Assembly (NCBI GenBank): GCA_021778125.1
Contig: JAJYCT010000001.1
Coordinates: 1 to 54,824, forward strand
From: Myxococcales bacterium
Lineage (GTDB): Bacteria; Myxococcota_A; Polyangia; Polyangiales; Polyangiaceae
Length of the DNA: 54,824 bases
Reading direction: 5' to 3'
Under the pieces are notes generated by a model that ran no database searches, was not told the origin of the DNA, and saw only the letters and a program-made list of their open reading frames with translations. The translations under genes were made by a program, and so were the position numbers. Shown here piece after piece: positions 1 through 54,824 of the stretch; position 1 is the stretch's first letter, and each line of letters starts with the position of its first letter.

Positions 1-527
1 GCGCCGGTGCGCGTGAGCCTCGCGTCGCCTGCGGAGGCGACGCCGAAGTCGACCAGCTTGGCGTCGAAGTCGCCGGTCTTGCCCGGCCCGCTGCCGACGA
101 GCAGGATGTTCGACGGCTTGACGTCGCGGTGCACGATCCCCGCGGCGTGCGCGGCGGCGAGCGCCTCGCACACGCGGATCGCCACCGAGAGGCTCCGGGT
201 CAGGTCGAGCGGCGCGCGTCGCTGCCGTTGCGCGAGGTCCTCGCCCTCCAGCCACTCCATCGCGATGTACGGCTGGCCCTCGTCGAGCTGGCCAAACGCC
301 ACGACGCGCACGATGCTCTCGTGGTGCAGCCCCGCGAGGATGCGCCCCTCGCGCCGGAAGCGGGCCTCCTCGCCCGCGTCGACGCCCGGCAGCGCGATGA
401 CCTTGAGGGCGACGGGCTGGCCGCTGACCTGATCGTGCGCGCGGTAGACGATGCCGACGCCGCCGCGGCCCACCTCGCGCTCGACGGCGAAGCGCCCGGC
501 AAGGAGGGACGGCGCCGGCAGGGTCAA
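1..527 (-). CDS. Hanks-type Ser/Thr protein kinase, N-terminal ~175 codons (gene continues beyond window start)
   Basis: This minus-strand frame runs off the window edge, so it is absent from the ORF track. It reads LTLPAPSLLAGRFAVEREVGRGGVGIVYRAHDQVSGQPVALKVI ... GIVHRDVKPSNILL ... AKLVDFGVA, giving the Gly-loop, VALK lysine, HRDxKxxN catalytic loop and DFG. The only in-frame start candidate is TTG 527-525, overlapping the rlmE TGA stop (TTGA). Confidence 0.85.
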   Translation of the reverse strand, partial: MTLPAPSLLAGRFAVEREVGRGGVGIVYRAHDQVSGQPVALKVIALPGVDAGEEARFRREGRILAGLHHESIVRVVAFGQLDEGQPYIAMEWLEGEDLAQRQRRAPLDLTRSLSVAIRVCEALAAAHAAGIVHRDVKPSNILLVGSGPGKTGDFDAKLVDFGVASAGDARLTRTG

Positions 528-1123
528 GGCCGCCGCTCCAGGCCGACGGCGAAGAGCTCCGTGCTCACCGCGCGCGTGCCCTCGGGGCGGATGAGCCTCT
601 CGTGGGCGAAGAGGCGGCGCAGCTCGGCGCGCGCCTCCGGCAGATCGTCGCTCATGAAGAGCTTGCCCACGAACGAGCCCCCCGCCGCGCACAGCGTACC
701 CGCGACGGCGAGCGCCCGCATGAACAGCTCGAAGCTGCGGGCCTGATCGGTCGGGCGGTTGCCCGTCGTGCGCGGCGCCATGTCCGACAGCACGACGTCG
801 TACGGGGCGAAGCGCGCGAGGTCCTCGTTCGCGAGCGACAGGGCGTCGCCCTGCACGAACGCGGCGTGCGGCGGCAGGGCGGCCCCGAGCGGCTCGAGGT
901 CGACGGCGAGCAGCTTGCCCGAGGGGCCTATCTTCTTGGCCGCGTACAGCGACCAACTCCCGGGGGAGGCTCCGAGGTCGAGCACGCGCATGCCGCCCCG
1001 GAGCAGGCGGGTTCGCCGGTCGATCTCCTCGAGCTTGAAGACGCTGCGCGCCGGGTAGCCCGCCTCCTTCGCGGCGCGCGTGAAGCGGTCGGGCTTCGCG
1101 TACGGGTTCTTGGAGCGGGACAT
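524..1123 (-). CDS. rlmE: 23S rRNA (uridine-2'-O)-methyltransferase RlmE/FtsJ
   Basis: 199-aa ORF with an ATG start. The N-terminus (NPYAKPDRFTRAAKEAGYPARSVFKLEEID), SAM-binding VLDLGASPGSWS, DVVLSDMAP and GGSFVGKLF are typical of the FtsJ/RlmE family. Length also fits. Confidence 0.92.
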   Translation of the reverse strand: MSRSKNPYAKPDRFTRAAKEAGYPARSVFKLEEIDRRTRLLRGGMRVLDLGASPGSWSLYAAKKIGPSGKLLAVDLEPLGAALPPHAAFVQGDALSLANEDLARFAPYDVVLSDMAPRTTGNRPTDQARSFELFMRALAVAGTLCAAGGSFVGKLFMSDDLPEARAELRRLFAHERLIRPEGTRAVSTELFAVGLERRP

Positions 1124-1238
1124 GCGTCGGCGCCGGCGGCGGAGACAAGACTCTAGCGCGCCCGCAGCCGCAATGCCGCGAGTCGAGCGCGAGCCCGAGC
1201 CCGAGCGCCTCGAGAGAGGCGCCGGCGCCGGCGTGACG

Positions 1239-1910
1239 CTAGCGCTTGGTCGAGCGCTTCTTGGTCTTCACGGCCGTGCGGATGAGCACGAGGCCGTGGG
1301 TCGTGCCCGGCACGCCGCCGCGCACCATGAGGAGGTGCTTCTCGGCGTCGACGCGCGCCACCTTGAGGTTGAGCGTCGAGACGGTCTCGTTGCCGTACTG
1401 GCCGCCCATCTTGACGTTGGGCAGCGTGCGGCCCGGCGTCATGTTCGTACCGATCGATCCGCCGTGCCGGCGGTACTCGTGGGTGCCGTGCGTGGCGCTG
1501 CCGGCGCCGGCGAAGTTCCAGCGGCGCATGACGCCCGTGAACCCGCGGCCGCGCGTGGTGCCGCGCGCGTCGACGTACTGGCCCGGCTGGAAGATCTCGT
1601 CAAGCTTGAGGGTCTGGCCGACCTCCCACTTGGCGGCGAAGTCGGGCTCGCAGCGGAGCTCCTTGACGACGCGCTTGGGGGTGATGTTGACCTTCTTGAA
1701 GGCGCCCGCGATCGCCTTGCTCGTGTGCTTCTCCTTGCGATCCTCGAAGCCGAGGACGAGGGCCGTGTAGCCGTCCTTCTCCGGGGTGCGCTTGCCGACG
1801 ACGACGACGGGGCCGGCCTCGATGACGGTCACGCGGGTGACCGAGCCGTCCTCCTCGAAAATCTGGGTGCAGCCGAGCTTGCGGCCGTAGATACCGGGTT
1901 GCGTGTTCAT
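1239..1910 (-). CDS. rplC: 50S ribosomal protein L3 (isolated copy, not in an S10-type operon)
   Basis: Internal ATG at 1910 of tracked ORF 1239..2150 gives 223 aa. The sequence MNTQPGIYGRKLGCTQIFEEDGSVTRVTVIEAGP ... GTTRGRGFTGVMRRWNFAGAGSATHGTHEYRRHGGSIGTNMTPGRTLPNVKMGGQYGNETVSTLNLKVARVD aligns by eye along its whole length with bacterial L3. AAGGA lies 9 nt upstream. The 80-codon 5' extension is Arg/Pro-rich junk. Confidence 0.9.
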   Translation of the reverse strand: MNTQPGIYGRKLGCTQIFEEDGSVTRVTVIEAGPVVVVGKRTPEKDGYTALVLGFEDRKEKHTSKAIAGAFKKVNITPKRVVKELRCEPDFAAKWEVGQTLKLDEIFQPGQYVDARGTTRGRGFTGVMRRWNFAGAGSATHGTHEYRRHGGSIGTNMTPGRTLPNVKMGGQYGNETVSTLNLKVARVDAEKHLLMVRGGVPGTTHGLVLIRTAVKTKKRSTKR

Positions 1911-2208
1911 GGGATTGTCCTTGCATCGCCCGTCGGTGCGCGACGTCTTCCCGGTCGAAAGACGTGTGGAGCGGAGGCTCCACGGGCTCCTCGAGGCGCT
2001 ATTGGGGGCGGCGGAATCTACCCGGACGAGGCAGAAGGTCAAGGTGGCGGCCGGGCGGGCCGGCCCAGGGACCGGGTCCGGGTCGAGGCGAGGCTGAACG
2101 TCCGTGCCGGCGCCCGCGCCCGCGCTCTTGACGGCGGGACGGCGCCGCACGCGGCGGATCCGACCGCCGGGGTGGCGCGCGAGCCGCGTTGCGCTACGGA
2201 CAGACGCC

Positions 2209-2586
2209 GTGACCCTCGTCGAGATCCTCTACTTCGACGGCTGCCCGAACGTGGACCTGGCCGTCGCCCGGGCGCGCGCGGCCGCGGTCGCCGCCGGCGC
2301 TTCCGTGGACCTGCGCATGGTGCCCGTCGAGGGGGAAGCCGAGGCGCAGCGGCAGCGGTTCATCGGCTCGCCGACGGTCCGCGTGGACGGTGTGGACGTG
2401 GAGCCCTCGGCGCGCGCCCGAACCGACTTCGGCATGCAGTGCCGCGTGTACTCGGTGGGTGATCGCCTCGAGGGGGCTCCGCCGGTGCGCTGGGTCAAGG
2501 CCGCGATGCTCGGCGAGCCGGGCGAGGCGCCGAAGGCCTCGCACGTGGAGCCGGCGTGCGGCTGCTCGCCGGCCGAGAAGGGCTGA
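2209..2586 (+). CDS. small thioredoxin-fold protein (FDGCPN single-Cys family, often annotated thioredoxin family / DF family protein)
   Basis: VTLVEILYFDGCPNVDLA ... RFIGSPTVRVDGVDVEP ... DFGMQCRVY matches my memory of this widespread ~110-130 aa family. In-frame GTG at 2209; the start is uncertain. High GC3. Confidence 0.6.
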   Translation: MTLVEILYFDGCPNVDLAVARARAAAVAAGASVDLRMVPVEGEAEAQRQRFIGSPTVRVDGVDVEPSARARTDFGMQCRVYSVGDRLEGAPPVRWVKAAMLGEPGEAPKASHVEPACGCSPAEKG

Positions 2587-2630
2587 CGCGCACCTAATCG
2601 TGGTCTCGGTACCGTCTCGCCGCGGGCGCA

Positions 2631-2659
2631 TTGACAGGCCAGAACCTGCGTGCTTTAAG
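2631..2659 (+). promoter_or_regulatory. candidate sigma70-type promoter for rplS (TTGACA - 17 nt - TTTAAG)
   Basis: TTGACA at 2631-2636, a 17-nt spacer, then TTTAAG at 2654-2659, about 23 nt upstream of the rplS ATG. The tracked ORF start at 2631 is the TTG of this hexamer. Confidence 0.35.
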
Positions 2660-2681
2660 CCTCGCCCCCGCGAGGTTTGCC

Positions 2682-3038
2682 ATGCTCACGTCCCCCAAGC
2701 TCGCCGAGATTGAGTCCAAGGCCCTCCGGTCTGACCTGCCCGACTTCCGCGTCGGCGACACGGTGCGCATCCACTACCGCATCGTGGAAGGCGACAAGGA
2801 GCGCACCCAGGTCTTCCAGGGCGTCGTCATCAAGCGGCACCGGGCCGGCGCGCGCAGCACCTTCACGGTGCGCAAGGTCAGCTTCAGCGTCGGCGTCGAG
2901 CGCATCTTCCTGTCGCACTCGCCGCGCATCGAGAAGGTCGAGATCGTGAGCAAGGGCGTCGTTCGCCGCGCTCGCCTCTTCTACCTCCGCGACCTGGCCG
3001 GCAAGGCCGCCCGCGTCCGCGACCAGAAGGACGTCTGA
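2682..3038 (+). CDS. rplS: 50S ribosomal protein L19 (isolated, not behind trmD)
   Basis: From ATG 2682 the 118-aa product reads [112 protein letters not shown], which is full-length L19. Confidence 0.92.
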
Positions 3039-3099
3039 GGCTCGCCCGGGTCGGGCGCCCGTAGGGCTCCCGCCGCGCGCCTCCTGGCAAGCGGAGCCG

Positions 3100-3117
3100 C
3101 AGCGTTTCAAAACGCTG
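3100..3117 (+). terminator. 7-bp hairpin (CAGCGTT-tcaa-AACGCTG) downstream of rplS; possible terminator or attenuator, no U-tract
   Basis: A perfect inverted repeat seen directly in the sequence between the rplS stop (3038) and the kinase start (3146). It is unusually AT-rich for this DNA. Confidence 0.25.
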
Positions 3118-3145
3118 TCCGGCGTCGCCCTGTACCATCGGGGGC

Positions 3146-6100
3146 GTGACCAAGAGCACGCGCCCCGAGCTCCCGTTCAAGCGCCTCGGCGAGTACGAGA
3201 TCCTCGCCCCCATCGCCGAGGGCGGCATGGCCACCGTGTGGCTCGGCCGGTCGACGGTGCACCCCGAGGAGCTCGTCGCGCTCAAGGTCATCCGCCCTGA
3301 GCACTCCCGCAACAAGGAGTTCGTGGCGATGTTCCGCGACGAGGCGCAGATCGCCTCGCGCCTGTCGCACCCGAACATCATCAAGATCCACGGCCTCGGC
3401 CACGACGGGAAGCGCTACTTCCTCGCGATGGAGGTGCTGCGCGGGCGGTCGCTGCTCGACCTCTGGCAGCTCGCGCACGCCCGCGGCAAGCGCATTCCCT
3501 ACGAGGTCGTGGCGTGGATCGGAGCGCGCATCGGCGACGCGCTTGAGCACGCGCACGGGGCGCGCGACGAGCATGGCGCCGAGCGGCAGGTCGTCCACCG
3601 CGACGTCAACCCCTCCAACATCTTCCTGACGAGCGACGGCGTGCCGCGCCTCATCGACTTCGGCCTCGCCAAGGCGCGCGATCGCCTCTCGGCCACGGCG
3701 GTCGGAGTCCTCAAGGGCAAGCTCGCGTACCTGGCTCCGGAGCAGGCGCACGGCAAGCCGGCCGACAGGCGCGCCGACGTGTTCGCGCTGGGCGTGACGC
3801 TGTGGGAGATCTCGCTCGACCGCCGGCTGTTCCGCGAGGACAGCGACGTGGAGACGGTGCGGCGCGTGCGCGAGGGGCAGGTGCCCGATCCGGTGGCCCT
3901 CGACGCCGACTATCCGCCGCAGCTGCGCGACGCGGTGATGCGCGCGCTCGCCGTGGACCCCGCCGAGCGCTGGCAGACGGCCGGCGCGCTGCGCGACGCG
4001 CTCGACGTGTTCGTGCGCGAGCGCGAGGTCCCCGTCGACGCGGCGCGCGTGCGCACCCTGATGGAGGAGCTGGCCGGCCCGCGCGTCCGCCCCGAGTGGG
4101 AGCGTCTGGTCGACGAGGCCTCCGTCGGCTCCGAGCGCATCCGCGTCTGGGACGACGAGCGTCAGAAGCTCACGTGGATGAACGCCTCGCTCGAGACGAT
4201 GCTCCCGGACGCGGCGTCCGGCCCGGGCCCCGAGAGCGCACCCCCGCCCGCGACCCTGGCTGAGCGGCTCGATCGGGCCCTGGCCGACCGCGTCGCGCGC
4301 CTCGATCCCGCGCACGACGGCGTGGCGCGCGCGCGAGCCCACCTCGAGCGCGCGCTCGTCAGCGAGCTGCTGGGCGATGGCACGAACGCGGCGACGTACG
4401 CGGCCGCGTCCCTCGCGGCGTCTCCCTCGAGCGCCGCGCACGGCGTGCTGCGTCGCGTCGGACACACCCGCAAGGGGGCGCGCGCGCTGCTGCCGCACCT
4501 CGACGCGGAGCTCGCCGAGTGCGCGAACGACGCGGTCCGCGCGAGCCTGCTGGCGGAGCGCGCGCGCGTGCTCGAGGCGGTCGGGGAGTCGCTCGACGCC
4601 CGGCGCGCCGCCTGGGAGCGCGTCCTCGCCGTCGAGCCGCAGCACCCCGCGGCCCTCCGCGGTCTCGAGGCGGCGCTGACGGCGGATCCCTCGGCTCGCG
4701 CAGCGCTCGCCGCCCACCTGGGGCGCATGGCCGAGGCGTGCGAAGGCGAGCCCGCGCTCGCGGCGTGGCACCACGCGGAGCGCGCGCGCCTGCTCGACGT
4801 CGATCTCGGTCAGCCCGACGCCGCGAAGGCGGCCCTGACGCGCGCACTCGAGCTCGACCCCGGGCTGGGGCCGGTGCGCGCTGCGTGCGTGGCGCACGCC
4901 GTGGCGCACCGCGACTCGTCGTGGCTGGTGGAGCTGCTGGAGCGCGAGGCCGCGCTCGAGCGCGACGCGGCGCGGGCGGCGGCGCTGGAGGTCGACGCCG
5001 CGTGCCTCGCGCGCGACCGTCTGGGCGATGCCTCGCGCGCGATCGCCCTGCTCGAACGGGCGGCCTCGCGCGCGGGCGCCGCGGTGCACGTGCGGCGGCG
5101 TGCCCTCGACGATCTGGTCACGCTCCACGAGGCGGCCGGTCACACCCCCGAGGCGCTCCGCGTCCGCGCGTCCCGCCTCGGGATGCGGGTCGAGCCGCGC
5201 GCGCAGGCGCACGAGCAGCGCGCCATCGCTGCGCTCCAGGAGGCGCTGGGCGATCGCCGCGCGGCCGCCGCCGTCCTGGAGCGAGCCCTCGAACTCACGC
5301 CGGACGACGTCGCCCTCGCCGAGGAGCTCGACCGCCTATTCGAGACGCAGTCGATGACGGAGCGCCGGATCGACCTGTGGACGCGCCTGGCGGCGGCGAC
5401 GCCCGACGCGGCCGAGCGTGCGCGGCGCCTGGTGCGTGCTGCTCGCCTCGCCGAGTCGCTGGGCGACGGCGCGCGCGCCGTTGACACCCTGAGCGCGGCG
5501 CTCGTCGCGCAGCCCGCGGATGTGCGCGCGATCGATGGGCTCCTCCGCCTGCTCTCGTCGCCCCGGAGCGAGGCCGCGATCGCCGAGGCGCGGGCCCGGA
5601 TCGCGGTGCACGTGCACGCGGCGGAGCACGCGGTCGATCCGGCGCGCCGCCTCGCGCACCTCGAGGCCATCGCCCTCCTCGAAGAGGAGATGATCGGGGC
5701 TCCGGCGCGCGCCGTGGCGGCCTACGAGGCGGTCCTGCGCCTCGAGGGCGACCGTCGAAGCGCCGTCCTCGGCCTGGCCCGCAACGCAGAGCGCGCCGGG
5801 GATGGCGAGGCCCTCGCGCGGGCGCTTTTGCTCGAGGCGGCGGCCGCCGCCGATCCCCGGGCGGCGGACGATCTTCGCGTCCGCGCCGCCGAGGCGCTGG
5901 CGTCTCGGGACGCCGAGCGTGCGCTCGCGCTCGTGCGCGAGGTGCTCGCGCGCACGAGCCACAGTCCCGACGCGCGCCGCCTCGAGCAGCGCATCCACGA
6001 GGCCGCGGGTCGGTGGGCGCAGGTCGATGTGGTGCTCTCCGCGCGCATCGAGCACGAGGCGTCGACCCCCGCGCGGGTCGATCTCTGGCTCGCGAGGGCC

Positions 6101-9100
6101 GAGCTCCAGCGCGCGCGGCTACGGGCCCCCGGGGAGGCGCTGGCCTCGCTGCGCGCGGCGCTCGAGCTCGATCCGGCTCACCCGGCGGTCCGCGAGGCGC
6201 TCGTCGCGCAGCTCGAGGCCCTGGGCGACGCGCGCGCGCTGCGCGACGGGCTCGTCGAGCTGGCGCAGAACGAGACGACGGCGGAGACGCGCGCCGGCCG
6301 GATGCTGCGCGCCGGCGAGATCGACGAGCTGATCCTCCTCGACGACGCGCACGCTGCGGCGCTCTACGCCCGGGCGCTCGGCGAGCTCCCGGGAGACGCG
6401 TGGATCGAGGAGCACCGCGCGCGCCTCGCGCAGCGCCAGGCGCGCCCCGGGCACGCCGCCGATCTCCTCGCGATCCTGCAGGCGAGGCTCGACGCCGCGC
6501 CCGCGAACCCCGCTCGGGCGTTCGAGCTCGCCCAGGCGCTCCTGGACTTCGGCGGAGACGTGGCCCGCGCGACCTCGCTCGTCGAGACCGTCCTCGCGCA
6601 GGCCCCGGCCGCGCCGCACGCGCTTCGCGTGCTCGAGCGTGTGGCGCGCACGACCGGGGCCGCGGCCCTGCTCGGCAACGCGCTCGACCAGCAGGCCGGC
6701 TCGTTCCGCGCGCCCACGCCCAGGCTGGCGGCGCTGTGGGCGGAGGAGGCGCTGGTCGAATGGACGCTGCCGGACGCCGACCCGGCGCCGATCCTCGAGC
6801 GCATCCTCGAGCACACGCCCGGGGACCGCGCCGCGCTCGACGCGACCGTTCGCCTTTCGCTCCCCGCCGCGCGGACGGGTGACTCGGCGGCGCGCGCGCG
6901 CCTGATCGGCGCATGGCGCACGCTGCTCGCGCAGACGGCGAGCGACATCGAGACCGCGGTGCGCCGGCTCGCGCTGGCGATGACGCTCGAGCCGGGGCAG
7001 GGGGCGCGCGCGGGTGACGACGCGCGGGGCGCGCTGGGCGAGTACCGGGAGGCGCTGCGCATCGACCCGCGCTCGCTGCTCGCCGCCGAGGGGACGGCGC
7101 GTATGGCGGCGCTGCTGGGCGACGCCGAGGCGACCGTGGCAGCGTCCCTCTCGCAGGCCGACCTCGCGCCGGACGCGAGGCAGCGCGCGACGGCGCTCGT
7201 GCGCGCGGCGGGTCTGCTCCTCTCGGCCCAGGACGCCCGCCTCGGGGAGCGGCCGGAGCGCCTGTCGCGCGCGTCGGAGACCCTCGAGCGGGCCCTCGAC
7301 GCGGATCCCGAGGCGCTGCCTGCCGTCGGCCTGCTGATCGCCGCGCGCACGGAGGAAGGCGCGCGGGACCGCCTCCTCGACGCGCTGCGCGCCGCGTTCG
7401 AACGGGTCAGGTCGGACGACGTCGTCGTCCACCTGGGGTCCGAGGTCGCGCGCATCGCCGCGCTGCCGCCGGCCCACCACGTCCTGGCGATCGAGGCGCT
7501 CCGCCGCGTTCTGGCCGTCGCACCCCGGCACGCGCCGACGCTGCGGATGCTCGCCGATCAGTACGTCCAGCAGGGGGCGTGGGCCGAGGCCGTCGAGGCG
7601 CTCGAGGCCCTCGCCGCGCAGGCGCGCGACGCGCAGGCCAGGCTCGCGGCGCTGTTTCAGCTCGCCGACGTCTACACGAACACGCTCCACCGCGCCGGGG
7701 ACGCCGAGCGTGTCCTGCGCGCCGCGCTCGACGTCGATCCCGCGAACCTGGACGCGCTCCGACGCCTGCTCGCTCACCTCCGGGCCGCAGGCGCCGACGC
7801 GAGCGAGATCGCGAAGTACCTGGCGCGGATGGCGGACGCCGAGGGCGAGCCCGCCGCGAAGGCCGCGGCGCTGGACGAGCTCGCGGAGAGCTCTCTCGCG
7901 CGCGGAGACGCCGGCGCGGGAGAGCGCGCGCTCGTCGAGGCGACGGCGCAGGCCCCGACGCCCGAACGCCTCGCGCGCGTCCTCGCGCTGCACCCGGGCG
8001 CTCCCGCCGAGCAGGCCCGCGTGCTCGCGGCGGTGGTCACCCGGAGCGAGGAGCTGGAGCGCCCCCACCCCGCCACGCTGGCTGGCCTCGGCCAGCTCGA
8101 GGTCGGGCTCGGCCGCTGGAGGGACGGCGTGGCGCACCTGCGCGTCGCGGTCGGCCTGGCCCCGGCGCTGGACGAGGCGCGCGCCGCGCTGGCGGCGGGG
8201 CTCACGCGCCTGCGCGGAGCGGCGGAGGCGATCGGGACGCTCGTGCCGATGCTCGTCCCGGATGCGTCGCCGCTGCTCTCCCTGCGCGATCCGGCAGGCG
8301 CTCTCGCGACCCTCGAGATCGCCCTCGATGCCGAGGGGCGGCGCGACGAGGCGCTCGTCGCCCGCGAGCTGCGCGCCGTTGCCGGGGGCCTCGACGACGG
8401 GGCTCACGTGGCCCTGCGGGCGCGACGGCTGGCGATCGACCCGAGGGCGCCGATCCCGGTCGCGCTCGACCCGGCGACGCTGCGCGCCGGCGTCCTGCCT
8501 CACGACACGTCCCGGCTGCTGCTCGACCTCGCGACCGCGCTCGTCGGGGCGGAGGACAAGCTCGCGCACGTCGACCGCGACGAGGCCGGCATCGGCCCGC
8601 GCGACCGCCTCGCGCCGACCGGAGGGCACCCGCTCCTCGTCCTCGTGCATCGCCTGGCGACGATGCTCGCCGTCCCGCGGCCGGAGATCGCGATCGTGGC
8701 GACCGCCGCGCCGCCGCGGATCGTGCTGAGCGACGGGCCGTGGCTGGTCGTCCCCGAGTCGCTCCTCGAGCAGCAGGAGCCGACGCAGACCGCGGCGCTG
8801 GTGCGGCCGCTGGTGCGCCTCGCCCTGGCGGTCCCGTGGCTCGACGCCCTGCGGGGCCCCTACGCGCAGGCAGTCCTGTGCGCGGCCGCACGGCAGGTCG
8901 ACCCCGGCTTCGCGTCGGACCTGCCCGCGGATCCGCTGGAGCTCGTGGAGGACTTCACGAAGAGGGTGGGGCGCGCCGTTGGACGCCGCAACAAGAAGGC
9001 GCTCGCCGAGCTGGCGCCGGCGCTCGCGCAGGTGCGGGGTCCAACGCTCGCCGACATCGCCGCGTTCGAGCAGGCCATCGCGCGGGCCGAGCTGCGCGCC

Positions 9101-9310
9101 GCCTTCGTCCTGACCGGCGACTTCCTGGCGACACTCGATTCGGCGCGTGCCCTCGACGCGGACCTCGAGAGGGCGACGGCGGACGTCGGCCCCGCGGCTC
9201 TGGCGGCCATCCTGCGAGACCCGCTCACCAGCGACGTGGCGAGGTTCGCGCTGTCCCCGGCGGCGACGGCCCTGCGCTGGCGCGCGGGGACGGTGTGGCC
9301 CGCGGCGTAG
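3146..9310 (+). CDS. giant Ser/Thr protein kinase fused to ~1400 aa of TPR-like helical repeats and a ~330-aa non-TPR C-terminal domain (2054 aa)
   Basis: GTG start. Kinase domain at about 3190-4010: [60 protein letters not shown]. The rest is Ala/Leu/Arg/Glu-rich with recurring ...A..AYE.AL.LDP...A... TPR-type periodicity. High GC3 over the entire 6.2 kb. Confidence 0.9.
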
Positions 9311-9337
9311 GCGCGCCGGCCGCGCCGCGCCGGGTCG

Positions 9338-9877
9338 CTACTCAGCGGTCTTGGGCGGCGGACCGAGCTGGATGCGCTCGCCGATGTACGCCCCGATGAG
9401 CGTCAGAAGGATGCCGATCGCGGCGAAGATGAGATAGAGGAAGAGCGGCATCGTCCGCACCGTCTGGCTCTGGATGAGCAGGAACGTGGTGGGGATGGCG
9501 ACCAGCAGGCTCGCGACGGCCGGCTCGATGAACGTGCGGCCCGGCGAGATCATCCCGACCAGCAAGCCTCCCAGGAACCAGACCGGGATGCAGACGAGCA
9601 TGCCGTTCTGGCCTTCGAAGTCGAGCATGGGTAGGACCATCGGCAGCCCGAAGACGAGCGCCGCCGTGAGCACCCCCTGCACGAGGAAAGCGATGAGCAG
9701 CCACTGAACGCTCACCCCCTCCTGCTGGTAGCGCGTGGCCAGCTCCTCCTCGCGCGTGCGCTTGGCCGCCCTGCCGAGGTCCTCCATCTTGGCGCCGCAC
9801 GACGCGCAGCGGGCCGACCCGGGGGGGTTCTTCGCGAACCCGCACGACGGGCACACAACAGGCTTTCCAGCGGCCAT
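9338..9877 (-). CDS. zinc-ribbon membrane protein (hypothetical)
   Basis: N-terminal CPSCG-N13-CASCG zinc ribbon, then four hydrophobic helices (WLLIAFLVQGVLTAALVFGLPMVL, MLVCIPVWFLGGLLVGMI, AVASLLVAIPTTFLLI, MPLFLYLIFAAIGILLTLIGAYI). ATG 9877 is preferred over the tracked start at 9913. Confidence 0.7.
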   Translation of the reverse strand: MAAGKPVVCPSCGFAKNPPGSARCASCGAKMEDLGRAAKRTREEELATRYQQEGVSVQWLLIAFLVQGVLTAALVFGLPMVLPMLDFEGQNGMLVCIPVWFLGGLLVGMISPGRTFIEPAVASLLVAIPTTFLLIQSQTVRTMPLFLYLIFAAIGILLTLIGAYIGERIQLGPPPKTAE

Positions 9878-9936
9878 CGGCCCTACGCTACCGCCCACGG
9901 GGGAAGCCGCCAAGCGGGAACAACGGCGCAGGGGCG

Positions 9937-10635
9937 GTGTCGGGGTATGATGTGGACGGCGTGCCGCGCGAGGTCATCCCGGGAGCTCAGTCGCCCATCG
10001 CGCTCCGGGGGCCGGAGTCGAGCGAGGAGCTCGATCCCGAGCTCCTGGCGCTCCCGGATCCTCCGCGCGGGGGGCGGACGCTCACGGTGGCCGTGCTCGC
10101 GGCGGCGGCCGCCCTCGCGCTCGCGCTGGCGTTCGCGCTGCGTCGAGACGTCGCGTTCGCCCTGCGCGGCGGGGCTTCCGACGACCTCGGCGACCTTCAT
10201 CTGACGCCGCTCGCGAACCTTGCGAGCGACGAGAATCGTCTCGTACGGGCCGAGGCCCTGCTCGGAGCCGCCGGGGGCATTCGCTACGAGCGACCGCTTG
10301 TCGACGACACCTTCCGCACGCTCCCCGTGGCGGGGCGCCCCGACGTCTGGGTCGATGTGCGCGTGCCTGCGGGGCAGGAGACGGGCCGCTGGGAGCCACC
10401 GCGTTCGTTCGTCGGCCGCCTGGTCCGCTTCGGCGCCGCGGGGCCGCGTCACAGGGGGCTCGCGGACGCGATCGCCCGCGTGTCCCGTACGGACGTGCCC
10501 GCCGGAGCCTTCCTTCTCGTCGACGGGGAGGCGCCGGAGGACGTGAGGTGGACGATCCTGCTCGCGGCCACGTTCGTCGCGTGCGCTGCGTGGAACCTGA
10601 TCTCGATCAGCCGCATCGTGCGCCGCGTGAAGTGA
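9937..10635 (+). CDS. hypothetical two-TM membrane protein
   Basis: 232 aa with high GC3. TM helices are TLTVAVLAAAAALALALAFAL and WTILLAATFVACAAWNLISI, flanking a ~130-aa soluble segment. No family recognised. Confidence 0.6.
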   Translation: MSGYDVDGVPREVIPGAQSPIALRGPESSEELDPELLALPDPPRGGRTLTVAVLAAAAALALALAFALRRDVAFALRGGASDDLGDLHLTPLANLASDENRLVRAEALLGAAGGIRYERPLVDDTFRTLPVAGRPDVWVDVRVPAGQETGRWEPPRSFVGRLVRFGAAGPRHRGLADAIARVSRTDVPAGAFLLVDGEAPEDVRWTILLAATFVACAAWNLISISRIVRRVK

Positions 10636-10696
10636 GCGCCCTACGCGAACGTCGGCATCCTACCCGCACGTCGGCGGAGCTGCTAAGCCCGGGCGC

Positions 10697-11767
10697 GTGA
10701 AGGTCGCCATCATCGGGGGCGGGATCATGGGGTGCGCCACCGCGCTGGCCCTGGTCGAGCGCGGCTGCGAGGTCGTCGTGCTCGAGCGCGCGGTCCCTGG
10801 CGCCGAGGCGTCGAGCGCGGCGGCGGGGATCCTCGGCGCGCAGCTCGAGCTTCACGGTCGGGGCGAGGACGTCGAGCTCTACCTCCGCGCGCGGACGGCG
10901 TGGGCGCCCTGGGCGCGGTCGCTCGGCGAGGCGACCGGCATCGACGTCGGGTACCGTGCGTGCGGCGCGCTGCGCCTCGCGTTCAACGCCGAGCAGCACG
11001 CGCAGCTCGACCGCGACGTCAGCTGGCAGCGCGAGCACGGCCTGCACGCCGAGAGCGTCGACGGTCACCGCGCGCGCCAGGTCGAGCCCGCGCTGTCCGG
11101 CGACGTCGTCGCCGCGGCGTACTTCCCGGACGACGCGCAGGTGGACCCGCCGTCGCTCCTGCGGGCGCTCATGGCGGCGCTCGCGCGCGACCCGCGCGCA
11201 GAGGTGCGCGGAGGCACCACGGTGGAGCGGCTGCTCCTCGACCGCGACCGCTGCGTGGGCGTGAAGCTCGACGAGGGCGAGGTCCGCGCCGACGCGACGG
11301 TCCTCGCGGCGGGTAGCTGGTCGTCTCTGGTGCCCGGCGTCCCGCCCTCGATGCCGGCCGTACGCCCCGTGCGCGGCCAGATCGTGCAGCTCGACGAGCG
11401 CCCGCCCAGCGTGCGCGCGATCGTGTTCGGCGCGGGAGGCTACCTGGTGCCGCGCGGGGACGGACGCGTGCTCTGCGGGTCGACGATGGAGCACGCCGGC
11501 TTTCGCAGGGAGGTCACCGCGTCCGGCGTCCACGCGATCCTGGGCAGCGCGCTCGCGTGCGTCCCCGGCCTCGGCGGCGCCCAGGTCGTCGCGACGTGGA
11601 GCAACTTCCGGCCTCACGCGCACGGCGACCGCCCCCTGGTGGGTGCCTCGGCGCTACCGGGGCTGTTTCTCGCGACGGGACATCACCGCAACGGCATCCT
11701 GCTCTCGAAGGTCACCTCCGACGAGGTCGCCGCGGCGATCACGGGGAGCCTCCCCGTCACGGGTTGA
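10697..11767 (+). CDS. thiO: FAD-dependent glycine oxidase (ThiO-like)
   Basis: N-terminal Rossmann motif VAIIGGGIMGCATALAL-ERG-EVVVLE, and a C-terminal GLFLATGHHRNGILL motif typical of ThiO/DAO-family oxidases. 356 aa. Confidence 0.75.
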   Translation: MKVAIIGGGIMGCATALALVERGCEVVVLERAVPGAEASSAAAGILGAQLELHGRGEDVELYLRARTAWAPWARSLGEATGIDVGYRACGALRLAFNAEQHAQLDRDVSWQREHGLHAESVDGHRARQVEPALSGDVVAAAYFPDDAQVDPPSLLRALMAALARDPRAEVRGGTTVERLLLDRDRCVGVKLDEGEVRADATVLAAGSWSSLVPGVPPSMPAVRPVRGQIVQLDERPPSVRAIVFGAGGYLVPRGDGRVLCGSTMEHAGFRREVTASGVHAILGSALACVPGLGGAQVVATWSNFRPHAHGDRPLVGASALPGLFLATGHHRNGILLSKVTSDEVAAAITGSLPVTG

Positions 11768-12983
11768 AGTCCTGCGCCGGGGGCGGTGACGCGGGCGCAG
11801 GCGGAGCCGGCGGCAGCGCAGGCGGAGCGGCGTGCGCAGGCGGAGCGGCGTGCGCGGGCGGAGCGGGCTTGGGAGACGCCGGCGGAGGCGAACTGGGCGG
11901 ATGCGCCGGCTTCGCCTCCTTCTTGTCGACCTTCTTCTCGTCCTTCTTGTCTTTGTCGTCCGGCTCCGCGGGGGCGAGCGTGTCGCCCTTGGTGACGTCG
12001 AACGCGGGCGGCGTGTTCGGATCGCATCCAGGGGCGAAGCCGGTGGCATCGAACTCGCTCTTGAGGCTCCCCTTCTGCTCGCCCTTGCCGTCCGCGTCCT
12101 TGGCGACGGCCTCGATGCGCACCTCGTGTCGCCCGGCGCGCGCGGGCGAGCAGTACGAGAGCAGGTAGTAGCTCTTCGTTCGCGCCTCGACCTTCGCGCC
12201 GACGTCGTCGAACGCCTTGACGATCGCGCTCTTGTCCTTCGCCAGCGCCGTGCCGCTCTTGCCGACCTCCTGGAGCTGGGTCGGCTGGATCTCTGCCCCG
12301 AGGCCGATGGCGAAGACGTCGAACGGCTTCTCGCGGATGTGTTGCTTCATCTCGGCCTCGGTCACGCGGTTGGCGCGATCCGAGCCGTCGGTGAAGACGA
12401 CGAGGGTGCCGAACTTGAGCGGCTGGCTCGCCTTGCCGAGCGCGCGGTCGAGCTCGTCGACGGCCTTCACCACGGCGCCGTACAGGTTGGTGCTCGGATC
12501 CTTGGGCTTGAAGCTCGAGAGCTGCGCGACGCCCGCCTTGGCGCTGCCCGCCTGATCGGTGAACGGCACGATGGGATAGAGGTCGGGGCTGCCGTCGAAG
12601 GCGTAGATGGCGACCTTCTGCTGCTTCTCGACGCGCTCGCTGAACGTGCCGACCGCCTGGACGAGGTCCGGCGTGGTGCCGCTCTCGCTCACGCTGCCGC
12701 TCATGTCGACGAGGAGCAGCGTGTAGTGCACCGCCGCGACCTCGGGGTTGAGGATCGTCTGCTTGCTCTCGTACTGCGAGACGAGCTGGCCGTCCTCGTA
12801 GATCCGGAACTGGTCCGACGTCAGCCCGCCGACCGGCTCGCCGGACTGCGTGCGGACCTTGAAGTAGACCGCCACATTGCTCGGCTTCTGCTGCGTCATC
12901 TTGATGGTGTTGAGCTGCAGACCGGCGCAGCCGGTGGCGGCCAGAAGCAGCGGCAGGATCAGCGACGAGCGCGGGAATTTCAC
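11757..12983 (-). CDS. VWA-domain lipoprotein with Lys/Pro-rich C-terminal tail
   Basis: Lipobox in VKFPRSSLILPLLLAATGC. Perfect MIDAS (LLLVDMSGSVS ... FDGSPD ... VVFTDGSD). C-terminal DDKDKKDEKKVDKKEAK, then PAPPAHAAPPAHAAPPALPPAPP. GTG 12983 is preferred over the tracked 13034, because 12984-13034 is a non-coding element shared with the 27009-27060 locus. The 3' end overlaps thiO convergently by 11 nt. Confidence 0.85.
   Translation of the reverse strand: MKFPRSSLILPLLLAATGCAGLQLNTIKMTQQKPSNVAVYFKVRTQSGEPVGGLTSDQFRIYEDGQLVSQYESKQTILNPEVAAVHYTLLLVDMSGSVSESGTTPDLVQAVGTFSERVEKQQKVAIYAFDGSPDLYPIVPFTDQAGSAKAGVAQLSSFKPKDPSTNLYGAVVKAVDELDRALGKASQPLKFGTLVVFTDGSDRANRVTEAEMKQHIREKPFDVFAIGLGAEIQPTQLQEVGKSGTALAKDKSAIVKAFDDVGAKVEARTKSYYLLSYCSPARAGRHEVRIEAVAKDADGKGEQKGSLKSEFDATGFAPGCDPNTPPAFDVTKGDTLAPAEPDDKDKKDEKKVDKKEAKPAHPPSSPPPASPKPAPPAHAAPPAHAAPPALPPAPPAPASPPPAQDFNP
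11819..11854 (-). repeat. perfect 18-nt tandem duplication (CAGGCGGAGCGGCGTGCG x2, plus a partial third unit) encoding AHAAPP repeats
   Basis: Read directly: units at 11819-11836 and 11837-11854 are identical, and a degenerate third unit follows. Confidence 0.8.
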
Positions 12984-13034
12984 GGGCCGCAGTCTAGCCC
13001 CGAGGGCGAGGGGAGCCTGTGCTATTTCGAGCAC
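12984..13034 (-). promoter_or_regulatory. conserved upstream element, copy A (GTGCTCGAAATAGCAC - 17 nt - GGGGCTAG - 10 nt - GTG start)
   Basis: Minus-strand reading. Shares 14/16 and 8/8 identical blocks, with nearly identical spacing, with copy B at 27009-27060. Confidence 0.45.
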
Positions 13035-13064
13035 GGGCGCCGTGCGCGCCCGCCGCCGGGGACT

Positions 13065-13622
13065 TCACCGCTCCACGGCAAACGAGCGGACGATCGACTC
13101 GCACGTCGAGCGGTAGCGCTCGAACGCGCTCGACGACACCGCGCACGTCACGACGTACCCGGTCCCGTGCGACGCGAGGGCCGTCTGGATCGTGCGGTAC
13201 GCGAGCGGCGCAGGGGACGCCGCCGTCCATCGGGACTCGAGCATCAGCGTCGGATCCCCGTCGACGACGTCGTCGCGCACGGCGTCGACCGTGGCCAGGT
13301 TCTGCTCGCGCAGGCCCGCCTCGTTGGCGCGTGCGAAGTCGTACGAGTCGCCGCTGAAGGGCTCGGTCACCACGTTGGCGTTCGCGTGGTAGTCGTCGAC
13401 CGATTGAGGGTCCGAGACGGACCAGGCCGCCGGCCCTTTCTGGGCCGCGACCCTCCACGTCGACGGGACCGCGATGCGCCAGCCGGCCCCCGTCTGCTCC
13501 ACGAAGCCCGCCGGGAGGGGCGGAGGCGTGAACGCCGAGACCCTCGCGTGCTTCGAGCGCCCGCAGCCCGGAGCGAGCGCCACCGCGAGCACGAGCAGCA
13601 CGACGGCGGCGGAGCGCGGCAT
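13065..13622 (-). CDS. lipoprotein, PsbP/DcrB/LpqN-like fold suspected
   Basis: Lipobox in MPRSAAVVLLVLAVALAPGC. The pattern GW.I.VP..W ... N.NVV.E.... Y ... LE..W ... GYVVTC......F......I..SF resembles PsbP-like (DUF1795/LpqN-type) lipoproteins. The fold assignment is by pattern only. Confidence 0.65.
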   Translation of the reverse strand: MPRSAAVVLLVLAVALAPGCGRSKHARVSAFTPPPLPAGFVEQTGAGWRIAVPSTWRVAAQKGPAAWSVSDPQSVDDYHANANVVTEPFSGDSYDFARANEAGLREQNLATVDAVRDDVVDGDPTLMLESRWTAASPAPLAYRTIQTALASHGTGYVVTCAVSSSAFERYRSTCESIVRSFAVER

Positions 13623-13642
13623 GGACCCATCCTAACCCAGGT

Positions 13643-14872
13643 CTAGTGACCACCCCTTCGCGTGGTCGACGGAGACGGCTGCAGCGGCTCGATCGGTTCG
13701 AACGGCGCGTTCGGCGGAGGGAGCACGACGCTGCCCGGCGCGATGGACGTCGGCCCGTCGGCCGCGGCGTCGCTCGCCGGCATCGGGAGGTCGCCCGTGG
13801 GCGTCGTCCGCCCGCCCAGATCGAGAAGGTGCATCGCAAGTACAATCCCGAGCAGGATCACCGCCACGATCGCCAGAGCGAGGGTGATGACCATGCCGGG
13901 GCTCACTCCGCGTCGCGTCCGGAGCTCGCGCGCCAACGGAGGCGGCGGCGCGGGAGCCGGCGGCAGGACGACCGGCGCCGCGACGAGCGGTTCGGTCATG
14001 CGCTCCGCGCGTCCCTGCGCCATCGCGGGCGGGGCGTTCGGGATCTCGTCCGGGTCCGCCATCACGCTCGTCTGCGCGACGGTCGGCGCGACGGGAGCCG
14101 CGACGGCCGCTGCGGCCTCGCGCGTGCGCAGGATGATCACGGTGATGTTGTCGTGGCCTCCGCGGGCGTTCGCGAGATCGACGAGCTTGCCGGCCGCCTG
14201 CGCCGCCGGCTCGCTGCCCACGATGCCCAGGATCTCGTGGTCCTCCACGAGGTCACTCAGACCGTCCGAGCAGAGCACGAACGCGTCGCCCGGTACGTGC
14301 AAGACGGGCTCGGGCCGCAGCTCCGACTCGACCTGGGGCGCCATGCCGAGCGCGCGCGTGATCCGGTTGGCGTCGGGGTGGTGGGCGGCCTGCTGGGGCG
14401 TGAGCAGGCCGCGATCGACCATCTCCTGGACCATCGAGTGATCGCGCGTGATCCGGAAGATCTGCCCGGCGTGCACGAGGTATGCGCGGCTGTCGCCCAC
14501 GTGCACGACCTCGGTCCCCTGCGCGTGCACGACGATCGCGACGGCCGTGGAGCCCGGCCGTCCCATGGCGACCTCGCTCGTCGCCATGACGTGAACGCGG
14601 CGGCTCGCCTCCTCGACGGCGCTCTTCAGCAGGGCGCCCGCGGGCGTCCCCTCCGGTGCCTGCGCGAACACCTCGAAGATGGTCGCCAGGGCGAGCTGCG
14701 CGGCCTCGCGCCCCGACGCGTGGCCGCCCATCCCGTCGCACACGACGCAAAGGTGCCCGAAGCGCGTCTCGCGGTGACCGCAGGCGTCCTCGTTGACCTG
14801 CTTGTCCGGATCGCGCCCCGGATCGGAGCGCTCGGCGTACTCGACGACCGGGAGGTCGGGCGTCGTCTCCAT
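13643..14872 (-). CDS. PP2C-family Ser/Thr phosphatase with C-terminal TM anchor and short extracytoplasmic Pro-rich tail
   Basis: From ATG 14872: NEDA, VVCDGMGGHASGREAA, VGDSRAYL, LCSDGLSD and GGHDNITVII (PPM motifs). TM helix MVITLALAIVAVILLGIVLAMHLL. Starts 13 nt downstream of the preceding FHA gene. Confidence 0.9.
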   Translation of the reverse strand: METTPDLPVVEYAERSDPGRDPDKQVNEDACGHRETRFGHLCVVCDGMGGHASGREAAQLALATIFEVFAQAPEGTPAGALLKSAVEEASRRVHVMATSEVAMGRPGSTAVAIVVHAQGTEVVHVGDSRAYLVHAGQIFRITRDHSMVQEMVDRGLLTPQQAAHHPDANRITRALGMAPQVESELRPEPVLHVPGDAFVLCSDGLSDLVEDHEILGIVGSEPAAQAAGKLVDLANARGGHDNITVIILRTREAAAAVAAPVAPTVAQTSVMADPDEIPNAPPAMAQGRAERMTEPLVAAPVVLPPAPAPPPPLARELRTRRGVSPGMVITLALAIVAVILLGIVLAMHLLDLGGRTTPTGDLPMPASDAAADGPTSIAPGSVVLPPPNAPFEPIEPLQPSPSTTRRGGH

Positions 14873-14885
14873 GGGCCTTCGACGC

Positions 14886-17339
14886 TCACGCCTCGAGCTG
14901 TACGGCGAACTCGATGGGTCCGAAGCGCAGCGGCGCACCGGAGGGGACGCTCGTCCACACGCCCGGCGGGATCCGCGCGCCCCCCACCCACGTGCCGTTG
15001 TTCGATGTCTCGTCGCGCACCAGGAGCTGACCTGCGTCGAAGCGCAGCGTGGCGTGCACGCCGCTCACGCGCGGCTCGCTCAGCAAGATGGGGCACTGGG
15101 CCGGATCGCGCCCGACGCGCATCTCGGCCCCGGCGTGCACGGTGAACTGACCCAGCGCGCCGCGGATGGTGGCCGCGCCCGGCAGCGCCGCCGGGGGAGG
15201 CCCGTAGGGGCTCGGTGGGGGCATGAGCGGCGGGGCGTTCATGGCGCCGGTGAGAGGAAACCCGGGGGCAGCGACGCCCCCACCTCCCTTCACCACGTCG
15301 GCAGGCAAGGGCTGGCCACACGAGAAGCACACCGAGGGCTGACCGGGGGTCGCCATCGTGCTCATCCCGCAGGCCGGACAGGTGACCTGGACCGGAGGAA
15401 GCGGCACCGCGGGACCCGTTTCCCGCGGTGGCGATAATGGAGTGGGAGGCGGCGCGAACATCGCCGGCGGCGGCGCGAAGGCCACCCCCGACATGCCGCC
15501 GGGTGCGGCGGCCGTCGCCGCGAGCGGGTCCGCAAGGCCCTGCCGCATGCCATAGCCGCCCGGCGGGGGAGCGCCGTAGCCGCCACCCGGAGGCGCGCCG
15601 TACCCGCCCGGAGGCGCGGGCTGCGCCGGCGGAGGCGCGCCGCCTCCACGCTTCTTTCCGCCGCCGCCCTTGAGCAGCACCATGACGAGCAGCACGATCA
15701 CCACCAGCAGCCCCGCGATGCCCGCAATGAGCGGCCACGACACGGGCTTCTTGGTGGCCTTGAGCGTGAGGACGGTCTTCGCGTCGAGCGACGATGCGCG
15801 GTGCGCGTTGTTGTCGTAGACGACCAGCCGCGCGACCATGTTGTCGCCCGTGCCGTCGAGGACCTTCGCGTCGTCCGGAACCGTGAACGTCACGTAGCCC
15901 TGCGCGGCCTGCACGGCCTGGCCGACCATGTTCTCCTGCTGGAGCGTCTGCATGGCCTGCTGCGCGACCTTCGGATCGCGGCTGTTGGCGTTGGCCGGCG
16001 GCGTGGTCCCCGCGGGGATGAAGTACGACTCGGCCCGGGACTTGTCGCCGTCCCAGCAGAAGTTGCCGTACACGGTGACCTGGCCGCCGGGGTAGACGGG
16101 GGTGGTGTTGGACGCCTCGAGGGTCTTCTTCACGTCGACGTCGAGCGGCCACTGCGTCGGATCGATCCCCAGCGGCACGTCCTTGAACGTCCCGTCGGGC
16201 GCGATCATCGGCTTGGTGTTCTCGAACACCAGGTTGAACGTCTGCTCGACGCTCGGGTTGATGCACGACAGCTGCCAGTGCACCAGCCACATCGCGTTGA
16301 AACGGGCGCGCACGAGGTTGACGATCGTCTTGCCCTTGGCGCCGCCCTCGCCCTCCTTGACGACGTCGAAGAAGCCGCCGATCTCGGGGTTCGCGAGCGA
16401 CTGCATGAACTGCGCTTCGTTGTTCTGGTAGATGCTCTCCGAGAAGCTCGACGGGTTGGGGAACCAGATCGAGACCACCGGCAGCGGCGTCTTCGGCAGC
16501 GCCGTGTTGTCCGTGGGGAAGCGGCCGCCGTTCAGGTACTGGTGGAAGACGTCGGCGCTTGGCGACGCGCTCTCGGGATCGCCGCGGCCCGCTCCGTTCG
16601 AGAGCAACACCATCGACTGGTGCAGCGGCACTTGATCGGGGGCGTCCGAGTTGCCGAGGCTCCCGAACGCGTCCTGCGTCATGCGCTTGATCTGCGAGAA
16701 CAGCGCGCGGTTGGCGCCGTGCGACGGCATCGGCGACTTGAACTCGTTGAGCAGCGACGCCAGGTTCGCGCGCTGCTTGTACGTCATCCACTTGCTGTCC
16801 TTAACGACCTGAACGTCGTCGAAGAACATCAGGTCCATCAGGTCGTTCGGCTGCATCGCTTCGATGAGCTCGTGCGCGATGGCGCGCGCGTCGCCGAAGC
16901 GAGGGCCCATGCCCGACGACGCGTCGATGGACACGAGCCACGCGGTGCCGACGTTCGGCTCGTTCTGCGCCTTGCCCCACGTCTGCTTGTCGACGAACGT
17001 CGTCAGCGTGTCCTGGCCCGCCACCTTCACGAGCAGGTGGGCGTTCGCCTCCGGGAACGGGAACGGATCCCAGAGCGCGCCCGGCTTCTCGAGCTGCTGG
17101 CTCCAGCACGAGAGCGTCGCGGCGCCCGTGGCGCCCGCGCACGGCTGCAGCACCTCGGACAGGCGCTTGAACTGCACGACCTCGAGGACGGTCGTGAGCG
17201 TGGGCTTGCCGTTGTTCATCCCCGCGCGGGGGTCGATCCGCAGGATGTGAGCCTCGGGGGCGGCCTGGGCGCCGCGCGCGAGGAGCAGGGACACACATGT
17301 CAGCAACAGCGAGAAGGCATGGGACAGTCGTCGGGTCAT
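14886..17339 (-). CDS. single-pass receptor-like protein: secreted VWA-like ectodomain - TM - Gly/Pro/Tyr-rich linker - zinc ribbon - FHA domain (817 aa)
   Basis: Signal peptide (SLLLTCVSLLLARGAQA). VWA-like region with imperfect MIDAS (WLVSIDASSGMG ... MVLLSNGAGRGD). TM helix WPLIAGIAGLLVVIVLLVMVLL followed by KGGGGKKRGG. PPGGYGAPPGGGYGAPPPGGYG linker. CPACG-N13-CFSCG zinc ribbon. C-terminal FHA (MRVGRD ... VSGVHATLRF ... VRDETSNNGTWV). Confidence 0.88.
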   Translation of the reverse strand: MTRRLSHAFSLLLTCVSLLLARGAQAAPEAHILRIDPRAGMNNGKPTLTTVLEVVQFKRLSEVLQPCAGATGAATLSCWSQQLEKPGALWDPFPFPEANAHLLVKVAGQDTLTTFVDKQTWGKAQNEPNVGTAWLVSIDASSGMGPRFGDARAIAHELIEAMQPNDLMDLMFFDDVQVVKDSKWMTYKQRANLASLLNEFKSPMPSHGANRALFSQIKRMTQDAFGSLGNSDAPDQVPLHQSMVLLSNGAGRGDPESASPSADVFHQYLNGGRFPTDNTALPKTPLPVVSIWFPNPSSFSESIYQNNEAQFMQSLANPEIGGFFDVVKEGEGGAKGKTIVNLVRARFNAMWLVHWQLSCINPSVEQTFNLVFENTKPMIAPDGTFKDVPLGIDPTQWPLDVDVKKTLEASNTTPVYPGGQVTVYGNFCWDGDKSRAESYFIPAGTTPPANANSRDPKVAQQAMQTLQQENMVGQAVQAAQGYVTFTVPDDAKVLDGTGDNMVARLVVYDNNAHRASSLDAKTVLTLKATKKPVSWPLIAGIAGLLVVIVLLVMVLLKGGGGKKRGGGAPPPAQPAPPGGYGAPPGGGYGAPPPGGYGMRQGLADPLAATAAAPGGMSGVAFAPPPAMFAPPPTPLSPPRETGPAVPLPPVQVTCPACGMSTMATPGQPSVCFSCGQPLPADVVKGGGGVAAPGFPLTGAMNAPPLMPPPSPYGPPPAALPGAATIRGALGQFTVHAGAEMRVGRDPAQCPILLSEPRVSGVHATLRFDAGQLLVRDETSNNGTWVGGARIPPGVWTSVPSGAPLRFGPIEFAVQLEA

Positions 17340-17387
17340 CTCGGCGTAGCCTCGGTCGTTGGCGCCACGTGGCGCGTGAGCATGGAA

Positions 17388-18254
17388 CTAGACGCGGCCG
17401 ATGACCTTGACGATGGTCGTGAAGCCGCCGAAGCGGACACGGTCGCCGTCGCGGAGCTCGCGCCGCCCGTTGAACCCGATGTGCTCGTCGTTGACGAACG
17501 TACCGTTGGTCGAGCCGGTGTCCTCGACCGAGATCCCGCCGCTCGACGCGTCGACCACGAGGGCCGCGTGGCGCGACGAGATCGTGGGATCCTGGATGGA
17601 AAGGTCGATGCCGTCGCTCGGCGTGAGGCGCCCGACCGTCAGCCGACCGCCCGTCAGGGGCCAGAAGTCGCCGCTCGGGTTCGCGCCGTACGCGACGAGG
17701 AAGCCCCGCACGATCTTCGGCGGGACCGACGTGTCGGTGGCGCCGGGCGGGGCGTACGCGGGGGGGGGCGCGCCGAAGCCGCCCTGCGGGGAAGGAGCGG
17801 GGGCGTACCCCGGCTGCGGGGGCGCGCCGAAGGGAGCCGGCGGGGCGCCGAACTGCCCACCCTGCGGCGGCGGAAAGCCCGGCTGCGGAGGCGGCGCGCC
17901 GAACGCGGACGCCGGCGGAGGGACGCCGTACGGGCTCGCCGGAGGCTGCGGGGCCCCATAGCCCGGCGGCGCGCCGAACTGCATCTGGTCCATCGCGATC
18001 GGGTGGCCCTGCGCGCAGTAGCTCGCGCCGGGCGCAATCTCGTGGCCCATCTGGCAACGGGGGCCAGCGGGGGCACCGGGCGCGGCGCCGTAGCCGGGGG
18101 GGGCGAAGCCCCCCTGTGCCGGCGGTGCGTAGGCGGGCTGGCCGTACCCGCCGCCCGGCGCCGCGGGGGGAGCGGCCGCCAGGGGCGTCCCGCACACGTT
18201 GCAGAACTTGTCGGTCGGTTTGGCCACGGTGCCGCACTGTGCGCATGCGCTCAT
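17388..18254 (-). CDS. zinc-ribbon / Pro-Gly-Tyr-rich / FHA-domain protein (288 aa)
   Basis: N-terminal CAQCG-N10-CNVCG. About 170 aa of GYGQPAYAPPAQGGFAPPGYGAAPGAP-type low complexity. C-terminal FHA (LTVGRL ... ISSRHAALVVD ... VEDTGSTNGTFVN). Confidence 0.88.
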   Translation of the reverse strand: MSACAQCGTVAKPTDKFCNVCGTPLAAAPPAAPGGGYGQPAYAPPAQGGFAPPGYGAAPGAPAGPRCQMGHEIAPGASYCAQGHPIAMDQMQFGAPPGYGAPQPPASPYGVPPPASAFGAPPPQPGFPPPQGGQFGAPPAPFGAPPQPGYAPAPSPQGGFGAPPPAYAPPGATDTSVPPKIVRGFLVAYGANPSGDFWPLTGGRLTVGRLTPSDGIDLSIQDPTISSRHAALVVDASSGGISVEDTGSTNGTFVNDEHIGFNGRRELRDGDRVRFGGFTTIVKVIGRV

Positions 18255-18317
18255 GGGATCGCCCTTGGTCGCCTTCTGCGCGCCGCACGTGGCGCGCAGG
18301 GGGCAGCATATCGAAAG

Positions 18318-18335
18318 TCGCCCGGAAAGGGGCGA
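18318..18335 (-). terminator. weak terminator-like hairpin after larC (TCGCCC-loop-GGGCGA followed by CTTTCGATAT on the minus strand)
   Basis: A 6-bp GC stem seen directly, 10 nt past the larC stop, with a partially T-rich tail. It may uncouple larBC from the FHA operon. Confidence 0.25.
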
Positions 18336-18344
18336 TCGACGCGC

Positions 18345-19691
18345 CTACCGCCCCGTGGCGGCCGCAGCCAGCGCCGCACGGACGACCTCGCGGACGGGCA
18401 CGCCGTGGGCTCGCGCCGCGGCGGCGCAGGCGTCGAACTCCGGCTTGACCTGCGCCGGCCCGAACGGCCCCTCGGCCACCTTCACGGGGATGGTGCCGTA
18501 CGGCGTGTCGACCTGGATCATGCGGCGCGGCCGCTCCGCGCGCGTGACGTCGACGCGCCGCACGCCGAGCGACGAGGTCTCGCGCAGCAGCGCGTGCGCC
18601 ACCGCCTCGGCCCGCTCGACCGGAGCGAGCGCCGAGATCGTCAGCGCCGGGCGCCCCTTCTTCATGGTGATCGGCGTGGCCCACGCGTCGAGCGCGCCGG
18701 CGGCGAGGAGCGCCTCGATCCAGGCCGCGGCGAGCTCGCCGGTCGCGTCATCCACGTTCGCCTCGAGCACCGAGTGCGTCGCGGCGCCTTCGAGGCCCCG
18801 CCCCGCGGCGGTCGTGGCGCCGAGCACCGCGCGGAGCACGTTCGGCCGATCGGCCAGGTCGGCCGTCCCGGCGCCCCACCCGACGCGCTCGGGGGACATC
18901 GCGGGCCAGCGCGCGCTCCCCGAGGCCTGCGCGCCGACGATGGCCGCGCCGGTGGGCGTGACCAGCTCGAACTCGATCCCTGCGTCGTACGTGGGCAGCC
19001 CGACGAGGCACTCGACGACCGCCGGCGGCGGCAGCGGCAGCGTGCCGTGTGCCGCCTTCGTGTAGCCCCGTCCCATCGGCAACGGCGACACGACCAGCTC
19101 CGCGCCCAGGTGCTCGAGCGCCGCGGCGCTTCCGACCACGTCGACGACGGCGTCGACCGCGCCGACCTCGTGGAAGTGCACGTCGTCGATCGCCGTGCGG
19201 TGCACCTTGGCCTCCGCCACGGCGAGCCTGTGGAACGTGCGCTGGGCGCGCGCCTTGACGCCCTCGGGCAGCGGCGCCGCGTCGAGCATCGCGCGGATCG
19301 CCCCGTACGTCCGCTGCGGCTGCGCGCCCTCGACGTGCACGTCGAACGACGACGCGACGATCCCGCTGCGCACCCGCGTCCCGAAGTGCACGTGGTAGCC
19401 GCGCAGGGGCAGGGCCTCGAGCGCTTCCTCGACGGCGCGCGCCGGGACGCCCAGATCGACGAGCGCGGCGATGATCATGTCCCCGGCGAGCCCGCTCGGC
19501 GCGTCGAGGAAGAGCACCTTGCCGCGTCCGGCGCCGCGGATCAGGTCGTGCGCCGGGCCGCGCCCGCTCTCCGCGCCGTGGGCGTGCGCCGGGTGCGCGT
19601 CGGCGTGCTCGCGAGCGTGCTCGTGACCCGGGTGGGCATGGCCATGCCCGTCCCCTCCGTGGTCGTGTCCGTCGTGCGCGTCGTGCCCCAT
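18345..19691 (-). CDS. larC: nickel-pincer cofactor biosynthesis protein LarC (DUF111 nickel insertion protein) with His-rich N-terminal extension
   Basis: [58 protein letters not shown] and TMKKGRPA match the LarC/DUF111 family. The first 39 residues contain 13 His. Confidence 0.85.
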
Positions 19692-19700
19692 CCGTCGCCC

Positions 19701-20462
19701 TCAGTACTGCTCGCGCGTCCGCAGGATGCGGGCCGCGGCGTACGCCGCGCCGAAGCCGTTGTCGATGTTGCACACGACCACGCCCGAAGCGCAGCTCGAG
19801 AGCATCCCGGCGAGCGCGGCGAAGCCGCCGAAGCTCACGCCGTAGCCGACCGACGTCGGCACGGCGATGATCGGACCGGACACCATCCCGCCCACCACGC
19901 TCGGCAGGGCTCCCTCCATGCCCGCGACCACGATGACGACGCTGGTGCGCTCGAAGACCTCGCGCTTGTGCAGCAGGCGGTGGATGCCCGCGACGCCGAC
20001 GTCGTAGACCCGCTCCACGCTCGCGCCGAGCATGCGCAGCGTCTCGGCGCACTCCTCGGCCACGGGCAGGTCGCTCGTCCCGGCGCTCACGAGCGCCACC
20101 GGGCGCGTCCCCAGCGGGGGGATCGGCGCCTGCTCGAGCGTCGCGGTGCGCGACAGCTCGTGGAACGTCATGGCGGGGACCGCCGCGCGCACGGCCTGCG
20201 CCTTGTCGGCGTCGAGCCGGGTGACGAGCACGTTGTCCCCGGCGCGCGCGAGCTCGCGCGCGATCCCGGCGATCTGTTCGGCCGTCTTGCCGTGGCCCAG
20301 GATGACCTCGGGCGCGCCGTGGCGCAGCGCCCGGTGGTGGTCGACCGCCGCGTAGCCGAGGTCGGCGTACGGCAGATCCTTGAGCTCGCGCAGCGCCGCC
20401 TCGACGCCGGTGGCGCCGCTCTGGACGCCCTCGAGGAGCTCGCGCAGGCGCTTGGCATCCAT
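19701..20462 (-). CDS. larB: nickel-pincer cofactor biosynthesis protein LarB (AIR-carboxylase-like)
   Basis: From ATG 20462 (253 aa): [43 protein letters not shown] and [34 protein letters not shown] are typical of the LarB/PurE-like family. 9 nt upstream of larC. Confidence 0.85.
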
Positions 20463-20526
20463 GGGCGGCGCGAGCCTAGCACCGGGTGCGCGCGCGTCGA
20501 CGTGGCGCCTCGCCGGGCGCAAACCG

Positions 20527-21102
20527 GTGTACCCTGCGCGCGCCTTGCCAATCGCCTTCGCTCCTCTGCTCGGCCTCGCCCTCGGCGCGGCGCTCGCCTG
20601 GGTCGCCGCGCCCGAGCTCGTCCGCATCGACGGCCCCGTCATCGCCTGTCGTCCGTTCGCGGTCGTCGCGGGCTTCGCGGGGCTCGTGTGGCTGCCGGTC
20701 GTCGGCTACTTCGTCGCCTTCCACGGCGACTGGTCGTACCTGTACGCCGTCGCGTGGCAGCGCGTGCCGAGCGCCGTCGATCTCGGCCTGGTGCTGCTCG
20801 CGGGAGCGGCCCTCGTCGGCGGCTTCTGGCTGGCGGTGCGCCCGGTGCGGACGCGTCGCTCCGGCCCGGTCGTCGCGCTCGTCGTCGCCCCCGCGGCCCT
20901 CGCGGCGATCGGCCTCGTCCTCGCCGCCCATCGCCTCGGCGTGAGCGGCACGTACGCCCAGTTCCACGGCGACTTCGGCACGGAGCCCATCGGTTCGAGC
21001 GTCCTCGGCAAGGGCGTGCTCGTCATGGATGGGCTGCTCGCGCTCGGGGTTGGCTGGACCGTACGGGCGCTGCTGCGGATGGCCGCCGAGGCCCGCCGCT
21101 GA
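20527..21102 (+). CDS. hypothetical polytopic membrane protein
   Basis: High GC3. Five hydrophobic helices (e.g. PIAFAPLLGLALGAALAWVAA, FAVVAGFAGLVWLPVVGYFVAF, LGLVLLAGAALVGGFWLAV, VVALVVAPAALAAIGLVLAA, GVLVMDGLLALGVGWTV). The start is uncertain: GTG 20527 is preferred, while ATG 20461 would overlap the larB start. Confidence 0.55.
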   Translation: MYPARALPIAFAPLLGLALGAALAWVAAPELVRIDGPVIACRPFAVVAGFAGLVWLPVVGYFVAFHGDWSYLYAVAWQRVPSAVDLGLVLLAGAALVGGFWLAVRPVRTRRSGPVVALVVAPAALAAIGLVLAAHRLGVSGTYAQFHGDFGTEPIGSSVLGKGVLVMDGLLALGVGWTVRALLRMAAEARR

Positions 21103-21149
21103 CCTCCGCGCCGGTCCGCATATCCCCGCGGGTCTGCTAACATCGAGCC

Positions 21150-21758
21150 ATGTGGGCCAGAGGCGCGGCGATCCGTCCCGTACCTCGCTATGCCGTCGTC
21201 GAGCGGGCCACGCTCGACGCGATCGAGCGGGAGCTCGCCGACGACTCTCCCCGCGCGCGCGGGGAGCTCGACGGCGCGTTCTGCCGCTTCGAGGCCACGC
21301 AGCCCCACCTCGCCGACTCGATCTCGCAGGTGCTCGCGCGCCCGCTCGACGAGACCGCCCTCGCGCTCGGCTACTTCCTGTCGATCGCCGTGTGGCTCGC
21401 CTTCGAGCGCACGTTCGGGGACCGCCGCCTGCGCGAGGTCTCGTCCGACGCGCTCAAGGCCACCGCCGACGCGATCGCCCTCGAGGAGGAGCTGCGCGCG
21501 CAGAGCGGGGCCGAGCCGTTCGATCTGGACGACGTCGTGTCCCACGAGCAGCCGCACGTGCTGTCGTTCGTGAACGAGCACATCGCCGCGGCCCTCGAGC
21601 CCGCGGACGCCGCCGACGCCGGCCGCGAGTCGCGCGACATCGACGTCGACGACGTGCACGCGGTCTACCGCGCCACGGTGCTGCTCACCCTCTGCCTCTC
21701 GCACGTCGTCATCCCCGTCGGCGACGCGCCGCGCGGGCACGACGAGCTCCTCGCATGA
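21150..21758 (+). CDS. hypothetical acidic protein (202 aa)
   Basis: Consistently high GC3 and a balanced amino-acid composition. The antisense 359-aa ORF is Arg-rich shadow. No family recognised. Confidence 0.6.
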   Translation: MWARGAAIRPVPRYAVVERATLDAIERELADDSPRARGELDGAFCRFEATQPHLADSISQVLARPLDETALALGYFLSIAVWLAFERTFGDRRLREVSSDALKATADAIALEEELRAQSGAEPFDLDDVVSHEQPHVLSFVNEHIAAALEPADAADAGRESRDIDVDDVHAVYRATVLLTLCLSHVVIPVGDAPRGHDELLA

Positions 21759-21796
21759 CTTGACCGCGCGAGGGCGGGCGGGCATGGGTCGAGGAC

Positions 21797-22837
21797 ATGA
21801 AGACCGAAGCCGTCGTCCTGCGCGCGCACGGGGGCCCCGAGGTCCTGGTGCGAGAGACGATCGACCTGCCCGAGCCCGGGCCGCGCGAGGTCCGCGTCCG
21901 CGTGCGCGCTGTGGCCCTCAATCACCTCGACGTCTGGGTGCGGCGCGGCCTGCCGAACCTCACGCTCGAGTATCCGCACCGGCTCGGCAGCGACATCGTC
22001 GGCGAGGTCGACGCGCTCGGACCCGGCGCGCGCACGTCGCTGGCGGCGGGCGCTCGCGTGGTCGTGAGCCCGGGGACCTCGTGCGGCGTCTGCGAGCGGT
22101 GCCTCGCCGGCGAGGACAATCTCTGCAGGCGCTACGCGATCCTCGGCGAGCACGTGAGCGGCGGCTACGCCCGACACGTCGTCGTGCCCGACACGAACCT
22201 CTTGCCGTACCCCGGCGAGCTTCCCTTCGCGCAGGCCGCGGCCGTCCCGCTCGCCTTCCTTACGGCGTGGCAGATGGTGGTCACCAAGGGGCGCGTCCGG
22301 CCCGGGCAGACCGTCCGCACGCAGGCGGCCGGCAGCGGCGTGTCGTCGGCGGCGATCCAGATCGCGCGGCTGCACGGCGCCCGCGTCCTCGCCACCACCG
22401 GCACCGACGCGAAGGCCGCCCGCGCCCGGGCGCTCGGCGCCCACGAGGTGATCAACTACGCCACGCAGGACTTCGTCGCCGAGGTCAAGCGCCTCACGAG
22501 CCGGCGCGGCGCCGACCTCGTGATCGATCACGTGGGGGGCGACGTGCTCGCCCGCAGCGTCCTGGCCGCCGCGGCCGGCGGCCGCGTCGTGACGTGCGGG
22601 GCCACGGCGGGCTTCACGGCGAGCGTCGACCTGCGCCACGTCTTCTTCCGGCAGATCGAGCTGCTCGGCTCGACGATGGGGTCGAAGGGGTCGATGTTCG
22701 GCATCCTCGAGCACGTCCGCGCCGGGCGGCTCGTGCCCGTCGTCGACCGCGTGATGCCGCTCTGGGACGCGCGCGAGGCGCACCGCGTGCTTGAGGCGCG
22801 CGAGGCGTTCGGCAAGGTCGTGCTCGAGGTGGACTGA
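21797..22837 (+). CDS. zinc-type medium-chain dehydrogenase/reductase (alcohol dehydrogenase / quinone oxidoreductase family)
   Basis: GPREVRVRVRAVALNHLD, structural-zinc Cys cluster CGVCERCLAGEDNLC, nucleotide-binding TQAAGSGVSSAAIQIA, and C-terminal GKVVLEV. Confidence 0.85.
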   Translation: MKTEAVVLRAHGGPEVLVRETIDLPEPGPREVRVRVRAVALNHLDVWVRRGLPNLTLEYPHRLGSDIVGEVDALGPGARTSLAAGARVVVSPGTSCGVCERCLAGEDNLCRRYAILGEHVSGGYARHVVVPDTNLLPYPGELPFAQAAAVPLAFLTAWQMVVTKGRVRPGQTVRTQAAGSGVSSAAIQIARLHGARVLATTGTDAKAARARALGAHEVINYATQDFVAEVKRLTSRRGADLVIDHVGGDVLARSVLAAAAGGRVVTCGATAGFTASVDLRHVFFRQIELLGSTMGSKGSMFGILEHVRAGRLVPVVDRVMPLWDAREAHRVLEAREAFGKVVLEVD

Positions 22838-22855
22838 CCGCGCGGCCCTCCGCGC

Positions 22856-24262
22856 TCAGGGCGGGCAGTTCGAGCGCTGCGTCAGCATCAGCGGCTCGAC
22901 CGGCGCCTGGTTCCAGTCGAACATGTCCATCAGATCGTTGGCCTGCTTGTCCTGCGCCGCCGGATCGAGGTCGGCCAGGAACTGGGTCGCGTGGAAGTTC
23001 TCGAGGATGAACTTCACGATCGACGCCTGCTCGGCGACGTTCTTGTAGACGCCCGGCTTGACGTAGGGGCTCATCACGACGAGCGGGAGGCGGAAGCCCA
23101 GGCCGTACGGCGTGGCCGGGTCGCACCCGTACTGGCGCGGCGGTGGCACGTGGTCGTACCAGCCGCCGAAGTCGTCCATCGTGAAGAAGATGACGGTGTC
23201 CTTCCAGAGGGGGCTCTGCATCAGGTTGTTCAGGTGCCCCACGGTCCAGTTCTCGCCCTGGCACACGCCGCCGATCGTGGGGTGCTCGTCGCTGAAGTCC
23301 TGATCGACGAGCCAGGTGACCGCCGGCAGCTTGCCCGACTGCACGTCGCCGTCGAACTGCGTCACATTGACGACGTTGTTCCAGAGCGACGTCTGCCGCA
23401 CCGGCTTGATCGCGTCGAACATCGACCAGATCTCCGGCAAGAGGTAGTAGTCGCTCCCGTAGAAGCGCCAGTCGGTGCCCGCGGGCAGGAGCGTGGGGAC
23501 GCTCGGGATGTCGAAGCACGGCGCGACGTTCTGGGTCGTGCACGTGCCGTGGTCGAGGACGGGCACCGTGTACTGCGCGGCCTCGTCGCAGCCCCAGTAG
23601 GGGTTGAGCAGCGAGAGGCCGGGGTTGTCGGTGGCCCAGCCGGCCTGCGCCGCAAGCACGAACGCGTGGCCCGGGAAGCTCGGGCCGAGCACGTCGGCGA
23701 AGAAGTGATCGGCCAGCGCGTACTTGCGCGCGTAGGCCCAGTAGTTCGGGATGTCGCTCTCCTGGTACTGCGCGCAGAATAGGTTGTCGCCGTTCTGGCT
23801 CGCGCCCGAGACCGACAGCCACCCGTCCATCTTGCCCCCGTCCCAGTCGCCGAGCGCGCACGAGTGCTGGTGGCACAGATCGCGCGGGGTGCTGTTGGGC
23901 GCGTGCGGCGCGGGGATCGCGCCCGAGGTGGTCTGGCACGTCGTCGACCCCTCGGCGCCGGGGAACGTGCCGAAGTAGTTGTCGAACGTGTGGTTTTCCT
24001 TCACGACGACGACGACGTGCTTGATCGGCGTCATCGTCGACACGGGCCCGTCGTGCGCGGCGTCGAGCGCCGCGTCGACCGGGGCGCTGCTCGACGCGTC
24101 GACGCCGGGCGCAGCGTCGTACGACGTGGACGCGTCGCTTCCGCTCCCGGGGCCTCCGCCGGGGCCGCCCGGCCCGTCCGCGCCGCCGTTGCTTCCGCAC
24201 GCGGCCGGGCCGAGGATCACGGGAACGGCGAGGAAGAAGGACCAGGCTAGGGGCCGCCGCAT
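22856..24262 (-). CDS. secreted phosphoesterase-family lipoprotein (phospholipase C / AcpA acid phosphatase family)
   Basis: Lipobox in MRRPLAWSFFLAVPVILGPAACG. IKHVVVVVKENHTFDNYFGTFPG is the family signature, and FGGWYDHVPPP lies near the C-terminus. ATG 24262 is preferred over the tracked 24301. Confidence 0.82.
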   Translation of the reverse strand: MRRPLAWSFFLAVPVILGPAACGSNGGADGPGGPGGGPGSGSDASTSYDAAPGVDASSSAPVDAALDAAHDGPVSTMTPIKHVVVVVKENHTFDNYFGTFPGAEGSTTCQTTSGAIPAPHAPNSTPRDLCHQHSCALGDWDGGKMDGWLSVSGASQNGDNLFCAQYQESDIPNYWAYARKYALADHFFADVLGPSFPGHAFVLAAQAGWATDNPGLSLLNPYWGCDEAAQYTVPVLDHGTCTTQNVAPCFDIPSVPTLLPAGTDWRFYGSDYYLLPEIWSMFDAIKPVRQTSLWNNVVNVTQFDGDVQSGKLPAVTWLVDQDFSDEHPTIGGVCQGENWTVGHLNNLMQSPLWKDTVIFFTMDDFGGWYDHVPPPRQYGCDPATPYGLGFRLPLVVMSPYVKPGVYKNVAEQASIVKFILENFHATQFLADLDPAAQDKQANDLMDMFDWNQAPVEPLMLTQRSNCPP

Positions 24263-24358
24263 TGCGGCACACATTCTGCGAACGCCGAACGGCGGAGCCA
24301 TGCAAATGCGCTCCCGAGACTCGTCCGGGACGACCGCGCGCTCCCCGCGATCTGGCCG

Positions 24359-24814
24359 TCAGGCCACCGCCGCGCTCGCCTCGATCGTCGCGTCGTACAG
24401 CGCGGCGATCGCCTCGCCGAGCTCGCGCATCGCCGCCCCGCCGAGCGCCCGCTCGAGGAGCGGGAAGATGCGGCCCTCGTCGTCGGCCGCGTGCCGGTCG
24501 ACCAGGACGCGAAGCTCGGCGATCACGCGATCGAAGTCGTCCCCGTCGAGCGAGGCCGACAGGGCCCGACGCAGCGTCTCTCGTTCCCTCTCGCACGCCG
24601 CCCGGCCCTGGACGACCACGTCCTGCTCGCACAGCGCCGCGCTCGCGGCCGGGTAGAAGACCTCCTCCTCCACGGCGATGTGCGCGACGAGATCGCTCGC
24701 GAGCTGGGGCAGCAGCGAGGCGCGCATGCCCGCGCTCCCGCGCTCGACCGCGTCGAAGAGCACTTCGAGGTTGCGGTGCTGGTGCTCGAGCAGCGTCGTC
24801 GCCTTCATGGTCAC
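24359..24814 (-). CDS. hemerythrin-domain protein
   Basis: 151 aa. LLEHQHRNLEVLFD, HIAVEEEVFYP and HAADDEGRIFP are the His/Glu helices typical of hemerythrin HHE cation-binding domains. Confidence 0.75.
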   Translation of the reverse strand: MTMKATTLLEHQHRNLEVLFDAVERGSAGMRASLLPQLASDLVAHIAVEEEVFYPAASAALCEQDVVVQGRAACERERETLRRALSASLDGDDFDRVIAELRVLVDRHAADDEGRIFPLLERALGGAAMRELGEAIAALYDATIEASAAVA

Positions 24815-24920
24815 CCCCCCGGGGGGATCCGATCGTGGCCACGCGCGGCGCCCGCCGCAATCGTCGGGCGGTGACTTTCTCGCGACGAGCGCGCTTCGTT
24901 GCGCCGCGTCATGCCGTGCG

Positions 24921-27008
24921 TCACCACACGGCGCAGACGCGCCCCGGGTTCATCGGCGTGCCCGGCTTGCAGGCGAACGCCTCGGCGAACCCCGGCACGT
25001 CGACGACCGGACCGTTGACGCGCCAGCGCGCCGGCGAGTGCGGATCGGAGTGTGCGTGCAGCTCCAGCGCCTGCGGCGTCTCCTTCATGCACCAGCTCTG
25101 CGCGTAGGCGACGAAGTAGAGTTGCTCGTCGCTCACGCCCGGCACCGTGCGGCGCTCCTCGGGGTGCGCGGCCTCCCACGCCTGGAGCGCGGCGAGCCCG
25201 AGCTTCACGCCGCCGATGTCGGCGATGTTCTCGCCGGACGTGAGCTCGCCGTTGAGCTTGACCCCCGGCACCGCCTCGTACTGGCCGTACTGCTCCTGCA
25301 CGCAGCGCGTGGCCTCGTCGAAGTGGGCGCGCGTCTCCTTGCTCCACCACTCGCGCAGGTTGCCGTCGCCGTCGAACTGGCTGCCCTCGTCGTCGAAGCC
25401 GTGCGTCAGCTCGTGGCCGACCGTGCTGCCGCCGGTCTCGCCGAGGTTCACAGGCGCGTAGAAGTCGCGCGAGAAGAACGGCGGCTGCAGCTGCCCCGCC
25501 GGGAGCACGAACTCGTTGAGCGTCGGCTCGTAGTACGCGTTGACCGTCGGCGGCGTCATCATCCACTCGGTGCGGTCGACGGGCTTGCCGATCTTGTCGA
25601 GGTCGCGGTGAAGCTCGAAGCGGATCGACGCGGCGACGTTGGCCGCGTACGCGGCGCGCGTGACCTCGAAGTCGTACGTCCGCCACTTGTCCGGGTAGCC
25701 GATCTTGTCGTGCCGGACCTTGTCGAGCTTCGCGAGCGCGGCCTTGCGCGTGGCGTCGTCCATCCACGGCAGCGCCTCGAGGTCGCTGCGCATCGCCGAG
25801 ACGATCTGCTCGACGACGGCCTTCGCGCGCGCCTTCGAGTCGCCGCCGAAGCGCGCCTCGACGTACGGCTGCGCGAGCAGCTCGCCGAGGCTGTGGTCGA
25901 CGCCGTGCACGCAGCGCTTCCACCGGGGCTCGATCTCCTTCTGCCCGGAGAGCTTCTGCCGGAGCGCGAACGCCTCGTCGACGAGCTTCTTCGACAGGAT
26001 GCTGGCGCGCGCGTGCAGCACCTGCCAGGCGAGGTAGTGGCGCCAGGCCGCCGGCCTCTCCTCCCGGAGCAGCGCCTCGAGGCCCGTGTAGTACGCCGGC
26101 TCGTTGACGGTCACGGCCTGGATCGCGGGCACGCCGAGCTCCTGGAAGTACGCGTCCCACGGGAAGCTCTTGAGCAGGCCCGGCAGGCCCGCGCGATCGA
26201 CCCGGTGGTAGATCTTGTGTGGGTCGCGCCGCGCGACCTTGTCCTGCTGGAGCTTCGCGATCTTGGTCTCGATGCGCAGCACGTCGTCGACGGCGCCCTT
26301 GATCTCGCCGGCGCGCGTCCCCCCGAGCGCGAGCATCCGCCCGACGTGGCCCGCGTAGAACTCGCGCACGTCCTTCAGGTTGCCGTCGTCCTTGAGGTAG
26401 TAGTCGCGATCGGGCAGCCCCAGGCCCGCCTGGTCGATGCTGGCGATGACCTTCGTGGCGTCCTGGAAGTCCTGCTGCGAGCTCACGTCGAACAGCGGGA
26501 AGACGCCGGCCGCGTGGAGCCGGGTGACGGCGCTCGCGAGCGAGGGCACGTCCTTGACGGAGGCGGCCAGCGCGAGCAGCGGCGCGACCGGCGTCGCGCC
26601 GGCCTTGTCGACCCCGGCTTCGTCCATGCACGCCGCGTAGAAGTCGCCGATCTTCTTGAGCACCGGATCGTCGCCGGGGCTCGCGGCGGCCTTCTCGAGC
26701 GTCTCGCGCAGGAACTCCTCGTTCTTCTGCTCGACCTCGTAGATGGGGCCCCACGCCGAGCGGTCGGGCGGGATGACGGCGGTCTTCTCGAAGCCGCGGC
26801 ACGCGTACGAGTAGAAGTCCTGGCAGGCGTCGGCGGTCGGGTCCACCCAGTCGGCGACGATGCCCGCCTGCGCGAGCGTGATCGACGGCGGCGGCGGGGG
26901 AGGGGGCCGGGGCGGCGCCGTCGTGAGCGGCGGCACGGGCAGAGGAGCGGCGGCGGCGGCGCACGCGATGACGAAAGGCAGCAGGGCGGAGAGGAGACGG
27001 GCGCGCAT
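24921..27008 (-). CDS. M13-family zinc metallopeptidase lipoprotein (PepO / neprilysin / endothelin-converting-enzyme-like)
   Basis: Lipobox LLPFVIAC. CQDFYSYAC, NAYY, VGHELTHGFDD (HExxH), GENIADIGG, and C-terminal PARWRVNGPV ... F.C. 695 aa. Confidence 0.92.
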   Translation of the reverse strand: MRARLLSALLPFVIACAAAAAPLPVPPLTTAPPRPPPPPPPSITLAQAGIVADWVDPTADACQDFYSYACRGFEKTAVIPPDRSAWGPIYEVEQKNEEFLRETLEKAAASPGDDPVLKKIGDFYAACMDEAGVDKAGATPVAPLLALAASVKDVPSLASAVTRLHAAGVFPLFDVSSQQDFQDATKVIASIDQAGLGLPDRDYYLKDDGNLKDVREFYAGHVGRMLALGGTRAGEIKGAVDDVLRIETKIAKLQQDKVARRDPHKIYHRVDRAGLPGLLKSFPWDAYFQELGVPAIQAVTVNEPAYYTGLEALLREERPAAWRHYLAWQVLHARASILSKKLVDEAFALRQKLSGQKEIEPRWKRCVHGVDHSLGELLAQPYVEARFGGDSKARAKAVVEQIVSAMRSDLEALPWMDDATRKAALAKLDKVRHDKIGYPDKWRTYDFEVTRAAYAANVAASIRFELHRDLDKIGKPVDRTEWMMTPPTVNAYYEPTLNEFVLPAGQLQPPFFSRDFYAPVNLGETGGSTVGHELTHGFDDEGSQFDGDGNLREWWSKETRAHFDEATRCVQEQYGQYEAVPGVKLNGELTSGENIADIGGVKLGLAALQAWEAAHPEERRTVPGVSDEQLYFVAYAQSWCMKETPQALELHAHSDPHSPARWRVNGPVVDVPGFAEAFACKPGTPMNPGRVCAVW

Positions 27009-27060
27009 GGGGGCGACCCTAGCCCCACAAGGCGACGCAAGCCCGTGCCATTTCGAGCCC
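27009..27060 (-). promoter_or_regulatory. conserved upstream element, copy B (GGGCTCGAAATGGCAC - 18 nt - GGGGCTAG - 10 nt - ATG start)
   Basis: Minus-strand reading, upstream of the M13 peptidase gene. Homologous to copy A at 12984-13034. Confidence 0.45.
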
Positions 27061-27127
27061 GGGCTCTCCGCCGCGAGGAGGGGAGCATTGCGCCACGCGC
27101 GCCCCGCCGGTAGAGACCCCTCTTGCC

Positions 27128-28519
27128 ATGACCAACGTGCGCATCGAGACCGACAGCATGGGGCAGGTCGAGGTCCAGTCGGACCGCTACTGGGGCGCGC
27201 AGACGCAGCGCTCCCTGCAGAATTTCAAGATCGGCGGCCACCGCTTCGGCCGGCCGGTCATCCGCGCCTTCGGCGTCGTCAAGAAGGCCGCCGCGCTCAC
27301 CAACCTGGGCCTCGGCAAGCTCGACGCGTCCAAGGCCGACCTCATCGCGCGCGCCGCCGACGAGGTCATCGAGGGCAAGCTCGACGCGCACTTCCCGCTG
27401 GTCGTCTGGCAGACCGGCAGCGGCACGCAGTCGAACATGAACGCGAACGAGGTCATCTCCAACCGCGCCATCGAGCTCTCGGGCGGGACGATGGGCTCGA
27501 AGAAGCCCATCCACCCCAACGACGACGTGAACCGCTCGCAGTCGTCCAACGACGTGTTCCCCACGGTGATGCACGTCGCCGCGGCGCTCGAGATCAAGGA
27601 GCGCGTCCTGCCGGCGGTCGCCAAGCTGCGCGCCGCGATCGAGAAGAAGGGCGCCGAGCTTGGCCCCATCGTGAAGGTGGGGCGCACGCACCTGATGGAC
27701 GCGACGCCGCTGACGGTCGAGCAGGAGTGGTCCGGCTGGGCCGCGCAGCTCGCGTTCTGCGAGCGCGAGCTCACCCACTCGCTCGACGGCCTCTACGATC
27801 TGGCGCTCGGCGGCACGGCCGTGGGCACGGGCCTCAACACGCACCCGAAGTGGGCGCCGAGGGTGGCCGCGAAGATCGCCGAGCTCACGGGCGTGCCGTT
27901 CCGCACGGCGCCGAACAAGTTCGCGGCCCTCGCGGGCCACGAGGCCCTCGCGGCGACCAGCGGCGCGCTCAAGACGCTGGCGGTCGCGTGCTTCAAGATC
28001 GCCAGCGACGTGCGGCTGCTCGGCAGCGGCCCGCGCTGCGGCATCGGCGAGCTGCACCTGCCGGAGAACGAGCCGGGCAGCAGCATCATGCCGGGCAAGG
28101 TGAACCCGACGCAGGCCGAGGCGATGACGATGGTGTGCGTCCACGTCATGGGCAGCGACGCCGCCGTGGGCTTCGCGTCGGCGAGCGGGCACTTCCAGCT
28201 CAACGTGTTCAAGCCGGTCATCATCCACAACGTGCTCGAGAGCTGCGCGCTCCTGGCCGACGCGTGCCACAGCTTCACCGACAACTGCGTCGTCGGCATC
28301 GAGGCCAACCGCGACGTCATCGCGCGCCACGTCGAGAACACGCTGATGCTCGTGACCGCGCTGAACGAGGTCATCGGCTACGACAACGCGGCCAAGGTCG
28401 CCAAGCTCGCGCACAAGAAGAACATCACGCTGCGGCAGGCGGCGGCGGAGCTGGGGCTCGTCAAGCCCGAGGACTTCGACAAGCACGTCCGCCCCGAGAA
28501 GATGGTCTCGCCGGACTGA
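27128..28519 (+). CDS. fumC: class II fumarate hydratase
   Basis: 463 aa. [30 protein letters not shown] signature and HLMDATP; full-length match to FumC by eye. Confidence 0.95.
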
Positions 28520-28680
28520 GCGGCGGATCGCCGGGCCGGGAGGGTGGCCGGGAGGGGGGCGATCGCGCGGAGTCGGGGCATCCCTTCGGTCGGCTCCGGT
28601 AACTAGCCGTCACGCGTCATGCGGGCGCTCGCTCTCGCGGGCACGGTCCCGAAGAGGGGACCCGAGATGAGAAAAATCAC

Positions 28681-28696
28681 CTCATCCGAGGATGAG
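28681..28696. promoter_or_regulatory. 7-2-7 inverted repeat CTCATCC-GA-GGATGAG in the AT-richer leader upstream of the island's first gene; candidate operator
   Basis: Perfect 7-nt arms read directly, ~93 nt upstream of the ATG at 28789. Confidence 0.25.
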
Positions 28697-28788
28697 TCCG
28701 AGGGGAGAACCGCGCCGTTGCTGGCGTACCTCGACTCGCGTACATTCTACGTTTTCAGCGCGCTGTGAGAGTCAGGGGAGAATTCGAG

Positions 28789-30552
28789 ATGGGTTTTCGG
28801 TCGCCGGTCAGCCGCGGGTCGCCAAGGTTGTGCCTGGGCGCCGCGATGGCGCTTCTCTCGTGGACGACGGGCTGCGGGAGCAGCAGCAACGGGGCCGCGG
28901 AGGACGCGGGCGGCGACGCCGGGTCGGAGGCCGCGGCCGACGCGTCGAGGGACTCTGCGGGCGACTCGTCCACGGGGCTCGACTCCTCGGTGACCGACGC
29001 CGCGCGCGACGCGCAGGCCGACGCCCCGGGCGACGGTGCCGTCGTCCTGCCCGCCATCTCCGGCCTCACGATCACCCCGAACCCGAACAACATCCTCAGC
29101 GCGACGGTTACCTTCACGACGAACGTCCCCGCGACGGCCGCCGTCCAGGTGACCAACACCGGCGACGGCGGCGCCAGCAACTCGTTCGCGGTCGGCCCCA
29201 CCACGGGGCCCTCGACGTCGTTCAGCATCAACATCCTCGGGATGCGCGCGCAGTCCACCTTCGGCATCACGGTCACGGCCACGGACGCGGCGTCCAACGT
29301 CGCGACGGGCGCGGCGACCTACACGACCGGGGCGCTGCCCGCCGTGATCCCGCCCATCACCGTGGTCACCAGCGACCCGACCAAGACGTCGCCGGGGTTC
29401 ACGGTGATGACGATCTGGAAGTGGGACTTCTCGCCCGTGGCGAACATCGACTACTCGGCCTCGTCCCTCGTCGCGCTCGACCCGGAGGGCCAGGTCGTCT
29501 GGTACTACCTGCCGAGCAACACGTACGCGATGGACCCGAAGAAGCTGCCCAACGGGGACCTCGCCTTCCTGACCGCCGAGGACGGCTGGGCCGAGATCGA
29601 CATGATGGGCAACGTCGTCCGGTCCTCCACGTCCGCGGCGATGGGCCTCGACTCGATGCACCACGAGCTGTTCCCGGAGCCGTCGTCGCCCGACTACCTC
29701 ACCCTGAGCACCGAGCTGCGCCAGATCCCGGGCTACCCCGCGCCCGACGGCGGAACGACGACGTACCCGGTCGTCGGCGACGTCGTCGCCGAGTTCAACG
29801 GCGAGGACGGCGGCGTGCTCCATCAGTGGCGCGAACTCGACATGCTCGACCCGATGCGCGAGGGCGACCCCTCGCTGTTCGGCGCGCCGTTCTGGAACGG
29901 CCTGTACCGCGACGCGGGCGCCACCAAGGACTGGTCGCACGCCAACGCCGTGGTGACCGATCCCAGCGACGACGCGATCGTGGTGTCGAGCCGCACGCAG
30001 GGCTGGGTCTACAAGTTCGCCCGCACCGACGGCGGCACCCCCGCCGTCCTCTGGAGGCTGGGCGCGGGCGGGGACTTCACGCTCACCAACGCGGGCGAGA
30101 CGTTCCAGTACGGCCAGCACGGCGCGAACGTCCTGGCCAACGGCCACGTCATGCTCTTCGACGACGGCAACGACCGCCCCGCCGCCGACGGCGGCGTCAA
30201 CCTCTACAGCCGGGCGCTCGAGTACGCGCTCGACACGACGGCCATGACCGCGACCATCGTGTGGCAGTACCAGGAGTCGCCCCCGTTCTACGCGCAGTTC
30301 CTGGGCAGCTCGTACCTGCTGCCCAACGGCAACGTCCTCGTCTGCGCCGGCGGGTTGACCGACAGCCCCACCGCCTCGCCGTCGAGCCCGAGCAACCTCA
30401 AGTCCGCCCGCATCATGGAAGTCACGCACGACGCGGTGCCGGTCAAGGTCATGGAGTACCAGGTCCGCCAGGAGCTCAACTCGATCCCGTCGGACCCCAA
30501 CTTCTCGGGCTACTCGGTGTACCGGGCGACCCGGATCCCCTCTCTCTACTAG
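28789..30552 (+). CDS. arylsulfotransferase (ASST)-like beta-propeller lipoprotein
   Basis: ATG 28789 with AGGGGAG 8 nt upstream. Lipobox ALLSWTTGC, then an Asp/Ala/Ser-rich linker and an Ig-like N-domain (ISGLTITPNPNNILSATVTFTT). Propeller motifs seen in ASST-family proteins: MHHE, DWSHANAV, DAIVVSSR, YGQHGANVL, MLFDDGN. Confidence 0.78.
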   Translation: MGFRSPVSRGSPRLCLGAAMALLSWTTGCGSSSNGAAEDAGGDAGSEAAADASRDSAGDSSTGLDSSVTDAARDAQADAPGDGAVVLPAISGLTITPNPNNILSATVTFTTNVPATAAVQVTNTGDGGASNSFAVGPTTGPSTSFSINILGMRAQSTFGITVTATDAASNVATGAATYTTGALPAVIPPITVVTSDPTKTSPGFTVMTIWKWDFSPVANIDYSASSLVALDPEGQVVWYYLPSNTYAMDPKKLPNGDLAFLTAEDGWAEIDMMGNVVRSSTSAAMGLDSMHHELFPEPSSPDYLTLSTELRQIPGYPAPDGGTTTYPVVGDVVAEFNGEDGGVLHQWRELDMLDPMREGDPSLFGAPFWNGLYRDAGATKDWSHANAVVTDPSDDAIVVSSRTQGWVYKFARTDGGTPAVLWRLGAGGDFTLTNAGETFQYGQHGANVLANGHVMLFDDGNDRPAADGGVNLYSRALEYALDTTAMTATIVWQYQESPPFYAQFLGSSYLLPNGNVLVCAGGLTDSPTASPSSPSNLKSARIMEVTHDAVPVKVMEYQVRQELNSIPSDPNFSGYSVYRATRIPSLY

Positions 30553-30562
30553 ACGACCGGGC

Positions 30563-33500
30563 GTGACGCTGGAGGAGAAGCCCCTGTCTCCCGGCGCGGG
30601 CGGAGGGGCCCGCGAGGCGCGTGCCCCGGCGTGGCTCGCGAGCGCGCTGGTCGCCGCCGGGCTGCTCGCGATCGTGGTCACGCTCTCGGTCTGCTCGTAC
30701 CTGCCGTTCCAGGACGTGCCCAACCACATCAAGGTCCTGACGCTCGACCGGGCGCTGCGAGCCGGCGCGACCTCGCCGTTCCTCGAGGCCGCCCCCGGGA
30801 CCGCGTTCGGCTACTCGCTCGTCGCCGCCGTCTCGCGGTTCCTCGCCCCCCTGATGGGCGCGGCGACGGTCGTCCGTCTTCTGTGCATCGTCAGCGCCGC
30901 CGGCATCCCTCTGGCGGCCGTGCCGCTCGCCCGCGTGACCGGAGCCCCTCCGGCGTGGGCCGCCCTGCTGGCGCTGCCGCTCGCGCTGTCCTGGCCCCTC
31001 CGGGTCGGCCTGCTGCCCTACGTGGTCGCGCTGCCGCTCGTCGAGCTCGGGCTCGCCGCGGCGCTGTGGGCCGGCCAGGGGGGCAGGCTCCGCAGGGTGC
31101 TCGCGCTCGCCGGGTGCGCGGTCGCCTCGTACCTGGCGCACCCGATGGTCTTCGGCCTGCTGGCCGGGCTCGCCGGCGTGACGAGCGTCCTGCCCGCGCC
31201 CGGCGCGATGGGCCGCAAGGAGCGCGTGCTGCGCGTCGCCCTGGGGCTGGGCGTCGTCGCGCCGCTCGTCGGTCTCGATCTCCTCCAGCATCGCCTGAGC
31301 ATGCTGCCCGACGCCGACGCGACGCTCCTCCGGTCGCCGGTGTGGTGGCGCCCGCTGCCTCTCGCTCTGGGCCACGTGATCACCCGTGGCCTCGGCGTGA
31401 CCGGGCCCGACGCGCTCGTCTACTACGAGCCTTTCCTCCTCGTGCTCGTCGTCGGGACCGCGGTGGCGTGGCGGCCGCCGGCGAAGGGAGCGACGCCGTC
31501 CGGACGACGGGCGATCGCCGCCGCCGCGCTCCTGGGGACGCTGGGCACGGTGCTCTTGCCCGACTCGCGCGAGAACGTCTTCCTCATCGGGTCGCGCGTT
31601 GCCGTCCTCGGCATCCTGTTCTGGACCGCCGTGGCGGCGCCCGCCCTCGCGCAGCTGCCCTGGCTCCGGCTGGCCGCCGTGCCGGCGGTCGCGCTGGCGC
31701 TCGGGTTCCAGATCCACGAGGTCGCCGGCCGCGCGGCGATGCTGCGAGAGGTCCTCGGCCCGCAGCCCGAGCAGGTCGGCGGGCTGTACCTCCCGATGCA
31801 GGTGCCGCGCTGCCAGGGCGCCTCGTCGCTCGCGTGGGGCGACTACGACCCGCTGCGCCACGCCTGGGCGTACGCCCTCGATCACGACGGCGTGGCTCCG
31901 TACATCTTCGCGGGCAGTCGCTACCAGCCCGTGTGGTTCCGGCCCGGCGTCCTGAACGACGAGCTCCGGGCGCCCAAGGAGCACCTGCTGAACGGCAACG
32001 AGGACTATCGCTCCCCCGAGGCGTGCGAGCTCAACGCGCAGGAGCGCCTCGCGGCGGCCAACGCGTGGGCCGGCAGCTACGACGACATCCTGGTGACGGG
32101 CCGGGAGCCCGAGCTCGGCGAGGCCCTCGGGCGCTCCGGCCTGGCGGTCGGTCGGACGCTCGCTCCGGGCCTGGTCCTCGTGCGACGCAGCGGAGCGCGC
32201 TCGGGGCTGCGCGTGGAGTTCGGGCGGCTGGCGGGTACGGCCGCGCTTCGCTCCGGCTTCTACGGCGACGAGATCATCGACGGGCTGAGCGGGCAGTGGA
32301 GCGAGGGCAAGGCGTCGGTGCTGGCGTTCACCGAGGACCACCGGAGCCACGACTACCTGCTGCGCCTCGTCGCTCAATCCCCCGTGGTGTCGTCGATCGC
32401 GGTCACGGTCAACGGCGGCTACGAGGCGACGATCCCGGTCGGCAAGACCCCGTCGGAGACCGTGGCGTACGTGCCCGGCGGCGCGATCAACCTCGGGAAG
32501 AACGAGCTTCGCCTGAGCTACGCGCGGACGTTCTTCCCCGCCGAGCCTCTGGCCTCGGGGCCGCCGCGGGAGCTGTCGGTCCTCTACCGCGATCTCTTCC
32601 TGTCCCCGCTCGCCGAGACGGTGTCGTTGGACGTCGGGACGGCCCGCGGACGCAAGGCGCTCGTGAGCGGCTTCTCGGAGGACGAGGTCATGAACGACCG
32701 GACCGCGGCGTGGAGCGACGGGAAGGAGTCGGTCGTGGTGCTCGACGTGGCCGGGGGGGCGACCGAGTACCTGCTGACCCTCCGGGGCCGCGCCGCCCAG
32801 TCCCAGGCGGTGTCGGTCTCGTTCAACGACCGGTGGACCGGGGCGTTCCAGGTCGAGGAGGCCTGGGGCGACTGGAGCCTCGCGGTCCCCGGCAGCGCGG
32901 TCTTGCCGGGGCGAAACACGCTCCGCTTTTCGTACGCGTCGCCCGCGCGGCCCGTCGACCGCGGCCTCGGCGACGACGCGCGCCTGCTCGCGGTGGCCTT
33001 CGACACGCTCACGCTCGCGCCGGCGCCGGCCCGGGTCCAGGTCGACTGCGGCGTGCCCGAGGCTCGCGGCGCGCTCCGGTCCGGGTTCAGCCAGCCCGAG
33101 ACGATCGACGGGCGCCGCGCGGTTTGGAGCGACGGCAAGTCGTCGGAGGTCGTGCTCAGCGCGGCGGGCGAACCGGTCGCACACGTGCTGACGATCGAGG
33201 CCACGGCGCGGAGCCCCCAGCGCGCGACGATCACCTGGAACGGCGGCCACGAGAGCCCGATCGTCGTCGCGCCGCCGTGGAGCGCCGTGTCGGTCGTCGT
33301 GCCGGCGGGGGTCGTCCGCCCGGGATTCAACACGCTCCAGATCACCTACGAGTCCCCGGGCCACCCCGACGGCGACTCGCGGCTGCTCGCCGTCGCGTAC
33401 CACGAGCTGACGCTCGAGCCGATCCGTCCCTACGGGCGCGTCGAGTTCGGCACGCCCGCGGGACGACGGGAGCTGCGGGTCGGGTGGAGCGGGGACGAGG

Positions 33501-33910
33501 TCATCGACGGCCGCTCCGCGGTCTGGTCCTCGGGGCCGTGGTCGGAGATCGAGATCGCGCTCGAGCCGTCGCTCCTGGGCGGCGGAGGCGGCGGGGACGC
33601 CGCCGTGTCCGACGCGGGGGCGCCCGAGTACGACGCCTCGCAGGCGACGCTCGACTTCACGGCGCTGCCGCTGGAGCCGCTCGCGCCCCTGCCGGTCGAG
33701 GTCCGCGTCAACGACCGGCTCCTGGCCAAGGTCATCGTCGTGACCGGCTGGCAGTCCTACACGGTGCCGGTCCCCAAGGACGTGCTCCGGTCGGGCTTCA
33801 ACTCGATCCGCTGGACCTACGAACGGGTCGGGCGTCCGCGCGATCTGCTGCCCGGCAACAGCGACGCGCGCGCCCTCGCGCTGGCGTTCCACGACGTCTG
33901 GCTGAGGTAG
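30563..33910 (+). CDS. 1115-aa polytopic membrane protein (~10 TM, GT-C-like suspected) with four tandem C-terminal ~135-aa beta-sandwich-like modules
   Basis: GTG start 11 nt after the ASST stop. Hydrophobic helices run through about aa 385, with an early loop motif YLPFQDVPNH. A soluble region at aa 390-548 is followed by four repeats, each opening with SGF/GW-S-x-x-E-x-I-D-G-R-x-A-x-WS-x-G and closing with R-L-L-A-V-A-F/Y-x-x-L-x-L. Confidence 0.8.
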   Translation: MTLEEKPLSPGAGGGAREARAPAWLASALVAAGLLAIVVTLSVCSYLPFQDVPNHIKVLTLDRALRAGATSPFLEAAPGTAFGYSLVAAVSRFLAPLMGAATVVRLLCIVSAAGIPLAAVPLARVTGAPPAWAALLALPLALSWPLRVGLLPYVVALPLVELGLAAALWAGQGGRLRRVLALAGCAVASYLAHPMVFGLLAGLAGVTSVLPAPGAMGRKERVLRVALGLGVVAPLVGLDLLQHRLSMLPDADATLLRSPVWWRPLPLALGHVITRGLGVTGPDALVYYEPFLLVLVVGTAVAWRPPAKGATPSGRRAIAAAALLGTLGTVLLPDSRENVFLIGSRVAVLGILFWTAVAAPALAQLPWLRLAAVPAVALALGFQIHEVAGRAAMLREVLGPQPEQVGGLYLPMQVPRCQGASSLAWGDYDPLRHAWAYALDHDGVAPYIFAGSRYQPVWFRPGVLNDELRAPKEHLLNGNEDYRSPEACELNAQERLAAANAWAGSYDDILVTGREPELGEALGRSGLAVGRTLAPGLVLVRRSGARSGLRVEFGRLAGTAALRSGFYGDEIIDGLSGQWSEGKASVLAFTEDHRSHDYLLRLVAQSPVVSSIAVTVNGGYEATIPVGKTPSETVAYVPGGAINLGKNELRLSYARTFFPAEPLASGPPRELSVLYRDLFLSPLAETVSLDVGTARGRKALVSGFSEDEVMNDRTAAWSDGKESVVVLDVAGGATEYLLTLRGRAAQSQAVSVSFNDRWTGAFQVEEAWGDWSLAVPGSAVLPGRNTLRFSYASPARPVDRGLGDDARLLAVAFDTLTLAPAPARVQVDCGVPEARGALRSGFSQPETIDGRRAVWSDGKSSEVVLSAAGEPVAHVLTIEATARSPQRATITWNGGHESPIVVAPPWSAVSVVVPAGVVRPGFNTLQITYESPGHPDGDSRLLAVAYHELTLEPIRPYGRVEFGTPAGRRELRVGWSGDEVIDGRSAVWSSGPWSEIEIALEPSLLGGGGGGDAAVSDAGAPEYDASQATLDFTALPLEPLAPLPVEVRVNDRLLAKVIVVTGWQSYTVPVPKDVLRSGFNSIRWTYERVGRPRDLLPGNSDARALALAFHDVWLR
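32207..33907 (+). repeat. four tandem, diverged protein-level repeats (~aa 549-683, 685-820, 823-953, 957-1115 of the 1115-aa protein)
   Basis: Aligned by eye: LRSGFYGDEIIDGLSGQWSEGKASV / LVSGFSEDEVMNDRTAAWSDGKESV / LRSGFSQPETIDGRRAVWSDGKSSE / LRVGWSGDEVIDGRSAVWSSGPWSE. Each module ends in G.N.L.F/I.Y ... R.LAVAF..L.L. Confidence 0.75.
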
Positions 33911-33938
33911 CGCTCGTCGCCGGGCGCCCCCCGGGACC

Positions 33939-35003
33939 TCAGCCCGCCCGGGTGGTCGCGACGGTCGCGCGCGCCCCGCGCGTCAGCTTCTTGCCCCACC
34001 GGAGGAACGGCTCCTCGACGAAGCGGTACGTCAACGCGGACAGGGCGACCGTGCCCACCAACCGGAGCCCCAGGAGGACCCCGGGAGAGACCGGAAGCGC
34101 GATCTGCAAGACCAGGCCGTGCACGATGTAGACGGAGTAGCTGATGCGCCCCAGCCAGAGCAGCGCGCGAGGGAACCGCACCCCGGGGCGGAGCAGGAGC
34201 AGGCCGAAGAGGGCGTACGCGGCGAACCAGGCCGACACGAACGCCGGCGGGTTGATGCCGTCGTCCAGGTGCCGCGTGCCCACGTAGGCGTAGTTCGCGA
34301 GCGCCGCGGCGCCCACCGAGGCCGCGAACGCGAGGATCGCCAGGCGGACCGTCGAGCGCCGCGTGTCCCCGCAGAAGCCGCGGTACGCCGTCGTGCCGAC
34401 CCAGAACGTCAACATCCAGAAATACGGGATGTGAAACCGGAGCCGGTGATGCGCGAGCGGATCGACCACGTAGAAGTGGGCGAACAGCAGGGCGCCGCCC
34501 AGAAGCAGCCAGTGGCTCTTCTTGTGCAAGCCGACGACGAAGAGCGCCGACATCGACGCGTAGAAGAGCATCTCGTAGGAGAGCGTCCAGTACAGGCCGA
34601 TCGCGCTCGGGACGTCGAACAGAAAGTGGACCATCGTGGCGTTCCACAGCGCGCTGGCGGGCAGCGCGGCGACGAAGTCGGGCGGCGGATCGCCGAGGTC
34701 GAGCGCGTGCAGCGCGAGGACGGCGACGAGGCTGAGCCCGTAGAGCGGAAACAGCCGGAAGAGGCGGTTGATCCAGAACTTCGGCAAGGAGCCGAGGCGC
34801 TCGAGGCTGAACGGAATGACGAAGCCGCTCACCAGGAAGAAGGTGATCACGCCGAAGACGCCCGGGTTGAAGACGTCGAGCGTGAAGCGCTGGAAGCGCG
34901 GCGACCACTCCGAGACCATGTGCATCAGCGCGACCGACAGGGCGGCGATGGCGCGCGCGAAGTCGAGGAACTCGAGCCGATCTCCGGCGGGCTTCGTCGG
35001 CAA
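33939..35003 (-). CDS. acyltransferase family 3 membrane protein (O-acyl/acetyltransferase of glycans)
   Basis: LDFARAIAALSVALMH, FFLVSGFVI, WTLSYEMLFY and YSVYIVH are typical AT3 (OatA/NolL-type) motifs. About 10 TM helices. TTG start 7 nt after the upstream gene's stop. Confidence 0.82.
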   Translation of the reverse strand: MPTKPAGDRLEFLDFARAIAALSVALMHMVSEWSPRFQRFTLDVFNPGVFGVITFFLVSGFVIPFSLERLGSLPKFWINRLFRLFPLYGLSLVAVLALHALDLGDPPPDFVAALPASALWNATMVHFLFDVPSAIGLYWTLSYEMLFYASMSALFVVGLHKKSHWLLLGGALLFAHFYVVDPLAHHRLRFHIPYFWMLTFWVGTTAYRGFCGDTRRSTVRLAILAFAASVGAAALANYAYVGTRHLDDGINPPAFVSAWFAAYALFGLLLLRPGVRFPRALLWLGRISYSVYIVHGLVLQIALPVSPGVLLGLRLVGTVALSALTYRFVEEPFLRWGKKLTRGARATVATTRAG

Positions 35004-35010
35004 GCGGGGC

Positions 35011-36297
35011 CTACTGGATCGCCATGCGCGTCTTCATGAGGACCACGACGTACGGGTTCCAGGTCGACAGGCCGTAGTAGAGGTCGAGCTCCGAGCCGCG
35101 CACCCGCGTGAAGCGCTCGATGACGTACGGCGCGTAGGGGCCTCCCTGGACCGCCTCCGGGTTCGCCTGGGCCTCCTTGCCGATCACCGGCCCGGCGAGC
35201 CCGTCGTTCGAGCCCGCCTGGTGGATGAAGCGCCCGATCGCGTCACGAGGCGGATCCAGGATGAGCTGCGGCTCGCTCCACGGTCCCCAGGGCGCCCGCG
35301 CGTACGCGAACGCGATGCCGTGCGTCGGCGCGCGCTCGTCGTACGTCATGAGCCACATGCCGAGCTCCTTGCACCACGTGACCGACACGTCCCCCAGCGT
35401 GCCGTTGCGGTGAACGGGCTGGGCGTCCGCCTCGCTCGCGCTCCACGTGGGCGCGCCCCTCGCGTCGAGCCCCGTGAAGTAGCGGGTGCCCTCGCCGTCG
35501 GCGAAGCGCGCCGCCGGGACGATCGCCAGAAAGAGGTCGCTCTTGCGGTAGGTGCCCGTGCCCCACATCAGGACGTACGGGCCGCCGGGCGGCATGCCCG
35601 GCTGCGGGGCCGGCTCGAGGTGCAGCGACATCGTCGCGAAGTGTCCCGACGGCAGCTGGGAGATGGTTCGAAGAGGCTGGAACGTCGCGGGCAGGGTGAA
35701 CCGGGTGAGCACCGAGCGGTCGGTCGACCAGTCCGCCGAGTGGTTCGTCCGGACGACGACGTACATCTGCCCGCCCAGGCTGATCCCCGAGACGGGGACC
35801 TCGAACGCCCCCATGCGGATGCCGGGGGGCTGCACGGTCAGGTACCGGTTGCCGTTCATGAGGAAGTCCAGGCGCACGCCGGTCTCCGGATCGGTCGCCG
35901 TGGTCGTGGCGATCGTGTCGAGGGCCCCGCCGAGCCGGCCGACCGTGTCGCCGAACAGAAAGAACGCCCGCCCCTCGTGCTCGAACGAGTACCCGAGGTC
36001 GGTGCCGCGGATCTGGTAGCGCGTGAAGGTCCGACTGAGCGTCGGGACGTGGCGCTCCCGGTCCTCCTCGCCCACCAGCTGTTCGAGCTTGGTGGTCGAT
36101 CCCGCGATGAATCGAAGGGTCGGGGCGCCCGGCGGGGCGATGGGGCCGCCGGGCTGCGCCTGAACCTGCAGGGCGGGAGCCGCCACCGTGGCGCTCGGCG
36201 CGGTGCGCGAGTGGGTCCCGTGCGTGTCGCAGGCCGCCAGGCCCGCGCTCGCAGCGGCCGCGAGGGCGAGGGCGAGACGGCGACGGGCGGGGCCCAA
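35011..36297 (-). CDS. DUF4185-like secreted lipoprotein (putative glycoside hydrolase)
   Basis: The TTG 36297 start gives the signal peptide (M)GPARRRLALALAAAASAGLAAC. IRGTDLGYSFEHEGRAFFLFGDTVG and VPVSGISLGGQMYVVV resemble the DUF4185 signature as I remember it. The tracked start at 36522 would run antisense through the neighbouring gene and its promoter. Confidence 0.65.
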   Translation of the reverse strand: MGPARRRLALALAAAASAGLAACDTHGTHSRTAPSATVAAPALQVQAQPGGPIAPPGAPTLRFIAGSTTKLEQLVGEEDRERHVPTLSRTFTRYQIRGTDLGYSFEHEGRAFFLFGDTVGRLGGALDTIATTTATDPETGVRLDFLMNGNRYLTVQPPGIRMGAFEVPVSGISLGGQMYVVVRTNHSADWSTDRSVLTRFTLPATFQPLRTISQLPSGHFATMSLHLEPAPQPGMPPGGPYVLMWGTGTYRKSDLFLAIVPAARFADGEGTRYFTGLDARGAPTWSASEADAQPVHRNGTLGDVSVTWCKELGMWLMTYDERAPTHGIAFAYARAPWGPWSEPQLILDPPRDAIGRFIHQAGSNDGLAGPVIGKEAQANPEAVQGGPYAPYVIERFTRVRGSELDLYYGLSTWNPYVVVLMKTRMAIQ

Positions 36298-36379
36298 GGC
36301 GGGAGCGCGCGCGCGGCGGTGTCGCGGTGCGGGGGGAGTCGTGAGCGTAGGCAAGCAGGCCTCCGGGAGCGTGCGGCGC

Positions 36380-36408
36380 TTGACGAGGAACAAGCTCAAG
36401 TTTATCGT
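36380..36408 (+). promoter_or_regulatory. candidate sigma70-type promoter (TTGACG - 17 nt - TATCGT) for the small lipoprotein gene
   Basis: Read directly in a locally AT-rich patch. Followed by the canonical SD TAGGAGG, 7 nt before ATG 36437. Confidence 0.45.
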
Positions 36409-36436
36409 GACCACTCCGTTTAGGAGGAGCACTATC

Positions 36437-36637
36437 ATGCTGGGGAACAAAATAGCCTGGGTTATCGCGCTGTTGCCGCTTGCGACAGCCGTGTACACGG
36501 GCTGCGCCAGCTCGACGGGCACGGACTACACGGGCGACGACGCCGCAACCGACGGCCTCGCCCCCGGCCAGGACTCGTCCACCACGGGCAGCGACAGCGC
36601 GCCCACGGACGACGGGCCGACCTCGAACGGCGGCTGA
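36437..36637 (+). CDS. 66-aa lipoprotein with Ser/Thr/Asp/Gly-rich disordered mature part
   Basis: MLGNKIAWVIALLPLATAVYTGC (lipobox) then ASSTGTDYTGDDAATDGLAPGQDSSTTGSDSAPTDDGPTSNGG. A strong SD and promoter-like hexamers lie upstream. It is the internal start of tracked ORF 36188..36637. Confidence 0.6.
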   Translation: MLGNKIAWVIALLPLATAVYTGCASSTGTDYTGDDAATDGLAPGQDSSTTGSDSAPTDDGPTSNGG

Positions 36638-38089
36638 TCACGTCGCCTGCTGGGCCTCCAGCCGGCTGGCCGAGCGCCAGAGGATGCGCAGGCCCACCAG
36701 GGCCCACGCGAGCACGGGGCCCAGCGATCCGGCCCGCGGTAGGCCGATGACCATGCCCAGGTTGGAAGATCCTGGGATGGCGGCGAGCTCTCCATTCCAG
36801 AGCTTCCCCCACACCCAGCCGAGCACGTTCGCCTGTTCGGGCGCCTCGATGCCGACCGCCGTCATTGCGAGCATGTTGAGGGCCGACGCGGTCGCGAGCA
36901 CGACGCCCACCCGCCGGGCGGCGGTCTGTCCGTAGACCGCCGGCGCGCCGAGCGCGAGAAACGCCATGCCGGGCACCAGGTGGCGAGGCCCGGCCGCCGC
37001 CCCGCCCCACCACATGTAGTAGCCCGCGTTGGCCGCGAGCAACGCGAGGGCTGACCAGGCGGCGGCCCGCGAGGGCCAGCTCGCGTGCGGCAGCGAGGTG
37101 ATCCACCACGCGGCGAGCATCGCGGTGACGGGCGCGACGTACACCAGGCCACGACGAGCGCCGACGATGAGCCCAAAGAGCGCGTCGAGGTGGGGCAGCT
37201 CGATGCCGAGCAACCCCTTGGCGTGCCCCGCCGCGAACTGCGCGCTGGCGATGTGAGAGTAGCCGGTCCGCCACGGCGCGCCGTAGCACGCCGTGTGGAC
37301 GAGCCCGACCACCGCGACGGGCAGGAGCGCGCCGAGCAGCAGATCGCGGCACGTCGTCAGCGCGCGCGCTCGTCCTGCCGCGACCAGCGTCGAGACGACC
37401 AGGACGGCGGCCGGGAACATCGTGATGTATTCGCAGCCGACGGCCGCCGCGAGCGCCGCGCCGCCCAGCCGCACGCGGGCCAGCGAGACCGGCGCGAGGT
37501 CGGGCCCGGGCGTGACCGCGAGGTACCCGCCGAGCAGGCAGGCCGCCGCGGGGACGTGACCGTAGAAGCTCGTCGCGTAGGGGAACGCGGGCGTCCCCAG
37601 CGTGACGGCGAGCGACCCGAAGAGCGCGGCGAGAGGGTGCGTCCACCGCCGCAGGAGCGCGAAGAGCATGACCCCGATCGCCGCGCCCGCGGCGCCGGCG
37701 GTCACCAGCGAGCAGGCGTAGAGATCGCGACGGAACGTCGCGTTGACCACGACGCGCTTCTCCGGCTCGGCCGCCGGGCCGATGGCGTGATGCTCGGGCC
37801 GCGCGCCCACCCTCCGGTCGAGCGCGTGGAGCACGGCGTACACCGGCACCGCGGCGACGGCGGGCAGGGGCGCCTTGTCGCTGTACCAGTGGCCGCCGGA
37901 GAAGGCCTTGTCGCCCGTGTCGTCCGCGAGCTCGTCGATGACCACCGTGCCGCGCTCGACGAGCGATCGGGTCAGGTCGAAGCGCGACACGGGGTTCCAC
38001 GTCGGGCCGGGGATGAAGTACGCGAACAGGCCGAACAGCCACCCCGCGTACAGCCAGAGAAACCACCGGGGCGTCGCGCGAGCCGTCAT
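36638..38089 (-). CDS. polytopic membrane protein, GT-C-fold glycosyltransferase-like (483 aa)
   Basis: From ATG 38089 there are ~11 TM helices. The first extracytoplasmic loop, NPVSRFDLTRSLVERGTVVIDELADDTGDKAFSGGHWYSDKAPLP, resembles the Asp-containing loop-1 of polyprenyl-phosphate-sugar-dependent GT-C enzymes. The family is not identified. Confidence 0.65.
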   Translation of the reverse strand: MTARATPRWFLWLYAGWLFGLFAYFIPGPTWNPVSRFDLTRSLVERGTVVIDELADDTGDKAFSGGHWYSDKAPLPAVAAVPVYAVLHALDRRVGARPEHHAIGPAAEPEKRVVVNATFRRDLYACSLVTAGAAGAAIGVMLFALLRRWTHPLAALFGSLAVTLGTPAFPYATSFYGHVPAAACLLGGYLAVTPGPDLAPVSLARVRLGGAALAAAVGCEYITMFPAAVLVVSTLVAAGRARALTTCRDLLLGALLPVAVVGLVHTACYGAPWRTGYSHIASAQFAAGHAKGLLGIELPHLDALFGLIVGARRGLVYVAPVTAMLAAWWITSLPHASWPSRAAAWSALALLAANAGYYMWWGGAAAGPRHLVPGMAFLALGAPAVYGQTAARRVGVVLATASALNMLAMTAVGIEAPEQANVLGWVWGKLWNGELAAIPGSSNLGMVIGLPRAGSLGPVLAWALVGLRILWRSASRLEAQQAT

Positions 38090-38205
38090 CGCCGCGCAGT
38101 CTTTCGCACGTCGGGCAGCCGCGTCAAAACCTCTCCGGGGCGCCCGTCGGGGAGCCTCGCCGCCGCCGTGTTGGACCGGGCCGGCGATCATGGTAGCAGG
38201 GAGGG

Positions 38206-39753
38206 GTGCGCGAGCGTGTGCGGCAGGGGCGCTGGCACGTCGCTGCGCTGTTCGTCCTCACGTCGGCGCTCACCCTCGCCGCCTTCGGAAATACGCTTCG
38301 AGCCGGCTTCGTCTACGACGACGAGTGGACGATCCAGCACAACGCGCACCTCGATGCGCCGCTCGGGAGCCTGCTCGGCGCCTGCGTCCGGGGCGACGCC
38401 AGGCGCCTGCGGATCCCCGACGCCACGCGCCCCGCCATGGTGGCGTCCACCTGGGTGGATCACCGGCTCTTCGGTGCCCGTCCGCTCGGCTTCCATGCGG
38501 ACTCGCTGTGCCTGGCCGCCTTGACGTCCGCGCTCGCGGGGCTCGCGGTCTTCGCGATCACGCGCCGGCGACGCATGGCCGCCCTGGCCGCCGCGATCTT
38601 CGCCGTCGCTCCGCTCCACGCGGAGGTCGTCGCCGCGGTGCACGACCGCGAGGACCTGCTGGCCGCGCTGGGCCTCTTCGGGGTCCTGGCGCTGCTCTTC
38701 TGGCCGCGCGGGGCGACGGCGCACACGGTCGCTTCGCGCGCGCGCGCCGGGGGCGCCGCGGCGCTGGCCGGCGCCCTCTGGCTGCTCGGCCTGGCCGCCA
38801 AGGAGAGCGCCGCGGTCCTGGTGCCGCTCGCGGCCTGCGCGTGGTGTCTGCAGTCGGGCTCGCGTCGACGCCGCTGGCTGGGCGCCCGCGAGCCGATGCT
38901 CCTCGCCCTGCTGGCCGTGGGGATCGTGTGGGCGAACTGGCGGCTGGGCCTGCGCTTCGGCGCCGACGACGTGCCCGTCGCCCGGGGAGTGAGCCTCGCC
39001 GGCCGGCTGCTGCGCTCGGCGCGCTACGAGGCGTGGGCCGCGGCGCAGTCGCTGCTCCCCGTGCTGTCGGCGCCCGAGCACGCTCGCCAGGGGCCCGCGA
39101 GCGTCGCGTGGGTGGCGGCGCTCGCCGGTCTGGTGGCGCTGACCGTGGGCATGGCCCGGCGCCGCGACACGCGCGTGCCCGCGCTCGGGCTCGCGATCGT
39201 GCTCGTCGCGCCTCTCGCGGCCTCGCCCCTCGTCGGTCCCGTCAACGAGCAGGCGGACAGGTACCTCTTCGCCGGCGTGCTCGGCGGGGCCATCGTGTGG
39301 GCGTGGGCCATCGAGCGCCTCGCGCGCCGCGCGGGCCGCCGGGTGGGGCTCGGCGTCGCCGTGGTCGTCGCCTGCGGGCTCGTCGTGCAGTCGGCCCGGT
39401 CCGCCGCCGCGTGGCACGACGACCGCTCGCTGTGGACCGAGGCGACGCGCGTCGCCCCGGGGTCGGCGCGCGCGTGGGCGGGGCTCTCGCGCGCCGTGCG
39501 CCTGGAGGGCGACGTCGCCCGGGCCCTCGCGCTGTCGCGACGCGCCCTCGCGCTCGACCCCTTCTATGCGCCGGCGCACCTCACGAACGCCTACAACCTG
39601 ATTTGCGCCGGCCGGCGCGACGAGGCGCTCGCGGATCTCGCCTACGCCGAGGAGCACGCGCCGGACATGCCGGGCCTCGCCCGCGCCCGGGCCTGCGCCT
39701 CGCGCGCCGCCGAGGCGGCTGCGGCCTGCATCGACGCGCCCACCGCCCCCTGA
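38206..39753 (+). CDS. TMTC/PMT-like membrane glycosyltransferase with C-terminal TPR repeats
   Basis: The N-terminal motif FGNTLRAGFVYDDEWTIQHN, then FHADSLCLAAL and LAAKESAAVLVPL, are as in bacterial TMTC-like (DUF1736-containing) proteins. About 9-10 TM helices. The C-terminal TPR-like tail reads AWAGLSRAVRLEGDVARALALSRRALALDPFYAPAHLTNAYNLICAGRRDEAL. The start codon is uncertain. Confidence 0.72.
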   Translation: MRERVRQGRWHVAALFVLTSALTLAAFGNTLRAGFVYDDEWTIQHNAHLDAPLGSLLGACVRGDARRLRIPDATRPAMVASTWVDHRLFGARPLGFHADSLCLAALTSALAGLAVFAITRRRRMAALAAAIFAVAPLHAEVVAAVHDREDLLAALGLFGVLALLFWPRGATAHTVASRARAGGAAALAGALWLLGLAAKESAAVLVPLAACAWCLQSGSRRRRWLGAREPMLLALLAVGIVWANWRLGLRFGADDVPVARGVSLAGRLLRSARYEAWAAAQSLLPVLSAPEHARQGPASVAWVAALAGLVALTVGMARRRDTRVPALGLAIVLVAPLAASPLVGPVNEQADRYLFAGVLGGAIVWAWAIERLARRAGRRVGLGVAVVVACGLVVQSARSAAAWHDDRSLWTEATRVAPGSARAWAGLSRAVRLEGDVARALALSRRALALDPFYAPAHLTNAYNLICAGRRDEALADLAYAEEHAPDMPGLARARACASRAAEAAAACIDAPTAP

Positions 39754-39754
39754 C

Positions 39755-40258
39755 TCAGTACAGCGAGGCGATACGCGTCGCCCGGTACGCGGAGTAGCCG
39801 GAGAAGCTGGGGTCGGACGGGATCGAGCCGAGCTCCTGCCGGTCAACCCGTCATGTTCGTCGTGTCGAGCGCGTACTCGAGCGCCCGGCTGTAGAGGTTG
39901 ACGCCGCCGTCGGCGGCCGGCCGGCCGTTGCCGTTGTCGAATGACCGAGCACGCCGCCGTCCTCGTCGAACTCGTCGATGACGTTGCCGACGACGGCGTA
40001 CGTGGTCGTGCCGCCGTCCGCCGTGGGGTAGCCCGGGACGTCGCGCAGCTCGGAGCTCAGCGCGAGATCGTCGGAGGACGACGGCTCCGGAGAGAGCTCG
40101 TGGTGGATCGAATCGAGCCCCATCGCCGGGGCCCTGTACGACCGGACGACGTTGCCCGTCATGTCGATCTCGGCCCAGATGCCGAAGACGGACCGCGCGC
40201 GCATCCCGAGGACGGGGATGCTGAACGACGTCGCGAGCCCTGCCGTGGGGCCGATCAC
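39755..40258 (-). pseudogene. deletion-riddled relic of an ASST-like gene (inverted partial paralogue of 28789..30552)
   Basis: Four homology blocks to the intact gene, in order. (1) GPTAGLATSFSIPVLGMRARSVFGI. (2) WAEIDMTGNVVRSYRAPAMGLDSIHHELSPEPSSSDDLALSSELRDVPGYPTADGGTTTYAVVGNVIDEFDEDGGVL. (3) After a frameshift, FDNGNGRPAADGGVNLYSRALEYALDTTNMT. (4) In a third frame, ELGSIPSDPSFSGYSAYRATRIASLY-stop. 60 nt (39858-39917) are 100% identical to 30181-30240. Confidence 0.8.
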
Positions 40259-40262
40259 GGGC

Positions 40263-42584
40263 TCATGGCATCTTGGGCTCGAGGCCCATCTCCTTGACCA
40301 GGGGCTTGGCCCCGTCGAGCGCGTCCATCGTCCAGATCATGTAGCGGGCGTCGACGTGGATCGTGCGCGTCGTCGTCCCGTCGAAGACGACGTCGGAGGC
40401 GAGGCCCTCCTTGTTGCCGTCGAACGCGAGGCCGACCAGCTCGCCCTTGTCGTTGAGCGTGGGCGAGCCCGAGTTGCCGCCCGTGATGTCCAGGTCGGAC
40501 TCGAAATCAATGGGCAGGTCGCCGCCGAGCGCGGGGTCCGCGTACGGGCCGAAGTCCTTCGCCTTGATCGCGTCGAGCAGCTTCTGCGGCGCGTTGAACG
40601 GATCCTTGCCGGTGTCCTTGGCGAGGATCTGCGACGCCACCGTGAACGGCCAGTCGGCGGGCGCGCTCGACTCGGGGTGGAGCGAGCGCACCGTGCCGTA
40701 GGTCACGCGCAGCGTGGCGTTGGCGTCGGGGGCGAGCGCGCCGCCGAGCACCGCCTTGTTCGCCTCGGTGTAGAGCGGCGCGAGCAGGAGCGCGTCGCCG
40801 GCGCGCGCGTCGTCCTTCTTCTCCTCGGCCTTGACGATCGCGAAGACGCGCCGCGCGGCCTGCACGAACGCGTCCTTGCTCGCGGCCAGCCCGGCCGGCG
40901 TGCCCTTCTCCAGCAGCTCCAGGCGCGTCTTCTCGTCCTCGAGGGCCGGCGACTTGTACCAGGCGTCGAGGGTCTTATCGACGAGCGCCTCGTCGATCCT
41001 CGTGCCCTTCTTCACGCCGAGCAGCGTCGCGAGCCACGGGCGCTCGGCCTCGATCCGGCGCGCCGCGCGCAGCAGCGCCATGCGGAAGGTCGCGCGGTCG
41101 AGCGTGCGGTCGTACTGCCGCGAGAGCTGCTTGCTCGCCGCGACGGCGCGCGGCAGGTCGCGCTCCTGGTAGCCGGCCTTGCGGTCGGCGTCCTTCTTGC
41201 CGCGCTCCTCGGCCCAGCGCATGAGCGAGATCGCGCTCGCGAGCAGCGACGAGCCGCGCCCCAGCGCGAGGTTGCGGTCGAAGTCGGCGAGCTCGGCGCA
41301 CTGCTGCTTGTCGATCAGGGCCTCGAGCTTCTCGATGCCCTCCTTGTATACCTCGTGGCCCGGCTGCGCCGCCCACTCCTTGGCCTTCTTGTCGAGCGCG
41401 TCCTTCTGCGCGAGCAGGCCCGGGTTCCTGGCGAGGCCTTGCAGGATGCCCTCGTACTTCTCGAGGCCGTTCTGCGTGTACTGCTTCATGACGGTGGCCT
41501 TGATCGCCGTCTCGCCGCCGTCGCCCAGGTGCGCCTCGGCGAGCTTGTAGCGCTCCTTGAGGTAGTCGATGAGGTACGGGTAGAAGACCTCGACGTCGTG
41601 GTGCACCTCGGAGGCGTTGACCGTGCGGTCGGTGACCGCCGGGTAGCCGGCGACCATCACGAAGTCGCCGGGCTCGAGGCCCGCGGTGGTCACCTTCAGC
41701 CAGTGCCTGGGCTGGTAGGGCACGTTGTCGGGCGAGTAGTCGGCCGGCTTGCCGTCCTTGCCCACGTAGGCGCGGAAGAACGACCAGTCGCCGGTGTGGC
41801 GCGGCCACTCCCAGTTGTCGATCTCGCCGCCATAGTCGCCGACCGAGCGCGCCGGCGCGTAGACCAGGCGCACGTCGCGGATCTCGAGCATCTCGATGAG
41901 CTGGTAGGTGCCGCCGCGGAAGAACGACGAGACCTGGCAGCGAATGCCCGGCCGGTCCTTCTCGCAGGCCGCGACGAGCTCCTTGGAGCGCTTCTCGGAC
42001 TCCTTCTTGCGCGCGACCGGATCCTTGATGGCGTCGAGGCCGTCGCGCATCTTCGCCGTCACGTCGGTGTAGGCCTGCGCCACCATCACGCGCTGCGCGG
42101 GGCCGGCCGTGGGCTCGTCGGCCCTGGTCTTCGCGAGGAAGCCGCCCTCGACGTAGTTCTTGCCGCCCTTCGAGTTGAGCTGCAGCGCGCCTTGTGCGCA
42201 GTGGTGGTTGGTCACCACCAGCCCCTCGGGCGACACGAACGAGCCCGTGCACCCGCCGAGGAACACGACGCCCGCCAGCGGCGACTGCAGCGGATCGGAG
42301 AGCGTCTTGGCGTCGAGCTTCACGCCCATCTTCTGGAACGTGTCGACGTGCTGGGGCAGCGTCATCTGCGACGGCATCCACATCCCGCCCGGGTCGGCGT
42401 ACGCCATGCGGAACGGCAGGTTCGGGTCGGGCGGAGGCGCGACGACGGCGGCCGAGGCGGAGGCGCTCGGCGGCGGCGCGACCCGCGGGGGAGGAGCGGG
42501 GGGAGGGGCCTCACCGCCGCACGCGGCGGCGAGGACGGCGCAGAAGGGGAGAGCGAGCTTCTTCACGGGTTCGCGGCATACCAC
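40263..42584 (-). CDS. S46-family dipeptidyl-peptidase (DPP7/DPP11-like) lipoprotein
   Basis: Lipobox ALPFCAVLAAAC. GGCTGSFVSPEGLVVTNHHC (catalytic His), DITGGNSGSPTLN (catalytic Ser), 773 aa. Start is GTG 42584 or GTG 42566. Confidence 0.88.
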   Translation of the reverse strand: MVCREPVKKLALPFCAVLAAACGGEAPPPAPPPRVAPPPSASASAAVVAPPPDPNLPFRMAYADPGGMWMPSQMTLPQHVDTFQKMGVKLDAKTLSDPLQSPLAGVVFLGGCTGSFVSPEGLVVTNHHCAQGALQLNSKGGKNYVEGGFLAKTRADEPTAGPAQRVMVAQAYTDVTAKMRDGLDAIKDPVARKKESEKRSKELVAACEKDRPGIRCQVSSFFRGGTYQLIEMLEIRDVRLVYAPARSVGDYGGEIDNWEWPRHTGDWSFFRAYVGKDGKPADYSPDNVPYQPRHWLKVTTAGLEPGDFVMVAGYPAVTDRTVNASEVHHDVEVFYPYLIDYLKERYKLAEAHLGDGGETAIKATVMKQYTQNGLEKYEGILQGLARNPGLLAQKDALDKKAKEWAAQPGHEVYKEGIEKLEALIDKQQCAELADFDRNLALGRGSSLLASAISLMRWAEERGKKDADRKAGYQERDLPRAVAASKQLSRQYDRTLDRATFRMALLRAARRIEAERPWLATLLGVKKGTRIDEALVDKTLDAWYKSPALEDEKTRLELLEKGTPAGLAASKDAFVQAARRVFAIVKAEEKKDDARAGDALLLAPLYTEANKAVLGGALAPDANATLRVTYGTVRSLHPESSAPADWPFTVASQILAKDTGKDPFNAPQKLLDAIKAKDFGPYADPALGGDLPIDFESDLDITGGNSGSPTLNDKGELVGLAFDGNKEGLASDVVFDGTTTRTIHVDARYMIWTMDALDGAKPLVKEMGLEPKMP

Positions 42585-42693
42585 GGACCGCGAGGGTCGG
42601 CAGCCGGCGTCGACGAAACGTTCGATGCGCGGAGGGATCGACGCTCGTACGCTCGCCGCGTCCGCCCCGGTCGTCGAGTACGCCCGCCGCGGG

Positions 42694-43818
42694 TCACCAC
42701 CCGGGCATCGAGTCCTGGGTGAGCACGCTCGGCGCCGTGTACGTCGCGGTGATCTGGGCGTTCGAGTCGCTCTGCTGGACGAGCTCCGCCCAGCCCATGA
42801 AGTAGGTCCAGCGCGGCTGCGCCGCGAGCTCGGCGGGCGTGGGCAGCACCTGGCACTCGCCGATGGCGATCGGCTTGTTCCCCGCGATGGCGAGCATCGC
42901 CTGGTACTTGGCGTCCGTGAACCCGGCGCCGTCGTAGAAATCGAGGCTCATCACGTCCCAGTAGGCGCCGCCGGGGTCGTACTGGTCCCAGTCCCAGCCG
43001 TTGTCCGCGGCGTTCCAGATGTCCTGGACGCTCCAGACCCAGACGATGTTGTCGAGGCCCTTGGTGTTGACCAGGTAGTCGTGCGTGATCTGGTAGAGCT
43101 TCGCCGTCCCGTTCGGGCCGGGTCGTCCGCCCCACCAGAACGCGCCCTGGTTCATCTCGTGGTGCGGGCGGAACGTCGCCGCCATCCCGGCGTCCTTGAG
43201 CTGCTGGAAGTAGGGCGCGATCGCGTCGAGCCGCGACTTCCAGATCTGGTTCAGGTTGCCGCCGTCGGTGGTCAGATCGCTCCAGTCCGCGTCGCCGAGC
43301 GCGCTCAGGACGCCGCCGTTCCAGTCGCACGACTCGGCCTGGTTGGGCGGGCACGCGTGGTACATGAGGCTGATCACGGAGCCGGCGTCCCAGCCGTCCA
43401 TCAGGTGCTGGATGACGTCGGGGCGGTTCTGGATCTCGCTGGCCTCGAACAGAAAGTCGCCGCCCCACAGCGCCGGATAATGGCCGGTCACCGACCGCAT
43501 CGCGCCGATGAAGTCGCCCTGGCTCGCCTCGCGGTCGTGCTCTCCCGACATCGTCTTCCGACCGGAGATGCTCGCGAGGAAGGCGAGGAGCTTCTGGCGG
43601 GGGCTCGCGCTCGCGTCCGGACCGCCGTCCGCGAGCGGGGCGTCGGCGGCGACGTCGCTGGTCGCGTCGTGACCGGTCGGCCCGCCGCCGTCGTGGGTCG
43701 CTCCCCCTCCGTCCACCGCGGGGGCCGCCCCGTCGTCGCCGGGGCCCGACGCGGTGGCGCCGCACGCCAGCAGCGCGGCACCGGCCAGCAAGGAGAGGAG
43801 GGGTCGGAGTCCGGGCAT
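42694..43818 (-). CDS. GH26-family glycoside hydrolase lipoprotein (beta-mannanase-like)
   Basis: From ATG 43818: lipobox LLAGAALLAC; FRPHHEMNQGAFWWGG (acid/base Glu context) and IAIGECQ (nucleophile context) typical of GH26. The tracked ORF 42694..45036 is a frame fusion with shadow sequence. Confidence 0.82.
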   Translation of the reverse strand: MPGLRPLLSLLAGAALLACGATASGPGDDGAAPAVDGGGATHDGGGPTGHDATSDVAADAPLADGGPDASASPRQKLLAFLASISGRKTMSGEHDREASQGDFIGAMRSVTGHYPALWGGDFLFEASEIQNRPDVIQHLMDGWDAGSVISLMYHACPPNQAESCDWNGGVLSALGDADWSDLTTDGGNLNQIWKSRLDAIAPYFQQLKDAGMAATFRPHHEMNQGAFWWGGRPGPNGTAKLYQITHDYLVNTKGLDNIVWVWSVQDIWNAADNGWDWDQYDPGGAYWDVMSLDFYDGAGFTDAKYQAMLAIAGNKPIAIGECQVLPTPAELAAQPRWTYFMGWAELVQQSDSNAQITATYTAPSVLTQDSMPGW

Positions 43819-43829
43819 GGGCGAAGACC

Positions 43830-44990
43830 TCAGTGGGTGGTCACGGTCTGGAAGATGCCGCTGAACTGGAAGTTCGACGTGTTGACCGTGCTGCACGTGT
43901 TGTAGTCGGCGCCCGACGGGCAGATCTGGTCCCGGTCGATCGACCAGAACGAGACGAGCCCCAGCCGGTTCTGGATCGCGAAGGCGGCGACGGTCCTCGC
44001 GTCGTCGAGCGAGAAGACCTCCGAGTCGTCGTTCTTGCCGATCATCGCGGTGACGCCGAGCGTGCGCCACGCCTCGGTCGTGGAGAGGCCGAGGCCCACC
44101 AGCTGCGCGTTCGCGTCCGTGAGCGACCCGATGGCGACGGGAGCGAGCGGCTGGCCCCCGAAGCCGTCGCCGTAGTCCATCGTCATCAGGTTCACGTGGG
44201 ACACGTGCACGCCGGAGGCGAGCGCGTGGCTCACGACCGACAGGCCCTGTGCGGTGAGCCCGCCGCCGCTCCCCCCCGAGTCCGGGTTGGCCGCGAGCGT
44301 GAACGCGACCTCGATGCCCCTGGACGCCTGCGCCATGGCGAGGGCGTCGCCGCGCAGCTGGTTGACCGCGTCGGTCAGCACGGGATCCTGCTCGATGTCG
44401 AAGTCCAGGTCCGTGATCCCCGTCGCGTCGACGAAGTCCTCGAGCGCCTTCGCGAACGAGGCGGCGTCCGCGCACTGGCTCTCGACGTACGTCCCGTCGG
44501 CGCCGCCGAAGGAGACCTTCACGTGGCCACCCGCCGCGAGGAAGGCCTTCACGTCGGCGAGGTTCTGCTCGATCCCCTGATCGGCGACGCAGCCTCCGCC
44601 GGAGAGGACGAACGCGATCGTCACGTCGTTCACGCTCGCCTTCTGCTGCAGATCGACGAGGCTGCTGTAGGGGTAGCCGCCGCCGCCCCACGTCCACGTG
44701 GGGAAGTAGGGCGCGAACTCGATGGCGGGCAGGGCGGGCGCCGCGTCCGTCCCCGGGCCTCCGTCGCCGTGCGCCGTCCCTCCGTCCACGCCGGGGCTCG
44801 GTCCTCCCTCCCGCGTCGCGCCCCCTCCGTCCGACGCCGTGCTCCCGCCCTCGCCCGGTCCGGTCGCGGCGGCTCCGGTCTCCGTCGCGCCGGCGTCGTC
44901 GCCCGTGGCAGGCGAGCCGTCTCCCGCCTCGCCCAGCCCGCAGGCCGTCGAGAGGGCCGAAGCGGCGAAGGCTCCCCAGAGTGTTCTCAT
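43830..44990 (-). CDS. GH18-family glycoside hydrolase lipoprotein (chitinase-like)
   Basis: From ATG 44990: lipobox AASALSTAC, Gly/Asp/Thr linker, VSFGGADG, and the catalytic motif GITDLDFDIE (DxxDxDxE). Confidence 0.82.
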   Translation of the reverse strand: MRTLWGAFAASALSTACGLGEAGDGSPATGDDAGATETGAAATGPGEGGSTASDGGGATREGGPSPGVDGGTAHGDGGPGTDAAPALPAIEFAPYFPTWTWGGGGYPYSSLVDLQQKASVNDVTIAFVLSGGGCVADQGIEQNLADVKAFLAAGGHVKVSFGGADGTYVESQCADAASFAKALEDFVDATGITDLDFDIEQDPVLTDAVNQLRGDALAMAQASRGIEVAFTLAANPDSGGSGGGLTAQGLSVVSHALASGVHVSHVNLMTMDYGDGFGGQPLAPVAIGSLTDANAQLVGLGLSTTEAWRTLGVTAMIGKNDDSEVFSLDDARTVAAFAIQNRLGLVSFWSIDRDQICPSGADYNTCSTVNTSNFQFSGIFQTVTTH

Positions 44991-45189
44991 GGGGAGCCTC
45001 CGAAGCAGCGTCCGTGCCGGCCGTGGCGCGGCGCAACCTCGCGGCTCCACGCGCGGGGCTGCGCTCCTTCGAAACGCGGCCGCGTTACGGTGTCGTGGAT
45101 CGGCGTCACACCAGGGGCTTGATCCCCGGCGGGTCTGCCGACGTCCACGCGCGAGCGGGAGCCCCGCTCTGCGCGGAGGGCTCGAGGCG

Positions 45190-45433
45190 CCGCTCGTTCA
45201 CTGCGCCGTGGTGTCGCGCCGCCGCCCGCGGTCGCGTTGCCACCCGCTCCGCCCACGATCGTCGCGCACGAGCCGGGGGGCACGATGCCGCCGCCCGCTC
45301 CGCCCCCCGCGCTGACGAGCGTCGTGCTCGAGCGGCTCACCGTCGAGGCGCCTCCGGGGTTGCCGGTCGAAGCTGGGTTCCCGGTCGCTCCACCCCCGCC
45401 GCCGACGACGTCCAGCGTGTCGCCCGCGGTCAC
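45190..45433 (-). pseudogene. possible relic of a glycine-rich-domain gene
   Basis: The first ~80 codons of tracked ORF 44987..45433 read VTAGDTLDVVGGGGGATGNPASTGNPGGASTVSRSSTTLVSAGGGAGGGIVPPGSCATIVGGAGGNATAGGG with high GC3. Beyond about 45190, GC3 collapses and the frame turns Arg-rich. There is no signal peptide or credible N-terminus. Confidence 0.3.
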
Positions 45434-45511
45434 CGCGACGACCGCACAAGCGCGTCTGCGACGAAAGTCGGGGGGGGGCCCGGCGCGGCCGACGTATCAT
45501 GGAGCCGCCGG

Positions 45512-46645
45512 ATGTCTCCCCCGCCGTCCTCGCCGTTCGCCCGCACGATGGTGCTGGGGCTGGCAGCCGCGACCGGATGTGCGGCGACCCCGGCGCAGCT
45601 CGCCATCCCCAACGGCGGGCACGACCCCGCGCCGCTCGCGCGCTGCAAGATCGCCGCGGACCACCGCGATCCTCTGGTCACCGAATGGCCGGCGTCGTCG
45701 AAGGCGCGCCTGGAGGCCCTCATGCGCGACGGCGGCGGCATCGCCGTCGCCTACAGCGGGTGCGACCTCCGCATCGTGGACGAGTGTCACCTCGAAGGCA
45801 CCTACCAGTGGCGGCGCACGACGCTCGCCACGGACACGACCGACATCCACGACGACGACGATCTCTACGCGAAGCTGCCTCTCGGCGCCGCATCCCTCGA
45901 GGGCGAGCTCCGGCGCGACGGGGCGCTGCGGGTCGTGACCGAGGTGGCCGGCGAGATGGATCTCGTCGGCTTCTCGCGCGACAAGGTGCCCGATGGCGCG
46001 GCGTGCGCCCGGGCGACGCACGTCGTGCGCGGCATCAGCGTCGGCACCTTCAAGCTGTTCGCGTCGGGGCAGGCCGGGGGCAAGGCCGGGGTGAGCCTCG
46101 GCTCGATCGGCGGCGGAGGCGGGGCGAGCGAGTCGGAGTCGGTCATCCGCGAGGCGGGCGACCCGGCGCAGTGCGCGCAGGCGACGCACGACGCCCCCGA
46201 CTCGCAGTGCCGCTCCCCCATCCAGATCTTCCTCGATCGAATCCGCCACGCCGAGCCACCGCCACCCCCGCCGTTCGACCCGAGCGCGACGACGGCCGCG
46301 CCCGCCGCCGCCGTCGAGGCGCCGCCCGCGCCGCCGCCGGAGACCGCGCCCTCCGCGGGCGCCGGCCGAGGAGTGGGCTGGAGCCTCGCGAGCGCAGGGG
46401 TCGTGAGCGGGGCGGTCGGCGCGTTCTTCTTCGCCCAGGCGGCGGGCGCCAAGTCGACCATCCAGGCGGGCGGCCTCGCGACGAGCGGCGACATCCAGTC
46501 GAACGCGTCGCGCGCGGCGACCGACACGAATGTCGGGTTCGTCCTGGTCGGCCTGGCCGTCGCGCTGATCGCCACCTCCATCCCGTTCTTCCTCGCGCCG
46601 GGCGGCGACCCGGCGGGGACGCACACGGCCTCGGGGGCGAGATGA
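45512..46645 (+). CDS. hypothetical lipoprotein with Cys-containing domain, Pro-rich linker and two C-terminal TM helices
   Basis: ATG 45512. Lipobox MVLGLAAATGC, a ~230-aa domain, PPPPPPFDP...APPAPPPE, then WSLASAGVVSGAVGAFFFAQAAG and VGFVLVGLAVALIATSIPFFLA. High GC3. Confidence 0.68.
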   Translation: MSPPPSSPFARTMVLGLAAATGCAATPAQLAIPNGGHDPAPLARCKIAADHRDPLVTEWPASSKARLEALMRDGGGIAVAYSGCDLRIVDECHLEGTYQWRRTTLATDTTDIHDDDDLYAKLPLGAASLEGELRRDGALRVVTEVAGEMDLVGFSRDKVPDGAACARATHVVRGISVGTFKLFASGQAGGKAGVSLGSIGGGGGASESESVIREAGDPAQCAQATHDAPDSQCRSPIQIFLDRIRHAEPPPPPPFDPSATTAAPAAAVEAPPAPPPETAPSAGAGRGVGWSLASAGVVSGAVGAFFFAQAAGAKSTIQAGGLATSGDIQSNASRAATDTNVGFVLVGLAVALIATSIPFFLAPGGDPAGTHTASGAR

Positions 46646-47301
46646 CCGCGGTGCGCCGCACGCTCGCGGCGGGCCTCGCGGCCGTGGTCACGGTCCTCGG
46701 CGCGTGCTCGAGCGACCAGATCCTCCAGGAGCTCGGGCCGTTCCCGTGCGCCAAGGACGGTACGTGCCCGAGCGGCTTCTCGTGCTCGGCGGACGCGGGG
46801 GAGTGCGTCTCGCTCGGGACGGGCGGCGGAGGGGACACCGGCAGCGGCAAACCCGTCGACTCGGTCTGTCTCGGCGATGACACGTGCAACGGAGGCGACT
46901 GCCTCTACGGCGTGTGCACCGTCGTCGCGACGCAGGGAGAGGGCGGCAGCGGGTGCGCCGCCGACCGGGTGCTCGTGCTCGGCGCGTGCTTCCGCGCGTG
47001 CTCGGCCACGCTGCCGTGCCCCTCGGGGCTCTCGTGCATCTGGATGGATGGCGGCGACGCCGCAAAGACGCTCGTGCTGGGGTGCGTGTCGACGGCGCAG
47101 GCCATGGTCGCGGGATCCTGGTGCACCTCGTCGTCGTCGTGCACCGGCTACGGCAGTGCGGGGCTGAGCCCGTTCATTTGCGGCGGCGACGCGTGTGCCC
47201 TCGCCTGCGGGGGAGGACCGGGCACCGCGCCCTGCCCTCCGGGCTACTCGTGCGAGGATCCCCTCAACGACGGCTCCTACGGGTGCTTCGCCAACGATTG
47301 A
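46642..47301 (+). CDS. Cys-rich secreted lipoprotein (219 aa, ~28 Cys)
   Basis: The ATG overlaps the previous stop (ATGA). Lipobox [10 protein letters not shown]. Repeated C..G..C / CP.G.SC spacing ([39 protein letters not shown]). Confidence 0.68.
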
Positions 47302-47398
47302 GGCGTCGCGAGGTTCGGTCGTGGGGGCAGCAAGCGCATCGCCCCTATACGCGCAAGGTCTCTTGCCCCCCTTCCTGCAGGGGACTACGACGCTCCCC

Positions 47399-50080
<2,682 letters not shown>

Positions 50081-50366
50081 AGGGGAACCGGAAGAGGCTG
50101 GCGCGCTCCAGCCGCGCCGACCGACTTGCGCCCCGTCGGCCTTGGGCTAACCTCAGGGCGCTCACGGACGTTTCCCCGGCAACGACGCTCTCTCGGTACT
50201 CGGGACCGCGGCTCGCGCACGACGGTGACGCACTGTGTGGTCGCGGCGGATTTCGCCGCCGCGAGCCTGGCTCCTGGATCCCGCGGCTGAACTGGACCGA
50301 AGGCACTCTGCAAAAGCCCCCCGAGGGGGGCTCGCTACGAAGCCGCACCGAGAGAGAGATACTGAA

Positions 50367-50738
50367 ATGGGAACGCGTCTGTACGTCGGCAATCTGTCGT
50401 TCAACTCCACCATCGACACCGTCCGCCAGGCCTTCGAGCGCATCGGCCAGGTCACGGATGTCCACATCGTCACCGACCGCGCCACGGGTCAGTCGCGCGG
50501 CTTCGGCTTCGTGACGATGGGCTCGCCGGCGGAGGCCCAGAAGGCCATCGAGGCGATGAACAACTCCGTCCTCGACGGGCGCCCGCTCCGCGTCAACGAG
50601 GCCGAGGAGCGTCCGCAGCGCAGCGGTGGCGGTGGGGGCGGCTTCGGCGGTGGTGGCGGTGGTGGCGGTGGTGGCGGCGGCCGCGGTGGCCGTGGCGGCC
50701 CCGGCGGCGACCGCGGCGGCCGTCGCGATCGCTGGTAG
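50367..50738 (+). CDS. RRM-type glycine-rich RNA-binding protein
   Basis: ATG 50367. RNP2 LYVGNL, RNP1 RGFGFVTM, and a C-terminal GGGGGGFGGGGGGGGGGGGRGGRGGPGGDRGGRRDRW tail. Confidence 0.88.
   Translation: MGTRLYVGNLSFNSTIDTVRQAFERIGQVTDVHIVTDRATGQSRGFGFVTMGSPAEAQKAIEAMNNSVLDGRPLRVNEAEERPQRSGGGGGGFGGGGGGGGGGGGRGGRGGPGGDRGGRRDRW
50649..50675 (+). repeat. three perfect 9-nt units (GGTGGTGGC)x3 inside the Gly-rich tail coding region
   Basis: Read directly: units at 50649-50657, 50658-50666 and 50667-50675. Confidence 0.8.
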
Positions 50739-50886
50739 TCGCCGGGCCGTAGGGCCCGACACACCGCGAACGGCCGAGAGGTCGGGACGACCGGGAGCAG
50801 GCTCTCCGGTTCCCCGGCCTCTTTGCCGTTTGTAAGGTCGTCGACGGGGTATTCCGCGCCGCCCCGTTTCGCGTTACGACCGACGC

Positions 50887-51780
50887 ATGCGCCTCGCGAT
50901 GATCGGTCTGGGCAAGATGGGCTTCAACATGACGCAGCGCCTGCTGCAGGGCGGGCACGAGGTCGTCGCGACGGATCGCAACCTCGACGTCGCCCGCGAG
51001 CTCGCCGGCAAGGGCGCCGTGTTCGCCGAGAACCTGGCCGACGCGATCGCGAAGCTCCAGCCGCCGCGCGTCGTCTGGGTCATGGTCCCCTCGCAGGTGA
51101 CCGAGGCCGTCATCCTCGACGCGGCCGCGCGCCTGTCCAAGGGCGACGTCATCATCGACGGCGGCAACTCCAACTGGAAAGAGTCGCGCGCGCGCGCCGA
51201 GACGATCGGCCAGAAGGGCGTGCAGTGGATCGACGCCGGGACGAGCGGCGGCGTCTGGGGCCTGAAGAACGGCTACTGCCTGATGGTCGGCGGTGCGCCC
51301 GAGGCGGTGAAGCTCTGCGAGCCGCTCTTCAAGACGCTCGCCCCCGAGGGCGGCTACGCGCACGTCGGCGCCGCCGGCGCGGGCCACTACGTCAAGATGG
51401 TCCACAACGGCATCGAGTACGGCCTGATGCAGGCGTACGCCGAGGGCTTCGAGATCATGAAGACGAGCCCCTTCAGGCTCGACCTGCACAAGATCGCCTC
51501 CATCTGGGGCCGCGGCTCGGTGGTCCGCTCCTGGCTGCTCGAGCTGCTCGAGTCGGCGCTCGCGGGCGACAAGGACCTCGAGGCCATCCGCGGCTTCGTC
51601 GAGGACTCGGGCGAGGGTCGCTGGACGGTGCAGGCGGCGATCGATCAGGACGTCCCGGCGCCCATCATCACGCTGTCGCTCCAGGCCCGCTTCCGCTCGC
51701 GCCAGGAGGAGTCGTTCGGCGCGAAGATCCTCGCGGCGCTGCGCAACCAGTTCGGCGGTCACGCCGTCAAGAAGGCCTGA
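50887..51780 (+). CDS. gnd: 6-phosphogluconate dehydrogenase (decarboxylating), short ~300-aa type
   Basis: MIGLGKMGFNMTQRLL, IIDGGNSNW, GTSGGVWG, GAGHYVKMVHNGIEYGLMQAYAEGF and GSVVRSWLLEL. Confidence 0.86.
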   Translation: MRLAMIGLGKMGFNMTQRLLQGGHEVVATDRNLDVARELAGKGAVFAENLADAIAKLQPPRVVWVMVPSQVTEAVILDAAARLSKGDVIIDGGNSNWKESRARAETIGQKGVQWIDAGTSGGVWGLKNGYCLMVGGAPEAVKLCEPLFKTLAPEGGYAHVGAAGAGHYVKMVHNGIEYGLMQAYAEGFEIMKTSPFRLDLHKIASIWGRGSVVRSWLLELLESALAGDKDLEAIRGFVEDSGEGRWTVQAAIDQDVPAPIITLSLQARFRSRQEESFGAKILAALRNQFGGHAVKKA

Positions 51781-51803
51781 GCCCCGCCCCCGCCGGAGAC
51801 CCC

Positions 51804-53329
<1,526 letters not shown>

Positions 53330-53333
<4 letters not shown>

Positions 53334-54424
53334 GCGTGCCCCTCGACCGCGTGGAGCGGGAGCTCGCGAAGCTCTGGGACGAGAGCGCGCGCGCCGCGGG
53401 GACGTCCCGGGCGTCGCTGCTCACGCTCGTCGCCCTCGTCAGCGAGCCGGGGCTGCTCGAGCGCGCGCAGGCGGCGGTCGCCGAGGTCGTCCAGACGCGC
53501 CCGTGCCGGACGATCGTCGCCGTGTGGCGCCCGGGCGACACGCCGTCGCTCGGTGCCGAGGTCGCGCTGCACCGGGGGCACGACGGCGGCCCCGTCTGCG
53601 GCGACGCGATCACGCTCGAGGCCACGGGCGCGGCGCGCGAGTGGCTGCCGGGCAACGCCGAGCGCCTGGCGCTGCCCGATCTGCCCGTGTGCGTGTGGTG
53701 GGTGGGCGATCTGCCCGACCACGACGACCTGTTCGACCGGATGGTGGTCGGCGCGGACCTGGTCGTCGTCAACTCCGGCGAGATGGACCTGCGCGATCTC
53801 ACGAAGCTATCGAGCATCGCCGAGCGCTCGCGCGGCCGGTACGCGGTGGCCGACCTCACGTGGATCCGCCTGCGGGCGGTGCAGGACATGGTCGCGCGCT
53901 TCTTCGACGACGCCGAGGGCAGGGCGTGCATCTCGGGCCTCACGCGCGTCACGATCGAGTTCAGGTCGCCCCCCGGAGACGAGGACGCCGCGAGCACGCA
54001 GGCGGGCCTGCTCTTCGGGTGGATGGCGTCGGTGCTGGGGCTGCCGGACGACGGCGTCTCGTGGAAGCGCGGAAGCGGCTGGGCCGAGGCGCGGCTCGGG
54101 CGCCTGACGGCGCGCTTCGAGGCGAAGCCGCGCGCCGACGTGCGTCCCGGGGCCATCACGCGCGTCGCGCTCGAGTCGGGCGAGGCGCGCTTCGAGATCG
54201 AGCGGCAGGACGACCCGCTCGTCTTCCGCTGGTCGCGCCAGGTGCCGGGCGTCGCGTCGCCGCCGCAAGCGCTGCGCGTCCACGCGACCGAGGAGCCTGC
54301 GCTGCTCGCGCGGTGCCTCGAGCGCTCCAAGCGCGATCTACTGCTCGAGACGAGCCTGCGGACCGCGAGCCGGATCGTGCGCTCGGTCGCGCCGCGGCTC
54401 TCCGTCGTGCCGCCTCCACGGTAA
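53330..54424 (+). CDS. opcA: glucose-6-phosphate dehydrogenase assembly protein OpcA-like
   Basis: The ATG overlaps the zwf stop (ATGA). The position directly after zwf, the ~364-aa length and the N-terminus (VERELAKLW ... SLLTLVALV) fit OpcA. The family call rests mainly on context. Confidence 0.72.
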
Positions 54425-54497
54425 ATTGCCGCGCTCACGGGGAGACGCGGCCGTGACATGGCCCGTGGTGAAGACGTCCAGTATGGACCTGGCACCC

Positions 54498-54824
54498 ATG
54501 AAGGCTCGCCGCGTCGCCTGCGTCCTCACCGCGCTCCTCCCGCTCGTCGCGTGCTCCGGCGGCGCGAGCAACCCGGGCTTCGACTCCCCCGGCAGCGGCT
54601 CGAGCTCGGGGGTCAAGGGCACCGGGTCGAGCAGCGGCGGTACGAGCTCGTCGTCGTCGGGAGGGGGCCTCGTCGGCGGCGACGGGGGCTACGGGACGTT
54701 CGGCAGCGACGGGGGCTCGTCTCCGTCGCAGCAGAGCTGCACGTACCAGGACTCGACCGATCACGACGGCGACGGCTTCTCGTTCACCGACGGAGACTGC
54801 AACGACTGCGATCCGAACACCAAC
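54498..54824 (+). CDS. lipoprotein with Ser/Gly-rich linker and DGDG/DCNDCDP-type Cys-Asp motif (5' part; continues beyond window end)
   Basis: MKARRVACVLTALLPLVAC (lipobox), GSGSSSG...SSSSSGGG, then DHDGDGFSFTDGDCNDCDPNTN. This resembles the putative metal-binding Cys/Asp repeats common in myxobacterial secreted proteins. An alternative in-frame ATG lies at 54483. Confidence 0.6.
   Translation, partial: MKARRVACVLTALLPLVACSGGASNPGFDSPGSGSSSGVKGTGSSSGGTSSSSSGGGLVGGDGGYGTFGSDGGSSPSQQSCTYQDSTDHDGDGFSFTDGDCNDCDPNTN

Follow-up and report, generated by a model that had tools for sequence, protein, structure and literature searches.

The five minus-strand genes described here (g1 to g5, Table 1), which lie in a 54,824-nucleotide stretch of Myxococcales contig JAJYCT010000001.1 (the window), make up a genuine uncharacterised locus of soil myxobacteria (Polyangiales). 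Its conserved unit consists of g1 and g2, usually followed by g3, rather than of five genes. With a probability of roughly 0.5, we take the locus to be a Polyangiales-specific inner-membrane module for phosphothreonine signalling or scaffolding, which ancestrally would have gated an exporter and in which g4 and g5 would be clade-specific partners. The claim of the sequence-only reading that this is not a characterised system stands: the arrangement is named in none of the sources, its proteins have no NCBIfam equivalog and PADLOC returned nothing on the locus beyond a weak generic PP2C match. Nor does the locus fully show the defining features of Rv1747/PknF/PstP, FhaA-FhaB-PstP, ArnA/ArnB or TerY-P.

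The gene coordinates and intergenic gaps (48, 13, 20 and 81 nt from g1 to g5) given by that reading were reproduced from the open reading frames. Its domain calls were all recovered, by Pfam for the two FHA domains, the PP2C and the g5 VWA and by structure models for the g2 VWA and the PsbP/DcrB-like g4, and its parts list and membrane topology proved correct by Pfam, structure models and topology analysis. GC3 is 0.89-0.94 in g2, g3, g4 and g5, g1 being outside the GC3/GC2 filter of the ORF listing from which these figures derive. Kinase domains occur in the window only at 3-542 (minus strand) and 3146-9310 (plus strand), in agreement with the claimed lack of a kinase in cis, and no T6SS families were detected among the window ORFs scanned with Pfam, again as had been stated.

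Table 1. Genes, protein segments and promoter-like elements of the locus (nucleotide positions refer to the window, aa to the respective protein).
Feature	Position	Strand	Remarks
g1	17388-18254	-	ORF
g1 N-terminal Zn-ribbon	aa 4-22		Pfam Zn_Ribbon_1
g1 second motif	aa 67-84		CxxxH...CxxxH
g1 linker			~150 aa, Pro/Ala/Gly-rich, disordered
g1 C-terminal FHA	aa 206-276		Pfam
g2	14886-17339	-	ORF
g2 ectodomain	aa 27-535		periplasmic beta-sandwich, VWA and beta domains, after signal peptide
g2 TM	aa 537-555		single
g2 linker			Gly/Pro-rich; conserved ADPLAATA (603-610) and FPLTGA (694-699)
g2 Zn-ribbon	aa 654-675
g2 FHA	aa 741-807		Pfam
g3	13643-14872	-	ATG start within ORF 13643-14938
g3 catalytic domain	aa 23-250		cytoplasmic
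g3 TM	aa 327-345		preceded by Pro/Ala linker, followed by ~60-aa periplasmic tail
g4	13065-13622	-	ORF
g5	11757-12983	-	GTG start within ORF 11757-13034
g5 VWA	aa 88-245		MIDAS D93xS95xS97, T165, D199
g5 tail	aa 331-408		Pro/Ala/Lys-rich
Promoter-like element TTCGATATGCT	18305..18315	-	upstream of g1; -10-like hexamer TATGCT, 18310-18305
g1 leader	18255..18299	-	GC-rich hairpin 18299-18276, then AGAAGG...AGGGCGA ribosome-binding region
-10-like hexamer TAGACT	12991..12996	-	7 nt 5' of g5 GTG start (12983)

The first protein, g1, is probably a soluble cytoplasmic adaptor. Pfam assigns a Zn_Ribbon_1 (2.3e-6) and an FHA domain (5.8e-16) to it and no hydrophobic segment was found. Its partner g2 is predicted to be a type I, single-pass membrane protein, in which all four cysteines of the ribbon (CPxC...CxxC) are invariant and the FHA domain is matched by Pfam at 1.5e-12. 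The phosphothreonine-binding residues GR...SxxH...NG are kept in the FHA domains of both proteins. The g2 ectodomain finds no match in Pfam; its AlphaFold (AF2) model, which is of moderate confidence (pLDDT 67.8, pTM 0.65), appears to contain a VWA fold, with Foldseek matches in the E-value range of 1e-6 to 1e-7 to integrin I-domains (target-normalised TM 0.65-0.70), ITIH1 (2.6e-7) and ArnB (8s05_B, 1e-6). The MIDAS of this domain is degenerate (DASSG, aa 139-143), which makes metal-dependent ligand binding less likely; DxSxS is complete in just 13 of 160 relatives. With 194 clusters among 1.84e9 representatives, g2 belongs to a narrow family. The third protein, g3, is a PstP-like membrane-tethered PP2C phosphatase: it is recognized by Pfam (PP2C_2 1.7e-17, PP2C 6.1e-14), has all catalytic motifs (NED, DGMGGH, GST, VGDSR, SDG and DN), those for metal binding included, and reaches 203 bits against the NCBIfam Stp1/IreP PP2C model, below the cutoff of 230. 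The disordered linkers are Pro/Gly/Ala-rich, that of g2 carrying conserved Thr motifs.

Conservation was surveyed in about 160 related loci. The order g1-g2-g3 recurs in about 70 Polyangiales genomes, showing that the arrangement is not due to chance, and among 80 Polyangiales genome loci, in which g2 is 47-83% identical, nearly all have it. Almost every genome locus, and 55 of 63 loci from a more divergent metagenome set, has a g1-like gene directly 5' of the g2-like one, and g1-g2(-g3) extends across the whole family to about 31% identity, with the signal peptide-ectodomain-TM-FHA architecture of g2 persisting to 31% identity as well. A PP2C gene follows directly downstream in just 10 of 53 divergent metagenome loci and is missing from one close-clade locus (L028). 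The five-gene unit originally proposed has a stable order within the close clade of the window, but g4 and g5 are missing outside it.

The g1-g2 core is most commonly partnered by an Rv1747-type ABC-2 exporter with three FHA domains, an ABCG-like protein with the architecture FHA-FHA-FHA-NBD-ABC-2. In most loci outside the close clade, its gene is located directly after that for PP2C or g2. It is found directly 3' in at least 23 of the 28 metagenome loci that have at least 5 kb of downstream sequence, and in locus L083 its start overlaps the stop of the g2-like gene by 4 nt. The exporter was found neither in the window nor within 10 kb to either side at any close-clade locus, and the proposed client is thus missing in cis here. 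Some relatives contribute a kinase: a Hanks kinase is encoded directly after PP2C in L052 and L043, and in L127-type loci a Zn-ribbon kinase follows the exporter, such that the description as kinase-less applies to the cluster in the window but not throughout the family. Since no other partner of the core is as frequent, exporter control is suggested as the ancestral output, over ligand or adhesion sensing.

The module might work as follows. Hanks kinases, whose genes lie elsewhere in this genome and, for a few relatives, in cis, would phosphorylate linker Thr residues of g2, g1 or a client, with the conserved g2 motifs ADPLAATA and FPLTGA as candidate acceptor sites. These marks would be read by the two FHA domains of g1 and g2. 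Several readers combined with several sites could then allow a multivalent cluster to assemble at the membrane, which the PP2C g3 would dissolve, thereby resetting the scaffold. For M. tuberculosis Rv1747, the FHA-linker-FHA module is reported to condense upon phosphorylation by PknF, an effect undone by PstP (PMC9312465, citing Heinkel 2019; PMC3138270). In analogy to this clustering, and given the exporter downstream in most relatives, the most likely ancestral job would be to gate or cluster that exporter and to link it, via the g2 ectodomain, to an assembly in the periplasm. In the clade of the window, g4 and g5 may be partners or cargo of this ectodomain that are peculiar to the clade and reside in the periplasm or outer membrane, their coupling looking looser than that among g1, g2 and g3. 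The likeness to Rv1747/PknF/PstP comprises FHA domains, disordered Thr-bearing linkers, a membrane-anchored PP2C and a Hanks kinase as well as, in the relatives, an exporter with FHA, NBD and ABC-2 directly downstream of g2 or g3. It is one of domain architecture, Rv1747 having two FHA domains versus three in the Polyangiales exporters. In addition, Rv1747 has neither a VWA-ectodomain partner nor a separate Zn-ribbon-FHA adaptor, and the exporter is not part of the present window.

The two remaining genes are confined to the close clade, in which g2 identity is 73% or more and where they are situated at the place held by the exporter in other lineages. The g4 product has a lipobox (LAPGC, Cys20) and yielded nothing in Pfam, NCBIfam or PDB sequence searches. 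Its AF2 model (pLDDT 82.9) is matched by Foldseek to PsbP (1e-8, target-normalised TM at most 0.76), LpqN (1.4e-4), DcrB (1.3e-3) and also MTC28, pointing at a lipoprotein with a PsbP/Mog1/DcrB/LpqN-like fold. All 319 g4 homologues stem from close relatives, the family was found in no context other than the present locus, and three look-ups placed the gene between those for PP2C and g5 in four of four long-contig places examined. The g5 protein (lipobox LAATGC, Cys19) is recognized as VWA_3 (1.8e-7), VWA_2 (1.8e-6) and VWA (4.7e-6) by Pfam and partially matches TIGR03436. It indeed has the complete MIDAS noted earlier (DMSGS, followed by T165 and D199), which does not vary in any of 16 orthologues. 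Both genes are absent from close-clade loci L004 and L033 and g4 from L001 and L006, while adjacency of g5 is kept in about 14 of 16 close-clade loci.

Separate promoter-like elements lie ahead of g1 and of g5. When the larC-g1 spacers of 16 close-clade loci are aligned, TTCG[AT]TATGCT is nearly invariant; it may act as a promoter. The g1 leader that follows always contains a GC-rich stretch and a conserved ribosome-binding region, whereas the sequence of the hairpin itself varies. Ahead of g5, a conserved element had already been noted; in 13 of 14 g5-orthologous loci, TA[GC]A[CA]T is found 6-9 nt 5' of the start codon, while the remainder of the g4-g5 spacer is unalignable. The geometry of this hexamer resembles that of a leaderless-type promoter, and separate transcription of g5, first raised as a possibility, is now considered probable.

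These observations bear on the suggestion of the sequence-only reading that all five proteins belong to a single complex sensing ligands or adhesion at the envelope, in which the g2 VWA, g4 and the g5 VWA signal inward to FHA and PP2C. In its favour, each of the three extracytoplasmic parts was borne out, the close clade keeps a stable five-gene order with the g4 family found only there, and the invariant g5 MIDAS is as in adhesive VWA domains. Among myxobacteria, a VWA lipoprotein that acts as an adhesin is known in CglB, an outer-membrane component of the gliding machinery of Myxococcus xanthus (PMC9946355); set beside the description of CglB, g5, a VWA lipoprotein with complete MIDAS, differs in having just three Cys, a Pro/Lys-rich tail, an occurrence in one Polyangiaceae clade and no Glt genes nearby. 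Still, we regard a single complex with a ligand role as unlikely, because g4 and g5 are missing outside the close clade and from some loci within it, g5 has a predicted promoter of its own, g2 has a degenerate MIDAS that varies among relatives, and what accompanies the core across the family is an ABC exporter instead of a second VWA protein.

A further reading draws on the actinobacterial fhaA-fhaB-pstP(-rodA-pbpA-pknA-pknB) cluster, in which a soluble long-linker FHA protein, a membrane FHA protein and a PP2C with TM and extracytoplasmic tail are encoded in the same order as g1, g2 and g3 (PMC6554272). By this token, the FHA proteins and PP2C would regulate envelope growth or division, tuning enzymes of peptidoglycan or envelope synthesis that kinases phosphorylate in trans. 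FhaB_Rv0019c is the top NCBIfam FHA match, the PP2C is nearest to Stp1/IreP and the locus is vertically inherited in a neighbourhood of housekeeping genes. However, rodA, pbpA and PASTA-kinase genes are absent from the window and all related loci, the FhaB score amounts to 40 bits versus a cutoff of 125 and the locus stays below NCBIfam equivalog cutoffs. Moreover, g1 bears Zn-binding motifs in place of the FhaA N-terminal domain, FhaB is devoid of the 500-aa VWA ectodomain of g2 and it is an ABC-2 exporter that recurs as neighbour. This reading is thus improbable.

The same low estimate applies to the view that the genes are mere neighbours in a slowly rearranging region that keeps synteny, with g1-g3 and g4-g5 functionally unrelated. 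Throughout the order, unrelated genes such as LarB-LarC share the synteny of g1-g3, ADH-orf202-LarB-LarC to the same degree, and conserved order alone is thus weak evidence for functional coupling; the separate promoter-like elements before g1 and g5 fit this view as well. Against it speak the retention of the g1-g2 pair in divergent loci whose flanks differ, short gaps of 13-48 nt, the stop-start overlap between g2-like and FHA-ABC genes in L083, the confinement of the g4 family to the locus and a coherent domain logic that places readers and eraser on one membrane.

Other known systems share parts with the locus. In Sulfolobus, Hanks kinases together with a phosphatase regulate the motility-repressing ArnA/ArnB module (PMC6509490, PMC12852372). 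ArnA (Zn-finger and FHA) resembles g1 and also the half of g2 that lies in the cytoplasm, profile searches matching 5a8i and 8s05_C weakly, and ArnB (vWA and beta-sandwich) resembles the g2 ectodomain model. Both Arn proteins are cytoplasmic, and Zn-finger and FHA bind the vWA protein directly. As the VWA of g2 lies across the membrane from its own Zn-ribbon and FHA, such contact is impossible here; furthermore, ArnAB works with a PP2A phosphatase in an archaeal host as opposed to PP2C in a bacterium. VWA and PP2C are encoded together in the TerY-P triad (TerY-like VWA, PP2C and Ser/Thr kinase-Zn-ribbon) and, with FHA, in the Deinococcus DRA0331-0334 operon (VWA-STPK-FHA-PP2C) (PMC11090510; bioRxiv 10.64898/2026.01.23.701218). 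Both have a cytoplasmic VWA and a kinase in the operon, in contrast to the two exported VWA domains and lacking cis kinase here, and an association with Ter or restriction genes is not seen. The T6SS pathway PpkA-PppA-Fha1, with which the locus was originally compared, likewise ties a periplasmic VWA across the membrane to cytoplasmic phosphothreonine signalling with FHA and PP2C. Its parts list is indeed shared, but Rv1747/PknF/PstP, FhaA-FhaB-PstP, ArnA/ArnB and TerY-P are closer, PpkA has its VWA fused to a kinase and not to a reader, the TagH/Fha1 model is unmatched and T6SS genes are lacking nearby. To read the locus as a stress or anti-phage module like TerY-P, or as a threonine-phosphorylation pathway of the T6SS type, would account for the common VWA, PP2C, FHA and Zn-ribbons and the Zn-ribbon kinase of some relatives, yet is highly improbable given that both VWA domains are exported, PADLOC is negative save for the generic match, TagH/VI_FHA scores are 22-24 bits versus a cutoff of 120, T6SS, nuclease and Ter genes are absent among the window ORFs scanned and the related-locus ORFs examined, and inheritance is vertical among housekeeping genes.

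The signalling and scaffolding module proposed here ties a periplasmic VWA-type domain to cytoplasmic phosphothreonine readers and a phosphatase.

Five genes, g1 to g5, follow one another on the minus strand between 11757 and 18254, separated by gaps of 48, 13, 20 and 81 nt. A sequence-only reading had described these genes, with no kinase among them and no type VI secretion genes in the window, and the open reading frames bear it out on coordinates and spacing as well as on both absences. The G+C content of the window is 72%, and third-position GC lies between 0.89 and 0.94 for g2 to g5 (g1 fell outside the filter of the GC listing), the level expected of genuine genes in this genome. Kinase domains occur at two places in the window only, 3-542(-) and 3146-9310(+), and none is found between 11757 and 18254; T6SS Pfam families are absent among the window ORFs scanned. 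No Glt genes, the partners of a CglB-type gliding adhesin, were seen in the window, and its remaining genes are of housekeeping or hydrolase type. The gene at 3146-9310 encodes a 2054-aa Hanks kinase with TPRs, which we rejected as cognate writer because it is not conserved beside the cluster in relatives. Long antisense ORFs with high third-position GC overlap this gene. Relatives do not have the 2054-aa kinase here; in the related locus L001, the interval from the L19 gene to the DAO region contains argJ. Just past the g4 stop (13020-13060) is a GC-rich inverted repeat, CGGGCGC...GCGCCCG, that lacks a T-run and shows no conservation at other loci.

Features of the cluster and its flanks in the window, and of kinase-bearing related loci (prefixed L)
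Feature	Position	Strand	Remark
g1, Zn-ribbon/FHA adaptor	17388-18254	-	ORF
g2, secreted VWA-TM-Zn-ribbon-FHA protein	14886-17339	-	ORF
g3, membrane-anchored PP2C	13643-14872	-	ORF
g4, PsbP/DcrB-like lipoprotein	13065-13622	-	ORF
g5, VWA lipoprotein	11757-12983	-	ORF
LarC	18345-19691	-	upstream of g1, same strand; LarB also upstream
FAD oxidoreductase (DAO)	10697-11767	convergent	downstream end of cluster; adjoins g5
TAGACT-type element	12996-12991	-	upstream of g5 GTG at 12983
493-aa Hanks kinase with C-terminal TM segment	L052:14026-15507; L043 ~14088-15149		67 nt past PP2C, two related MAGs
Secreted 282-aa protein	L127:14170-15018		GYSQG (GxSxG) motif; no Pfam match
Zn-ribbon-Hanks kinase	L127:15066-16646		downstream of secreted 282-aa protein

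Pfam profiles back a Zn-ribbon and an FHA domain in g1, FHA in g2, PP2C in g3 and VWA in g5, all of which had been called from the sequence. Both FHA domains (PF00498; 59.1 bits in g1 and 48.2 bits in g2 against a cutoff of 20.7) possess the phosphothreonine-binding residues GR, SxxH and NG in the translations, and g3 passes the PP2C profiles (PF13672/PF00481) with 64.1 and 52.7 bits and has all of the metal-binding motifs DGMGGH, VGDSR, SDG and DN. The VWA_3 (31.8 bits), VWA_2 (28.9 bits) and VWA (27.4 bits) matches of g5 each exceed their cutoffs, and its MIDAS (DMSGS, T165, D199) does not vary in any of 16 orthologues. For the VWA domain of g2 and the PsbP/DcrB-like nature of g4 it is the fold that stands, not the sequence match. 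The ectodomain of the window's g2 has no Pfam or NCBIfam VWA match and the distant homologues P0253 and P0258 yield sub-threshold VWA_2 matches only, but a predicted model of residues 27-535 (pLDDT 67.8, pTM 0.65) matches ITIH1 (2.6e-7), the integrin alpha1 I-domain (8.4e-7, target-normalised TM 0.68, within 0.65-0.70 for integrin I-domains), ArnB of the ArnAB complex (1e-6) and the Catenulispora vWA 4fx5 in Foldseek. The model thus predicts a VWA fold of the integrin I-domain type, and the matches indicate a domain order of beta-sandwich, VWA and beta-rich domains. The MIDAS of g2 is not intact in the window (D-A-S-S-G, plus LSNG where LTDG is expected), and the canonical DxSxS is present in 13 of 160 family members. 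Complementarity, with an intact g2 MIDAS wherever g5 is absent, is ruled out by the degeneracy of the g2 motif almost everywhere. The g4 protein finds no match in Pfam, NCBIfam or PDB (phmmer), and only the fold search succeeded: its predicted model (pLDDT 82.9) hits PsbP (1e-8, target-normalised TM up to 0.76) as well as LpqN, MTC28 and DcrB, pointing at a PsbP/Mog1/DcrB (DUF1795) fold.

Hydropathy and N-termini place g1 in the cytoplasm and make g2 a type I membrane protein whose VWA domain faces outward and whose Zn-ribbon and FHA lie inside. In g3 the PP2C domain is inside, followed by a single TM helix and a short tail on the outer side; the N-termini mark g4 and g5 as lipoproteins. At the inner membrane, the cluster provides two readers of phosphothreonine and one eraser, and one of the readers, the FHA domain of g2, is covalently joined to a periplasmic VWA module. 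The linkers of g1, g2 and g3 are long and rich in Pro, Gly and Ala, and that of g2 contains an invariant Zn-ribbon as well as the conserved Thr-containing motifs ADPLAATA and FPLTGA. Within the otherwise low-complexity g1 linker lies another motif that may bind metal, CQMGH...CAQGH (CxxxH-x8-CxxxH; aa 67-84, window 18003-18056), for which Pfam gives no match; residues 66-93 are 81-92% identical in several distant relatives, e.g. the loci L019, L062 and L068 (tblastn).

When one genome was scanned for each GTDB species, 164 related stretches came up. Every credible one belongs to the Polyangiales, and Labilithrix luteola DSM 27648, a cultured bacterium, is among the carriers. Close homologues of g2 are also found by the hundreds in soil metagenomes, where their fullest name is 'FHA domain-containing protein [Polyangiaceae]'. 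A full HMMER pass with the g2 ectodomain identified just 194 clusters among 1.84 billion cluster representatives, and the signal peptide-ectodomain-TM-FHA architecture is retained down to 31% identity. Neighbourhoods were mapped by tblastn, the GC3-based gene caller being unsuitable for lower-GC loci, and these maps reveal a LarB-LarC-g1-g2-g3 arrangement in nearly all of 80 genome loci at g2 identities of 47-83%. The locus is inherited vertically. LarB-LarC (nickel-pincer cofactor synthesis), an ADH and a 202-aa ORF keep their synteny with g1-g3 throughout the Polyangiales (window 18345-20642, loci L001-L081). This could point to a functional connection or be no more than conserved gene order. 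As these genes are equally syntenic, gene order in this region carries less evidential weight.

Of the five-gene unit originally proposed, then, g1-g2-g3 recurs, whereas g4 and g5 are confined to loci in which g2 is at least 73% identical to that of the window, hereafter the close clade, and are patchily distributed. L004 and L033 have neither, L001/L003 and L006 are devoid of g4, and in L027 g5 is situated some 7 kb away. Homologues of g4 form a narrow family of 319 proteins, and the gene resides between those for PP2C and the VWA lipoprotein in four of the four long-contig places examined. In the close-clade MAG locus L028 (PLIR01000154.1, 7775-11987) a g1-g2-g4-g5 arrangement occurs with no PP2C between g2 and g4, reflecting either a genuine loss of the eraser gene or an assembly error. 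The PP2C gene of L001/L003 (12445-13309) appears frameshifted in a long-read MAG contig and was missed there by automatic gene calling, which calls for caution with presence/absence counts based on gene calls. In some close-clade loci a gene for a predicted DUF481 outer-membrane barrel comes after g5 (L162:8898-9968, L166:8900-10000); it is absent from the window.

A sigma-70 consensus scan of 11400-18600 found no promoter, and the promoter-like elements reported here come from cross-species alignment only. In the LarC-g1 spacer (window 18255-18344) a nearly invariant TTCG[AT]TATGCT (18315-18305) is followed by a GC-rich hairpin leader (18299-18276), the sequence of which varies by species with the GC-rich stretch always kept, and then by a conserved ribosome-binding region, AGAAGG...AGGGCGA. 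These features suggest that g1 starts its own transcript, and the spacer may act as a structured 5' leader or operator. The g4-g5 spacers are unalignable except for TA[GC]A[CA]T, which 13 of 14 loci carry 6-9 nt upstream of the g5 start, so that the separate upstream element claimed for g5 is indeed there; its position would fit the geometry of a leaderless transcript. Together with the patchy distribution of both genes, a putative promoter of its own for g5 speaks for g4 and g5 being accessory and not part of the core.

In most loci outside the close clade, the PP2C gene (or g2) is directly followed by a gene encoding an ABCG-like exporter of about 1000 aa that combines three FHA domains with an ABC ATPase and an ABC-2 membrane domain; one such gene lies at L034:13653-16676. 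In Labilithrix luteola DSM 27648, which has g1-g3 near 11.12-11.14 Mb of NZ_CP012333.1, the exporter gene is located some 3 kb past PP2C. Among metagenome loci from a scan seeded with divergent family members, a g1-like gene is directly upstream in 55 of 63, PP2C directly downstream in 10 of 53 and the FHA-ABC exporter within 8 kb downstream in at least 23 of 28. At the related locus L083 the exporter start even overlaps the g2-like stop by 4 nt. Apparent g2 variants with several FHA domains were rejected, since ORF and Pfam checks assign the tandem FHA domains to the separate exporter gene. No such exporter is encoded in the window, where FHA matches are limited to g1 and g2, or within 10 kb on either side at any close-clade locus. 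Loci of the L127 type have the exporter, then the secreted 282-aa protein and then the Zn-ribbon Hanks kinase, and a kinase at a similar downstream offset recurs in about ten metagenome loci. In L052 and L043 a Hanks kinase comes directly after PP2C, which makes it a candidate for the cognate writer of the family. A cis kinase as the ancestral state was dismissed, as a kinase beside PP2C exists only in these two loci (75% mutual identity) and in L022.

Among known systems, the Rv1747 type from M. tuberculosis probably comes closest in its mode of action. Its hallmark, an FHA-FHA-NBD-TMD exporter encoded at the locus, is missing in the window but present directly downstream in most relatives beyond the close clade. 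ArnA/ArnB shares the vocabulary and fold of Zn-finger-FHA and vWA-beta-sandwich proteins (PMC6509490, PMC12852372) but acts by direct contact in one compartment; here the VWA domain is periplasmic and Zn-ribbon and FHA are cytoplasmic, so that ArnAB-type contact is topologically impossible. The cluster repeats the gene order of actinobacterial fhaA-fhaB-pstP without the cell-wall genes of that locus (PMC6554272): downstream we found g4, g5 and DAO instead of rodA-pbpA-pknAB, FhaB_Rv0019c scores 40.5 and 26.7 bits against 125, and Stp1_PP2C reaches 203 against an equivalog score of 230. TerY-P and the Deinococcus DRA0331-0334 operon combine VWA, PP2C and kinase (plus FHA), the VWA protein being cytoplasmic and the kinase in cis (PMC11090510; bioRxiv 10.64898/2026.01.23.701218). 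In our cluster, both VWA domains sit behind a signal peptide or lipobox, and the Zn-ribbon-fused Ser/Thr kinase of the TerY-P operon has no counterpart at 11757-18254. Likeness to the T6SS threonine-phosphorylation pathway is limited to the parts list, with 23.9 and 22.3 bits for the TagH/Fha1 model TIGR03354 against a cutoff of 120. An anti-phage defence system was rejected, PADLOC giving no system match and only a weak generic PP2C match (PDC-M21C, 38 bits). The locus exhibits the defining features of none of the T6SS, TerY-P, ArnAB, fhaA-fhaB-pstP or PADLOC systems.

Its way of working is probably, by analogy, most like that of Rv1747/PknF/PstP. Published work on Rv1747 describes condensation of its FHA-linker-FHA module upon phosphorylation by PknF, dissolution of the condensate by PstP, and nanoclusters of the transporter in the membrane (PMC9312465; PMC3138270). 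Following this documented behaviour, Hanks kinases acting in trans, and occasionally in cis, would phosphorylate linker threonines. The phosphosites would be cross-linked into a membrane cluster by the FHA domains in g1 and g2, and by those of the triple-FHA exporter at loci that have it, and g3 would undo this cluster. The g2 ectodomain would connect this cluster to a periplasmic partner, for which the clade of the window offers two candidate lipoproteins, g4 with its PsbP/LpqN-like fold and g5 with its MIDAS-competent VWA domain. The cluster noticed in the sequence-only reading is confirmed and the interpretation given there is supported in part; the exporter is the usual partner outside the close clade. 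Going further, it is conceivable, at a probability of roughly one in five, that g2 represents an integrin-like class of bacterial single-pass receptors in which kinase-driven, PP2C-reversed FHA condensation controls, or is controlled by, a periplasmic assembly. The periplasmic VWA/beta-sandwich ectodomain would be wired via one TM helix to the cytoplasmic phosphothreonine reader, and the FHA-ABC exporter would form the centre of the assembly in most Polyangiales, whereas in this clade the PsbP-like and MIDAS-VWA lipoproteins would take part in it. If true, this would amount to bidirectional transmembrane signalling through a receptor that itself lacks a kinase or two-component domain.

The module is real, widespread and uncharacterised in the Polyangiales. 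What is new is the secreted VWA-TM-Zn-ribbon-FHA protein, together with its repeated occurrence alongside a Zn-ribbon-FHA adaptor and a membrane-bound PP2C and, in loci beyond this clade, alongside an ABC exporter gated by FHA domains; the locus is a variant of a Ser/Thr phosphosignalling module and not a separate category. Polyangiales kinomes are among the largest in bacteria and, to our knowledge, almost no Ser/Thr signalling in this order has an assigned output. Widespread, vertically inherited and equipped with readers, an eraser and mostly an Rv1747-like exporter, the locus offers a second, phylogenetically independent system suited to testing whether FHA-phosphothreonine multivalency clusters membrane transporters. 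It is also a rare case of an extracytoplasmic VWA domain hard-wired to a phospho-reader and not to a kinase, and it shows a conserved signalling core exchanging its downstream partner between sister clades, from an ABC exporter to lipoproteins.
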